Shown: positions 1 through 64,000 of the stretch, in pieces
How positions within the stretch are numbered: position 1 is the first letter of the stretch
How the letters are laid out: each line of letters begins with the position of its first letter
Assembly (NCBI GenBank): GCA_029953675.1
Contig: JAMWBK010000004.1
Location: 124,001-188,000 of the forward strand
Direction of reading: 5' to 3'
DNA length: 64,000 nucleotides
Origin: Rhodosorus marinus CCMP1338
Lineage: Eukaryota > Plantae > Rhodophyta
Made by a program: the position numbers and the translations under genes
Notes under the pieces: model-generated
The model's database searches: none
What the model saw: the letters and a program-made list of their open reading frames with translations, nothing else
Told to the model about the DNA's origin: nothing

Positions 1-566
1 CCACGAGAGGGGGTCTGGGGACGCACGTTCGTCATCCAAACAAAGTGGAACGGAGATAGTTGGCGAGAAGAGTCAATAGGGATGTGTTGTGGCATCATAC
101 GCACCATTGCCGTCGTGCGTTGTTCAGAAGAGCCCCTGCGTAGGACCTGCGAATAGGTCGCACGTGGGGCACTGGAGGGAGCAGGATTCGGGCCCGACGC
201 GGGCCCAGGAGGCGTCTGTCCTTGAATAGGGGTAGGCCAGTCGGAATCAGGAATGACCGGAGCGGAGCGCTCGGGTCGGGTGGAGGCAGGCCCCGCTGTA
301 CCGTGCGGATCCGCGGGGACGGGCACCGGGGGGTATGGGGCAGGCGCGGAGGCGGAGAAGCGCTCCAAATAGGCGATCAGCAGGGGCAGGCGGTGTTCCT
401 GGGAAGCAGTCACAAGAAGACTCGTCAGTTTCGAGCAGATCCCATGGGCTAACTCGTCAGCGCAGTCCGTGAGGGTGGCCGCGGTACTAAACCCGCCCAC
501 GCTGAGCTCCACGCGCGCTGAGAGAACGGCTCCGTCCGCCGGAATGGGTGGAGAAACCCCAACCAT
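1..566 (-). mobile_element. 5' part of ORF1 of a non-LTR retrotransposon related to family A; runs off the left edge
   Basis: Manual translation from ATG at 566 is open to base 1: MVGVSPPIPADGAVLSARVELSV...ICSKLTSLLVTASQEHRLPLL...ATYSQVLRRGSSEQRTTAMVRMMP...FHFVWMTNVRPQTP. This matches family A ORF1 at 34936-36212 (LISAVTSLIMAASDRGVLPQL...ASYASVLRKGTTATRTAAMLRFIP...LQFLWVRNVRPQTT). It is absent from the ORF track because no stop falls inside the window. Confidence 0.8.
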
Positions 567-2737
567 AACGATTGGAAGGTGTGACAAACCGATTCCCCAA
601 CGAAACCCCCAAAAAGAGAACGTGTTCCCAACGTTTGCAACCAAAGAAAAACCACCACGACCTCCAAGGGGCGCTAGCAACCCCCAGCACGCACCACACC
701 ACTAGAAGATGCGGGGGAAAGTCTGCAGAAAGAAGCGCCTCCCACCGAAGAACACAATTGCGACTCAAAAGCACCAAAAGCCAGCACCATACACCCTCAC
801 GAAACCAAAAACTGGTATATTGATCGGGACCCCAACAAAGCGCGTCGGCTTGCCAATGCCCGTCATTGATTGAGAAAACTCTGCGCACGGACCCTCGCCG
901 TTAATTCCTATCTGACGGAAGCGGCTATAAGCCCATTTTTAGGTGTGAGTAATTCCCAAGGACAGGTATATTGGCATGATTATAGCTGATGGCGTCCAAT
1001 ATATATGGTACATCCATTATTTGAGATGGACTTGGTTTTTTTGAATATTTGGGTAGATTATTGAGACACTCTAGTCTGATAGGTCTAATAATAGAACCGT
1101 GGGAGAGAGCGGCTCCTCCGCGAGCGAGTTACAGCTGTGCGTTCAATTCTCGAAGTTGGGATGGAACCTTTTTAGTTGGAGCGGTTTTCCATACGGAGTG
1201 CGGGCAGGTTTCTGGAAATGTGGTTGGAGGATCGTTCTGGTGAGGCTGACCCGGCTCTAGACGTATCTAAATTCACAATAGTTTTTTGTCTACGCACGCG
1301 GCCCCATGGGAACGAAGGGGACCTGCTTTTCGCCTCTCTTTTGCTCGTCCTTGCTCCGTACTGCGCTGGTCACACCGTTAGGGTTTGGTGCTGGTCGGAT
1401 AGCATGCTTTTGTGGTGACAACGGCAGCATGCATCAGAGGTTGATATTTCACTTTTTGGAAACACTTGTTTTTAGGGCTTTGACGAGCTTGAGATCAACA
1501 GAGTCCCCTGGGGCCGACGGGAGGTTCTGTTAAGTTTTCTAAAAACATCTAAAGTAGTTCTGGTATATGGCTAGTGTGAGGTGTGAGGATTGCCTACCTT
1601 AAGCCAGAGCTCCGGGTACGGAACCAATGCACCGAACATTGTGAGATTCCCCCCTAGCCTCCAGATGCACAAAATCTTCCTTCATCAAGCATCAAACTTG
1701 ATTTGTCCTTCGCCGACTCCTTGTGACACCTAGTTTTGGAAAAGTTCCAAAAGGAGGTTATAAAGCAAACTGAAAGAGCGTGGTCATCGTTAAAGTATCA
1801 CTACAACAAGCTCATGATCGTTAGAGATAGCCGTTCCATTTGGTAGGAATTGGATGAACGCCGCATGTCCGCAGAGTCCAGTCCTATCGGAGAAATCATC
1901 AAAAGCAAACGAGGAGGCTCTGGAAGAAGTCCACAGAAGAGAAGAGGCCCATCACATTGAAGAGCTTCAAGATTGAAGCCGGGTTCAGCGTACTAGTTTG
2001 GTACCACTGGTTTTTATTATCCACTAGCTGCCGCGCTTACGGCTCAGGGTAACCAGAAGGAGCTGGCCTTGGTAAAACAGCGGCCGCGTATCAAACCGGA
2101 GGACGAGGCGGCTGTGGTCCGAATTGGAGATGGAGACATTTCCGCACGGGTATAGACGCATGCCCACTGGCACGTTCTTGTTTGCCCCCATTTTCAATAC
2201 AGAGAACTGAGATTAACGGACTTAGATGACTGGCTGAGAAATTGAAGTAGTTTATATCGCTGGCTTTATTAGTGTATATAGCAGTACAACCATCGTCTCA
2301 ATCACAATATCGTTGAAACTAATTCATTCATATCCGTGATCAGTTTCACCCACGTGACCTACATGGTTGGATGATCGCCCTGGGGATGTCCAATCGTTAG
2401 TTCTGTAGAGCTGTGGAAATCTCACGCGGTTTTAGTACTGCGCAAGAAAAGCGAAGTGTAAGCTAGAATACGTAGACTGAATGAATGGACTGGGGTAGAG
2501 AGGGTGAGAAAATATATTGGGCACACGTGCACGATAATCCTGGTTATTACGAGTGGAAAATCTTGACCTTGGATAGAGGCCGCGCTAAGGATTGATAAAT
2601 ACCTGTTGACTAAAGGTCAACAGAAGGGAGGTGGTTGAACGAGCTGCGGAGGGGGTTGAGACAGAGGGTTTTCTCAGCTGTTTGACGGGGAAGGTGGTGT
2701 TTCCTTGTCACAAGTGGTGGGTTGAGAGGAAATTGAG

Positions 2738-5700
2738 ATGTTTACGTGGTTGCGAAAGAATCGGGAAGCGGAAGATGAGCTTCCTGGACCTCCTGGACCC
2801 GGACCGGACGGGGCGTCATGGCTGTCAAGGTTTTCGTATTCATGGCTTAATCCGCTGATTAAGCGCGGTGCGAAAAGACAGCTGAATCCAGAGGACATAT
2901 GGGACATTCCTGAGACTGAGGCCGCTAGCTTCCGAGAGTCTGAGTTCGAAGAGGAGTACGAGAAGCGGAAGGCCGCGCGGACGGAGAAGGGCCTTGATCC
3001 GGCACCCTCGCTTAGCCGAGTATTTATTAAGCTTCACAGGAGAAGGTTCATCGTGACGGCCATGCTTTTGCTCGTGTTTCAAGCTTACAACTTATCAGCC
3101 CCTTCTCTCATCGAACAAATAACTATTTGCCTGGGAGACCCATCCATCTCCCCCGGACTTGGATACATGTATGTGATCATCCTCGCGTTCGGCCAGTGGA
3201 TCGGGATGGGTGTATGTCAAAGCCATGCTTTCCTTCTAACCTACAAAATGGGAATAAGTTGTCGCTCTGCTTTGACAGCGGCTGTTTTTAAGAAGAGTAT
3301 GAACTTGAGTAATAGCTCTAGGCAGAGCGTCACAGTGGGAGAGATCGTGAACTTGATGAGCAACGACACGCAAAGATACGTTGAGGTTGTTCCGTTTGTC
3401 CAGCAACTGTGGTCCGGGCCTTTTGTAATCATTGTAGGCCTCATCCTGTTGGTTCGTCTTGTCGGATTTGCAGCTCTAGCAGGTCTTGGACTGATGATTC
3501 TGACGATCCCGCTCCAAGGAAAGATGTTCCTCTGGGCAAGTTCACTGCGCAAAGAGGTTATGGTTCACTCAGATGTAAGAGTTAAACTGATGAACGAAGT
3601 GCTACAGGGCATAAAGGCCATCAAATTGTATGCTTGGGAGGATCCGTATGAAGAGAGAATCCAAGAGGTCCGCACAAAGGAGATTAAGGCAATCTTGAAA
3701 ACATCGATCCTTCGGGGAATTAACTTTGCAATATTCTCCGCGCTGCCGTCAATAATTGCAATCGTTGTACTCATGATTTATTCAGCACAGGGCAATCTGC
3801 TCGCTCCGGAAGTCGTATTCCCAGCTATTGGGTACATGAACGTGTTAAGGTTCCCACTTCTTCTGCTGCCAATGCTCGTGACCCAGCTTGTACAACTGAA
3901 GGTGTCAAACAAGCGTCTCTCGGCTCTGCTGGAAGCCGCCCAGATGAACGAAGAGGATCGAAATTGGACAGACAAAGAGGGGAGCCCTGAAGGCGGACGG
4001 GTGGAGATAGTTGACGGTCGTTTCACGTGGAGAAGAGATTACAATGATTCTCTGAGCAGGATGAAGCAACCGGAAAAGTCACGAAAGAAGCCTCAGAAGA
4101 AAAAGAGAGGATTATTCCGAGGGCGAAGAGGGGCTACTGACCAGGCTCAATGGGAGGAGGAGGCGAAGAAAGTGGATGAAGTGGTGGGCAAAGATGCGTA
4201 TGAACTGAAAAACATAAACTTCACAGTGGAACCTGGAGAATTCGTGGCAATTGTTGGAGCGGTCGGCAGTGGAAAATCTTCCTTGGTCTCGGCTATGCTG
4301 GGTGAAATTTCGAAGCTTAAGGGAAGCGTCAACGTGCGAGGTTCTGTCGCATACACAGCTCAGACGCCTTGGATTTTCAACGACACCGTTCGAAGTAACA
4401 TCACCTTCGGGGAGACTTACGACGACACGATGTACTCCAAAACTATCAATTCAACCGCCCTCGAAAATGATCTTGCGACGCTTACTGCCGGAGATCTGAC
4501 AGAGATCGGAGAGAAAGGGATCAATCTCTCTGGAGGCCAAAAACAACGTGTGTCTGTCGCGCGAGCCGTATACACCGACGCCGACATATATATACTTGAT
4601 GACCCTTTGTCTGCAGTCGATGCACACGTTGGAGAACATATGTTCCGGGAATGCTTCTTGAAGCAACTTCGCAAGAAGACGAGGATTCTTGTGACGAACC
4701 AGCTTCAGTTCCTGCCCTACACCGATCGGATTTACGCTATGCAGGGTGGTCGAATTGTTGACGTTGGAACATTTGCGGAACTGAACAGGGAGGGAACACT
4801 TCTTTTCCAGATCATGGAATCCTTTGGAGCAACTCTGCAGGCAACTGTGGCAAAGTATGACACAGAAGCGTCTGAGGCCAACAAGGGAACGGATGTGGAG
4901 AACATCATGTCCACCAAGGACATGATCGCAATGAAGGAATATGAGAAGCAGGATGGTCACTTGGTGAACACCGAAGCAAGAGCTCATGGCGGAATCTCTC
5001 AGGCCGTTTGGTTGGAATACTTCCGAGCAGGAGGTGGACTGTTCTACGCCCTATCTATGTTTGTCATCTATTGTATGTCGCTGTTTTCTGGCATGGCACC
5101 CGACTTGTGGCTGACGCACTGGTCAAATCAAACTGTGGTGGACGTGGAAGGTACTCAAGCGCTCTTTGGTTTCTACGCTGGTATCTACGGAATGTTGGGA
5201 GTCATCTTCGGGCTGCTTACCATTACCCGAACGACGGCTTTCGCGTACTTCTCTACGAGGGCTGCTAAATGCCTCCACAATGATATGCTCCAGAACGTCT
5301 TGAGAGCCCCGATGATGTTCTTTGAAACTACTCCGCTGGGTCGAATTCTGAACCGGTTTTCAAAGGACACAGATCGTGTCGATATTCTTTTGCCCCCGGT
5401 CATGGACTACCAATGCATGCTGATTCTGAACACGATTAGTGTGTACATCCTCGTAGTAGTATTCCTGCCATGGTTCCTTATCGCGTTGCCGTTCATGTTG
5501 CTGGGCTACTGGACAGTGCAGTGGTACTACCGCAGAACTTCGAGAGAACTACAAAGAATTGAATCAATTCAGCGTAGCCCGATCTATGCCCACTTATCGG
5601 AGTCGCTGCATGGTACCAGTACAATACGCGCTTACGGTCGGAATACAGAGGCCTGTGCAGTAAACCACCATAAACAGGATGATGCGAACGCTGCCTATTA

Positions 5701-6772
5701 CATTATGCAGGTGGCAAGGCGGTGGTTGCAGTTCCGACTTGAGGTGGTGTCACTCTTCGTTCTTCTTGCTATAGGATGCCTCGTTGTAGCTTCCCGCGAT
5801 GCTGCTGTGATTGGGCTAAATGCGTCGCAGGCTGGTCTATTGCTGACGCATACGGTACTCATCACTAACGTAAGCGCGTTTATGGTCCGCGGAGCAGTTG
5901 ACTTGGAAACTAAACTTACGAGCGTGGAACGGCAAGTTGAGTATTCGAAGGATGTTGAGCGAGAAGCTGAATCGATTATTCCGGACAACAGACCACCGGA
6001 CAATTGGCCCAATGAAGGTCGAGTGGAATTCAAAGGCTTCAAAATGAGATATCGACCGGAGCTTGACTTGGCTCTGAAGGGAGTTGATCTTTCAGTAGAC
6101 CCGCTCTGGAAGGTCGGGATAGCTGGAAGGACAGGTTCAGGGAAGTCGTCCTTGACAGTTTCCTTGTTCCGTTTGGTCGAGAAAGCAGAAGGGAGTATCC
6201 TTATCGACGGCATAGACATCAGTACCATTGGCCTGAAGGATTTGCGCTCGAAACTCGGCATAATTCCGCAAGATCCCGTTATTTTCTCGGGAACTGTTCG
6301 GCTGAACATAGATCCGTTGCATACACGCACTGATGCTGAACTTTGGAACGTACTGGAGCTTGTTCAGTTGAAGCAGGTCATTGCCAACCTTTTTGGTGGT
6401 CTTGACGCCGACGTAGCTGAAGGCGGAGAAAACTTCTCCCAGGGGCAGAGGCAGCTATTCTGTATCGCGAGGGCGATTATTCGGAATCCAAAGGTTCTCG
6501 TGATGGACGAGGCGACTGCAAATGTTGATGTTGAGACTGATACTGTTGTGCAGAAGACAATCCGATCTGAGTTCAAGGGGAGCACGGTTCTAACCATTGC
6601 TCATCGTATTAATACAATCATCGATTCAGACAGAGTGGCTGTCATCGACAATGGGTTCGTGAAGGAGTACGAGTCACCCGCCTGCTTGCTTCGCCAAAAA
6701 TCAGCTTTCTCAGACCTAGTGGACGCACAGCAGAAGTCCAAGGGCAGGCGACAAATCACGAGGGGTTGCTAG
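2738..6772 (+). CDS. ABCC: ABCC/MRP-type ABC transporter (TMD1-NBD1-TMD2-NBD2, no TMD0), 1344 aa, intronless
   Basis: True ATG at 2738. NBD1 has GAVGSGKSS, LSGGQKQR and IYILDDPLSAVD. NBD2 has GRTGSGKSS, FSQGQRQL and VLVMDEATANVD. MRP motifs include FSWLNPLI-like lasso, FFETTPLGRILNRFSKD and RYRPEL. Confidence 0.97.
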   Translation: MFTWLRKNREAEDELPGPPGPGPDGASWLSRFSYSWLNPLIKRGAKRQLNPEDIWDIPETEAASFRESEFEEEYEKRKAARTEKGLDPAPSLSRVFIKLHRRRFIVTAMLLLVFQAYNLSAPSLIEQITICLGDPSISPGLGYMYVIILAFGQWIGMGVCQSHAFLLTYKMGISCRSALTAAVFKKSMNLSNSSRQSVTVGEIVNLMSNDTQRYVEVVPFVQQLWSGPFVIIVGLILLVRLVGFAALAGLGLMILTIPLQGKMFLWASSLRKEVMVHSDVRVKLMNEVLQGIKAIKLYAWEDPYEERIQEVRTKEIKAILKTSILRGINFAIFSALPSIIAIVVLMIYSAQGNLLAPEVVFPAIGYMNVLRFPLLLLPMLVTQLVQLKVSNKRLSALLEAAQMNEEDRNWTDKEGSPEGGRVEIVDGRFTWRRDYNDSLSRMKQPEKSRKKPQKKKRGLFRGRRGATDQAQWEEEAKKVDEVVGKDAYELKNINFTVEPGEFVAIVGAVGSGKSSLVSAMLGEISKLKGSVNVRGSVAYTAQTPWIFNDTVRSNITFGETYDDTMYSKTINSTALENDLATLTAGDLTEIGEKGINLSGGQKQRVSVARAVYTDADIYILDDPLSAVDAHVGEHMFRECFLKQLRKKTRILVTNQLQFLPYTDRIYAMQGGRIVDVGTFAELNREGTLLFQIMESFGATLQATVAKYDTEASEANKGTDVENIMSTKDMIAMKEYEKQDGHLVNTEARAHGGISQAVWLEYFRAGGGLFYALSMFVIYCMSLFSGMAPDLWLTHWSNQTVVDVEGTQALFGFYAGIYGMLGVIFGLLTITRTTAFAYFSTRAAKCLHNDMLQNVLRAPMMFFETTPLGRILNRFSKDTDRVDILLPPVMDYQCMLILNTISVYILVVVFLPWFLIALPFMLLGYWTVQWYYRRTSRELQRIESIQRSPIYAHLSESLHGTSTIRAYGRNTEACAVNHHKQDDANAAYYIMQVARRWLQFRLEVVSLFVLLAIGCLVVASRDAAVIGLNASQAGLLLTHTVLITNVSAFMVRGAVDLETKLTSVERQVEYSKDVEREAESIIPDNRPPDNWPNEGRVEFKGFKMRYRPELDLALKGVDLSVDPLWKVGIAGRTGSGKSSLTVSLFRLVEKAEGSILIDGIDISTIGLKDLRSKLGIIPQDPVIFSGTVRLNIDPLHTRTDAELWNVLELVQLKQVIANLFGGLDADVAEGGENFSQGQRQLFCIARAIIRNPKVLVMDEATANVDVETDTVVQKTIRSEFKGSTVLTIAHRINTIIDSDRVAVIDNGFVKEYESPACLLRQKSAFSDLVDAQQKSKGRRQITRGC

Positions 6773-6922
6773 GGTCTTCGACTGTTGGTCCCTTTGATTT
6801 CACTTAAGGTTAAGCCTTGTTCAAATTTATCAACCTGTGAATATGTACATCACCTGTTGCCGACAAAGACAAAAAAGACTTTTCACCCAGCCTCGCGCTT
6901 CAGCTCTACTAGTAGAACCATG

Positions 6923-7224
6923 GTATGGTGAGAGTATGGCCAGCCTGCATCGCGCTGAGGGTCGCTCCCACCGGTTTCAGCCTTTCATTGTCGAAAGCTT
7001 TGGTCACGTGAGAAGTCGGGCTTGGAGGGGTTGCGGAAATGGTTCACTGAGCATCGTGTTGAATACTTGGAACTTTTGCGGCATTTAAGTGTCTCTCTGT
7101 GGCGATATTCGAGCAGCACGCTTGCCGAGGCGCGCCATCGGCGCCTGGGTTTGCACGCTTCCCTACCTAGTTCTTAGTTCCTTTTAACGGTTTGCGTAGA
7201 GCTGTAGGCTATGCTAATAAAGCC
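6923..7224 (+). mobile_element. 5'-truncated family A copy (~300 bp) with a 12-bp TSD
   Basis: Matches the A 3' coding end (SHRFQPFIVESFG...LHASLPSS*) and the 3' UTR ending GCTAATAAAGCC. The direct repeat AGTAGAACCATG lies at 6911-6922 and 7225-7236. Confidence 0.93.
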
Positions 7225-7407
7225 AGTAGAACCATGAAAACGAGAGGTACTAGTTTCTTCTTATGGAGAATGTTCCTGATATATTAAATCATGACGTTCG
7301 CTCAACACCCCAAGAATAGACAGTGTTGGCCATCAGCTCCATGGCATTCTGCTTAGGAGATGCGACGCCCAGCAGAATCTCCGCGCGGGGTAGATTCGCC
7401 ATCGAAC

Positions 7408-9463
7408 GGGGGGAGCCTCCCTTACTTGACAACGCAGGGCTCTATTTTTGCAGCACGTACTGGCGTTGAACAGGGTGATCCTTGTGGGCCGGTACTTCAC
7501 GCATGTGCCTTGCAGCTCGTGCTCCAGCGACTGGCGGCTGACGTGCCGGAGCTTCGCATCTGTGCCTACCATGACGAGTGACGTTGCTGGGCACTCCTGA
7601 GCACTTGGCTCGGGGACTACCCAGATCGAAACACTCGCACGTGGAGTACGTCCCCGAAAAATGCCGTTTTCTTGGCCCGCGTGAAGTTTCGAGGGGCTCC
7701 CTGCCACCTAGTCTCCGAGCCCTTGGTGAACATGCGGGGCTCAAGCACCATGGCGTCGGTTTGGGGAGTGACAACTTTGTCCAAGACTCTTGCGAACGAG
7801 TTTTAGCACGTCATAAGCAGCTCAACGACGCCATTGATCGCCTACCGGATAGCATGCTCCAATCGGCTTGCCTGCTCTCCCGCTTTTGTGCCGGCCCCCG
7901 ACTGAATTACTGGCTGCGAAGCCTTCCACCGCACTGGGGCTCGTGGATGGTAGCCAAGGCGGACGAGGCGACGCTGAAGCACTGGGGAACGCTCCTGGAT
8001 GAACCCCTGGATGTGGAAGCGGCTCCTGACAGGGACCTACTTCATGGCCAAATTGCCCTACCTTTACGATTAGGTGGATTTGGAGTGGCCGACCGGCGAT
8101 AGAATTGATAGCTTTGTGAGGACAGAAAACCCCGTAAGAGGTGCACAGGATGACCAAAATCTCCAGCGAGCACCAAATACTTGCCTTCTACCTTCCAAAA
8201 ACCGTGGACTCGTATGCTCGGCAGCGGCGGTCGCCTCCTGGGCTACCGCGCTTCGCACCTTGGTGAGTTTTCGGATGCGAAGTGCTTGCCTTTTGGCTAG
8301 AGCACTGACTAGCGAAGACCCCGTGACCCTTCCACGGCCACTTTTGAGTATCTATGATGCTCTGCATCGGGCGTTCAGTAAGTGCAACGCCGTGCCGGAC
8401 GAGAGCCGATCCAGATTTCGCTCCTGGAAGGAGCTGTTATGGGGACGAACTGAGGCGCTCGAGGACTCTCCCATCGACAGAGTACTCGCCGACGAGGGGG
8501 AAGCTAGCCCCGGGTCACCGGTTGCCGATTACCCGTGTCTGAGCCGATTGTGGAGCTCCCGCACTGATGTGATTCAACATAGTCTCACCTGGGGCCAACA
8601 CAGTACCGCTCACGCAATCTTGCTCAACTCTCCACTCACACCGCCTACCACCGCCGCTCGCCTCCGCGGCATGGGAGGCCATCTATCACATTTGTGGTTA
8701 ACGACCCTGCCGTCATCTCTGGGTCACCGTCTGGATGCCTTCCAGTTTCGCTCTACCGCACGGATTTACCTGGGTTTGCCACAAGCTCCGTGGCACTCTA
8801 ATTGGCCGACTTTCTGTCAGGGATGTGAGAGTCGGATCGATGCTTGTGGTTACCATTTCTTAGGTTCATGCGGACTGTTGAGAGGTCTTCGTACGAGGCG
8901 TCACACTCGCTTCAAGTACATTCTCAGCGAATGTTTGACTCGGGTAGGGCATACGGTTGAGGTGGAATCGGAACTACCCAGATCGGTCCCGGATAGGGCA
9001 CCGCCCCGCTGTATCGCAGATCTCCTCGTCTTCGATGCTGCCGCCAGACGCTCAGCATATGTTGACCTCGGGATTACATGCCCTGTGGCAAGCGCCCATC
9101 TCACGGCTGCCGCCCGTCGCCGGCAGCTGCTTCGGCTCTTCGCCGCGTGAAGGAACGACGGTATGCTGAGAATATGGCCAGCCTGCCTCGCGCTGAGGGT
9201 CGCTCCCACCGGTTCCAGCCTTTCATCGTGGAAAGCTTTGGTCACGTGGAGAAGTCGGGTTTGGAGTGGTTGCGGAAATGTTTCACTGAGCATCCTGTTG
9301 AATACTTGGAACTTTTGCGGCGCTTAAGTGTCTCTCTGTGGCGATATTTGAGCAGTTTGCTTGCCGAGGCGCGCCATCGGCGCCTGGGTTTGCACGCTTC
9401 CCTACCTAGTTCTTAGTTCCTTTTCACGGTTTGCGTAGCTCTGTAGGCTATGCTAATAAAGCC
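7408..9463 (+). mobile_element. 5'-truncated, frameshifted family A (A2 subfamily) RT-RLE copy with a 105-bp foreign insert
   Basis: RT motifs GVEQGDP and CAYHD, CCHC knuckle FCQGCESRIDACGYHFLGSC, RLE motifs RHTR, IADL and YVDL, and a 3' UTR ending GCTAATAAAGCC. The insert at 8096-8200 is flanked by ACCG. Confidence 0.93.
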
Positions 9464-9845
9464 AGAATGGCAGGCGGCGGTGGTGTGCCTCGGAGAGCAT
9501 GTTGCTAGAATACCGCGAAGGAGCGACGCTTAAACGGCACCAAACACTCTTCAGGATGTTCAGTGAACATTTGCGCAGCCACTCCAAGCTTAACTTTTCC
9601 AGATGCCCAAAGCCTTCCCAAATGAAAGGCTGGACCTGTGAGAACGGCGCTCTTCCCGGGGAAGACTGGCCATACTCTCAGCGTACCGTCGTTCTTTCAC
9701 GCGGCCAAGAAGGTGCTTGCCATCCCGCGGAGAGCGGCAGAAGGGAGAGAGTACAGGACGCGGGGCAAGTGCCAGCGAGGTCCAGATATGCTGATCCTCT
9801 GGCAGCTGCGTCCAATACTCAGTGACGTCAGCAATATAGGATTGG
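9464..9845 (-). mobile_element. Diverged A-like RLE fragment, tail-to-tail with the preceding copy
   Basis: Minus-strand translation with frameshifts gives IADV...DAAARGSAYLDLAGTCPAS...LPSAALR...ERRYAESMASLP. It resembles 31058-31321. Confidence 0.75.
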
Positions 9846-10162
9846 ATCTAAAAAAGGCTTTGCGTTGGTGCATGAAATACCAATTCACAACCAAAAGAGA
9901 GCCACCACCACCACTACCACCTCCCAGAGAGCTCATAATAGGGTCCACAACGCAAAGGATGCACCAGGTCTGGGAGGTGCTCCTCCAGCGGCGCTCAGGG
10001 TTTAACGAATTTATTTTTAGAAATAGTGTTCACCTTGTAAAAAATCAACGAAAAAAATTGGAATGTCCAATTCAAATTATGAAAAAACAAAAAAACAGGG
10101 TTCAATTCCATCGTTGTTTACCCGCTTAAGTTTCCTGCTGTGGCGCATGAATCCGGCTTTGA

Positions 10163-10495
10163 TGTTTCCTCTCCACTGAGGCCACCCTGCTGGAAGCTCA
10201 CCCTGCGTTTGACCTTCTGCCGCCGACTCTTGAGCACCCTTCCTCCCCTCGCCCTATCTCCGAGGCTCGTGACACCGACATGGCAGAAGCACCATCGGCC
10301 TCTCCGAATCCGCTGGCTCTGGACACCCTCAGTCAAGACTCCGCTGCTGAAAACCCTGTGTCTACTTTCTTCAGGTCTTTTAGTTCCTTCGTGCGCCCTC
10401 CACGTAAGCGTCGTGCGGCTCCTGAGCCTCCCTCCGAGGCACCTCCTCCGGATATTCGATCTGCCTTCCCGACTGAGGGGAGGCCCGATGTCTGA
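10163..10495 (+). CDS. C-terminal remnant of family B ORF1 (5'-truncated)
   Basis: The frame is open from 10163 through the tracked 10280-10495 ORF. It is Pro/Ser/Glu-rich with a basic patch (PRKRR), like the GKRAR end of A ORF1. Its TGA overlaps the ORF2 ATG at 10488. Confidence 0.6.
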   Translation, partial: CFLSTEATLLEAHPAFDLLPPTLEHPSSPRPISEARDTDMAEAPSASPNPLALDTLSQDSAAENPVSTFFRSFSSFVRPPRKRRAAPEPPSEAPPPDIRSAFPTEGRPDV

Positions 10496-13400
10496 GTCTT
10501 CCTCCTCCGCGTGCGTGTCGTCCCGGTTACCCTTGTTTACCAGTGACCGCTCAGCCTGGCATGAGCGTGTTCTCTCGTGGTTTTCGCACCTTGTCGCCTC
10601 CTACCCGGACGGTTCCCTTCCCCTTTGTCGTCAGAGCACGGCCGTACGGCTCCCTCGTCGACTTCATAAGCCCCTAGGATTGGTGTTGGATTTTCTCTGG
10701 CAGCAGGTCGCCGCGAACCCTCACTGCTCTCTTCGCTGGGAACTCTTGTTCTTTTTTCCCCGCCTCGTGCTCACCTCCTCTACCGTCCCCCTCAACCCAC
10801 ATCCTCGCCGGGTCCACCCTCGCCGAAAACTGCAAATGTTCCTTTCCGGCGACTTCGAGGACCTCGAACGTCTTTATTTCGCTTCTCTCTCTTCCTTTTC
10901 TCCTAGTGCTCCCTCAGCTTTTAGGTCTTCTCGACAGAATCGGGCGCGTCACGCGGTGGCAGGCGGTGATCTGCGGCGGGCAGCCGGGATCCTCCAGCAG
11001 CGGCAACCTGTGGTTCCATACTCCGATGATCTTTCTTCACCGCTCCGTTTGCTCTTTCCCTCGGAAGGCTCCCCTTGGGACTCCTCGTTTGAATCAGTGT
11101 TGGAAGAGTACCGCGCCGCGCCACATCCCAGTGCGCGGTTAGTGGTCAATCTGGAGGCGGTGCGTGAGTTGGTTCATGATGCTCCGAAGGGCCGTTCCCC
11201 AGGGCCCTCGGGGCTGCGGGTGGAATATCTCCGTTTCTTAAGTGATGAAGGTTTGAAGGCGTTGGCGTGGGTGGTCGAAGCGCTCGTGAATGGTGATCCC
11301 CTGTGTGAGTGTGCGTGGTTCTTGGTCGGGCGTTCGCAGTTGTGTCTGCTTTCGAAGCCCGGCCACACGGCCTCGAGCCCTGCTATTCGCCCTATTGGCC
11401 TGGTTGAGGTGGTCCGCAAATTGGCGGCGCGATGGTTAGTGAAAATCCTGGTTCCCGAATCCCGCCGTTTCTTTGGGCACGTGCAGTTAGGCGTGGGCTA
11501 TCGTGGTGGCTGTGGGTTGTTGTCTGTTTTACTTCGTTCGGAAATGGCGTACTCCCCAGATTCTGGGCTCCTCTCTGTAGATTTTACCAATGCGTTCAAC
11601 CGCGTCTCTCGTCCGGCTCTCATGCACGTGGTGCGCGAAGTCTTCCCTGTAGGCTTTCCCTTTGTTAGTAGACTTTATTCTCCGCTTGGTCGGGGGGCTA
11701 CCTATGACACCCTTGGCGCTTCCTCACACACGTTTGCGGCGCGCACAGGGGTACAACAGGGTGATCCCTTGTCCCCTTTCCTACATGCCTGTGGACTACA
11801 ACTCGTCTTGCTTTGTCTTCGCTCCGAATTCCCGCAGGTTCGTACGGTTGCATACCACGACGACGTGTGCCTCCTGGGGCCCCCTGATACTCCAGCACTC
11901 GCTTATGATCGTCTCCGCTCCTTGGCTTCGCGGGTTGACCTGGAGGTTAATCATCACAAATCGTTCTACTGGGGAGGTGTAGCTGCACGAGAGCAGCAGG
12001 TACCTGCGTCGTTCCAGGATATTTGGAGACCGGATGGTTTTGTCCACTTAGGCATCCCCTACGGGTCGCCGTCCTTCGTTGAAGGCGAGTTGCTGCAGCT
12101 CCTCGGTAAGCACAGACAGCTGGTTGCAGAGCTTCGACGGCTACCTCCGGGCTTTCTCCAGTGCTCGTTGTTGCTGTTTCGGTATTGTTGCAGTCAGCGG
12201 TTAACCTATTGGCTTCGCTCACTTCCAACTCATTGGGGCCGGTGGTTGGCCACTCGTGCGGATGCTGAAAGTTTCCGTGACCTGGGGTATTTTCTCGATG
12301 AAGAGCTGAGCGCTCTGCCGCGACCCACCTGTGATGTTGTGCGCGCCCAGGTAGGCCTCCCATTGCGATTGGGGGGACTGGGCCTCTGCAATCGTGTTGT
12401 GGTCCAACCTGCAGCCGCAGTAGGGGCCTGGGGAACCGCACTTCCCACTTTGAGCAGCTTGGGTATCTCGAAGTTCCGCAATTTGATGGCGAGCCTCTCG
12501 CGGGGTGTCTTGCTTCCCAGCGTACCGGAAAGCGCCCAAGACTTGTTTCTGGAGCTCCAAACCGCCCTGAATTCCTGTACTAGTCTCCCCGAAACCGTTC
12601 AACCCCGTCTTCCTGACTGGCGAGCTGTATTTGACCGCTCTCGAGGCTCCGCCCCGGGGATTCGTCCTGCGCCTGAACCTGTTCTAGGGGAGATTGACCC
12701 AGTGGTTGCCGCAGAAGAAGAAGTTCCAGTTGATCCTCCTGATGATTCCCAGCGCGCTGGGAGCCGAGCTCAAGCACGCACGGATGCGCTGCAAAATATC
12801 CTTTCTTGGGACTTGCACCGTGCTGCATATGGCCGACTCCTCGCGCAAATGGTCTCATCTTCTCGCGCTCGCGCCCGCCTACGTAGTCTTGGAGGGGTTA
12901 TTAGCTCTCAGTGGCTCATGACCGTACCAGCCTTTCCGCCACTCACACTGTCGGATTTCGAAGTGCGTACTTCACTGCGCTTATACCTCGGCTTACATCA
13001 GCCCCCTTGGCCGTACGAGATGGGTTCGTCGTGCCCTCTCTGCTCTCAGACTGAAGACAACGCAGATTTTGGCGCCCACCTGCTCGCTAGTTGCCCGGCG
13101 GTGAAAGGTGCTCGAACCCGCCGCCATACACGGATCTTGAACCTGTTATACCGGGAACTTCGGCCTATAGTCCGGCAAGCCGGTCTGGAAATCGAACGTG
13201 AGAAACCTTTACCCGTCGCGGACTTTCAAAATGATGAACGCCGTGTAGCCGACCTGGTGATCACCTGTGACGACAGTCGCCGTACCACATACGTTGATCT
13301 TGCTGTTCCTAACCCTCAAGCTAGTCGTTATCTCCCGGCTGCGGGGGAGCGCCGTGGATCTGCCGCCGCCAGCATGAGACGCCGCAAAGAGATCAAATAC

Positions 13401-13631
13401 GCGGGGGCTTTGTCTTCCCCTGGTGTTCGTGCTTCGGCACTAGCACATCGCTTGGTACCCCTGATCATTGAGTGCTTTGGGTTCATGGACTCTGTTGGTT
13501 CTCGCTGGCTTCGGGAGTTGTTCCGCGAACGCCCTGACCGTCTTCAATCGTTGTTTACCCGCTTAAGTTTCCTGCTGTGGCGCATGAATGCCGCTTTGAT
13601 GTTGGAGGCGCGAGTACTTCGCCGCGCTTAG
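10488..13631 (+). CDS. Family B ORF2: reverse transcriptase plus CCHC knuckle plus restriction-like endonuclease, 1047 aa
   Basis: First in-frame ATG is at 10488 (the tracked GTG start at 10140 lies in the duplicated 3' fragment). Motifs: GRSPGPSGLRVE, IRPIGL, VQLGVG, VDFTNAFN, GVQQGDPLSP, AYHDD, HLGIP, CPLC..H..SC, RHTR, VADL, YVDLAV, RKEIKY, PLIIECFG. Confidence 0.93.
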   Translation: MSESSSSACVSSRLPLFTSDRSAWHERVLSWFSHLVASYPDGSLPLCRQSTAVRLPRRLHKPLGLVLDFLWQQVAANPHCSLRWELLFFFPRLVLTSSTVPLNPHPRRVHPRRKLQMFLSGDFEDLERLYFASLSSFSPSAPSAFRSSRQNRARHAVAGGDLRRAAGILQQRQPVVPYSDDLSSPLRLLFPSEGSPWDSSFESVLEEYRAAPHPSARLVVNLEAVRELVHDAPKGRSPGPSGLRVEYLRFLSDEGLKALAWVVEALVNGDPLCECAWFLVGRSQLCLLSKPGHTASSPAIRPIGLVEVVRKLAARWLVKILVPESRRFFGHVQLGVGYRGGCGLLSVLLRSEMAYSPDSGLLSVDFTNAFNRVSRPALMHVVREVFPVGFPFVSRLYSPLGRGATYDTLGASSHTFAARTGVQQGDPLSPFLHACGLQLVLLCLRSEFPQVRTVAYHDDVCLLGPPDTPALAYDRLRSLASRVDLEVNHHKSFYWGGVAAREQQVPASFQDIWRPDGFVHLGIPYGSPSFVEGELLQLLGKHRQLVAELRRLPPGFLQCSLLLFRYCCSQRLTYWLRSLPTHWGRWLATRADAESFRDLGYFLDEELSALPRPTCDVVRAQVGLPLRLGGLGLCNRVVVQPAAAVGAWGTALPTLSSLGISKFRNLMASLSRGVLLPSVPESAQDLFLELQTALNSCTSLPETVQPRLPDWRAVFDRSRGSAPGIRPAPEPVLGEIDPVVAAEEEVPVDPPDDSQRAGSRAQARTDALQNILSWDLHRAAYGRLLAQMVSSSRARARLRSLGGVISSQWLMTVPAFPPLTLSDFEVRTSLRLYLGLHQPPWPYEMGSSCPLCSQTEDNADFGAHLLASCPAVKGARTRRHTRILNLLYRELRPIVRQAGLEIEREKPLPVADFQNDERRVADLVITCDDSRRTTYVDLAVPNPQASRYLPAAGERRGSAAASMRRRKEIKYAGALSSPGVRASALAHRLVPLIIECFGFMDSVGSRWLRELFRERPDRLQSLFTRLSFLLWRMNAALMLEARVLRRA

Positions 13632-14376
13632 TCTTTTTTTCCCCTCGGGGTTTTTTTTTTCCAGCCTCCGATTAAACCATTCATTCATTCAACCATTTTC
13701 AGCCTCCGATTAAACCATTCGTTTCGATGGTAGCACTCAGGCCATTTTCCGAGCAAAATTCAGATAATTCTTTGCGAGGTACATTTCACCGCAAGGAATT
13801 AGCCGAATTTCCATGCTAAAATATTAATAATATAAATATCCTTCTTCCTAAAGAAATGTAATATTTTTCATGTTTGTAGTTTGAGGTTTTTAGAAGAATC
13901 TACAATATCTTATCGCTATCATGATTTTCGGATCATTGCTCATCTTCCCCGTTTGGGGGTTGTCAGGGTTGTCAGCATCGATTTTGAAATTAACAATGAC
14001 GATATCTACCGGAAATCATAGGTAAATCCAATAAAAAATTCATACATACACTTAAGTTCTATGAAATTAGTGACTCTACCTAGCTTCGCTTTGGGTACTA
14101 TGCAGTCGCGACCTCTCCGGAATATGCCCGTTCACAACGTCCACGGTCTCTTCATGGATACGTGGTCTGGGGTTATAAGGAACGAATGGTTATAAGTAGA
14201 GCGAGGCAAGTTAGATGTTGGTAGGGGTTGGAGAAGGGATATGGGACAAGTCCTGTATTGCTAGAAGCGGGAATTGGGATGAGCGTTGAGAACTGAACTT
14301 GGAGGGGAGTGAAAGAGTGTGCAGACCGTCTGGCCGGAATTGTGGGGGGACTTCGTGTAGAAAGAGCGGATTGAAC

Positions 14377-14931
14377 ATGATGAAGTTGAGTGCTTTCATT
14401 CTGGTGACCTTAGTAGGGTTCACAATGGCGGTTCCATTGATGGAGAAAGTTCATCTTGCTAGGGATAAGGGGCCATCCGTTCAGGTTCCGACACCCCCAG
14501 AAGCCGAGGTTTGGTATGAGCAGCCCGTGGCCCGCGTAGGGGTTGAAGAAATCGGAGCCGGGGTTGGGGTTCAGGAGACTGGAGCCAGGGTTTGGTTCCA
14601 GAAGCCCGTAGCCCATCTTCCGTCCGGAACCGGGATGGAGGTTGAGGAGATTGGACCCGGGGTTTGGTTTCAGAAGCGCGTAGCCCAATTTCTGTCCGGA
14701 GCCGCGGCTGAGGTTGAGCAGCCCGTAGCCCGCCTTCTGTCTGGGACCGGGGTTGAGGTTGAGGAGCCCGAAGACGGGATTGAGGTCGACGAGCCCAAAG
14801 ACGGGGTTGAGGTTGAGGAGCCCGAAGACGGGGTTGAGGTTGAGGAGCCCGAAGACGGAGTTGAAGTTGAGGAGCCCGAAGACGGGGTTGAGATTGAAGA
14901 ACCCGAAGACAGGGTTGAGTTTCCCGTATAA
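14377..14931 (+). CDS. Secreted acidic repeat protein, paralog 1 (184 aa)
   Basis: ATG at 14377, signal peptide MMKLSAFILVTLVGFTMA, six EVEEPEDGV repeats, and TATA-like TTATAAG motifs upstream. Upstream and downstream flanks are homologous to the gene at 24472. Confidence 0.8.
   Translation: MMKLSAFILVTLVGFTMAVPLMEKVHLARDKGPSVQVPTPPEAEVWYEQPVARVGVEEIGAGVGVQETGARVWFQKPVAHLPSGTGMEVEEIGPGVWFQKRVAQFLSGAAAEVEQPVARLLSGTGVEVEEPEDGIEVDEPKDGVEVEEPEDGVEVEEPEDGVEVEEPEDGVEIEEPEDRVEFPV
14755..14916 (+). repeat. 27-bp coding minisatellite, 6 units
   Basis: Unit GAGGTTGAGGAGCCCGAAGACGGGGTT. Confidence 0.95.
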
Positions 14932-15163
14932 TTCGTTTTAATTTCGGAAACGCGAGACCAAATTCTTAACGAGTGACGTCGCGCGAGCTTAAACTGCTCC
15001 AATACTCAGCCTAATGAGTGCCCCGTGCCAAATACCCATCTTCTATCCGCCGCCCTACGCATGGGTGCAGTAATTTCGGTTTTCGCCAACTAAAAGACTG
15101 AAGATATGCCGAGGGCATGGCCAGCCTTTCAACAAGGAAGCGGCTCTCCCACCTGGATGGTAC

Positions 15164-15381
15164 GAGGTTGAGGAGCCCGTAGACGGGGTTGAGGTTCCCG
15201 TATAATTCGTTGTAATTTCGGAAACCCGAGACCATGTTCTCAACAAGTAACGTCGCGCGAGCTTAAGCTGCTCCGTTACTCAGCCTAATGGGTGCCCCGT
15301 GGCAAATACCCATTTTCTATCTGCATCCCTACGCGGGGGCGCAGCAACTTCGGTTTTTCGCCAACTAAAGGACTGAAGATA
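15164..15381 (+). repeat. Tandem duplicate of the last coding repeat and 3' UTR of paralog 1
   Basis: Colinear with ~14890-15107 (...CCCGTATAATTCGTT...CGCGCGAGCTTAA...GCCAACTAAA.GACTGAAGATA). Confidence 0.85.
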
Positions 15382-15382
15382 C

Positions 15383-15844
15383 TGTTGTCTTGTTCACGGC
15401 AAAGCTCAGACCGATGTCTTCCCGGATAACCTTGGACCTTCGTCACCTCGAGCTACTGTTGGAGGCGGGAGTACTTCGCCGCGCTTAGTCTTTTTTTCCC
15501 CTCGGGGTTTTTTTTTTCAGCCTCCGATTAAACCATTCGTTCGTTCTACTACAACATGCAACTTCTGTTTTAATCACCGAAGCTAGTCTTCTATATCCTA
15601 AGCCTAAATCTAAATCTAGGTTACCCTTCGATGTGCCTTTAAGAACAACACCAAAAAATAGCATCCGATATCGGATACGATTTAATACTACGCTACGCAA
15701 TATAGGCCTATCAAGAACACCGGCTACCTCTGATGATCCTATTTCAGGTCTCCACGCTCTAGGTGCGCCTTCATTCTTCAGATCCGATGCGCTCTCTTCC
15801 CACTTGTATGTGTAGTTGGATGGTTGAATGCTTCTGGCCCAACA
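15383..15844 (-). mobile_element. Ty1/copia 3' LTR (TGTTG...CAACA) with a family B insert
   Basis: On the minus strand a polypurine tract GAGGGGGAGGA directly precedes TGTTGGG at 15844. The distal end GACAACA at 15383 coincides with the point where the host duplicate is cut. Confidence 0.7.
15458..15545 (+). mobile_element. 88-bp family B 3' module with a 5-bp TSD (CTACT)
   Basis: Runs from GTTGGAGGC to TTAAACCATTCGTTCGTT. CTACT lies at 15453-57 and 15546-50. Confidence 0.9.
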
Positions 15845-15857
15845 TCCTCCCCCTCAG

Positions 15858-16039
15858 ACAAGTATCCAACTTTAACCCGCGCATGGTTGCGAGTTCTCTC
15901 ATACTTTTGCCAGTAATAATCTTTGTCAGATGGTCAGCAATCACGTGTTCCGTCGGGCAATACTCTATTCGCAAGTTCCCCGGTTGAATTTGTGTGAGTG
16001 ATCTTGTAGCCATAGTCGCGTGATTTCCTGGTGCTTTGT
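15858..16039 (-). pseudogene. Copia pol RNase H C-terminal remnant
   Basis: TKHQEITRLWLQD, then a frameshift, then GNLRIEYCPTEHVIADHLTK...LATMRGL. This corresponds to the copia TKHID.../YCPT..IAD.LTK motifs. Confidence 0.8.
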
Positions 16040-17285
16040 TAGGCCGGAGTGGGGAGTCTTGGTGGTTGATTTCCGGAACGCATTCAACAGCGTGTCGCGG
16101 ACGCATGCGCTAGAGGTGCTCCGACGGGTGTTTCCGGAGGCGTGGCCGTTTCTATCGGGTATTTACGGAGGGGAGAGCCTCCCCTACGTGACAACGGTGG
16201 GCACTGTTTTTCAAGCACATACTGGCGTCCAACAAGGCGACCCTTGCGGACCTCTTCTTCATGCCTGTGCCCTACAGCTCGTACTTTTACGTCTTTCGAC
16301 TGAGGTCTCGGATCTTCGAATCTGCGCGTACCACGATGACGTAACATTGCTGGGCACCCCTGACACCCTGGCTAGGGGGCTGACCGAGATCGAAGCGATT
16401 GCACGTCGCGTCGGTTTGACTGTGGAAACAGAAAAATGTCGCTTTCTCCCCCCGAGGGACGTGTCGCTGGCCTCTCTGCCACCCACTCTGCGACTAATCA
16501 GCGAACGTGAAGGGTTCGAACACCACGGCGTCGGATTGGGGACTGACAACTTTGTCCAAGCATCCTGCGAGCGAGTTTTGGCACGGCACAAGCAACTCAC
16601 CGACGCCATTGAGCACCTACCCGACAGCATGCTGCAATCGGCCTGCTTGCTTTCCCGCTTTTGTGCCGGTCCCAGACTCAACTACTGGTTGCGCAGCCTG
16701 CCTCCAGCTTGGGGCTCGTGAATCGCGGCTAAAGCCGACGAGATGACCCTGCAACACTGGGGAACGCTCTTGGATGAGCCCCTCGATCTTGAAGCTGCTC
16801 CCGACAGGGAGTTGATTCGTGCACAGATCGCTCTACCTTTGCGATTAGGGGGATTCGGCGTCGCAGACCGTGGGCTGGTATGCTCGCCAGCGGCGGTTGC
16901 CTCCTGGGCTACCGCGCTGCGAACGTTGGTGACCTTCCAGATGCGAAGTGCCTGCCTCTTGGCTCGAGCTTTGACCAACGAGGATCTAGTGACCCTGCCG
17001 CCCCCGCTTTTGACAATTTATGATGGTCTTCAACACGCGTTCAGGAGGTGCAACGCCGTGCCGGACGCAAATCGGTCCCGCTTTCGTTCCTGGAGGGAGC
17101 TGTTATGGGGACGAGCTGAAGCGATTGAGGATTCTCCCCTCGACCGAGTCCTTGCCGATGACGGAGAGGCTAGCCCCGGGTCACCTGTTGCAGACTACCC
17201 GGGTTTGAGCCGATTGTGGAGCTCCCGCACTGATGTGATTCAACATAGCCTCACCTGGGGCCAACACAGTGCCGCTCACACAGTC
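16040..17285 (+). mobile_element. Internal RT fragment of family A (A1), with a nonsense codon and no 3' end
   Basis: Near-identical to the reverse complement of ~32180-33427, with VVDFRNAFN, GVQQGDP and AYHDD. TGG is mutated to TGA at 16719-21. Confidence 0.93.
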
Positions 17286-17378
17286 TGCGAGAGATGGCCT
17301 CCCATGCCGCGAAGGCGAGCGGTTGTCGTGCGCGGTGTGAGGGGAGAGTTGAGCAAGATTGCCTGAGCCGCACTGTGG
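17286..17378 (-). mobile_element. Inverted family A fragment continuing the preceding copy
   Basis: Reverse complement CACAGTGCGGCTCAGGCAATCTTGCTCAACTC...GGCCATCTCTCGCA is the segment that normally follows 17285 (HS.A.AILLNSPLTP..TARLRGMGGHLS). Confidence 0.8.
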
Positions 17379-17379
17379 G

Positions 17380-17406
17380 CGCTCTAGCCGACTGAGCTAC
17401 GCGGGC
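17380..17406 (-). tRNA. 27-nt tRNA 5' fragment (acceptor strand plus D arm; Ile/Lys-like), not a complete gene
   Basis: GCCCGCG-TA-GCTC-AGTCGGCTA-GAGC-G gives a canonical T8 A9, D stem GCTC/GAGC, D-loop AG..GG..A and G26. No anticodon arm or T arm follows. Confidence 0.7.
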
Positions 17407-17631
17407 TTTACTAGCATAGCTTGTACCCTATACTAACTTCACTGAGTAGGTCAACATACCCCCGTATATATCGAGCAGCGAGATGACTATGATACGTTTA
17501 CTTCTTCTATCTCTTGCGACTTGTCTTGGAATACCCCTCTCTAGTATGCCAACGCGTTATGGCTCACAACGATATCAAATGGTTTCGTCCAACTCTTCCA
17601 AGTCATTTAAGATTCAAAGCACCCAAAGCAG

Positions 17632-17757
17632 GGTAGCTCTCGTTGGCTTCGTGCACTCGTTCGTAGTGACCCGGGGCTCCTTTATAGCCTCTTCACGGAG
17701 CTGAGTGTGACTCTCTGGGGTTCAAATGCTGCTTCAGTGTTAGAGGCCCGTTATTAG
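17632..17757 (+). mobile_element. 3' coding end of a third, diverged RLE family (C)
   Basis: GSSRWLRALVRSDPGLLYSLFTELSVTLWGSNAASVLEARY* compared with family B GSRWLRELFRERPDRLQSLFTRLSFLLWRMNAALMLEAR. Confidence 0.7.
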
Positions 17758-17769
17758 AGTCTTGTAACC

Positions 17770-19107
17770 CCATGCTATCGTAAGGCACCAAGTACACCTG
17801 GATAGACCCCGCGCCAAAGCCAGCACCTACCATGCACTCATGTTCCGCCACATGGACCTTCTCGCACAGGTCCACGCCAAAGGTACCGAAGCACCAATCC
17901 TACAGCAGCTGATACCGACCTCACAACGCCTACTATGACTCCGAGACCACTGCCCGTGTATGACGCTACTACGGCTGACCGCCCCCGATCTCCCCAAGAA
18001 CCTGATCTCGAGACAGATCACTTCCCCGTTCTGCGTGACAGCCCCGATCAAGCCACAAATCGTCCAATGAGTTGGGCGACACGTGTCCTAACCAGATCCC
18101 CTCGATGGCCAATCGGTCTTTCTTTGCCAGCATTCAAGGCGTGGAATACCTCACCAAGGACGACATCGACACATTTGTGCTACTCAACGCCCGACCTGGT
18201 GACGCCACCGGGAGCAAGGCCACAAGGCGCACGATATCCCACCACGCGTGGGATATCGTGCGCCTTGTGGGCTTCCAGAAGAACTCACTGCAACTGCTGG
18301 ACTACTTTGATCGTCATGTTCACCTAATCGCTCACCGCCATGCCCTACAGCTGCTTCGCGACGCCGTTAACGCCGGTTCCTTCGAACCCACACGAGGCCA
18401 CCTCCCTCCCGATCGAACGAATGCAACGCATCCAAGCTGTCAAGCTCTCGGGAACTTCCCACGACTACCTAAGCATGCGCGAAAAGCTCCGACACCAGCC
18501 GACCGACTACCCGCGAGTGGCCCTGATCCACAACCTCTTCCGCTATAGTCGTATTCAGCGGATCGCTGAGCGTGGGAAGGGCCTCTCTCCCAACGCCCGG
18601 AAGGCCCTTCTCGGCCACGTTCGGGCAGAACTCGACCGAACTTTGGCCAGTATCAGAAGACACCTGATTCCTGCACCGGGGTACCTTTCGAGGATCCTGA
18701 ACTACCACTGGTAGTCGGGGAGAGCGCGGAAATCCCCCGCTTCTGCATCCGCAAGACTCGCAGACCACCAAATCTCGACCCCTAACGTGGCCGTACAGAT
18801 AGACCGTGGGGCAGTCGCCACTCCAGGTGACTCCAGCGCGACACCCCAGCTACCACCGGAAGATGCGGCCGAGGATAACTGGCACGCAGAGATCCCCTCC
18901 AACCTCCCGGAGCCCCCCTTGCTGAAACGCGCGAGAAACGCAGCCGCCGGTACCACCTCAGACTCGAAGATGACGCCAGCCAACCAAGAGGAGACTCCAA
19001 GCACTACCGCCGGACCCACTGACCACTCCTCAGGCTCCAACGCCATGGATCTCCAAGACCAAACTAGGCAATCAGAGCCAGCAACACTATTAGCCATACA
19101 GGCGTAG
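17770..19107 (+). pseudogene. Frameshifted ORF1 homolog of a diverged non-LTR family
   Basis: Joined frames give MSWATRVL, FVLLNARPG...LVGFQKNSLQLLDYFDRHVHLI...ALIHNLFRYSRIQRI...LKRAR. By eye this aligns with A ORF1 SYASVL, FLWVRNVRP...LGCSRGDFFFANYEGRDVLFL...AAIHWLRIQRLERI...GKRAR. Confidence 0.55.
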
Positions 19108-19109
19108 AA

Positions 19110-20240
19110 TTGTGGCATAGAAGATGTCGTTATTGACAGTGGGATTACGGATCACGTCTTGGGGAATAAGAGATTCCGCTCGAAGCTGAGAAGGATCGAG
19201 CCGAAGAAGTCCGCGCAGCGGATGGCAGCCAATAACAAGGACAACAACAACCGTTAAACAAACAACGGATGAAGACAGGTGTTAAATGACTTTGGTCTGA
19301 GGGGATCGTGTTAAGGTGTACATCCCAAAGTCAACACACAATGGAGCGGACGCTACGTTACGTCCCGGAGCGGAGGGCCGAACTCATCACTGCTATGAAC
19401 CAATGAACCATACGAGACTGAAGGTATACGGAAGATCGCAAAAGGGTGGTAGCTGGCATGAGCAAATATACCCAGCCAGAATAGATTATTGTTGGACGAC
19501 GAGCTCCTGGATGAGCTAGGCTCAGAAGAGGTGGCAGAAGAAGCGCCAGCAACGGATAAACAATTAGATCCGATGAAATGCAGGCTTGTCGGTCGGACCT
19601 GGAGCAACCAGCGTTTGCGGAATTCCGACGGAGCGTGAAGAACCCATGAGCGCAGAAGAAGCTATGGCGAGTAGTTTTGAACCTGGATGGAGAAAGTCGA
19701 ACGCTCGAAGGAAGGCACGTCTGGTGGTGAAGGAGAATGAGTAAGAAAAGTTGGAAAATACCCTGTATGAGTCGAAGCAAACAATTGTGACTGTGACCGA
19801 TAATGGAACGCTCTGGTCAAAACGAAGATTATTGAACTCTTGAGGCCGAAGACGGTCCGGACGTTCTCATCGGGAATGCAAATGAATCACGGGCTGCAAA
19901 GACAACGCGGTTGTAATGGCAAAGTCAACGTCGCTGACTCTCGAGAACTGTTATGTTCGACGCGTTACGGGGATCGACGAGTTTTGAAAATCTTAGGAAC
20001 GTTCCAATATGACACGACTTGATATCTCCAGAATGAGGAATATTGGTGCGAGAGAGAGTAGATTTGGTATGACATCATCAGATGGCTTGTAGTAAATCCC
20101 GAAGTGCGTTCGTCCAGGGGCTGATGTTGGACCTATAATTAGCATGGTTTATGGAAGCATTGCGGCCGCACCGGATTATACCATTATTCTATATTAGTAC
20201 GCGAAGGACTACTTAGCTCACGATTGGACCGGAGTTGTTT
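19110..20240 (+). pseudogene. Highly degenerate Ty1/copia pol remnant
   Basis: Scattered motifs in copia order: protease VIDSGITDHV (~19130), EEPMSAEEAM (~19640), KLENTLYESKQ (~19750, compare KLxKxLYGLKQ) and HDWTG (~20220, compare ADWAG). Confidence 0.55.
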
Positions 20241-20248
20241 CGTACATG

Positions 20249-20287
20249 AGTGAGGTAGCGAAAAGAAACTCTTTTCGCTACCTCACT
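20249..20287. repeat. Perfect 18-bp inverted repeat with a 3-nt loop
   Basis: AGTGAGGTAGCGAAAAGA-AAC-TCTTTTCGCTACCTCACT. Confidence 0.95.
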
Positions 20288-20316
20288 TAAACTTAAACCA
20301 TTCGTCCAACTTAAAC

Positions 20317-20665
20317 GAATTACCGCACCGGCAATATCAATTGGGTAATAAGCCCGAAAATAAACATAGAAAATACGAGCTGGATTCGAGGATAGTAGGC
20401 CAGATAAACACAGATTCAGGAAAAAACGATTGTTTTATATAAAACAAAAGCGGTGTTTTTGGCGGTAATAAAGGGTAATGTTGAATTACCCTTTGAATTA
20501 CCGCACCGGCAATATCAATTGGGTAATAAGCCCGAAAATAAACATAGAAAATACGAGCTGGATTCGAGGATAGTAGGCCAGATAAACACAGATTCAGGAA
20601 AAAACGATTGTTTTATATAAAACAAAAGCGGTGTTTTTGGCGGTAATAAAGGGTAATGTTGAATT
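20317..20665. repeat. Tandem duplication, period 178 bp, 2 copies
   Basis: 20317-20487 matches 20495-20665. The junction forms the hairpin AAAGGGTAAT-GTTGA-ATTACCCTTT. Confidence 0.95.
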
Positions 20666-20976
20666 CTCATCTACTGTAGCGGAATCGAGGATCTACCCCA
20701 ATCAAACAAATTCATTCAATGAAAAAAAGCTGTGTTCTGCAACGGAATCGACGTTCTGACCCGAACAAACACCTCGGTTTTGCCACCTCAAGAGGGGTTC
20801 TAAATCCATTGCCAATTACGTGATTCTGTGCTGGAATTGAGGGTACAAACCATCGTGGGCCGGCAAGAGTTGTAGGGATTGTGGAAAAAATTAACCAATA
20901 TTGCAGCAATACCAGGCTGATGCTGAGACAGGTTTTGTCGGTGCACTTTTAGCATAGATAGTGGTCTGATAAACTG

Positions 20977-22205
20977 TGGCGCATGAATGCCGCTTTGATC
21001 TTGTCCTGTACTAGTCTCCCCGAAACCGTTCAACCCCGTCTTCCTGACTGGCGAGCTGTATTTGACCGCTCTCGAGGCTCCGCCCCGGGGATTCGTCCTG
21101 CGCCTGAACCTGTTCTCGGGGAGGTTGACCCAGTGGTTGCCGCAGAAGAAGAAGTTCCAGTTGATCCTCCTGATGATTCCCATCGCGCTGGGAGCCGAGC
21201 TCAAGCACGCACGGATGCGCTGCAAAATATCCTTTCTTGGGACTTGCACCGTGCTGCATATGGCCGACTCCTCGCGCAGATGGTCTCATCTTCTCGCGCT
21301 CGCGCCCGCCTACGTAGTCTTGGAGGGGTTATTAGCTCTCAGTGGCTCATGACAGAACCAGCCTTTCCGCCACTCACACTGTCGGATTTCGAAGTGCGTA
21401 GTTCACTGCGCTTATACCTCGGCTTACATCAGCCCCCTTGGCCGTACGATATGGGTTCGTCGTGCCCTCTCTGCTCTCAGACTGAAGACAACGCAGATTT
21501 TGGCGCCCACCTGCTCGCTAGTTGCCCGGTGGTGAAAGGTGCTCGAACCCGCCGCCATACACGGATCTTGAACCTGTTATACTGGGAACTTCGGCCTATA
21601 GTCCGGCAAGCCGGTCTGGAAATCGAACGTGAGAAACCTTTACCCGTCGCGGACTTTCAAAATGATGAACGCCGTGTAGCCGACCTGGTGATCACCTGTG
21701 ACGACAGTCGCCGTACCACATACGTTGATCTTGCTGTTCCTAACCCTCAAGCTAGTCGTTATCTCCCGGCTGCGGGGGAGCGCCGTGGATCTGCCGCCGC
21801 CAGCATGGGACGCCGCAAAGAGATCAAATACGCGGGGGCTTTGTCTTCCCCTGGTGTTCGTGCTTCGGCACTAGCACATCGCTTGGTACCCCTGATCATT
21901 GAGTGCTTTGGGTTCATGGACTCTGTTGGTTCTCGCTGGCTTCGGGAGTTGTTCCGCGACCGTCTTCAATCGTTGTTTACCCGCTTAAGTTTCCTGCTGT
22001 GGCGCATGAATGCCGCTTTGATGTTGGAGGCGCGAGTACTTCGCCGCGCTTAGTCTTTTTTTCCCCTCGGGGTTTTTTTTTTCAGCCTCCGATTAAACCA
22101 TTCGTTCGTCGATGTTGGAGGCGCGAGTTCTTCGCCGCACTTAGTCTTTTTTTCCCTCGGGGTTTTTTCTTTCAGCCTCCGATTAAACCATTCGTTCGTT
22201 CGTTC
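20977..22205 (+). mobile_element. Nested family B pair: a 1.1-kb copy inside a short 3' fragment, with an outer 9-bp TSD
   Basis: TSD GATAAACTG at 20968-76 and 22206-14. The outer fragment ...GCCGCTTTGAT (to 20999) resumes as GATGTTGGAGG at 22111. The inner RLE ORF lies at ~21004-22053. Confidence 0.92.
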
Positions 22206-22291
22206 GATAAACTGAAGGAAGGATAGTAGAAGGGGACGTAAGCCTCGAAAAAGAAAGTCAGGAAGCCATTTTAAACGCAATAGAGAAGCGG

Positions 22292-22837
22292 ATGAAGGAT
22301 GCACCCTTCGACCGTTATCATTCGTTTCTCGGATGCTTGATCCCCGTACTAACGTCAACGGACGGTAAAGCAGAAGCGACTCCTAAGCATCTACGAAAGC
22401 AAATGGCTGACTTGGAAACGACTCTGACTATAGCGAAATCAAACTTCAAAGTTCGGGTCGTTGGGAGCGGGCGGGATTTCGCTATGCACGAAGTAACCGT
22501 AAACTTTAAATTGCTAACGTCAAAAGGTAGAAGAAGAATAAAGCTACGAATTCTGGGTACAAGTAAAACCGCCAGTGATATCGAGCTTGTACCGGGGTGT
22601 CGCTCGGCCTTCTTACCTTTGAGAGTCTCGGCAATGAACGGTGTAAAATTGGTGAGATTTCCTTACTTTTATCGCGGCGGTAGGAGTGGTCACTGGTTCT
22701 ATCAAAGTGATCATAGTCACTATGATAAAACCACTCGATGCATCAGGACTGTGAACTGCTCCGGCCTCGCCGCTCAGATCGCAATCAATTTATTTTTAGA
22801 AAATGAGTTCGCACTGTGGAAAATCAATGGAATGTGA
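22292..22837 (+). CDS. Orphan ORF, 181 aa, function unknown
   Basis: ATG-initiated, complex composition, frame open from ~22212. No motif recognised. Confidence 0.35.
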   Translation: MKDAPFDRYHSFLGCLIPVLTSTDGKAEATPKHLRKQMADLETTLTIAKSNFKVRVVGSGRDFAMHEVTVNFKLLTSKGRRRIKLRILGTSKTASDIELVPGCRSAFLPLRVSAMNGVKLVRFPYFYRGGRSGHWFYQSDHSHYDKTTRCIRTVNCSGLAAQIAINLFLENEFALWKINGM

Positions 22838-23207
22838 ACATTCCATTAGTGGTGGTGGTGGTGGTTTTACTAACAGTAAACAGTAAATCCACAAATGCGA
22901 ACATTCGATTGAAATCAGAGTTAGTCCAAAAATCAATCATCTCCGGACCAGTCATTGCTTGCAACACATGATTACTTCTTGGTAATGAGAAGCTCTCTCT
23001 CACAGCATGATTACGTCTCGGCATGAGAAGCTGTCACTATCATGTAATGAATCATGATTACTTCTGAAATGCCGGGCTGTCATGACATTGCTTGGGGGCG
23101 ATAGACTTGGAGTAGAACAATCGCAACAAATGCCGGAACGTAATTGTGTGGTTAGCAGACCATCTATCGGACAAACCCTCTCTGTTTATTTCTATTGCGG
23201 TTGGAAA

Positions 23208-23459
23208 AACTTGTATCGGACCGAGATCCGCAGCAACTACGCTTCTGTTTTTCTAAATGCGGATCAGATAAACTTGTAGCGGAGTGAGATCCGCAGCAAC
23301 TACGCTTCTGTATTTCTAAATGCGGATCCGATAAACTTGTATCGGACTGAGATCCGCAACGAGTACGCTTCTGTACTTCTAAATGCGGATCCGATAAACT
23401 TGTATCGGACTGAGATCCGCAGCAAGTACGCTTCTGTATTTCTAAATGCAGATCCGCTC
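23208..23459 (+). repeat. 63-bp tandem repeat, 4 units (NLYRTEIRSNYASVFLNADPI), with a stop in unit 2
   Basis: AACTTG starts fall at 23208, 23271, 23334 and 23397. Confidence 0.95.
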
Positions 23460-24471
23460 CTAAACGTTTACCAGGCCGCTCGATACTTATTTACCGCACG
23501 CAATCGGGCGTTCGTTTGTCGGACGGATATGACAACCCTATGCAAGCGTACAAAAAAATCTTTCCTAATCATGATCCGGAACTACTGAGAGTTGGTTTGG
23601 AAAAGGCGGACTACGTACTAAATTTCTGTCCGCCCACTGTGGACATTCTTTTATCGGACGGAGATGATATCCTTAATTGGGTGTACGAAACACATAATCA
23701 TCATCAGGAAGTACTGAGATTAGTTTTTTTAGAAGAGAACGGAGTCTGGAAGTTTAGTATCTAAACTTTTTCGGTCTAAGGTAGTAAAGTCCAGTATAAG
23801 CCAGTCTGCGCAAAAAATTGAATTGCGCTAGAAAGTTATGCAGCGTATAGTAAACGAGAGATTCCTAATGCCGGCTGCCATCAAAACTCTCTAATGAGCA
23901 CTGACTGCTACAGTTAGGAGCGTCAGGCAGTGTGGAGGTGACATTTTTGAACCAATTCATCGACACCCCCTAATTCGTTTGTGTCAAGCACACCGAAATG
24001 AACTAATTTTGCTTTTCAATTGTCACTCACCTCCCCTCAGAAACCCGATGGTGACGGCCAGCAGCGTCAGGCAGTGTGGGAGTCCTCAGGTCATTGCCCC
24101 GGGCGGAACGAGGTATATATCTCCGCCGAGGAATTATATGATTTCCGCGGCTGACATGCGCTTAATTTTTTTTTTGTTTTATCAAATTTGGGACACTACA
24201 GAGCCTTACGAGTGGACCCCATAGTCGCGACCTCGCCAGAATACCCGTTCACCATGTCCACAGTCTTTGCGCGGAAACGTCGTCTGGGGTTATAAGTAGA
24301 GCGGCGCAGACTAGATGCTGGGATGGGCTGAATAAGGGATATATGACAAGTCATATATTGCTAGAAGCGGGGATTGTGATAAGCGCTGAGAACTGAGTTT
24401 GGAGAGGAGTGAAAGAGTTTGTAGACCATCGGTAGAAGTTGATTATAACTTGTAGAAAGATCGGATTGAAC

Positions 24472-25029
24472 ATGATGAAATTGAATGCTTTCATTCTGGT
24501 CATCTTACTAGGGTTCACAATGGCGGTTCCATTGGTGCAGAAAGTTCATCTTGCTAAGAGAGTACACGCAGATGTTGAGGTTCCCGCACATCGAGAAGCC
24601 GCGGTTGAGGTTGAGGAGCGGGTAGCCCGGGTTCAGGTTGGGAAGGCCGGTGTTGAGGCTGAAATTGAACAGCCCATAGCACACGTTCAGGTTGAGAAGG
24701 CCAGAGCCGAGTTTGAGGTTCAGGAGGCTGTAGCCCGCCTTGGAGTTGTGGAGGCCGGAGATATGATCTGGGGTGCAGGGGACGCAGACGGCGAGATCGA
24801 GGAGGCCGTAGCCCGCCTTGGAGTTGTGGAGGCCGGAGATATGATCTGGAGTGCAGGGGACGCAGACGGCGAGATCGAGGAGGCCGTAGCCCGCCTTGGA
24901 GTTGTGGAGGCCGGAGATATGATCTGGAGTGCAGGGGACGCAGCCGGCGAGATCGAGGAGGCCGTAGCCCGCCTTGACGAGACCGGACTTCTCATCTGGG
25001 GTGAAGGGGACGCAGCCGGCGAGATCTAG
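24472..25029 (+). CDS. Secreted acidic repeat protein, paralog 2 (185 aa; stop probably premature)
   Basis: Signal peptide MMKLNAFILVILLGFTMA and 26-aa repeats EEAVARLGVVEAGDMIWSAGDADGEI. The TAG at 25027 replaces GAG at the start of repeat unit 5. Confidence 0.75.
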   Translation: MMKLNAFILVILLGFTMAVPLVQKVHLAKRVHADVEVPAHREAAVEVEERVARVQVGKAGVEAEIEQPIAHVQVEKARAEFEVQEAVARLGVVEAGDMIWGAGDADGEIEEAVARLGVVEAGDMIWSAGDADGEIEEAVARLGVVEAGDMIWSAGDAAGEIEEAVARLDETGLLIWGEGDAAGEI

Positions 25030-25150
25030 GAGGCCGTAGCCCGCCTTGGAGTTGAGGAGGCCGGAGATATCATATGGGGTGAAGGGGACGGAGCCGGCGA
25101 GATCTACGAGGCCGTAGCCCGCCTTGACGAGACCGGACTTCTCATCTGGG
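24721..25150 (+). repeat. 78/72-bp coding minisatellite, ~6 units
   Basis: Units start at 24721, 24799, 24877, 24955, 25027 and 25105. Confidence 0.92.
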
Positions 25151-25415
25151 GTTGGAAGGAGCCGGCGTTGAGGTTGCGGAGGCCGGAGCCGCCATTAGAG
25201 TTCCAGTATATAATCCGTTGTAATTATGGATATAACTAGAGTGAATCTGTTAACCGATTATCCTAGGTTGTTCTAGTGATGTCCCGCGAGCTTAAGCTGC
25301 TCGTATACGTAACCTAATAAAATCATATTCTTTGCAAATATTTTTTGAGCGAACAATGGACAGGTGGTTTGACTGGCTTCATTGGCTTGGCTATACTGGG
25401 CTAAAATGGCATAGA

Positions 25416-25693
25416 CTGGGCTTTACTAGCATAGCCTGAAGCGCTACGCAAGGCGTGAAAAGGAACTAAGAACTAGGGAGGGAAGCGTGCAAACCCAGGC
25501 GCCGATGGGGCGCCTCGGCAAGCATGCTGCTAGAATATCGCCACAGGGCGGCACTCAAACGCCGTAAAAGCGCCAAGTACTCAGCAGGATGCTCAGCGAA
25601 ACATTTCTACAACCACTCTGAACCCGACTTATTCACATGACACTGGCTTTATTAGCATAGCGCTTTAGGCTATGCTAAGCCAGTGTCATGTGA
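25416..25693 (-). mobile_element. Family A 3' fragment capped by a fold-back of a second 3' end
   Basis: 3' UTR and RLE C-terminus to ~25640, then the 61-bp palindrome at 25633-25693. Confidence 0.9.
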
Positions 25694-26329
25694 TTCCCTC
25701 GCGGCGGCGTACGATCATCTCCGCACACTGACATCCCTAGTCGGTCTCGAGTCAATCATGGGGTTATGTTAGTCTGGGGTTCAGCGTCGTCTGTCGCCAA
25801 GGACGACTAGGCGAATCCAGAAGCTCGCAGAGGCTCGAAGACTCCGCTACGAAAACAGCAGAAGAACACTGAAGGCCCTCAAGGTATAGTTGGTTCCATG
25901 AGGAGCCGATGCAGCGCCATTCGCCGGCCTTAAGACCAGAGAAATGTGGCACAACCCACCAAGCGCCAGAAGGCACCTGATGAGGATCTCCAGACCGGCT
26001 CCCCCCCTGCGAATATGCAGCAAATGAACAGCTGATCCAACGAGTATAATCCAAGTAGGGTTGTGCAGGAAATAAATAGCCCCCCCGGGCCGGGGAATAT
26101 AGGTTTGCCCACGCCGGTAGAATATAAAAATTTCAAAGCACCGGGAGGTGGAATTAAACCCCCCCCCCCCAAAAAGACCTTGTTTCGCGGGTTTACGCAC
26201 ACACAACCCTGCTGAGACATGAAATACAACCTTGGCGCAGGATTACTCGAGACGCACCGCGTTTGTTCCAAAGAGTTTTCTTGAGGACAACCAGTATTCA
26301 TGCGTCCTTGTTTTTCCCATCGAACGAAT

Positions 26330-26625
26330 GGTTTTTCCCATCGGGGTTTTTTCTTCGGTCTCCGATTAAACCAATTCAGTCATACGGCACAGCAAGAAAC
26401 TTAACGTGTAAACAACGAGGAAGAGACGGTCGAACGAATGGTTTAATCGGAGGCTGAAAAAAAAACCCCGAGGGGAAAAAAAGACTAAGCGCGGCGAAGT
26501 ACTCGCGCCTCCAACATCAAAGCGGCATTCATGCGCCACAGCAGGAAACTTAAGCTGGTAAACAACGATTGAAGACGGTCAGGGCGTTCGCGGAACAACT
26601 CCCGAAGAGACGGTCAGGGCGGCCG
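26330..26625 (-). mobile_element. Cluster of short family B 3' fragments
   Basis: A young minus-strand 3' end at 26431-26607 is abutted by diverged pieces. A plus-strand diverged UTR lies at ~26330-26380. Confidence 0.8.
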
Positions 26626-28094
26626 GATAGTAATGTAGTTACGCACGGATGGCTTCTGTGCACTACTAAATGTTGGTTGGAAAGAGTGTTCTTGGGAGCG
26701 AAATGGGTTGTAATGTGCGTCCATTAAAAAACGTCCTTTTGCGTCAGGTGAATATCGGACCTGTATTTAGTAATAATAGGCTGGAGTTTCTGTGGAGTCA
26801 GGACGGGACCTGAATAGAAAAGAGAAAATAGGCTTCGTCCGTTAAATGGTCCGCCAACGACCGAATTGCGTCCGATATTTTTCAATGATTTTTTCATCTT
26901 TTTCGTTCCAGTGGTCGTTTGCCGACTCGACTAAGGTTTGATTTTCACCAATATGATATGATTTCCTTTTCAGTGGACTCCGAAAAGTGGGTTTTGCTTG
27001 CTCAACCAATACTATGACAGACTGTCTATTTCAGAAGTAATCATGATTCATTGCATGATAATGGCAGTTCGCCAGTCAAGAAGTAATCATGATTCATGAT
27101 ATACGAGTAAGAGGGCTTGTGCATCTAAGAAGAAATCATAATTCAGTATTTTGACCAGAGATGATTGATTATACGCTAACGTTGATTGAATATCGGACGA
27201 TTTATCGGACCCATTAAGCGGACGTTTTTGGGAATATTTTCAATCAGATACCCAGTAAATGTATACTGATTTTCAATATCCTATCCACTTGGAAATTTAT
27301 AGGACCGTCCGATACCGACGGCCCATGACAACAATACACAACCTAAATTTATACGTTTTTGCGTTATTGTGTCCATTTCAAACTTCATCGGACCGTGCGA
27401 TGAAGGTTTTTTGACGGCCTACGACAGACTAAGTGGATCCTATTTTTGGATACGTTCTAGATGAGACACTGCAGGGGGGTTTTGCGCAGAATGAAGCGTC
27501 GAATAAGGCTATGGAAACGAGGACTAGCTTCTATGCTTAAGTCGGAGTCGCATCTTCTAGTAGAAGGGTGGTTGGAAGTAAAGGGTGGTGGCCTTATTAA
27601 CGTGAAATGAGCTAGCAAGCATTCAGTCACTGTGAGAGAGAAGTCCAGGAAAAATCTCTTATTCTGGAGCGGCAACTCGGGAACGGCTCGGGATTGAGAG
27701 ATATTCCTGACAGTGTCGGACATTATCATAAACATTTCTGTCCTTCAATCTCCGAGTATAGCACATTCACTGCAAAGGAGAATTCTACGAGAAATCCCTG
27801 GTTCTAGAGCGCCATCTTAGGGACGGCTCGAGGATGGCAGGAGATTTACGGTAGTTGACATTGGATCTATCACTACTATAGAACTCTCTTTTTCAGTCTC
27901 CAAAACACATTCCTTCACCTTATAGATTATTCTAGGAAAAAAGCAGAGCCGCAGCTTAACGAGTAGCAAACACTGCCCGAATAATATATAGAACAAATGA
28001 ATATATTGTATAAGCCAATAGAAATTGTATAAGTGAAATTTGAAGTAGCCAATAGTTGTTCGACTCGGGGATGGACAGAGATAGCGGAAATTTG

Positions 28095-28460
28095 GCATTC
28101 AGGCTCACAGTGTTTGCCGGCTGCGGGAGAGCACCGTGGACTTGCCCCTGCCACTTTGAGACTTCGCAAAGAAATGAAATAGGAGGGGGCTTTGCCTGCC
28201 CCAGGAATTTGTGCTTCGACTTAGCTCATCGCCTGGTACCTCAGGTCATTGATTGTTATGGGTTTATGGATTCCATTGGTTCGCGTTGGCTTCGAGAGTA
28301 GTTCCGCGAACGCCCCGACCGTCTCTTCTCGTCTTTTACCCGTCTAAATTAACTTCTGTGGCGTATGAACGCTGCTTTGCTGTTGTAGGGGCGCAATCTT
28401 CGCTGCGCGCGGTCTTCTTTTTCGCTCTGGTGTTTTCTTCAATCTCGGAACACTCATTCA
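28095..28460 (+). mobile_element. Old, diverged family B RLE/3' fragment
   Basis: LPAAGEHRG...LAHRLVPQVIDCYGFMDSIGSRWLRE*FRERPDRL, followed by a T-rich UTR. Confidence 0.8.
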
Positions 28461-28824
28461 ATTGACCGTGTGTCTGACACTACTATAGAATTTTCGTTTT
28501 TTCAGTCTGGGATTGAATGCGCATTTATTCACTATAAAAGAGAATTTTAGGTACAAATCCCTGGTTCTAACGCGGCAGCTTTGGGACGGCTCGGGATGGA
28601 GAATGATTTCTGGTGACTGACAGTCGGACCGGTGGTAGAATATGAGAAAACAGATTCCAAAGTCGAATTCTGCTGCTGAGAACTCACGCGAGCCGTCCGC
28701 GTCCATAGCTGATTGTCCGGATTAAGTTTCAAGCTGTCCTGTGCTGTGTCAGATGTTTGACGCAGATACTCAGGATCGTTGGTTGCTTACTACAATGCCA
28801 TCATGATAGTTAGTCCATGCAAAA

Positions 28825-29620
28825 CGCGAGAGAACGGAGGTTTTGCGTGCGAGAGCAACCCCACCGCACACTCTTGATGGCCCTCGAATCATCATTCACC
28901 GACTACCCGTGTTTTACTGACCATCTGCTCGATATCTGGTACGCCTACACCAATCAAGTGTCGCCCTCTGGCGACATGCTAACCTGAAGCGCTACGCGGG
29001 GCGTAGAAAGGAACTAGGAACTAATTTGCTGTTAGCAGCGTGATTGCAGAGGTGCGCGACCACCGCATGGACTGCCCGCATTTCTCCCTAGTTCCTAAGA
29101 GGCCCTTGTTTGATTGTTTGGAAAGCACTACCGTAAGCAGCTGTAAGGCATTGTTCTGCATTTTTCTTCCACCAAAGCGTCAGATACCAGGAGATCTGCG
29201 AAGCAAGGGGGAGAGCGAAATGGCACGGGCTGATTCGCAGTTAGTGGTTTGCTACCGAAACATCACACGCTTAACTATCGTTAGTCCACGAAAAGCGGGA
29301 GAGAGCGGGGGTTTTGCTTGCAAAAAAACAATCAACAACCACCACCCACTCTTGATGGTAGCTTTTTTCCCTCGAATTGTTTTCGAGTCGCAGCTAAACC
29401 GTATTTTCGTGCCCATCCTGCTCAATATCTGGTGCGCCTACACCGCTTAAGTGTCGCTTTTTGGCGATGCTAGCCAAAAGCGCTTTGTAGGGCGTAAAAG
29501 GTAACTAAGAACTAATTGCTGCTAGCAGCGTGTTCGCAGAGTCACTCCACCACTGCCTGGACTTCTCAGCGCTTCCCCCTAGTTCCTGAGGGGCCCTTGT
29601 TTGAATGTTTGGAAAGCTGC
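28825..29620 (+). repeat. Two diverged tandem units of a rearranged A-like 3' end
   Basis: ~28825-29087 aligns with ~29295-29617. Each unit has A-like coding sequence to TGGCGA, an inverted A 3' UTR, then the rest of the coding end. Confidence 0.7.
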
Positions 29621-29682
29621 GGAATGGTGTTCCCCTTTCCAGTGAAGTAGAGGTTTGTGATCGATGCGCGACAATGATCCCT

Positions 29683-30897
29683 TTATAAGAACGATAAAGT
29701 AGAGTCGACTACCAACGTGCGCTGGGGGAAGGAGACATGGGAAGGGTAAAGTGTGAAGAGTAAAACCTGTATTTGCAAGTTTAAAGCCATGGAAATGAAG
29801 CTGGTTAGACGAGCTTTAGTGGCCTTGTTGCCGTTCGTGGTATGCACGGTTGTTTCTGGGGCAGTGGCTGGCGCAGCGGCTGGGGCTGCGGTGGTTGGTG
29901 GGATGATGCCAACGGTGGTTCCTGTAGCAGCGGCTGGAGCGGCGGCCGGAGCGGCGCTACCAACTGTACCACCCACAGTTGGGGGGACGTTACCTACTGA
30001 CGCTGCTGTGGTTGGTGGGATTCCACCAACTGACGCTGCTGTGGTTGGTGGGATTCCACCAACTGACGCTGCTGTGGTTGGTGGGATTCCACCAACTGAC
30101 GCTGCTGTGGTTGGTGGGATTCCACCAACTGACGCTGCTGTGGCTGGTGGGATTCCACCAACTGACGCTGCTGTGGTTGGTGGGATCCCCCCAACTGACG
30201 CTGCTGCGGTTGGTGGGATCCCCCCAACTGACGCTGCTGCGGTTGGTGGGATCCCCCCAACTGACGCTGCTGCGGTTGGTGGGATCCCCCCAACTGACGC
30301 TGCTGTGGTTGGTGGGATCCCCAACTGACGCTGCTGCGGTTGGTGGGATCCCCCCAACTGACGCTGCTGCGGTTGGTGGGATCCCCCCAACTGACGCTGC
30401 TGCGGTTGGTGGGATCCCCCCAACTGACGCTGCTGTGGTTGGTGGGATCCCCCCAACTGACGCTGCTGTGGTTGGTGGGATCCCCCCAACTGACGCTGCT
30501 GTGGTTGGTGGGATCCCCCCAACTGACGCTGCGGCGGTTGGTGGGATCCCCCCAACTGACGCTGCGGCGGTTGGTGGGATCCCCCCAACTGACGCTGCGG
30601 CGACGGTGGGGGCAGGTGCTCGGGCAGCAGCTGGGTCAGCGGCTGGAGCGGCGCTACCAACTGTACCACCCGCAATTGGAGGGACATTACCAACTGAGAT
30701 TGCCGCGGTTAGTTGAAGGATACCAACTGAGACTGCCGCGGCCGAGAGGGACACTAGCAGCTGAGGCTGCAGCGGCGACGGCAGTAGCTCGAGCAGTGCC
30801 TGAGTCAGCGGCTAGAGCGGCGGCTTGAGCGACCAACTTTACCACCCGCAGTTGGGGACACTACCAATTGACACAGCGGCGGTTTATTTCTATTCAT
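29683..30897 (-). pseudogene. Frameshifted Ala/Pro/Thr/Gly-rich mucin- or AGP-like repeat gene; strand uncertain
   Basis: The minus strand gives SAAPAAAPAAATGTT and (ASVGGIPPTTA)n with a hydrophobic C-terminus, and several frameshifts. The plus strand is also open, with a signal-like start. Confidence 0.45.
29997..30612. repeat. 33-bp quasi-palindromic minisatellite, 18 full units plus one partial
   Basis: Unit CTGACGCTGCTG(T/C)GGTTGGTGGGAT(T/C)CC(A/C)CCAA. Unit 10 (30294) lacks 2 C. Confidence 0.97.
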
Positions 30898-31057
30898 AGA
30901 TGTTTCTGTTGATTATCAAAATGGACGGAATTACTGGCATAGGCTGAAGGAGCGATATGCTCAAAACGTAATTTACTTTGAACAAATTTATTGCTGAAAT
31001 AAATCGTACTATATTGGTAGAACTACCACTTGGATGGATGGATTAACCACCATAGTC

Positions 31058-31321
31058 GCTGAGCGACACTTAAACGGCTTAGGAATCCCAGGTATTCAAC
31101 CGGATGGTCAGTAAAACATTTCCAAACCACTCCGAGCTGGACACTTACAGATGCCCAAAGCTTTTCACAATGAGAGGTTGGAACCTGTGACAACGGCCAT
31201 ATGCACACTGGATACTGGCCATGCTCTCACTGAGAGTCTCAGCATACCGTCGTTTCTTCAGTCGGCGAAGTACAGAAGCTGCTGCCTCCCGGCGAAGAGC
31301 GGCGGAGGGGAGTAGGTACTT
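31058..31321 (-). mobile_element. Diverged A-like RLE C-terminal fragment
   Basis: YLLPSAALRREAAASVLRRLKKRRYAE...HRFQPLIVKSFG. Confidence 0.75.
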
Positions 31322-31380
31322 AACACTGGACTGGACTTTACTAGCATAGCCTGAAGCGCTACGCAAGGCGTGAAGATGAA

Positions 31381-34300
31381 CTAATACCTAGGGAGGGAAG
31401 CATGCAACCCCAGGCGCCGATGGCGCGCCTCGGAAAGCATGTCGCTGGAATATCGCCAAAGGGAGACACTTAAACGCCTCAAGAGCGCCAAATATTCAGT
31501 AGGATGCTCAGCAAAACATTTCCGCAACCACTCTAAACCCGACTTATCCACGTGACCAAAGCTTTCCACAATGAATGGCTGGAACCGGTGAGAGCGACCC
31601 TCAGCGCAAGGCAGACTGGCCATGCTCTCAGCATACCGTCGTTCCTTAACTCTTCGAAGGGCTGAAGCCGCGGCCCCCCGGCGGCGGGCGGCTGCGGTGA
31701 GGTGGGCGCTGGCCACGGGGCAGGTAATCGCAAGGTCCACATATGTTGAGCGTCTGGCAGCAGCGTCGGAGACGAGGAGATCGGCTATACAACGGGGCGG
31801 TGCAGAGTCCGAGATGGATCTGGGCAGTTCCGACTCAACCTCAACCGTATGCCCTATCCGAGTCAAAGATTCGCTGAGGATGTACTTGAGGCGAGTGTGA
31901 CGCCTCGTACGGAGACCTCGCAACAGTCCGCAGGAACCCAGGAAGTGGTAGCCACAAGCGTCAATCCGGCTCTCACATCCCTGACAGAAAGACGGCCGAT
32001 TAGAGTGCCACGGAGCCTGTGGCAAACCGAGATAGATCCGTGCGGCAGAACGGAACTGGAAAGCATCGAGACGATGACTCAATGACGACGGTAGAGTGGT
32101 TAACCACAAGTGCGAGAGGTGGCCTCCCATGCCGCGGAGACGAGCGGCAGTGGTAGGCGGCGTGAGAGGAGAATTGAGCATGACTGTGTGAGCGGCACTG
32201 TGTTGGCCCCAGGTGAGGCTATGTTGAATCACATCAGTGTGGGAGCTCCACAATCGGCTCAAACCCGGGTAGTCTGCAACAGGGGACCCGGGGCTAGCCT
32301 CTCCGTCATCGGCAAGAACTCGGTCGAGGGGACAATCCTCAATCGCTTCAGCTCGTCCCCATAACAGCTCCCCCCAGGAACGAAAGCCGGACCGATTTGC
32401 GTCCGGCACGGCGTTGCACCTCCTGAACGCGTGTTGAAGACCATCATAAATTGTCAAAAGCGGGGGCGGCAGGGTCACTGGATCCTCGTTGGTCAAAGCT
32501 CGAGCCAAGAGGCAGGCACTTCGCATCCGGAAGGTCACCAACGTTCGCAGCGCGGTAGCCCAGGAGGCAACCGCCGCTGGCGAGCATACCAGCCCACGGT
32601 CTGCGACGCCGAATCCCCCTAATCGCAACGGTAGAGCGATCTGTGCACGAATAAAGTCCCTGTCGGGAGCAGCTTCAAGATCGAGGGGCTCATCCAAGAG
32701 CGTTCCCCAGTGTTGCAGGGTCATTTCGTCGGCTTTAGCCGCGATCCACGAGCCCCAAGCTGGAGGCAGGCTGCGCAACCAGTAGTTGAGTCTGGGACCG
32801 GCACAAAAGCGGGAAAGCAAGCAGGCCGATTGCAGCATGCTGTCGGGTAGGTGCTCAATGGCGTCGGTGAGTTGCTTGTGCCGTGCCAAAACTCGCTCGC
32901 AGGATGCTTGGACAAAGTTGTCAGTCCCCAATCCGACGCCGTGGTGTTCGAACCCTTCACGTTCGCTGATTAGTCGCAGAGTGGGTGGCAGAGAGGCCAG
33001 CGACACGTCCCTCGGGGGGAGAAAGCGACATTTTTCTGTTTCCACAGTCAAACCGACGCGACGTGCAATCGCTTCGATCGCGGTCAGTCCCCTAGCCAGG
33101 GTGTCAGGGGTGCCCAGCAATGTTACGTCATCGTGGTACGCGCAGATTCGAAGATCCGAGACCTCAGTCGAAAGACGTAAAAGTACGAGCTGTAGTGCAC
33201 AGGCATGAAGAAGAGGTCCGCAAGGGTCGCCTTGTTGGACGCCAGTATGTGCTTGAAAAACAGTGCCCTCCGTTGTCAAGTAGGGGAAGCTCTCCCCTCC
33301 GTAAATACCCGATAGAAACGGCCACGCCTCCGGAAACACACGTCGGAGCACCTCTAGCGCATGCGTCCGCGACACGCTGTTGAATGCGTTCCGGAAATCA
33401 ACCACCAAGACTCCCCACTCCGGCCTACTGAATGAATGGTTTAATCGGAGGCTGAAAAAAAAAAACCCCGAGGGGAAAAAAAGACTAAGCGCGGCGAAGT
33501 ACTCGCGCCTCCAACATCAAAGCGGCATTCATGCGCCACAGCAGGAAACTTAAGCGGGTAAACAACGATTGAAGACGGTCAGGGCGTTCGCGGAACAACT
33601 CCCGAAGCCAGCGAGAACCAACAGAGTCCATGAACCCAAAGCACTCAATGATCAGGGGTACCAAGCGATGTGCTAGTGCCGAAGCACGAACACCAGGGGA
33701 AGACAAAGCCCCCGCGCATTTGATCTCTTTGCGGCGTCTCATGCTGGCGGCGGCAGATCCACGGCGCTCCCCCGCAGCCGGGAGATAACGACTAGCTTGA
33801 GGGTTGGGAACAGCAAGATCAACGTATGTGGTACGGCGGCTGTCGTCACAGGTGATCACCAGGTCGGCTACACGGCGTTCTGGCGCGTTCTAGCTCGATC
33901 CCATGGGTGATCAGTTCGCAACCCCCAGAAAATCCCACCCCTACTTGCAAGGGCGCCATAAAAGCTGTGACGCGCTGGCGAAGGCGCTGGCATAGCCACC
34001 TCCCGGCTAACTTCCGTAGGCTCTCCACCATCCCGATCGGCCGGAGACGCGGGTGGGCCGGCTGGTGGTCAGGTTTCGTGAGCAAGCAAAGCTGTGCCTG
34101 CCGGAGATGTTCCCATGGCGCGGACGCACCCGATACGCCCTGGAACAACTTGTTAAGGATCCTCAGAAGCGCGCTCTGGCCAGGCTGGCTCAGGGCCTGC
34201 AATAGCTCTGTTCTTAGTCCGGAGGGTCCAGGACAGCGTCCCCGACGCGAGGTACGAAGCAAATCCTCCAGGTCAGACTCACTGAGGGTCAGATCGATGC

Positions 34301-34904
34301 GAAACCTGGCCAACTCCGGACGGTCCAAGAATACCTCGAATTCAGGGGACAAATCCACGTCGGACTCAGGGAACAAAGACGACACCGTCTGGGCGAGACT
34401 ATCATCGTAGGGGAGGACAGGCGCCTGGCCCTCCAAAACCCGCGCCGCTCGACTTAAATCGCCCACTGCTACCAATTTCTGTACTCCAGCTGGCACGGGC
34501 GACACTGTGCCATGCCGAGTCCGACGGGCGGATGGTGCTGACGACGCCAAATAGCTGCGCTGTAGTACTTCGAAGTCTCCCTTCAAGAACAGGGCCAGTC
34601 GGTCTCGTACTCGCCATCTGCGCTCCGATGTGTGAATGGGGGCCAGAATCAGGCGCGGCATGACCCCCAGAAAAACCCAAATGACTGTGTCCCGAATGTT
34701 GCGAGCCAGGCTCGTGAAGATGAAATCGAGAATGGTTCCAGCTACCAGAAGGTCTCCACGAGGAAGGACGACTGGGGGAATGCCCCCACGGAGGGGAAGC
34801 GAGCCTCCTTCCAAAGAAATCCACCGCCGGAGCCAACTCCGAAAACGCGTACGCCAAATGCCCCAGTCTCCGCCCTCCTTCAGGACATAAGACTGTAGAT
34901 CCAT
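31381..34904 (-). CDS. Family A ORF2 (RT-CCHC-RLE, ~1020 aa once the insert is removed); disrupted
   Basis: GRCPGPSGLRTE, LRPIGM, LQVGVG, VDFRNAFN, GVQQGDPCGP, AYHDD, HHGVG, CQGC..H..SC, RHTR, IADL, YVDLA, VKERRY, PFIVESFG. Confidence 0.9.
33430..33879 (-). mobile_element. 450-bp family B 3' fragment nested in A ORF2, with a 2-bp duplication (AG)
   Basis: Runs from (E)RRVADLVITC to LEARVLRRA*, then UTR and CATTCATTC tail. Confidence 0.93.
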
Positions 34905-34935
34905 AGGCTGCGACCTCGCAGCCGTGCCTGGAGCG

Positions 34936-36212
34936 CTAATCGTGCTTCTCCCCCTTAGACCCGGGGGAGTCGGTCCTCGCTCTCTTACCTCCTATCCGCA
35001 CCAAAGTCGTGAGCCTCCCACTCCGCGAGGCTCGCGGAACGGATCCCGCGGGCTTCAGCAAAGTAACCTGGGCGTCCTCCACCGCCATGCCCTCAGTCTG
35101 CTCCCCTGCCTCACCACTCTCGCTGGAAGTAGTGCTGGAAGCAGAGCCCTCCAAAATCCCCACCCGCTGCAGCTCTGTCTTGTAGCGCGAAGTCAGCACA
35201 AGTCGCCTCTCCAGATCGAAGAAACTGGAAACCGCCATGCGCAGGTGACGAGGGCCCGACCGGAACCGCGCCAACAAGATCCTCTCAAGGCGCTGAATCC
35301 GTAGCCAATGGATCGCTGCCGCCTTCACGCTGCTCTCATGCTCAGAGAGCCCTGCCGTTTCTCCCGGAGACAGGAAATTGCCCGAGAAACGGTCAAAATC
35401 GAAGTGCAAAACCACCTGCGGGTTGCAGCGCAGCCACCGGGCGCTCTCAGGCCACTGCTCGGTAGGCTTCGCCAGCAAGGCCTCCAGGTACTTGGCGGCG
35501 GTTGCGGAGACCAAAAACAGCACATCGCGGCCCTCATAGTTTGCGAAGAAGAAATCACCCCGGCTGCACCCTAACGATTCCGCAAAAGTGTCCCGGAAGT
35601 CTCGCATAGACGGAACCTGTCCTCGTGTAGTCTGGGGCCGGACATTTCGCACCCACAGAAATTGGAGAGTGGTCTCCACAGGTCCATCCTGAGGCTCGCG
35701 AGATGGTATGAAACGGAGCATAGCCGCCGTACGTGTGGCAGTGGTGCCCTTCCGCAAGACTGATGCGTACGAAGCGCCCCCTTGCGGCCACCACGTGCCC
35801 CCGAAGTAGCCGGGAGCTGGTGACGACCTGAGGGCTGGTCCAAGAGAGGGAAGTCCACAGCTGCAGTCTCCTCCACACCGGTTGCCGCACAGTCACCACC
35901 ACCATTGCCTCGAGTCCCCGAGCGCTGAAGCGCGTTTTGGCCCGGCCTGCCGCTCCCCAACGTCGTACTGTCCCGCGCAGAAGCAACAGCCCTCGCCTGT
36001 CCCGGGACAGGTTCATGTTGATTGACCGGATGTTGACTGCCTTCAGCCAACGCTGCCACTCTGGGGCAATTCAAATTCTCGTCCGAATTTGAATTTGACC
36101 TGGCCAGCAATCCCGATTCCAGCCCACCTAGCTTCTGGGTGAGCTGAGGGAGCACTCCACGATCACTCGCAGCCATGATCAGGCTGGTGACAGCGGAGAT
36201 AAGTGCACGCGT
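34936..36212 (-). CDS. Family A ORF1 (5'-truncated, one frameshift near the G5 run at ~35780), no recognisable domain
   Basis: Tracked frames 35571-36236 and 34936-35757 join to give a protein colinear with the ORF1 at 1-566. Confidence 0.7.
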
Positions 36213-39200
36213 GGCTTTATTGGACTTTACTAGCATAGCCTGAAGCGCTACGCAAGGCGTGAAGATGAACTAATAACTAGGGAGGGAAGCATGCAACCCC
36301 AGGCGCCGATGGCGCGCCTCGGAAAGCATGTCGCTGGAATATCGCCAAAGGGAGACACTTAAACGCCTCAAGAGCGCCAAATATTCAGTAGGATGCTCAG
36401 CAAAACATTTCCGCAACCACTCTAAACCCGACTTATCCACGTGACCAAAGCTTTCCACAATGAATGGCTGGAACCGGTGAGAGCGACCCTCAGCGCAAGG
36501 CAGACTGGCCATGCTCTCAGCATACCGTCGTTCCTTAACTCTTCGAAGGGCTGAAGCCGCGGCCCCCCGGCGGCGGGCGGCTGCGGTGAGGTGGGCGCTG
36601 GCCACGGGGCAGGTAATCGCAAGGTCCACATATGTTGAGCGTCTGGCAGCAGCGTCGGAGACGAGGAGATCGGCTATACAACGGGGCGGTGCAGAGTCCG
36701 AGATGGATCTGGGCAGTTCCGACTCAACCTCAACCGTATGCCCTATCCGAGTCAAAGATTCGCTGAGGATGTACTTGAGGCGAGTGTGACGCCTCGTACG
36801 GAGACCTCGCAACAGTCCGCAGGAACCCAGGAAGTGGTAGCCACAAGCGTCAATCCGGCTCTCACATCCCTGACAGAAAGACGGCCGATTAGAGTGCCAC
36901 GGAGCCTGTGGCAAACCGAGATAGATCCGTGCGGCAGAACGGAACTGGAAAGCATCGAGACGATGACTCAATGACGACGGTAGAGTGGTTAACCACAAGT
37001 GCGAGAGGTTGCCTCCCATGCCGCGGAGACGAGCGGCAGTGGTAGGCGGCGTGAGAGGAGAATTGAGCATGACTGTGTGATCGGCACTGTGTTGGCCCCA
37101 GGTGAGGCTATGTTGAATCACATCAGTGCGGGAGCTCCACAATCGGCTCAAACCCGGGTAGTCTGCAACAGGGGACCCGCGGCTAGCCTCTCCGTCATCG
37201 GCAAGAACTCGGTCGAGGGGACAATCCTCAATCGCTTCAGCTCGTCCCCATAACAGCTCCCTCCAGGAACGAAAGCGGGACCGATTTGCGTCCGGCACGG
37301 CGTTGCACCTCCTGAACGCGTGTTGAAGACCATCATAAATTGTCAAAAGCGGGGGCGGCAGGGTCACTGGATCCTCGTTGGTCAAAGCTCGAGCCAAGAG
37401 GCAGGCACTTCGCATCCGGAAGGTCACCAACGTTCGCAGCGCGGTAGCCCAGGAGGCAACCGCCGCTGGCGAGCATACCAGCCCACGGTCTGCGACGCCG
37501 AATCCCCTAATCGCAACGGTAGAGCGATCTGTGCACGAATAAAGTCCCTGTCGGGAGCAGCTTCAAGATCGAGGGGCTCATCCAAGAGCGTTCCCCAGTG
37601 TTGCAGGGTCATTTCGTCGGCTTTAGCCGCGATCCACGAGCCCCAAGCTGGAGGCAGGCTGCGCAACCAGTAGTTGAGTCTGGGACCGGCACAAAAGCGG
37701 GAAAGCAAGCAGGCCGATTGCAGCATGCTGTCGGGTAGGTGCTCAATGGCGTCGGTGAGTTGCTTGTGCCGTGCCAAAACTCGCTCGCAGGATGCTTGGA
37801 CAAAGTTGTCAGTCCCCAATCCGACGCCGTGGTGTTCGAACCCTTCACGTTCGCTGATTAGTCGCAGAGTGGGTGGCAGAGAGTTCAGCGACACGTCCCT
37901 CGGGGGGAGAAAGCGACATTTTTCTGTTTCTACAGTCAAACCGACGCGACGTGCAATCGCTTCGATCGCGGTCAGTCCCCTAGCCAGGGTGTCAGGGGTG
38001 CCCAGCAATGTTACGTCATCGTGGTACGCGCAGATTCGAAGATCCGAGACCTCAGTCGAAAGACGTAAAAGTACGAGCTGTAGGGCACAGGCATGAAGAA
38101 GAGGTCCGCAAGGGTCGCCTTGTTGGACGCCAGTATGTGCTTGAAAAACAGTGCCTTTATTAGCATAGCCTACAGCGCTACGCAAACCGTGAAAAGGAAC
38201 TAAGAACTAGGTAGGGAAGCGTGCAAACCCAGGCGCCGATGGCGCGCCTCGGCAAGCGTGCTGCTCGAATATCGCCACAGAGAGACGCTTACCGCAAAAG
38301 TTCCAAGTATTCAACAGGATGCTCAGTGAAACATTTCCGCAACCAATCCTAACCCGACTTCTCCACGTGACCAAAGCTTCCACAATGAAAGGCTGGAACT
38401 TACTTCTTAGCTCAGAAGCCAGCTCATTAGTGAACTCAAGGAAAAATGTCAAAGCTAGCCTTCGCATACTAAAAAAACATTGGCTCTACAATCTGTGGCG
38501 AGCGCCCACCTCACGGCTGCCGCCCGCCGACGAGGCGCAGCCGCTTCGGCTCTTCGACGAGTGAAGGAACGACGGTATGCTGAGAGCATGGCCAGTCTGC
38601 CTTACGCCGAGGGTCGCTCCCACCAGTTCCAGCCTTTCATTGTGGAAAGCTTTGGTCATGTGGATAAGTCGCGTTTAGAGTGGTTGCGAAAATGTTTCGC
38701 TGAGCATCCTACTGAGTACTTGGCGCTTTTGCGGCGTTTGAGTGCCGCCCTGTGGCGATGTTCTGGGCTTTACTGGCTTTATTAGCTTAGCCTAAAGCGC
38801 TACGCTAACCGTGAAAAGGAACTAAGTACTAGGTAGGGAAGCGTGCAAACCCAGGCGCTGATGGCGCGCCTCGGCAAGCATGCTGCTCGAATATAGGCAC
38901 AGAGAGACACTTAAACGCCGCAAAAAGTTCCAAGTATTCAACAGGATGCTCAGTGAAACATTTCCGCAACCACTCCAAACCCGACTTCTCCACGTGACCA
39001 AAGCTTTCCACAATGAAAGGCTGGAACCGGTGTGAGCGACCCTCAGCGCGAGGGAGGCTGGCCATACCCTCAGCATACCGTCGTTCCTTCACGCGGCGAA
39101 GGACCGAAGCAGCTGCTCCCCGGCGGCAGGCGGCAGCCGTGAGATGGGCGCTTGCCACAGGGCATGTAATCGCGAGGTCAACATATGCTGAGCGTCTGGC

Positions 39201-42031
39201 GGCGGCATCGGAGACGAGGAGATCTGCGATACAGCGGGGCGGTGCCCTATCTGAGACCGATCTGGGTAGTTTCGATTGCACCTCAACCGTATGCCCTACC
39301 CGAGTCCAACATTCGCTGAGAATGCACTTGAAGCGAGTGCGACGCCTCGTACGAAGACATCTCAACAGTCCGCATGAACCTAAGAAATGGTAACCACAAG
39401 CATCGATCCGACTCTCACATCCCGGACAGAAAGACGGCCGATTAGAGTGCCACGGAGCTTGTGGCAAACTCAGGTAAATCCGTGCGGCAGAGCGAAACTG
39501 GAAGGCATCCAGACGGTGACCAGTAAGGACGGCAGGGTCGTTAACCACAAATGTGATAGATGGCCTCCCATGCCGCGGAGGCGAGCGGCGGTGGTAGGCA
39601 GTGTGAGTGGAGAGTTGAGCAAGATTGCGTGAGCGGTACTGTGTTGGCCCCAGGTGAGGCTATGTTGAATCACATCAGTGCGCGAGCTCCACAATCGGCT
39701 CAGACTCGGGTAATCGGCAAGCGGTGACCCGGGGCTAGCTTCCCCCTCGTCGGCGAGTACTCTGTCGATGGGAGAGTCCTCGAGCGCCTCAGTTCGTCCC
39801 CATGACAGCTCCTTCCAGGAGCGAAATCTGGATCGGCTCTCGTCCGGCACGGCGTTGCACTTACTGAACGCCTGTTGCAGAGCATCGTAGATACTCAAAA
39901 GTGGCGGCGGAAGGGTCACGGGGTCTTCGCTAGTCAGTGCTCTAGCCAAAAGGCAAGCACTTCGCATCCGAAAACTCACCAAGGTGCGAAGCGCGGTAGC
40001 CCAGGAGGCGACCGCCGCAGCCGAGCATACGAGTCCACGGTCGGCCACTCCAAATCCGCCTAATCGTAAAGGTAGGGCAATCTGGTCACGAATTAGGTCC
40101 CTGTCAGAAGCCGCTTCCACATCCAGGGGTTCATCCAAGAGCGTTCCCCAGTGCTTCGCCTCGTCCGCCTTGGGTGGCATCCACGAGCCCCAGCGCGGTG
40201 GAAGGCTTCGCAGCCAGTAATTCAGTCGAGGGCCGGCACAAAAGCGGCAGAGCAGGCAAGCCGATTGGAGCATGCTGTCCGGTAGGCGCTCAATGGCGTC
40301 GGTGAGCTGCTTATGGCGCGCTAAAACTCGTTCGCAAGAGTCTTGGACAAAGTTGTCACTCCCCAAACCCACGCCATGGTGCTCGAGCCCCGCAGGTTCA
40401 CCAAAGGCTCGGAGACTAGGTGGCAGGGAGCCCCTCGAAACTTCACGCGGGCCGAGAAAACGGCATTTTTCGGGTTCCACGGTTAGACCTACTCCACGTG
40501 CGATTGCTTCGACCTGGGTCAATCCCCGAGCCAAGTGCTCAGGGGTGCCCAGCAACGTCAAGTCGTCGTGGTAGGCACAGATGCGAAGATCCGGCACCTC
40601 AGCCGCCAGGCTCTGTAGCACGAGCTGCAAGGCACACGCGTGAAGGACAGACCCACACGGATCACCCTGTTGAACGCCAGTACGTGCTGCAAAAACAGAG
40701 CCCTGCGTTGTCAAGTAAGGGAGGCTCCCCCCTGCGTAAATACCGGATAGGAACGGCCACGCCTCCGGGAATACCCTTCGAATCACCTCCAAAGCATTCG
40801 TCCGCGAGACGCTGTTGAACGCGTTACGGAAGTCAACCACCAAAGCGCCCCAATCCGGCCTACTGGCTCGCTCGAGCTTTTATCGCATGGATGATTAGTT
40901 CGCAACCCCTGGAAAATCCCAATCCTACCTGCCAAGGCGCCATAAAGGCGGTGACTCGCTGGCGTAGGCGCTGGCATAGCCACTTCCGGCGAGTTTCCGT
41001 AGACTCTCGACCATGCCGATCGGCGGAGACACGGGTGTGCCGGCTCGTGGCCGGGTTTCGTTAGCAAGCAAAGCTGTGCCCGTGGGCTTTACTAGCTTTA
41101 TTAGCATAGCCTAAAGCGCTACGCAAACCGTGAAAAGGAACTAACTAGCACAGCCTGAAGCGCTAAGCAAGGCGTGAAAAGGAACTAAGAACTAGGGAGG
41201 GAAGCGTTCAAACCCAGGCGCCGATGGCGCGCTTCAGCAAGCATGCTGCTAGAATATCGCCACAGGGCGGCACTCAAACGCCGCAAAAGCCCCAAGTACT
41301 CAGTAGGATGTTCAGCGAAACATTTCCGCCACCACTCTGAACCCGACTTTGCTTTATTAGCATAGCCGAAAACGCTACGCAAACCGTGAAAAGGAACTAA
41401 GAACTAGGTAGGGAAGCGTGCAAACCCAGGCGCCGATGGCGCGCCTCAGCAAGCATGCTGCTCGAATATCGCCATAGAGAGACACTTAAACGCCGCAAAA
41501 GTTCCGAGTATTCAAAGGGATGCTCAGTGAAACATTTCCGCAACCACTCCAAACCCGACTTCTCCACGTGACCAAAGCTTTCCACAATGAAAGGCTGGAA
41601 CCGGTGGGAGCGACCCTCAGCGCGAAGAAGACTGGCCATACCCTCAGCATACCGTCGTTCCTTCACGCGGCGAAGGGCCGAAGCAGCTGCTCCCTGGCGG
41701 CAGGCGGCAGCCGTGAGATGGGCGCTTGCCACAGGGCATGTAATCGAAAGGTCAACATATGCTGAGCGTCTGGCGGCAGCATCGGAGACGAGGAGATCTG
41801 CGATACAGCGGGGCGGTGCCCTATCCGAGACCGATCTGGGTAGTTCCGATCCCACCTCAACCGTATGCCCTACCCGAGTCAAACATTCGCGGAGAATGTA
41901 CTTGAAGCGAGTTTGACGCCTCGTACGAAGACCTCTCAACTGGAGTTTTAAGTAACATAGCCTGATGCGCTACGCAAGACGTAAAAGGAAACTAGGGACT
42001 AGGGAGAAGAGCATGCAAGCCCAGGCGACGG
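36213..42031 (-). mobile_element. Stack of eight truncated family A pieces
   Basis: 36213-38155 (-), 38156-38399 (-), 38493-38764 (+), 38765-41083 (-), 41084-41144 (-), 41145-41350 (-), 41351-41940 (-) and 41941-42031 (-, diverged). Each minus-strand piece carries its own 3' UTR. Confidence 0.93.
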
Positions 42032-42426
42032 GAATACCCCTTTCCTTCCAGAATGTAAGGGAAGGAGTTACTTAGAAGTTCTTTTCTGGTGGTCCCTTTG
42101 CTGGAGAGGCCGGGGATGTGCCAAGCCTTCGTGTTCCGTTTCTCTACATATCATCTTCACGAAGTCTCGTAGGGAGTTTCTTCGCCTCCGATACGAACGG
42201 AGAGTCCCCTTTGTGGGCGAATTCCCGCGGCCACAGTACGACGGAGATGGAGGGAGCATAAGTATGCTTCTGGGCATGACCGATTCGTAGTTCAATGTCC
42301 TTTTTATTTCTGCTGCGCGGGGCGTAAGGGTCTTGAAACTATGAAAAAAAACGCCTTAATCCGCAAAACTTTCGACGAAAGCAGCTCAACCACGGAATTC
42401 CTTCGCACAAACTGGTCACGTCGTTT

Positions 42427-43107
42427 CTACTTGCGAGTGAACTTGACCGTGCCAACCGGCACGCCGCCGAACATCGTACCGAGGATGGAGACAATCTTGT
42501 CATAGGGCTTAGTTGCCTTATCCTTGGACGTAAACTTCTTCCCAGAGTCGGTTCCAGCATCCCACACGCTAAGGTTTCCCTTGTACTTCTTAACCCACTT
42601 ACCTTTGCTGTCGCACAACTCCACATTGTCCCATCCAGTGTACCAGTCCGGGCTCGGGGCAAGCATAGATATACCGGAGCTCATGGATCGGTAGCCGTCA
42701 AGCTTAATAAGGAACGCAACTTTCTCAGTTCCATCTGGGGTTGGTCCTTTCGAGGCATCATACCAATACACGTTGCGTCCGAGTTGTGCCTTGAGCTCTT
42801 TCAGCAGAGCCTTGTTGTTACCGGTTTCAGCAACATCCTGGACACCCTTTGTGGCGAAACCTCCTGGAGTCCACATGGTATATCCGTCACCATGGGAGCA
42901 AACAGTTGTCGGAGAGAAGTGACCGTCTGCAGGGTATGCCCCAGGGTGGGTCATGCCGGTCCAAACATACTTCACCACCACTTTGTAGATTGCCTTTCCT
43001 TTGCAGGTCTTATGATGCGCTCTCGACGAAGGGTCAATCTGGACGGAGGACGCGAGCGCGCATGCTGCGAGCACGACCAAAAAGAAAACGAACACCTTGA
43101 AGTTCAT
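42427..43107 (-). CDS. Secreted Spondin_N-domain protein, 226 aa
   Basis: ATG at 43107, signal peptide MNFKVFVFFLVVLAACALA, and Spondin_N motifs HPGAYP..GHFSP, SH..Y.MW.PGG, VAETG, SMLAPSPDW, VELC and WDAGTDSG. Confidence 0.92.
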   Translation of the reverse strand: MNFKVFVFFLVVLAACALASSVQIDPSSRAHHKTCKGKAIYKVVVKYVWTGMTHPGAYPADGHFSPTTVCSHGDGYTMWTPGGFATKGVQDVAETGNNKALLKELKAQLGRNVYWYDASKGPTPDGTEKVAFLIKLDGYRSMSSGISMLAPSPDWYTGWDNVELCDSKGKWVKKYKGNLSVWDAGTDSGKKFTSKDKATKPYDKIVSILGTMFGGVPVGTVKFTRK

Positions 43108-44465
43108 TGCTTTGTTCCTTGCAACCTTCTCCGCTACTTTCAAATCACCGACTGCTGCTGCTTGTCCTCAGTCGCTGGAGATCTAGATCATCCGTGCTCG
43201 GTGGTTCGGTATTTATACCTTCTCGCCATATTCGAATGGATCCCATCCACAATCCAGTGTGGCATGAGCAACATCTGTAGGACGGCAAGAAACCCAACAA
43301 TGTCAATATCTCTAATCAAAACGATCATATGCCGTCGATCGCCGTCAGATCTCGCGTTAGAGCACTGAGTCTCACAAGCGACTTAACACGACCAAAGACA
43401 AACCTAAACAAAAAGCCGAAAAAAGAAAAGGGAATCGAGATCCACGCATAACAAATATCGGGAATTGCCCTTGTCAAATCACGCCAACGATCCTTCCCCC
43501 CTGCCTGGATTCGGCATGAGATCTAGTTCGATAGTCACCGGGCATTCAACCCCCCTAAGAAGACTCTGACCGCCGTCTGATTTTCACCGAATTTGCTTCT
43601 CAGGAAACCAAATTTTCCAAAACTTGGTGTCAAGAGAAGCAATCACCCGAAGATATGCGTTCCACACCAAGCATAACAGGTGGACTGCTTGCTTCCCTTC
43701 GTCACCACAATCGCTCCACCACCTCTAGAAAATGACTCGAAAAAGGGGTGGGCGAGGGAATATTCTCTCCTGTCTTCTCCAACAGCTGTAACCCCCTTTT
43801 GGCGAGTACCGCTTTATGAGGGCCAACTTCTGTTCTCGATATCTACTTTATTCTCAATTGAAGGGGATCGGATGCACTAGAGACCCAAACCCAAGTCCGT
43901 TGTGCAGCGAAGTTAGTTTTTTTCGTCTCTCCTATTCTTCACCATCCACCACCCCCTCTTCCCCCCTTTGCAAAACCATTGGCCCTTTTTTTGGAGCCCT
44001 CCAAGATTTTCTCCTCTAAACACCTTTCCCGGCCTGCGCTTAGCGCGGCTTGGTTTTGACGGTTTCAAAGTAAACTTGGAAACCGACCCTGTTTTATGGA
44101 CAAAAAAATATGGGGCTAAATATCTAAATCGAGGACTTAAGTCCCCTTCGTTCGTGCTGTGGCTCCCGTCAAATGCTACACCGTATATGCCTTCTGATGT
44201 GAAGAGGGGAAGAGCGATCTTCATGGCTACGTGGTGGTCTTTTTATTCGTTCACTGCGTTTTTTTTGGTTTTCACCCTCTGATTAAACGAATTTTTTTGT
44301 TATCCGCTTAGTAGTATCTTTTTACACCTCCACAAATTCAATTCATTTCATTAGCATCGTGGAGTGTGCGAGTAAGAGTTTCTTCCAGTTTTTCCTCGTC
44401 ACTCAATAATTCCGGGATTGTAATTTCTACCCTCTATTTCAGCAAATTTCTCTTTGATTGACAGT

Positions 44466-44587
44466 AGTTTAGGGTTTCTCCAAAATCTTACTGATCTTCT
44501 CCTTCGTGTTGGTGACGTCCTTAGCAGTTTAGGGTTTCTCCAAAATCTTACTGATCTTCTCCTTCGTGTTGGTGACGTCCTTAGCAG
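44466..44587. repeat. Perfect 60-bp tandem duplication
   Basis: AGTTTAGGGTTTCTCC...GACGTCCTTAGC occurs twice. Confidence 0.95.
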
Positions 44588-47018
44588 CTATATGGGGAAC
44601 GACTATTGTATATGATCTGTTTTCCACCTTATGATCTGGAGTGATCGTTCAACGTAGAAAGAAGCTCCCAACTGGGGGGGGGGGGCCTGATAGGTGAGGA
44701 GGTAGAATGGGAATGGGTGGTGTGGTAGTTGTTCGTCAGACCCTGGGCAGCTGTTGGAAAATGAGCCCCGGGCCACATGCCAAGTTTCACAAATATTTGA
44801 GCAGGTTGTTTGGGTATATGCTTGTTTCTCTAACGATGGAGGAAACATCGCGTGCTATGCCAGTCAAAGTTATATCAGTTCAAGAATGAGTGTACTACCA
44901 GCTACCCCTTGCGCTACGCGGATTGTTGTTGTTGTTGTTGATGGCTTGTCTCTGATGACAGCAAGACTTGCGCCAGGACATCCGTGACACACCCCTCCTA
45001 CAGTCCTCGGAGTCCACACGATTCTAATAAGTTTACGCAGGTTCTAGAGGGCAAACCGCTGCCAGATGGCTCGTGGCTATCGATCACCTCGCCGAGGTCC
45101 CCTCCCAGCTACGCAAAACTGCTGAACGCGAATGATCGACACCCCAAAAGCTCTATCTAGGTTTCCTTCCCGCATTGACCATGCCGATCATAGAATCAAT
45201 ATGGGCTAAAGAATCTTGAACGACAAAATTCTCAAAACTAGTCAAACGCGAACTCATTTAGTTCGCGCTAGAACGAGGTGAATCCATTTCCCAAATCCAA
45301 TTGTTCTCCATGTCTTCGATATTGACACCCCTTACCAGCTGAAGATCATACACATATTATATCCAATAAAATACAAATATATTAGTCAATGCTGTCTGTA
45401 AGTCTGTACAAATACCCCCAGGCCAACGACGTACTAAAACTTCTACGTTCTGAGTTGGTAGAGATTCACAAAATCTCATGTGACTCAAAGTCGCGTTATG
45501 TAGGACAATCAAATTTCTCTAATAGCGTTGTGCACTCATCACATTCTTTCATCTATTCACATTTCGTTTTCCATCACGGTTTGCTCCCACGCGTCTCAAT
45601 AGAACCGCATCATACTTTTTCACTTTTTGCATCTTAAAAATATCCAAAAACAAAAAAAAACAAAAGAATTTCATCCCCCTGCCCCCAAATTCCTTCTTTC
45701 TTTTTTCCCCATAAAACCAAACGAAAAGTTTTAAAATAGTTTTCCTTTGAATAACGAGAGCTCGGTAGATCATGCTATCGAGGGTTCTAGAGGATAGTCG
45801 AAATATATGTTTGTTGGTAGTAAATGAGTAGAATCTACCCTATTCGATCCACGTTTTCCGCGTTCTTGGCCGGCGGCTAAGGTCACAACGATAGCCTCGG
45901 TCTACGTATTTCAGCGTTGCCCTTTTACTTCTCTTTCTAGATATCATATCTCATTAGAAAACTTCATCTAAACAACCTTATTTGCCGAGCCTCCGACTAA
46001 ACAAATTCATTCATTAAAATAGGGCACGAGATAAAAACATGGGTTTAGTTCGGTTTCAAAAAAGTCCTCACCGTCTCGCCACGCGCGGAGGGAATTATTG
46101 AAGAAATTGGGCTGACAGCTTGGTTGTTCGCTTTTCGATAGATTATGTGCTCTTGTTCGGATCGGGAAATAAGTGTTTTTGGTAATAGCGCACACCACCA
46201 TGGAAAGGGTTTGATAAGCATCCCATTCGTATAATGATCGGATAGGGAACCGTTTTTTGAGTACCAGTGCCAAGTTTGATATGATGGTTATGAAGATAGT
46301 ATATTAGCTGCCAACCGCCTAAGCCTGAACAGACTCGGGGGGGCTGAGCTCCAAGGGCCCCCACGTAGCAATAACGAGATCATCTTTTTCTTAACCCTCA
46401 GCGTTTCGCCAGTTTCCAACTCCACAAGAGATTGTTGGGGGGAATATCACGCATTCTCATTTCCTTATCCTCTAGTTCCAGTACACACCAACTACAACAA
46501 CAACAAAGAAAATGGAAGCTGCACTTACTGCGACACGTGAGTTTTTTTCTCACAAATTTCCCCTTGCTGGCCGCCGAGGACCGGGTTTGGACTCTGTAAG
46601 GCGGAATTCAGTACGTTTCGACCTGTTTTTTCTTACCAGGGTTTTGCAAGACCCTTTGTGTATGGACGGAATGATCCAAGAATGGTTAGGTCTTAACGCG
46701 ACGGATAGAGAAACGCGCAGAGAAACCCAGTTGAAAATAGAGAAATGTGAGGCCTCCAACATGCTGGTCTCTATGCATGCTGTTTATTGATCCAAATCAA
46801 AAGAATTGATGGCGATAACTTGGTAACGCACGGCTGCCGCGATGATATTATATTAGCTCCTGTGGCGGTGTTCTACTCATGAAGGCCAAATTGTGTTCTA
46901 ATCCTCATCTCTCGTAAGTTTGGCAATTCGGAGCCCATAGTAAAAGTCATGCACAACAGTTTGCTTCATCCGTAGAATCGGACCCATGCAGCTATCCTTC
47001 TTCGCAACAAACGATGTA

Positions 47019-48409
47019 CTAAGACCGGTTCTGATTTGCTATTCTCGTCTGCTCGTATCGTTTTTCCGATCCAGGAATGCTTCCGAGGATTCCGGTTTGG
47101 TAGTCAATCATGGCTTGACGTATCTCCTCTTGCGTAGTCATAACAAACGGACCTGCCCAGGCTACGGGCTGGTTGAGTGGGTCTCCCCCAAACACTAGGC
47201 AACCGAATTCCTCATTTGCGGATATGACTTCAACGTCTCCCTCCTCGGATTCGAGTACTGCAATTTCTCCTTCCTTCATGTCTCTCCCACAAACCTGCGC
47301 TCTACCTCTAGTTGTTCGCCAGAGAAGGAGCCAAAGAGTTTGGTTTTAGCTCAACTAAGGCGATGAAGCCGGAATTGGAGATTCCTTGTTCGCCTGTAAC
47401 AGCGTACCGGTAGACGTAGACGAATAAGCGCTTCACGTCAGGGTCAAACGACACTTTGCCGCTGTTTTCGCCGAATACGTCGTAGTAAACGATCGGAGTT
47501 ACGGTATCGATGTGAGCCGCCGTGTCCTTGAACTTTCCAGCGAGCACCTTGACAGTAATCTGCCCATCGTCCGACTTGGAGGACGGAATCTCTGTTGCCT
47601 TGAGCTCCTGGTATCTCGGCTTTGTCATCTTCTTCTCCTTCGGCAGGTTGACCCACATCTGGAATCCTTCCACTGCCGTATGGAACGAGCAAGGGTTTTA
47701 CCGAGGTTAGATTCGGTGCCGCTTAGAATACAGACTTCATATTTCTAGCTGTTTGAGCTTACGTGACCCTCCCTTCTCGAAAATTTCGTCCCCGGGCATC
47801 TCGCTGTGAACAACACCAGCACCGGCGGTCATCCACTGCACATCTCCAGGGTTGAGAGTCCCTGCGTGCCCGTGCGAATCCAAGTGCTGCATCTGACCCT
47901 GTGTGTTCATGGGTGTTCCGTTCAACGTTAGTTGCGATGTTCTCAACATCCCGCATGCACTCAACGGAGTCTGCGGAGTGATTCTGCCGACAGAGGATGT
48001 CTAACCTTGAGGATGTAAGTAATAGTCTCCTGCCCTCTGTGGGGATGGTCGGGAGCTCCAACCGCCTCCTTCGGTCCATAGGTTGCTGGACCCATATGGT
48101 CGAGCAGCAGAATTGGATCAAACCTTTCGGGTGGGATGTTCGGCCGCCGTACAACGAAGCCACCACCCTCAGTTTGCGTCCGCGTTTTCTGCACAGTTTC
48201 TACTTTCCTGTTTTACAAAATGCGAAGCGAGAAAAGCCCATTCATCTCCATTCAGCCAACGACCAGGACCTCAAGGGAGCGACAACTGCAAGCTCTGACA
48301 AAAACAAGTTCAGAAAACGGACAAATCAGACCTACCTCATTGTCATCGTTGATAATACTCGCCTGGGACACCTTCCTCGTACAACAACTGATCCAACAAA
48401 CGCCTGCAT
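47019..48409 (-). CDS. PIR: Pirin family protein, 5 exons, 321 aa, probable organellar transit peptide
   Basis: Exons 48409-48336, 48207-48006, 47898-47763, 47672-47408 and 47307-47019 total 966 nt with GT-AG introns and consistent phases. Motifs [50 protein letters not shown] and GPFVM. N-terminus [17 protein letters not shown]. Confidence 0.93.
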
Positions 48410-50340
48410 CTCTCCTCATTCACCTTGTTCACCTGTTAGGTCACCACAAACCATTTCCCCACCAGAACCTCACTATTAATACTCTCGCAACCCCCTTCAT
48501 CCAGCTTCACAAACATGTACGAACCTTCTAAAAAGTATTCAGAAACTGCTTTTGTTAAGACAGCAATGCAATTTCTATCCCCCCCTATCCAGATCATTCC
48601 AACTTTATCTACAATGGCATGCCAGATCTGTTCATTTTAGTGCGCCAGGAACGATTGATTGCCTGAGCGGTCAACGGACAGGGTCCGGTGAGATTCGCGC
48701 TATTAGTGCGCAATAGTGAATGTACTGCTAAGGGCTTCTGTAAGATATTTGTTTGGTGAGCAACAATGCAAAAGGCACTGGATGCTTCTCTACTCCGGTA
48801 TTGAGTGCAGATCATTAGCGGGCAGCAATGCGCAGAGGACTTAGGAGCCAACAACGATGTAAGAGTTCCTCAGTTACTATGTAATAGTGAATACACTGGA
48901 TGCTGCTGACAAGCCTTCGGGAGGACTTGCTCAGAGACTGAGCAACGGCAAGCCACTGAATGCTGGTGCTCGGAAAGATGTTATGGCTCAATGTGGCGTA
49001 CTGGGCGAATGAACGAAGGGCTTGGGAGCCAACGGCTACAGAATATTTGCTCGGCTAGTGAGCAACCATATACGTGCTGGATGCTGCTTCGTTGGGAAAG
49101 AATTCTGGCTCTGGCTGCCGCACAACGCAGTGACACCGGTAACCCCACCGTCACTGGAAATTTGTTCAGGAAGTGAGCGATAGTGAAGGCACAGAATGCG
49201 GCTTCTGTGACAGACTCCTGTGTCAACGCACGAGTTGCCTGAGATAACTACCCTTGATTGATTGTGCATGAGGGATTTACGACTTTTTGAGTTGATCACT
49301 TCCCAGCTTCGTAGCCTTTCCGCACTCCGCCGTCATGAGGATCTGTGCACAGTATTCGCCCAACGGAGAGAGCTACCAAGTTGTCCAGCGCGCAATACTA
49401 GTGATATCTCCTCCTCATTCAGTTGCGAAGCAACAGTAGTAGCATCCACGGAAAGCCAACAAAATCCAACCTCGGCCCCCGAACGATAATAAAACGTTCA
49501 GAAAGAGAATTATTCCTACCACCCAACTATAACCGGGCAAAGGTTAACACCATGTCCCCCACGCAATAGCTAGCAGACAGCACCCGATCATTCAGCCGGA
49601 AGTGCAACTATCTATTCCCTTGACAGCAGCTTTCCTCTCCATCTCCAGTAAGAATCATAAAACGAACATCCAGACGCCCGGTAGGTCAGAACAGCAGAGA
49701 GATAGACAGCACGGGACGGACAAAATCCCACTTTCTACGTTCGAGAATTTACTCGGTGGTGTGGTTTTTTTTCAAGTCGTCTTCTTCCCCGGAGTCTCTG
49801 AACAACGAACCCGCCCACCTCCGCGCTTTCCACAAGAGGACAAGAGTTTTTGGCGTCGATGACCCCATGAGGAATGGAGAGAGAGGGACGGGGACTTCAC
49901 GTTTTAACGTACGGGTATTGTGTGCCTGACTCTATTCTGCGCGAGAGGAAAAGTAGCTCCGGAGACTCCCAAAGCAAAAGAGCTTTGTCGTCGTCTCGTC
50001 TACAACGAGCAAAGGTGAGTTTTTGAAGTCATTGGAATCGAGATACTTTTTTTTTTTTTCCGTGGTTTTGTGGTGTTGGAATTTGGGGCGACCTGGAGAT
50101 GTTTTTCGTTCTCGTGGTTGGCAAAGAGGGAGCTTCCTTGTCGTCAGTGAAGGGAAAGCAGGGTGAGCGCAAGGGGCAGACTTAGACAGACGCTGACTTG
50201 GCGTGATGAGGTGAATTGTTTTTGGGAGTTTTCGCAAAGTATTAAGTGATTGTTGACGGAAAGTTTTTGGGATGTATTTTTAGGTTGGAGGAAGGAAGGT
50301 TGATTGCTTTTGGGAGAGAGGGTAGATTTGATTTGGAAGG

Positions 50341-51213
50341 ATGTCTGAGGGAGAGGGATCGTTGGAGACCCCTGGTGGGAGTGATGGAGGGGATAGTCCA
50401 CAGAAGCAGCTGATTGATAAGATCAGAGCTCATGAAAGCTACGCGGCGAAGATTAAGTCTGCGTATGCGGATTTGTCGAAGATGTACAATCAGCTCAGGG
50501 AGGACTACGCCACGTTTGTGAACAAGCATAATGAAGTTACTAAGGAACTCGAGCATTCGCGACAGGAGCAGCAGGAGAGGATCGCTGAGCTCGAGGAGAT
50601 CGTGGGTGGTGAGGATTTGGCAGCAATTAAGAAGGATTTGGAGAGGGTGAATGCAATTAATCTGGATCTCATGAAACAAGTTGAGGAGACAGATGAGCTC
50701 CGGGAAGAACTGGAGGAAGTCAATGTCGAGAAGCAGACGCTTATCGATCAAAACCAAAATCAGGTAAGCCTGAGCAGGTAAAAACTAAATGCGGAGTGTT
50801 TGTTAACGTTCACTCTGCTTGCGCAGGAAAAGGACCTCATTCTCGTGAAGGAGGAGCTTGACAAACTTCGTCAACAGATGGAAATTTTAGTGAATGAAGA
50901 GACAACTGAGGAAACCATTGAGGTGGATGAAAATGTAGACGCTGATGAAGTGGATATTCTGGAGACTCTGCAGCGCATAGATGACATGCGGTTGGAGCTT
51001 CGTGATAGGCTGTCAGGAGGAACTTCCCAAAACGATTCGCTGGAGAAGGATAAAGAGGCAGGAAAACTCGACGCCTCATCATTTCCTTCCGAGGACGCTG
51101 AAGCTCTCCTTCACGAGCTTGTAAAAGTGAAGACAGATCTAGCGGAATCTGAAACAGCGAGACTGCGCCTTCAACAGGAAATTTCAAGGTTAAGAAAGCT
51201 GGTAAGAGCTTAA
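50341..51213 (+). CDS. Coiled-coil protein, 2 exons, 269 aa
   Basis: Exons 50341-50763 and 50827-51213, with a 63-nt GTAAGC...GCAG intron in phase 0. Heptad-rich acidic sequence. Confidence 0.8.
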
Positions 51214-51933
51214 TGCTACTACACACAAAGCGCGCTTTAACGAATCCCCTGCCCGCGAAATGCTGACACGGGTATTCTCCCTTTCCTGACCTCCTTCGCA
51301 TCAAAGGTGAGCTCGGGAGCACTTAGATGATCCTCGAGATTCTGTTTATGTGCAGAATCCAAGAAGAATGTTGTAGACCTGCTGTCGCTGTTACGGTTGA
51401 TCGTGAAGCCGAGAGCCACATGGCTCGGTGTGATAACCCGCCATTTGCAAGTATGGTCGAAAGCAACTGCTGAAAGGTAGAAGCAAAATGTCAAACTGTG
51501 GGATTGAACTGGTCCAAATCTTGTAGATGCCACGCATGGGTTTCATCCAGAGGTAGGAGTTGAATTCGGATGCACGTGCTCAAAAACCGAGAACCTTCCA
51601 CTTTCGAGTGCCCCTCGCGCTCATGTACGAAAGCAGGGCCGCGAGGGAATGGTGACCAGCGGTGACCCGACATAGTGGCGGCAACTACATGCTTTTTAAC
51701 CACAACGCAAATTACTACACAAAGTATCAAAATCAAAGGAGGCAATGGGATACAAGCCGCAGAAGATGTACAGACCAGTATCGTATCTGCTTATCAGGAT
51801 ATGCGAGACTGGTTCCTAGCGTTTGGTGATATTAGACCTTCGATTCTACTCAAGAAGACGAAAGAAGGAATAGGAAGAAAACGGGACAGAGTTGTTCCTT
51901 ACGATTTCAGCTGTTCCCATTGACAACTATGTT

Positions 51934-53376
51934 CTACTCTTTCAGGTCCTTGAATCTTCTCATGGCCTCAACAGACTTGGGCGGCCAGTGATGGTCTTCT
52001 AGGTACTGCTTATCCAACAGCGTCCGAGGCCGGTCGATCATACTCCAATTGGTCTCCGCTTCAGCCAGATCTCCACGGTCAAACAGCACCACAGCCAAAG
52101 CTCCTCTCACCAGAGGCTCAGTAGGGTACTTGGCGACAATCCGCCTCAGTATACCCACGGACTCTTGTGTGTTGCCTACACAGATCAAAACACCAAATAC
52201 TCCATCAGTCAAAAGCTACAACTCCAGATTCACTAGCAGAAAATCAAAGCCACAGATGGGATCTATTCCGAAGCTCGCTCTCATCCAGAACAAAACTCTT
52301 TACTCCAACCATCACGAGCTGACACTACAAATGTATGTCAACAACAAAACAAGCTGTCTCGTTTGGGACATACGGTCCTAGCGACATTTTTTGAGGGTGG
52401 AAGTTGGATGTGCTGAGGTGGGGGGGATGTTTTAAAACTTACCACGTTGGTAGAGGGCCAGCGCGTAGTCGAGCCAGAATGGCTCTACGTTGCCAGGTTT
52501 CTTTTCTACTGCTCTTCTGTAATCGTTTAGTGCCATGTCCCATTTGCCTCTGCTCGAGTAAATGCTTGCTCGGTTGGCTAGTACCAATGACTGGAGGTTC
52601 AACGGGGGAAATGTGTGGAGATTGGTTAGATCCATGCTTTTGGAGAGGGCTACTGAGGTTTTGGGGAAAGAATTACTTCCTCTGGTCTGAGCTCAAGTGC
52701 TCGGTTATAGTCCCGAATGGCCTCTTCATATCTTTGGAGTTTGTTGTAGACTGAACCTCGGTTGAGGTAGACTACCCACGTATCTCCAGATAGCGGAGCT
52801 AGCTCGATGGACTTGGAATAATCGGCAATAGCGGCCTCATAACGTTCCTTGACGACCTAGGCACAGAAGAAAGATCATCAACGTGATGAGCGAAAGCGGA
52901 CTCGACGCGTCGGCACGTTCGCAAAGTTTTCTCACTTCAATGTTTGCCCGATTGCTGAAGCCTCCTGCAAAGGTGGGAGCTGCGACAACAAGCTCGTCGT
53001 ACTTGGCAAGGGCAGTATCCAAATCACCGAATTCTGCCGCTTTCCTTGCAGCGCCGAAAATAGAAGCGGCCTGTCCGGTTATCCGCGTGTTCTTCTTACT
53101 CATCTCCTTGGCATCCTTGACGCTCGCAGGTATCTCATCCGCTGCAAAAACCTCCGATGGTGGCACCAAGGCCAAGTTCAGAGCAAGCACAGACCCAGCA
53201 ATCCCAAAAGCCAGATGCCTTCCGCGAGAACCTTCTGACAAGCTCCAAAACCCACTTCCCGTCCCACCATGCCCAGAAATCGTACAAGCACGAACCCTGA
53301 TCCTTCTCTCATCCCGCAAACTCCGCCCCACGCCAAGAACAGGGCCAACAAACCCACAGCCAGTGAAAGAATCCAT
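51934..53376 (-). CDS. Plastid-targeted TPR protein, 4 exons, 336 aa
   Basis: Exons 53376-52936, 52856-52677, 52590-52443 and 52175-51934 total 1011 nt. TPR units include YEAAIADYSKSIELAP, NRGSVY...AIRDYNRAL and NRASIY...ALNDYRRAV. The leader is bipartite-like, ending in VFA|ADE, and the C-terminus has WPP. Confidence 0.88.
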
Positions 53377-54578
53377 CCGTCCACCAGGAGTCAAACCAAG
53401 ACACCTCCACATCAATCCCGATCGGTCACACCACACTCAAAGCCTTGCAAAGCTTCACTCCAGATTAGTAGTTTGTTTCACCAATCTCGATCCTCAGCAA
53501 GCTATACTCTAGGAGAACATTCCAATCTCATATCTTAACTACAGTCAACGGGGTTCGTCCTCAAACTCCGTCTAACCCGCCAAGCTCCACCAAAACAACT
53601 GGCTGGACGAGCAAGAGTCCAGATTCTGCGAGAAGGTAGGACTTAACCCCCAAAATCCAATCTCGCGGCTCAACGGGTTCTTGATGAGCTCACAAAAGCA
53701 AAGGCTAAGCTTCGATGAAACGAGGAGCAGGCAACAGGTCCAGATCCGATTACAACCAGTGAAGAGCGGCTCTCCATTCGTGAAAGTTCCACTTCTCGAT
53801 GAGCTCAGCCGTTGCAAATGAAGATATTTGCTATCAAGCCGTCAAGGTCCTCTCGAGGGTACAAGGGAACCTACCGTCGGGAGCCCTGATGCTTCAATCC
53901 ATTACCAGTCAGCCAGAAATCATAGCCAAAAGAGTGATCCACCCTCACGAGTTGGCCATGGGAGACACTTCTGCGAGAGTGGATTTCTTCGTACTTAGTT
54001 TTGCCCTTCGGAGGTTTGAAGTGGCAGGCTCTTTTTTGCTTCTCCGCCGCTACGTCTCGACGAAACTGACTATCGATTCTTTCTGGAATGGAAGGAATCG
54101 AATGTCCCCCGCGTCGGTAGACAAAGTCACTTCAGACCCTCGTGCGAGATATGGAGCCGATTGTCCCAATGGTAAAAACCATACAACAAGTGTGGCCTTG
54201 CAACTCCGCTCTAGGCAACGAGTAGCTCTTGGCGTGATGACGGCCTTCAACGATAGCTAAAGGTGGGAACGTAAAGGGTTGGTGTCAGAGGTTCCGGGTA
54301 CCAGCAATGTGCAAGCACACTGCCGTCGAAGGCTGCATGAGTACGTGAATTATCGAATGACGAGTCGAATGATGCTTCTAGCTTATTGGAATCAAGCTTC
54401 TCGGTTTACTTTGCGGACGATATCTGATGTTAGAAAGCCTTCTTCCCAGTCAGATTGTTATACTCTGTACATCAGTTTTGTTCTATTTTGTAAAAATGAC
54501 CATATCTCCATTCTCGTGCCGTCTATTTGTGGTGCTCAGTTCCGCTCTCGAAGCTTAGCGGTTGCTAGGCTGTGTAGT

Positions 54579-57500
54579 TCATCCCCTGTACTTGAATTGC
54601 ATGTCTCTCCTAGGATACCTTGCCGCCTCAGCTGCTTCTCCTTCAGCGCCGAGAGTCCCGTAGTCCAGAGTTGTCCGCGCTCCGTGCTCTGCATGACCTC
54701 GACTTTCCGCTGTTTCATCCTCAAACGCGCTTCTGCTCCCATCCCTAGCGTCAAAACTTTCGGCTTCTCGCTGGTGTTGCGGCTGCCTTTCGTAACCCAT
54801 CCCTCCCGAGCCATAGCCTGATCTTCTCTCAGGTCTTGGGTCTGGAGGAAGGTCACTCCACCGTATCTGTTCATCAGCCCATGACCTGTCCTTTCTCACA
54901 CCAAGCGTCGCGCCTGTCCGCCTACTTCCATAACGAATTTCGCTTTTCCCATCGGTCGCTCTCGCGGGCGGCGCAGAATCAGAAACGTCCGGCAAAGATT
55001 GAAGCTCAGGATTCAAATCCTCCGGAGCCAGCTTCGACTTCAAGGTACGCTTCGGCGATGTTGAGCCCGCCATCGTCGGTTCTTCGCTCCTCGTTGAGTA
55101 GGTGCTGGATGTGCTACCGGTTCTCAGCGGCTGCGTTCTTCGAGAAGCTCCCAATCCCTTCGTCCTTGTTCCTAGGGGCCTTCGGGTTCTCCGCGGAGCA
55201 TCCCACAGGCTCATTTCCGATCTAGTGGATTCCATTGATGAATCATCGACCAGTCCCGATTGAGAGCCTTTCACAAAGCCGCGGGCAAATTTGTCATGTT
55301 CCAGCGGCTCCAAGGCAGCTCCTCGCGGGTCCTTGAGCGAATCCTCCGTCTCCACTTGCTGACTATGAGCAAACGACCCTGGATCATCTGCCCGTCCGTC
55401 GTAGTTGTCCGGTCGTGGTTCTGCGCGCTTTCTCTGAACGCTAGATCTAGTAGGAGAATATGTTGGGTGCCCACGACTCTGTCCTGGCCTGTTCAACGAT
55501 TCGCTCTGACCCCGGCTGCCGCCCCTTACATACCTTGTCGCCTATGATCAGTAATAAAACCAACAAATACATATACAAGAAGGGGACATGTTTAGCAACC
55601 CAAATTCTCGAGAATCCCTCGCGTACAAGCTTGCCGTCACTCACAGCTGCAGGATGGTCGCTCAATCCGTAGTCAGTTTCACCGTTGTACGAAGCACCGC
55701 GAGTATCAGCGTAACGCTCGAATCTAGTGGACTCGCCCCTCATGTCCTCCCGGTTGGCCTTTCCAGACTCCTCGTAGAAACGCGCCGAGAAATCCTGATG
55801 GACGTCGCCACCCGCTCTCCTGCCAAGGTCGCCCTTGTCCGTCTTTGTTTCGTGCTGATTCTTTGCGATCTCCTGGGTCTTATTCATGTGCGAGATCCTA
55901 TGGTACTTGCGGGTCGCCGGAGGTCGAGGCCATGCAGGTGATGTCCGTTTCTCAAGCTCCTCATCACCACGGTCCTGGATGTTGAGCTTCTCTTGCGCGA
56001 TAGGTATTCCACTGGGCAACCCAAAAGCTGCTACGCCAGTTTTCTCCGTTTCGTTCCTCGATGATGTTGTCATCCCTTGGTTCTCACTAGATTCGTCTAC
56101 CTCACCAGTAAAACTGACTCGTTTGGAACCCGTCTCGCTCGCCTTCGGTAAAGAGTCACTAACAGTCTCAGTGGCTGTTCGCTGATCTGCTCTTGCAGTT
56201 GCTGATTCAGCTCCAGAAAGATCTTCCGCTTGCAATTCACCAGCAGACATGGTTGGCTCTAACAAGGCTAAGAAAGACAAAAATCGAAAGGGATCCAACC
56301 ATGAGCATAAAGTATCGAAAGCGAAATGCTGGGGGATTTTGCTGCCGACCAACCTGCTGGTTCTGGATTGAGGCCCTGAGATTCGGCTGAGACGTCCATT
56401 GCCGAGTCTTCTTGAGGAGGGAGTGTCTGCGGCACAGAACCGGCCAGAGCCTCTGGTAGTATAGGCTCCCTTTCCAATTCGTGCGATGCCAAGGGTTTTG
56501 ACATGGCCTGCGGTTCATCTAGTTGATGCATGTCAGGACCAAAGTTCTGTTCCACGATAACTGCTGTTGGTTGTTCATAGGGCACCACTCCTTGCCCCTC
56601 AGTTGTTGTAGGAGCCACTACCCCTAGGTTGCTTTGAACCGTCAGCGGAACGACGGGAGCATCCTGCATGACTTGAGAATATTCCGGCCTATGTGCAAGG
56701 TCTTGCTCTACACTCAAGGGTTCCCCATCCTGCTTCGCATTCTCAGACTTCGAGATTATTGGCTCGAAGCGCGCAGCGTCACCTCGCGGTGAAGGGCTCT
56801 GTTCTCGTTCTTCTCGCTGATCGGGGACGACCATCGGCGCCGCCTTGAACATGGTCGGCTTGCTGATCCCCGGCATAGCCATCCGCGGAGGCATCAGCGG
56901 CGGCATTGCCATAGCGGGCTGAGTCAGTGGAGGCCGTGTAAAGCTCGGTGGTGCAGGCATCGTGCGCGCTGGCTTAGTCGACGTGAACGGAGCCGTTCTA
57001 ATCGCTTCCGATTCGCCCACCTCTTCATTCATCTCCGGATCTCGTGAAGCTGAATAGTCAAAATCATTTCTCGTCTCAACTGCTTCCGTCGAGTCTGAAA
57101 GAAACAAAAAAAAACAATTTTAGCGAGACATGAACCAAGCCCCTCATGGTAGGTCAGAGGAGCACTACCTTCACTCGGTTGTGCCGCTTCCTTGGGCTCT
57201 GCGCCGGGATTTTCCGCACCCCCATTATCCGAACTCATAGTCTGATCTTTAGTTACGTCGGACAGCGCAGTTGGAGGTACTCCTGGTGGCACCACAGGCG
57301 GGATGAGCGGCGAAACTCCAGGAAGTCCATATAAATTTGGTGTCTGCTGGGTAGATGTGGCACCTGCCGGAGCCGCTACAGCCGCAGTTGCCGAGGGGAT
57401 AGTCGGTGCTACAGTCCGGGGCATTGTGGGTGCTGCGGTCAGGGGTATTTCCGGTGCTGCAGTCGGGGGCATTTTTGGTGCTGCAGTCGGGGGCATTGTG

Positions 57501-60500
57501 GGTGCTGCAGTCGGGGGCATTGTCGATGCCGCAGTCGGAGGTATTGTGGGTTCTGCAGTCGGAGGTATTGTGGGTTCTGCAGTCGGGGGTATTGTCGGTA
57601 CAGATGGGGGTCCAGGGTACGTAGCCGCTGGTTGCTGCACGAGCTCAGACAGAGCTACAGGCGTTGCTGCGTCACTGAACCCACGCGAAGGCTGTTCCTC
57701 TTGACTTTCAATTCCTTCCAGCTGAGCTTCTCCTGTCTCGTCCCCAGCAAGACTAGTTGCAGGTTTGCTCTCGTCGACCACGGCAGTACTCGCTTCATTG
57801 GAGCTCGTCTCCGTAGAGACAGTCTGTTCATACAAGCAGTTTTTCTGTCAGGGTGGAGGTCGAGGGATGGGATGGTGTGTCAAGCTTGGAGCTGTTGAAT
57901 TCATTAGCCAGACGTACCGTGATCCTCGGAGGTGTAAATATCGATGCTGACATATTCATGAGCGGAGGTCCGGCTATCGGAGGAAGTGGGACCTGTAGAT
58001 TAGTCGAAGTATCCTGATTCAACGTATCTACGTACTTCGCCCTTGCCCCCTTGCCGCGCATTTTGTTCGAAAAAGGATTAACACCTGAGCCATCTGAGCC
58101 GAACGAGGGCACCGTTGGAATAGCTGACAAGGAACCCGGCTCTGACGGCACGCTTCCATCACCCAAACTCATCCAAGTCCCTTCTTGCGACATCGGCGGC
58201 GGTGGTACGTTGTCGTCATCTTCAACTTCCTCCCCTTCAATGATCCATTTCCCCTTCTCCTTGTCAAAGACCATTTCTGCCTTTCCAGGCAAGTTCGCCC
58301 TTGGCGGACCCGTCCGCAGCTTGGGTAGCCTGTTCGTTATCGAATTAAACCAACCTCCTTTCGCTTGGGCCGATTTCGAGCCCTCTTTCGACTTCTTCTT
58401 GTCGCCCTTTGTATCCTTCGAATTTCTAGAGTCCCTCGAGTCCCTCGAGTCAACAGATCCTTCTCGTTCCCTCTCTTGCGCAGACATGACTGGGTTTCCC
58501 GCGGAGCTCTCGCTAGTTTCTGGTGTTGTCCGCAGATTGCCAGTTAGTGTAGGAAGATGTGGCAACGAACGTGCCGGCTTCTCAGCAGGAGGCAGCTCCT
58601 CTGGTGTTGATCGAACTGGTCCTGTGCTCATAGGTGGTAGGCTACCGCCCAGCGGGGGCACAGACGCGGTTGGCGGCGTACCAGACATCATAGGAACAAC
58701 AGGGGGGGGAGGACCAGACGCGTTCGGGTTCGAAGTCATTATGGGGATCGTCGGAGGCTTCTTTAGATTCTCCGAATGTCCCGTGCTTGTCGTGTCAATC
58801 GGCTGAACAGAGAAACGATTGAATCGGACTGAGAAAACGACGAATTTCCGAGAGCACTTGTTTTGCAATTACCTTGTCTTCATGAGCCGGAGCTTCAGAT
58901 AGTGTCTTCCCCGCCTGTTCAAGGGGGTTGCTATCCAAGGCCGGTGCACTCTGCTGTGGGACTGCAAACGCGTGCATAGATGGTACCCGGGTAGGCATCG
59001 AAAAGCGCTTTCCCATACCTATTGCTGGTGGTCTGTTCGCTCCGATCACGGGCGGTGGCTTGATTCCAAGCGGCGGTTTTCCATTGAAAGCAAAACTTGG
59101 GTTCGTTTGTACCGCGTTCAACTTGCTCGGTTTGCTGTCTGCAGTTTCGACTTGCTTCAGTTCAGGTTTCTCTACTGTTTCTCCCACGTCGTCAACAATC
59201 TTAGGAGCAGCCTCCGTTGAGTAAGGCTCCGCCGGTTGAGCGGTGGCATCATCTTCTGGTTTCTCTGCCGGTGTTTCACTCCCTTCTTGCGCTTCCATGT
59301 ACTCAGTTCCGGGTACAGAGGTGCTGAACGTTGCCGGAGCCAGAGTTGGTGGTGCCTCCGGGGGTGCGACTTGCCGGGTTGCGACCTGCGGGATTGCGAT
59401 TCCCATGTCCTGCTGCTGTTTAGGAGGCTTCAGAACAATCCGCACACCTGTTGAAGGTGTACCAAGTACCCGCGGCGGGTTAACGCTTTCACTGTTTGGA
59501 GGTTCTCCCCCCGGAGACATTGGCGTCAATTCTGCCTCAGGCTGAGCCACGTGACTTTCAGAGTCACCTTCGATCGGTTCACTCTTCTGCTCCTGCTAAC
59601 AGACACAAGCATCCATAAGTACCTCCGGGTGGAACGGACGAAATAGCTCGTTATGACCAAACTTTACCTGTTCCTTCGAGCCCGACACAAGGATCGGATC
59701 AGAACAAAGATCCTGAGCTCCCCGGCTGCTTGTGGGCACTACGAACGGTGCTGAAGGTGCAGTCATCATCGATGGTGCATTCATCATCGATGGTGCATTC
59801 ATCATCATGGGTGCATTCATCGTCGGGGGAGTACTCATCGTCGGGGGAATACTCATCGTCAGGGGTGCACTCATCGTCGGGGGTGCACTCATCGTCGGGG
59901 GTGCACTCATCGTCGGGGGTGCAGTCATTGTTGGGGGTGCAGTCATTGTTGGGGGTGCACTCATTGTTGGGGGTGCACTCATTGTCGGGGGTGCACTCAT
60001 TGTCGGGGGTGCACTCATTGTCGGGGGTGCACTCATTGTCGGGGGTGCATTCATTTTCGGGGGTGCACTCATCGTCGGAGGTGCATTCTCTGCCGGTAGT
60101 GCGTTCATTGCCGGTAGTGCATTCTCTGCCGGTGGTGCATTCATTGTCGGGGGTTCACTCATCGTCGGAGGTGCATTCTCTGCCGGTAGTGCGTTCATTG
60201 CCGGTGGTGCATTCTCTGCCGGTGGTGCATTCTCTGCCGGTGGTGCATTCTCTGCCGGTGGTGCATTCTCTGCCGGTGGTGCATTCTCTGCCGGTGGTGC
60301 ATTCATTGATGGCTGTGCATTCGTTGCCGCCGCTTCGTTTATCGTTGGTGGGTTCATGGTACATTCCGCGTCCGTCGTTGGGGTGCTTAACCTCGGTCGA
60401 GTGAATAGCCTCGGTGGGGAGCATATCGTCGGCGGAGCACTCGCAGTCGGCGGCTTTTTCACCGTTGGCGGAGTGCTTAGTCTCGGTGGGGCGAACACTG

Positions 60501-63500
60501 TCGGCGGCGTGTTCACAGTTGGCGGCGTGTTCAGCGCTAGCGACGCATTCGCCTTAGGCGGGGCACCCACTGCCTTCGGAGTATTTTTCGCCGTCGGGGC
60601 GTCATCAGTGAATGACGGGTTCATCGCCGGTGTCACATTCATTGTCGGTGGAGCATTTATCATCCGCGGTGTAGTCATCATCCGTGGTGCATTCATCGTT
60701 GGTAGCACGTTCATCGTCGGTTGTGCGCTCATATTCGGTGGAGCCTGCGTGACGGTTGGAGTCTTCAGCGCCGGAGGAGTTCTCATCCTCGGTTCAGTAT
60801 TCATCGTCCGTGGAACCGACATCGTGGTTTGAGCATTCAATATTGGAGTAGCGTTCATCGTCGGTGGAGGGTTCACGGCCGGAGGAGTGCTAGGCTGCGG
60901 TGGCGCATGGGAGTCTGCGGGAACATTGGGCTGTTGTAGGATGTTCGTCAGTGGCTTGCTCATCAACGGGTGGATACTCCCGATGGGGGTTTGCTCATCT
61001 GGCGTATCCTGTCGAGGCTGCTTGTTCGCTTCTCTTGCCGTGACCGCTTCACTGATACTCTCAGCAGGCGCTGACATAGGAACGGGAACCACTCCAGGCA
61101 TAATCGGTGGTGCTGAACCTTCAGTCGCCAAGATTGGTGCGTCCACTACCACAAGTTTCGGTTGTTCAACCACTGGTGGTGGGACGTTCGGAGGCGCGCC
61201 CAACCAACTTCCCGCCGATGGAGGTTTCGAATCAGGCTTCTTCAGCAGTGGGTCAACCAGTCCAATATTTCCAGCAAGCTCCTCTGCCATTGATCCCTGA
61301 CTCATAGCGTCGGTCGTGTGTCCTTGGCGTTCCTGGGAGATGGGGGCCATGGGTTGAAGCGATGCAGATGTTTCTTGGTAATCTCCTTCTTGCGGCTTCA
61401 ACAAAATATCTAAGCAGATTCGGTGAACCAACAGGATATTGTCAGTGGACTTCCAAAGTTAGAACAAACCATTTATCAATGCACCACACCCTACTAGCTC
61501 GATCATACCTTCTTGATGTGAATCTGGTCTTGAATCCCCGCTCGTCGTCAGACTATCGGCAGCAGCAGTTTTTCTCACTGGTGCAAAGTCGCCAAAGACT
61601 TCCGCGATGTTTCCTTCTTCACCATCTGGCGGGACCGTCCCCTGTGGCATTCTCGACGTCTGTGCCAAAGTGGGAAGCGTTGGAGGTGCATTCATATTTG
61701 GAGGCATCAGGGAACTAGAGGTCGATAAATTCATGCCAGCTCCACCTGACTTCAGATGAAATGGGGGTTGGGGTTGATTGCGGCCGGGTGTGACTGCACC
61801 AGTCATTGACAGATCCTTCCCTTCGCTAGGCGCTCCCTTCTCAGTTAGTCTCAAATCAGCGCCAGACCCGCCAGTCTTCATCGTCGGTGGCTGTACATTT
61901 GGTTGCATACTGGATGCAGATGGAATCCTTGGCGGAGCAAGCATTCTTTGGCCCTGGTTTACCAAGGGGGGCGCTGGTGCTGTATCCGTCCCGGTTGGAC
62001 CGTCTCTCGTAATCTCAGGAGAGGACCCACTCCTTCTACCTTTTAACATTGAGCCGTTACTTCTCAACGGAGGCAAAGAAGGTGCGACAACTCTCGGACC
62101 ACCAGTGCCATGTGGTGGCAGTTGTGGCGGCATCATAGGAATTGAGCCTGGACCACTAGAGCGGTGGCTCATCAATTCGTGATTGGAGCTGCTAGTAGGC
62201 AATGCTGACGGCGCAGATTGCAAGGTTGTGATCTGCTTTTTGTCGGCTCCGAACCCCCCTCCAGACAGCAGGTTTCCCAAACCGCTCGTCCGCTTTTTCA
62301 AAGAACCATCAGTCCCAGCAGCTGACGGCGGTCTGTTCGGCTGCATCAGTTGAGGGTGTTGGCCAACTGGTTGTACATGCAACTGTGGATCCGAGTATAC
62401 CCGTGGAACTTGATCCGGGTTCATCTGAGCACCCTGTCCTTTTCCCACAGAGTCACCCACAGGCTGTCCTCTGTCATCTCCAGCCTCCGCGGGGGCAATA
62501 ACACCGATCGCACTCGCGACCAAAGAATCCCATACCTTCTTCTCCTTGAGGGACCCACGCTCCTTCAGAATGTGCCCATCTACGTCTGCGGCCTGATCTG
62601 CCGAAGAGCTGCCGAACACTTTCGACAGGGCACTTCTCAGAATGCCTGCACCCCTTTCCTTAATGCCATGCTTCTTCCTAAGCCTCGTGTCGAACTCCTA
62701 ATCAAATCGTGCAAGATTTGAGATATGACGCAAAGGTTGACGGACTCCGACCCAGAACGATCTCATAAGTTTGAGGGAAGCGCTAACCTGGAGCTGAAGA
62801 AGGAACGCTCTTGAGTAGCCAAGGTTCATTCCCTTTTGAGCGGACTCGTACGCTTGCATTGTGGACAACGTCAGATCGCAGTAGGAGGAAGCCAGGTCCA
62901 ATTCTCCGTTATCCACTAGAGACACGGCAAAACTGAACATGAACGGAAGCAGACTTGCAGACACGACCGGGTCCGTTTTCGCCTTGAAAGAACTATCGAA
63001 CATTAGAGTAATGAAGGCACACGCCGCAGAAGAAAATCCAGTTCTGCGGCCCTTGCTGCTTCTATGATCCGCTCCCAGAAGCACTATCTTTGACGCAGGA
63101 TCATCGTGCTCAAGCATTCTCCTAGCTCCAATGTAGCACACGTGTGCACCGGGGATATTACCTTCCGCGAGCAGGGTTTCCGCCAAAGACTCCAACGTCT
63201 CCTTGGTCCTAGCACTGTCACCACCACAACACACCAGGGTTGCAACAGTTGAGTTCCAGTGCTGGCGGGCCTCCTTTGCACCATGAGGTCCCCGGACTGT
63301 CCCTTTGAAGTCCTGAACTCTGTCAGCTAGCGACAAAAACAGCGTCTGAAGTGGACTCCCATCAACCAGAGATGAAAACGCGTACTGTTCCAGAGTTGAC
63401 CGATACGATTCCCTAGCACAGCGCAAACGGTAAGCGAACCGGGAGGCATTTAGTTCAGCAGCGACGGCGAAAGTACCCCATGTAACCCTCGAGAAGACAC

Positions 63501-64000
63501 TTACCGATCCAATGTTGAACTCAGCACAAGGGCCAGGTCCCATAGCCCTGCTTCCTTTGCGAGTTTGACCGCTTCTTGAGTACTACCATTAGCGAGAACC
63601 TCTTGCATCTAAATCACGCATATAAAAATACGTAAATAATGAAGAAACGAACGGGATGAGAAACCATCTACGAACTCTTGGAGGAGATCAGGTCGTTTTG
63701 GAGAGGTCGCACCTTCCTAGCAGACTCTGCCAATGTCTCCAGCTTATTGGAGTTCGCCCGGAGCGGCGATTTTAGTGCCGTCTGCTTAGTTAGCTGCTGC
63801 TGGACAGCGATCACGTTTCCGTTGATAGCTTGAGCAAGAGAAGCACAGTCCGCATTCTCATTCTGATACAAGGCCTTGAGGATTCTCCAAAGTGCCTTGA
63901 AACCCTCGGCTGCGGTAGTCACAAGTCGCCAGCAGACGAGTGTGGGGTTAGCTCTCGCATCAATCAAGTCAAAGAACAGAATTCTGCGCGCTTGACCGAA
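54579..64000 (-). CDS. SEC16: SEC16 (COPII/ER exit site scaffold), multi-exon, 5' end outside the window
   Basis: Central conserved domain: ALWRILKAL, AVKLAKEAGLWDLALVLSS, SPLQTLFL, LAETL..EGNIPGAHVCYI, KIVLLGADH, A.SYC. C-terminal motifs: GGWFNSI...ANLP...FDKEKGKW...PPPP and RAKYVDTLN. The tracked minus-strand ORFs join in phase via GT-AG introns, for example 57917-57845 and 57168-57095. The exact 3' end is less certain. Confidence 0.88.
57390..57600. repeat. 24-bp coding repeat in SEC16 (PTAAPTMP / PTAEPTIP)
   Basis: Unit GCAGTCGG(G/A)G(G/T)(C/T)ATTGTGGG(T)GCT, about 8 copies. Confidence 0.85.
59810..60320. repeat. 18-bp coding minisatellite in SEC16 (APPTMS / APPAEN units)
   Basis: Unit GTCGGGGGTGCACTCAT(C/T) and variant GCCGGTGGTGCATTCTCT. 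Confidence 0.9.

Follow-up and report, generated by a model that had tools for sequence, protein, structure and literature searches.

How does a head-to-tail stack of 5′-truncated retrotransposon copies form: by a reverse transcriptase chaining several RNAs in one integration, or by successive insertions into copies already resident? The question is raised by positions 31325–42031 of a 64-kb window (the whole stretch of DNA analysed here) from the nuclear genome of the red alga Rhodosorus marinus, assembled to chromosome level from Nanopore and HiFi reads (PMC10250338). The window spans record positions 124,001–188,000 of the 3.19-Mb contig JAMWBK010000004.1; record position equals window position + 124000, and the stack lies at record 155,325–166,031. 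A sequence-only reading of the locus had proposed chained template jumps as the origin of much of the stack. We conclude that it was probably built mainly by same-orientation insertions of one retrotransposon family (family A) into the final ~14 nt of A copies already in place.

Family A belongs to the R2-like non-LTR retrotransposons and encodes an RT and a C-terminal restriction-like endonuclease (RLE). The RT matches RVT_1 (E = 1.3e-11), and the solved structures closest to it are R2 proteins (E = 2e-9). Downstream of the RT, at the C terminus, a CCHC motif precedes a PD-(D/E)xK (E..D..D..K) restriction-like endonuclease. In an alignment of A, the second family (B) and five relatives, residues C55, C58, H68, C73, H84, E105, D123, D138 and K168 are invariant, and a profile of the C-terminal domain matches the endonuclease region of R2 structures (E = 3.5e-11). 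Family B has a single intact ORF of 1163 aa, whose sole Pfam match is RVT_1 (E = 1.6e-9). A Pfam search of the N-terminal ORFs of A and B, regions that are divergent and in A broken, gave no zinc-finger or Myb match. Consistent with an RLE-type element, there are no LTRs and no AP-type endonuclease, and no terminal direct repeats were seen flanking the copies. The hallmarks of TPRT are present in the form of 5′ truncation, intact 3′ ends and short, variable TSDs: eleven A pieces have a common 3′ end and differing 5′ truncation points, and TSD lengths in the window range from 3 to 12 bp. The A element lacks poly(A); its 3′ UTR is ~62 nt long and ends in a 12–14-nt motif that is unique and not a simple repeat. 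In a search for homologues of the A ORF, the best relatives were metagenomic proteins (≤34% identity, the closest being 34% identical), and no Rhodosorus copies came up.

The minus-strand, same-orientation series of 5′-truncated A pieces at 31325–42031 is real. From its upstream (5′) end, where host DNA is joined at 42031/2, it reads as follows.

41941–42031, minus strand: piece G, 3′-terminal 91 bp of a divergent A copy (type III) with tail GTTACTTAAAACTCCA; upstream (5′) limit of the stack
41351–41940, minus strand: piece F, 5′-truncated type I A copy spanning ref 4289 to its tail, GCTAATAAAGC
41145–41350, minus strand: piece E, type IIa A copy from ref 4668
41095–41144, minus strand: piece D, 50-bp type I piece, 3′ UTR only, in the tail of E and bracketed by (C)TAG
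41083–41093, minus strand: 5′ copy of the TSD of C, AGTAAAGCCCA, a portion of the type II tail of E
38775–41083, minus strand: piece C, 2.3-kb type I A copy in the tail of E, ref 2115 to tail
38764–38774, minus strand: 3′ copy of the TSD of C, AGTAAAGCCCA
38495–38763, plus strand: inverted, tailless type IIa A fragment, ref 4497–4765, interrupting the stack
38400–38494, no strand: 95-bp spacer with no significant A or B similarity
38156–38399, minus strand: piece H, type I A copy from ref 4628
36222–38155, minus strand: piece B′, 1.9-kb type IIb A copy in the tail of H, ref 2945 to tail GCTAGTAAAGTCC
36213–36221, minus strand: displaced remainder of the type I tail of H, AATAAAGCC, including the 3′ TSD copy of B′
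31325–36212, minus strand: copy 1, longest A copy, type IIb, ~4.44 kb minus the B insert
33430–33880, minus strand: family-B 3′ fragment, ~450 bp, refB 3424–3875, 99% identical, nested within the RT of copy 1
31040–31324, minus strand: piece K, older A-like RLE-coding fragment, ~71% identical; downstream (3′) end of the stack

Copy 1 encodes the N-terminal part of the RT at 33846–34904 and the C-terminal part together with the RLE ORF at 31381–33408, and its tail is GCTAGTAAAGTCCAGT followed by CCAGT. The B fragment enters its RT at ..CCAG^TAGG.. with a TSD of 2–3 bp; a 10-bp TSD around this insert was a BLAST overlap artefact, the alignment giving 2–3 bp. Piece C is without the B insert and has one frameshift, as does B′. 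The stack had been described as gapless, but it is broken by the inverted fragment, the 95-bp spacer and the family-B fragment in copy 1. An A tail does meet the 5′ end of the next piece at each of the six junctions reported (36212/3, 38155/6, 41083/4, 41144/5, 41350/1 and 41940/1). At 36212/3 and 41083/4, however, the tail in contact is the displaced remainder of an older copy of another subfamily and not that of the adjacent piece.

The mixing of subfamily UTRs is borne out, with at least three A 3′-UTR types intermixed in the stack. Type I pieces (F, D, C and H) end in GCTAATAAAGCC, type II pieces (E, B′ and copy 1) end in GCTAGTAAAG[C/T]CC, and G represents a third type. The extension AGTAAAGCCC is missing from type I copies outside type II tails and so belongs to the target and not to the RNA.

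TSDs produced by self-tail targeting would consist of tail sequence and be easily overlooked; mixed subfamilies reveal them. The tail of E is interrupted after GCTAG and resumes at 41094–41084 and 38774–38764, and the type I piece C is flanked on both sides by the identical 11-mer AGTAAAGCCCA (41093–41083 and 38774–38764), the terminus of a type II tail; the final A of its 5′ copy could equally be the first base of C. Piece D divides the same tail into GCTAG and TAGTAAAGCCC, with a duplication of 3–4 bp. The tail of H is interrupted after GCTAATAAA(G) and resumes at 36221–36213. Its type II insert, B′, is flanked by AATAAA(G) at 38161–38155 and 36221–36215, and the 9 nt past the B′ tail, AATAAAGCC, form the terminus of a tail of type I, the type of H. 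Other-subfamily tail of 9–11 nt is present at both 36213–36221 and 41084–41094. When D and C are excised, the tail of E is rebuilt as GCTAGTAAAGCCCAG, identical to that of its closest relative at 25414; when B′ and copy 1 are excised, the tail of H is rebuilt as GCTAATAAAGCCAGT, identical to other type I copies. Since excision restores the subfamily-specific old tails exactly, the stack probably arose mainly from independent insertions.

The earlier description of these junctions as lacking a visible TSD is accurate for G/F, F/E and H/copy 1, where the upstream tail is complete and no convincing duplication was found (at best CCA for copy 1). It does not apply to C, B′ and D, whose TSDs mean that the jump model fails there; the largest internal pieces bear TSDs of their own made of a neighbour's tail, contrary to the claim that chained jumps wrote much of the stack.

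Further nestings of both families occur elsewhere in the window.

6911–7236, plus strand: type I A copy (6923–7224) with a 12-bp TSD, AGTAGAACCATG (6911–6922 and 7225–7236)
20974–22201, plus strand: family-B copy (21004–22107) within an older B fragment, TSD GAT
25414–25700, minus strand: type IIa A copy (25414–25646) with a short type I tail fragment before it
26420–26615, minus strand: family-B 3′ piece (26603–26432) with a 12-bp TSD, GACCGTCTCTTC (26615–26604 and 26431–26420)

The A copy at 6923–7224 resides in an old, diverged A 3′-UTR remnant. Its empty site aligns with the A 3′ UTR with a score of 21 (shuffles: mean 7.3, maximum 14) and was therefore cut at the tail position of C. This copy, C, D and B′ all sit within A tails, and every nesting is co-oriented with the resident copy. 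Judged by its sequence record, family B follows the pattern of family A, nesting into its own resident copies. The B piece at 26603–26432 lies in a diverged resident B-like copy, and the 12-bp GACCGTCTCTTC on each side of it contradicts the assignment of 26430/1 to the same TSD-less junction type. The host parts around the B copy at 21004–22107 (20974–21003 and 22108–22201) are contiguous in B. Three B copies are nested in B copies, with two of the nestings ≤3 bp apart.

As read from the DNA, then, duplications, subfamily-discordant tail remainders, exact tail rebuilding, a shared site at an unlinked locus and B-in-B nesting are all demonstrated. We propose that a new copy would enter a resident tail at GCT^A[A/G]TAAAGCC.., within the predicted preferred target motif GGCTATGCT^A(A/G)TAAAG(C)CC(AGT) at resident A tails. 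The first nick, priming reverse transcription, would fall directly 3′ of GCT and the second 3–12 nt further downstream; with the nicks so placed, the new copy, mostly 5′-truncated, would lie between a complete-looking old tail and its duplicated tail piece. Repeated rounds across subfamilies would yield a head-to-tail truncated stack with host DNA absent between its pieces. Recognition of the site by the endonuclease or by DNA binding may provide the specificity, or else the 3′ end of the RNA may pair with the nicked target, and a duplex containing GGCTATGCTAGTAAAGCCCAGT is a candidate nick substrate under this tail-targeting model. The previous suggestion that the endonuclease targets 5′ junctions of existing copies comes near, although the target would be the resident 3′-terminal tail. 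Because the sample is one 64-kb window (~13 A tails and ~8 B tails), the motif is based on 4–6 events, and because element tail and target look alike, boundaries are uncertain by 1–3 nt. The G/F, F/E and H/copy 1 junctions need blunt or non-canonical events under the tail-insertion model, and the 3–12-bp spread in TSD length also counts against it.

Serial template jumping, in which the RT, on arriving at the 5′ end of one A RNA (often a broken one) during a single round of TPRT, moves on to the 3′ end of the next and so chains several A RNAs in one integration, is an unlikely source of the stack, whether as a whole or at G/F, F/E and H/copy 1 only. C, D and B′ carry their own duplications beside other-subfamily tail remainders, the tails of E and H are interrupted internally and not at an RNA 3′ end, and the 9 nt of type I tail between B′ and copy 1 are unexpected for a jump from one type II RNA to another. 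Neither sub-stack is bracketed by a TSD (none around 38764–42031 or 31325–38399), and the process would call for numerous short, broken RNAs whose 3′ ends are intact. H also looks older than copy 1 and B′, which fits H as host, although the counts are small: 3 private substitutions and 2 indels per 244 bp for H (read from the alignment, few sites), and 4 and 5 private substitutions per 1085 bp for copy 1 and B′, respectively, relative to a subfamily consensus from five copies. Only at G/F, F/E and H/copy 1 is a complete acceptor 3′ end joined directly to a donor 5′ end, the next piece following without a clear TSD, so template jumping is possible there. R2-type RTs switch templates in vitro, and insertions driven by R2 in human cells include tandem 3′-to-5′ junctions and snap-back joins (PMC11371274). 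Copy 1 may be full length, the state for which jumps from end to end are expected, and inverted or palindromic joins at 25640–25700, 17285/6 and 9465/71 show irregular cDNA events in these families. A combined history, in which the TSD-less junctions and the inverted or palindromic joins represent template jumping and cDNA snap-back and the locus records tail-homing together with jumping in vivo by a red-algal R2-like lineage not described before, is likewise unlikely. The result is no evidence for serial template jumping in vivo.

The near-identity of the neighbours B′ and copy 1 (99.4% over 1.9 kb by BLAST) bears on two further explanations. Assemblies err in repeat clusters, yet a repeat mis-joined or expanded in the long-read assembly is extremely improbable here: 17 differences and distinct flanks separate B′ from copy 1, the pieces vary in subfamily, length and truncation point, mis-joins would not make orderly TSDs at junctions, and the assembly is chromosome-level, from Nanopore and HiFi reads (PMC10250338). 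Rearrangement of A copies after insertion, by gene conversion, unequal crossing-over or segmental duplication, is also very unlikely to have produced the tandem arrangement. An A copy at 16040 begins exactly at the position of the B/A junction of copy 1, hinting at a composite duplication, but unequal exchange leads to in-register units, not to six different 5′ truncations with complete tails, and would not produce the short tail duplications around each piece.

Self-nesting into resident 3′ tails is already known from Cnl1 and Zepp. Cnl1, a CRE-clade LINE of the RLE type, has mostly 5′-truncated copies, like A, and its self-nesting, same-orientation arrays have counterparts in A and B. Its arrays are subtelomeric beside telomere repeats, whereas the A stack lies 155–166 kb into a 3.19-Mb contig, and no telomere-type repeat arrays were found in the 64-kb window. 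The hosts differ too, Cryptococcus for Cnl1 and a red alga for A, whose best relative is just 34% identical. In Dong/R4-type (TAA)n, Waldo, Mino, Kibi, Koshi, MoTeR and SART/TRAS elements, the target is similar to the 3′ end of the element itself; old copies thereby supply new targets, and arrays arise. LINEs of the microsatellite and telomere-repeat kind target simple repeats, whereas A appears to use a unique 12–14-nt motif and, unlike them, its subfamilies target one another's tails. Zepp is L1-like, with a poly(A) tail, and not an RLE element; A, without poly(A), has a defined 14-nt tail motif instead. In Chlorella and Coccomyxa, these algal LINEs cluster as nested truncated copies (PMC3446292), one within another as in the A stack. 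R2 and A have homologous RT and RLE domains, and both show TPRT from a sequence-specific nick, variable junctions and truncation at the 5′ end. R2 proteins are known to make tandem and snap-back joins (PMC11371274), whereas the main A junctions carry TSDs and are not products of a jump; R2 differs further in that the target of A would be the element's own tail.

The window adds a pair of R2-like, endonuclease-bearing red-algal families, one of them (B) with an intact 1163-aa ORF, and the locus shows how 'gapless' stacks of truncated LINEs are correctly read. A short, defined, self-matching target could help in studying RLE site choice, and the locus could serve as a natural example of transposons confining themselves to a 'safe' niche that consists of dead copies of their own kind.

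Besides the three sites named above, 38763/4 is also an inverted or palindromic join. Near 25646/7, the type I tail fragment is duplicated in inverted form, making a palindrome at ~25640–25700. The inverted fragments have no account under the tail-insertion model. The one at 38495–38763 is type IIa and 93% identical to E over 98 bp. A simple snap-back joining it to H was rejected, as the fragment reaches further 5′ than H and is of another subfamily, and twin-priming of both from the same RNA is unlikely because the two differ in subfamily. The 38400–38494 spacer was considered as an old A tail and is not significant as such (score 10; shuffles mean 7.7, maximum 15). Neither Rfam nor tRNA scanning gave a match in the window, a tRNA-like appearance at 17378–17402 was tested and rejected, and an exact-protein look-up returned no record for the B ORF (two start choices) or a neighbouring Spondin_N ORF. 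Of the ORFs looked up in this way, an ABC-transporter ORF alone was on record.

The stack at 31325-42031, a minus-strand head-to-tail pile of truncated copies of retrotransposon family A, appears to have grown chiefly through independent insertions that homed to the 3' tails of resident copies. Our analysis covers one window of the nuclear long-read assembly (Nanopore and HiFi) of the red alga Rhodosorus marinus CCMP1338 (GCA_029953675.1; PMC10250338), at the level of assembled sequence rather than reads; adding 124000 to a window position gives the position on the 3.19-Mb contig JAMWBK010000004.1. The retrotransposon-rich stretch spans ~6.9 to 42 kb of the window.

Based on the combination of a reverse transcriptase (RT) with a C-terminal domain of the restriction-like endonuclease (RLE) type, both family A and a second family, B, are R2-like non-LTR retrotransposons with an RLE. 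Copy 1, the longest A copy (31325-36212, minus strand), encodes an RT (RVT_1 match, E = 1.3e-11) whose best matches among solved structures are R2 proteins. The C-terminal domain of A contains invariant C-x2-C...H-x4-C, RH, E, D, D and K residues common to B and distant relatives, and a profile of this domain matched the endonuclease region of R2 structures (E = 3.5e-11). Family A has a 3' UTR of ~62 nt with a short terminal tail lacking poly(A), and its closest database protein is unnamed and only 34% identical. Family B shares this architecture (~38% identical to A) and contains an intact 1163-aa ORF with RT and RLE (10140-13631, plus strand), suggesting that it may still be active. A weak match to the N-terminal ORF of A at the window start (12-143, minus strand; 43% over 44 aa) probably belongs to another A-like family running past the window edge.

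Pieces of the stack in element sense, from high to low coordinates, resolved by BLAST against copy 1
42031-41941, minus strand, A piece G
41940-41351, minus strand, A piece F
41350-41145, minus strand, A piece E
41144-41095, minus strand, A piece D
41083-38775, minus strand, A piece C
38495-38763, plus strand, inverted A fragment
38400-38494, 95-bp spacer between the inverted fragment and H, without significant similarity to A or B
38399-38156, minus strand, A piece H
38155-36222, minus strand, A piece B'
36212-31325, minus strand, copy 1
31324-31040, minus strand, K, an older A-like piece (71% identical)

Several 3'-UTR types are mixed in the stack. The type I tail, GCTAATAAAGCC(AGT), is found in F, D, C, H and two plus-strand copies, and the type II tail, GCTAGTAAAG(C/T)CC(AGT), in E and the copy at 25414 (IIa) and in B' and copy 1 (IIb); G represents a third type. 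A sequence-only reading had reported this mixing and six junctions (36212/3, 38155/6, 41083/4, 41144/5, 41350/1 and 41940/1), and both observations stand. Its description of a single gapless series does not, as the inverted fragment and the 95-bp spacer break the stack and copy 1 holds a 450-bp family B 3' fragment (~33430-33880) that is absent from copy C.

Outside the stack, a type I copy at 6923-7224 is bracketed by AGTAGAACCATG (6911-6922 and 7225-7236), indicating that family A makes target-site duplications (TSDs) as long as 12 bp and that its tail ends ...AATAAAGCC. The rebuilt empty site of this copy aligns to an A 3' UTR with a score of 21 (shuffles: mean 7.3, maximum 14), which places the insertion in an old decayed A tail directly after the tail-motif GCT. 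Within the stack, C is bracketed by AGTAAAGCCCA (41093-41083 and 38774-38764), the terminal 11-mer of a type II tail, whereas C itself is type I. D (type I) interrupts a type II tail, with GCTAG of E on one side, TAGTAAAGCCC on the other and 3-4 bp duplicated. B' (type II) likewise interrupts a type I tail, between GCTAATAAA(G) of H and AATAAAGCC, with 6-7 bp duplicated. Removing D and C in silico, leaving one TSD copy each, restores the tail of E as GCTAGTAAAGCCCAG, identical to its closest relative at 25414, and excision of B' and copy 1 restores the tail of H as GCTAATAAAGCCAGT, identical to other type I copies. The extension AGTAAAGCCC is missing from type I copies outside type II tails (F, H and the copies ending at 7224 and 9464), and is therefore target sequence lying outside the type I RNA. 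The three best-resolved events have the new tail and then A(G/A)TA(A/G)A.., immediately past GCT in the resident tail; D joins 1-2 nt upstream of this point, and 5' joins fall 2-12 nt downstream of it.

The sequence-only reading had seen no TSDs and proposed that chained template jumps wrote much of the stack. The duplications of C, D and B' and of the unlinked copy at 6923-7224 contradict the former and leave the latter unsupported; its fallback, an endonuclease that targets junctions of existing copies, is essentially right, as the insertions sit in resident 3' tails. R2 proteins do perform end-to-end jumps in vitro and produce tandem and snap-back joins in cells (PMC11371274). Three junctions, G|F, F|E and H|copy1, join a complete upstream tail directly to the next piece, and a search for duplications there found none convincing, at best CCA for copy 1. 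These junctions may represent insertions at the very tail end with little or no stagger; a contribution of end-to-end template jumps to them is unlikely, and template jumping deserves very little credence as the source of much of the stack, where C, D and B' carry their own TSDs.

Under tail homing, every insertion would re-form a tail and hence a fresh target. The predicted nicks are a first-strand one on the bottom strand, following GCT, and a second one 7-12 nt farther downstream, with varying amounts of sequence lost where the ends join; GGCTATGCTAGTAAAGCCCAGT and GGCTATGCTAATAAAGCCAGT are the predicted targets for nicking. The specificity could reflect recognition by the protein, or else pairing between the RNA 3' end and nicked DNA. 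A plausible order of insertion is K, then H, then copy 1 and B' in the lower sub-stack, and G and/or F, then E, then C and D in the upper. Private substitutions (4 in copy 1 and 5 in B' over 1085 shared sites; 3 substitutions and 2 indels within 244 bp in H) agree weakly with this order.

Family B behaves like A, nesting into resident B copies. Its junction at 26430/1, also thought to lack a TSD, lies in a diverged resident B-like copy and has a 12-bp TSD, GACCGTCTCTTC (26615-26604 and 26431-26420). An older B fragment, in halves at 20974-21003 and 22108-22201 that directly adjoin each other in B, encloses the B copy at 21004-22107 (TSD GAT), and another older B fragment (halves 10106-10166 and 15457-15549; TSD TGTT) is split 3 bp away. 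All A and B nestings have the same orientation as the resident copy. The 5.3-kb segment enclosed by the latter halves (10167-15456) includes the intact B ORF and 1.7 kb of non-TE DNA, which may be a 3' transduction; its 27-bp repeats resemble 24223-24640.

Inverted or palindromic joins recur at 9465/71, 17285/6, 25640-25700, 26383/4 and 38763/4, indicating that irregular cDNA events do occur in both families. They comprise a tail or truncated copy followed by an inverted 3'-region fragment of the same family, and at 25640-25700 the tail-to-5'-end junction itself is duplicated and inverted. These joins resemble snap-back but could not be fitted to its simple form, and twin priming from the same RNA is an unlikely source of them. 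A type IIb A copy (16040-17285, plus strand; 98.4% identical to copy 1) has as its first base exactly the one at which the B fragment of copy 1 ends (TAGGCCGG), and a B tail lies 490 bp upstream, suggesting a composite master element of A with B or a shared hot spot. Two diverged ~20-bp tail-only A units, CTATGCCATTTTAGCCCAGT and ATAGCCAAGCCAATGAAGCCAGT, follow the tail of the 25414 copy in tandem (~25380-25413, minus strand), and another tail-only piece (17403-17420, minus strand) lies upstream of a truncated A fragment; such pieces may be extreme 5' truncations or products of repeated initiation.

Judged by its sequence, the stack works like known self-nesting LINE systems, and this kind of behavior is already known. 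Green-algal Zepp LINEs similarly form clusters of nested copies (PMC3446292). The R. marinus stack differs from such systems, including Zepp, in having a red algal host, in lacking telomere association within this window, and in the A target, a defined ~14-nt tail shared across subfamilies. Scans of the window found no telomere-type repeat arrays, tRNAs or Rfam families.

Host genes and in-frame tandem repeats, the latter each in a large ORF without a Pfam match
2738-6772, plus strand, intact, intronless ABC (MDR-type) transporter gene (1344 aa)
14505-14936, 27-bp unit repeat
24668-25126, 78-bp unit repeat
29861-30734, 33-bp unit repeat
42427-43143, Spondin_N ORF, host gene
57392-57607, 24-bp unit repeat
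59695-60900, 18-bp unit repeat
62698-63543, Sec16-like ORF, host gene

The old A tail remnant and the 302-bp A insertion at 6923-7224 lie ~110-450 bp beyond the stop codon of the ABC transporter, probably within its 3' UTR region. The long-repeat ORFs probably encode repetitive host proteins, and the 27-bp repeat family occurs at two sites (14.5 kb and 24.6 kb). Otherwise unique DNA contains, at 20317-20665, a perfect tandem duplication of 178 bp (2.0 copies, 100% identity).
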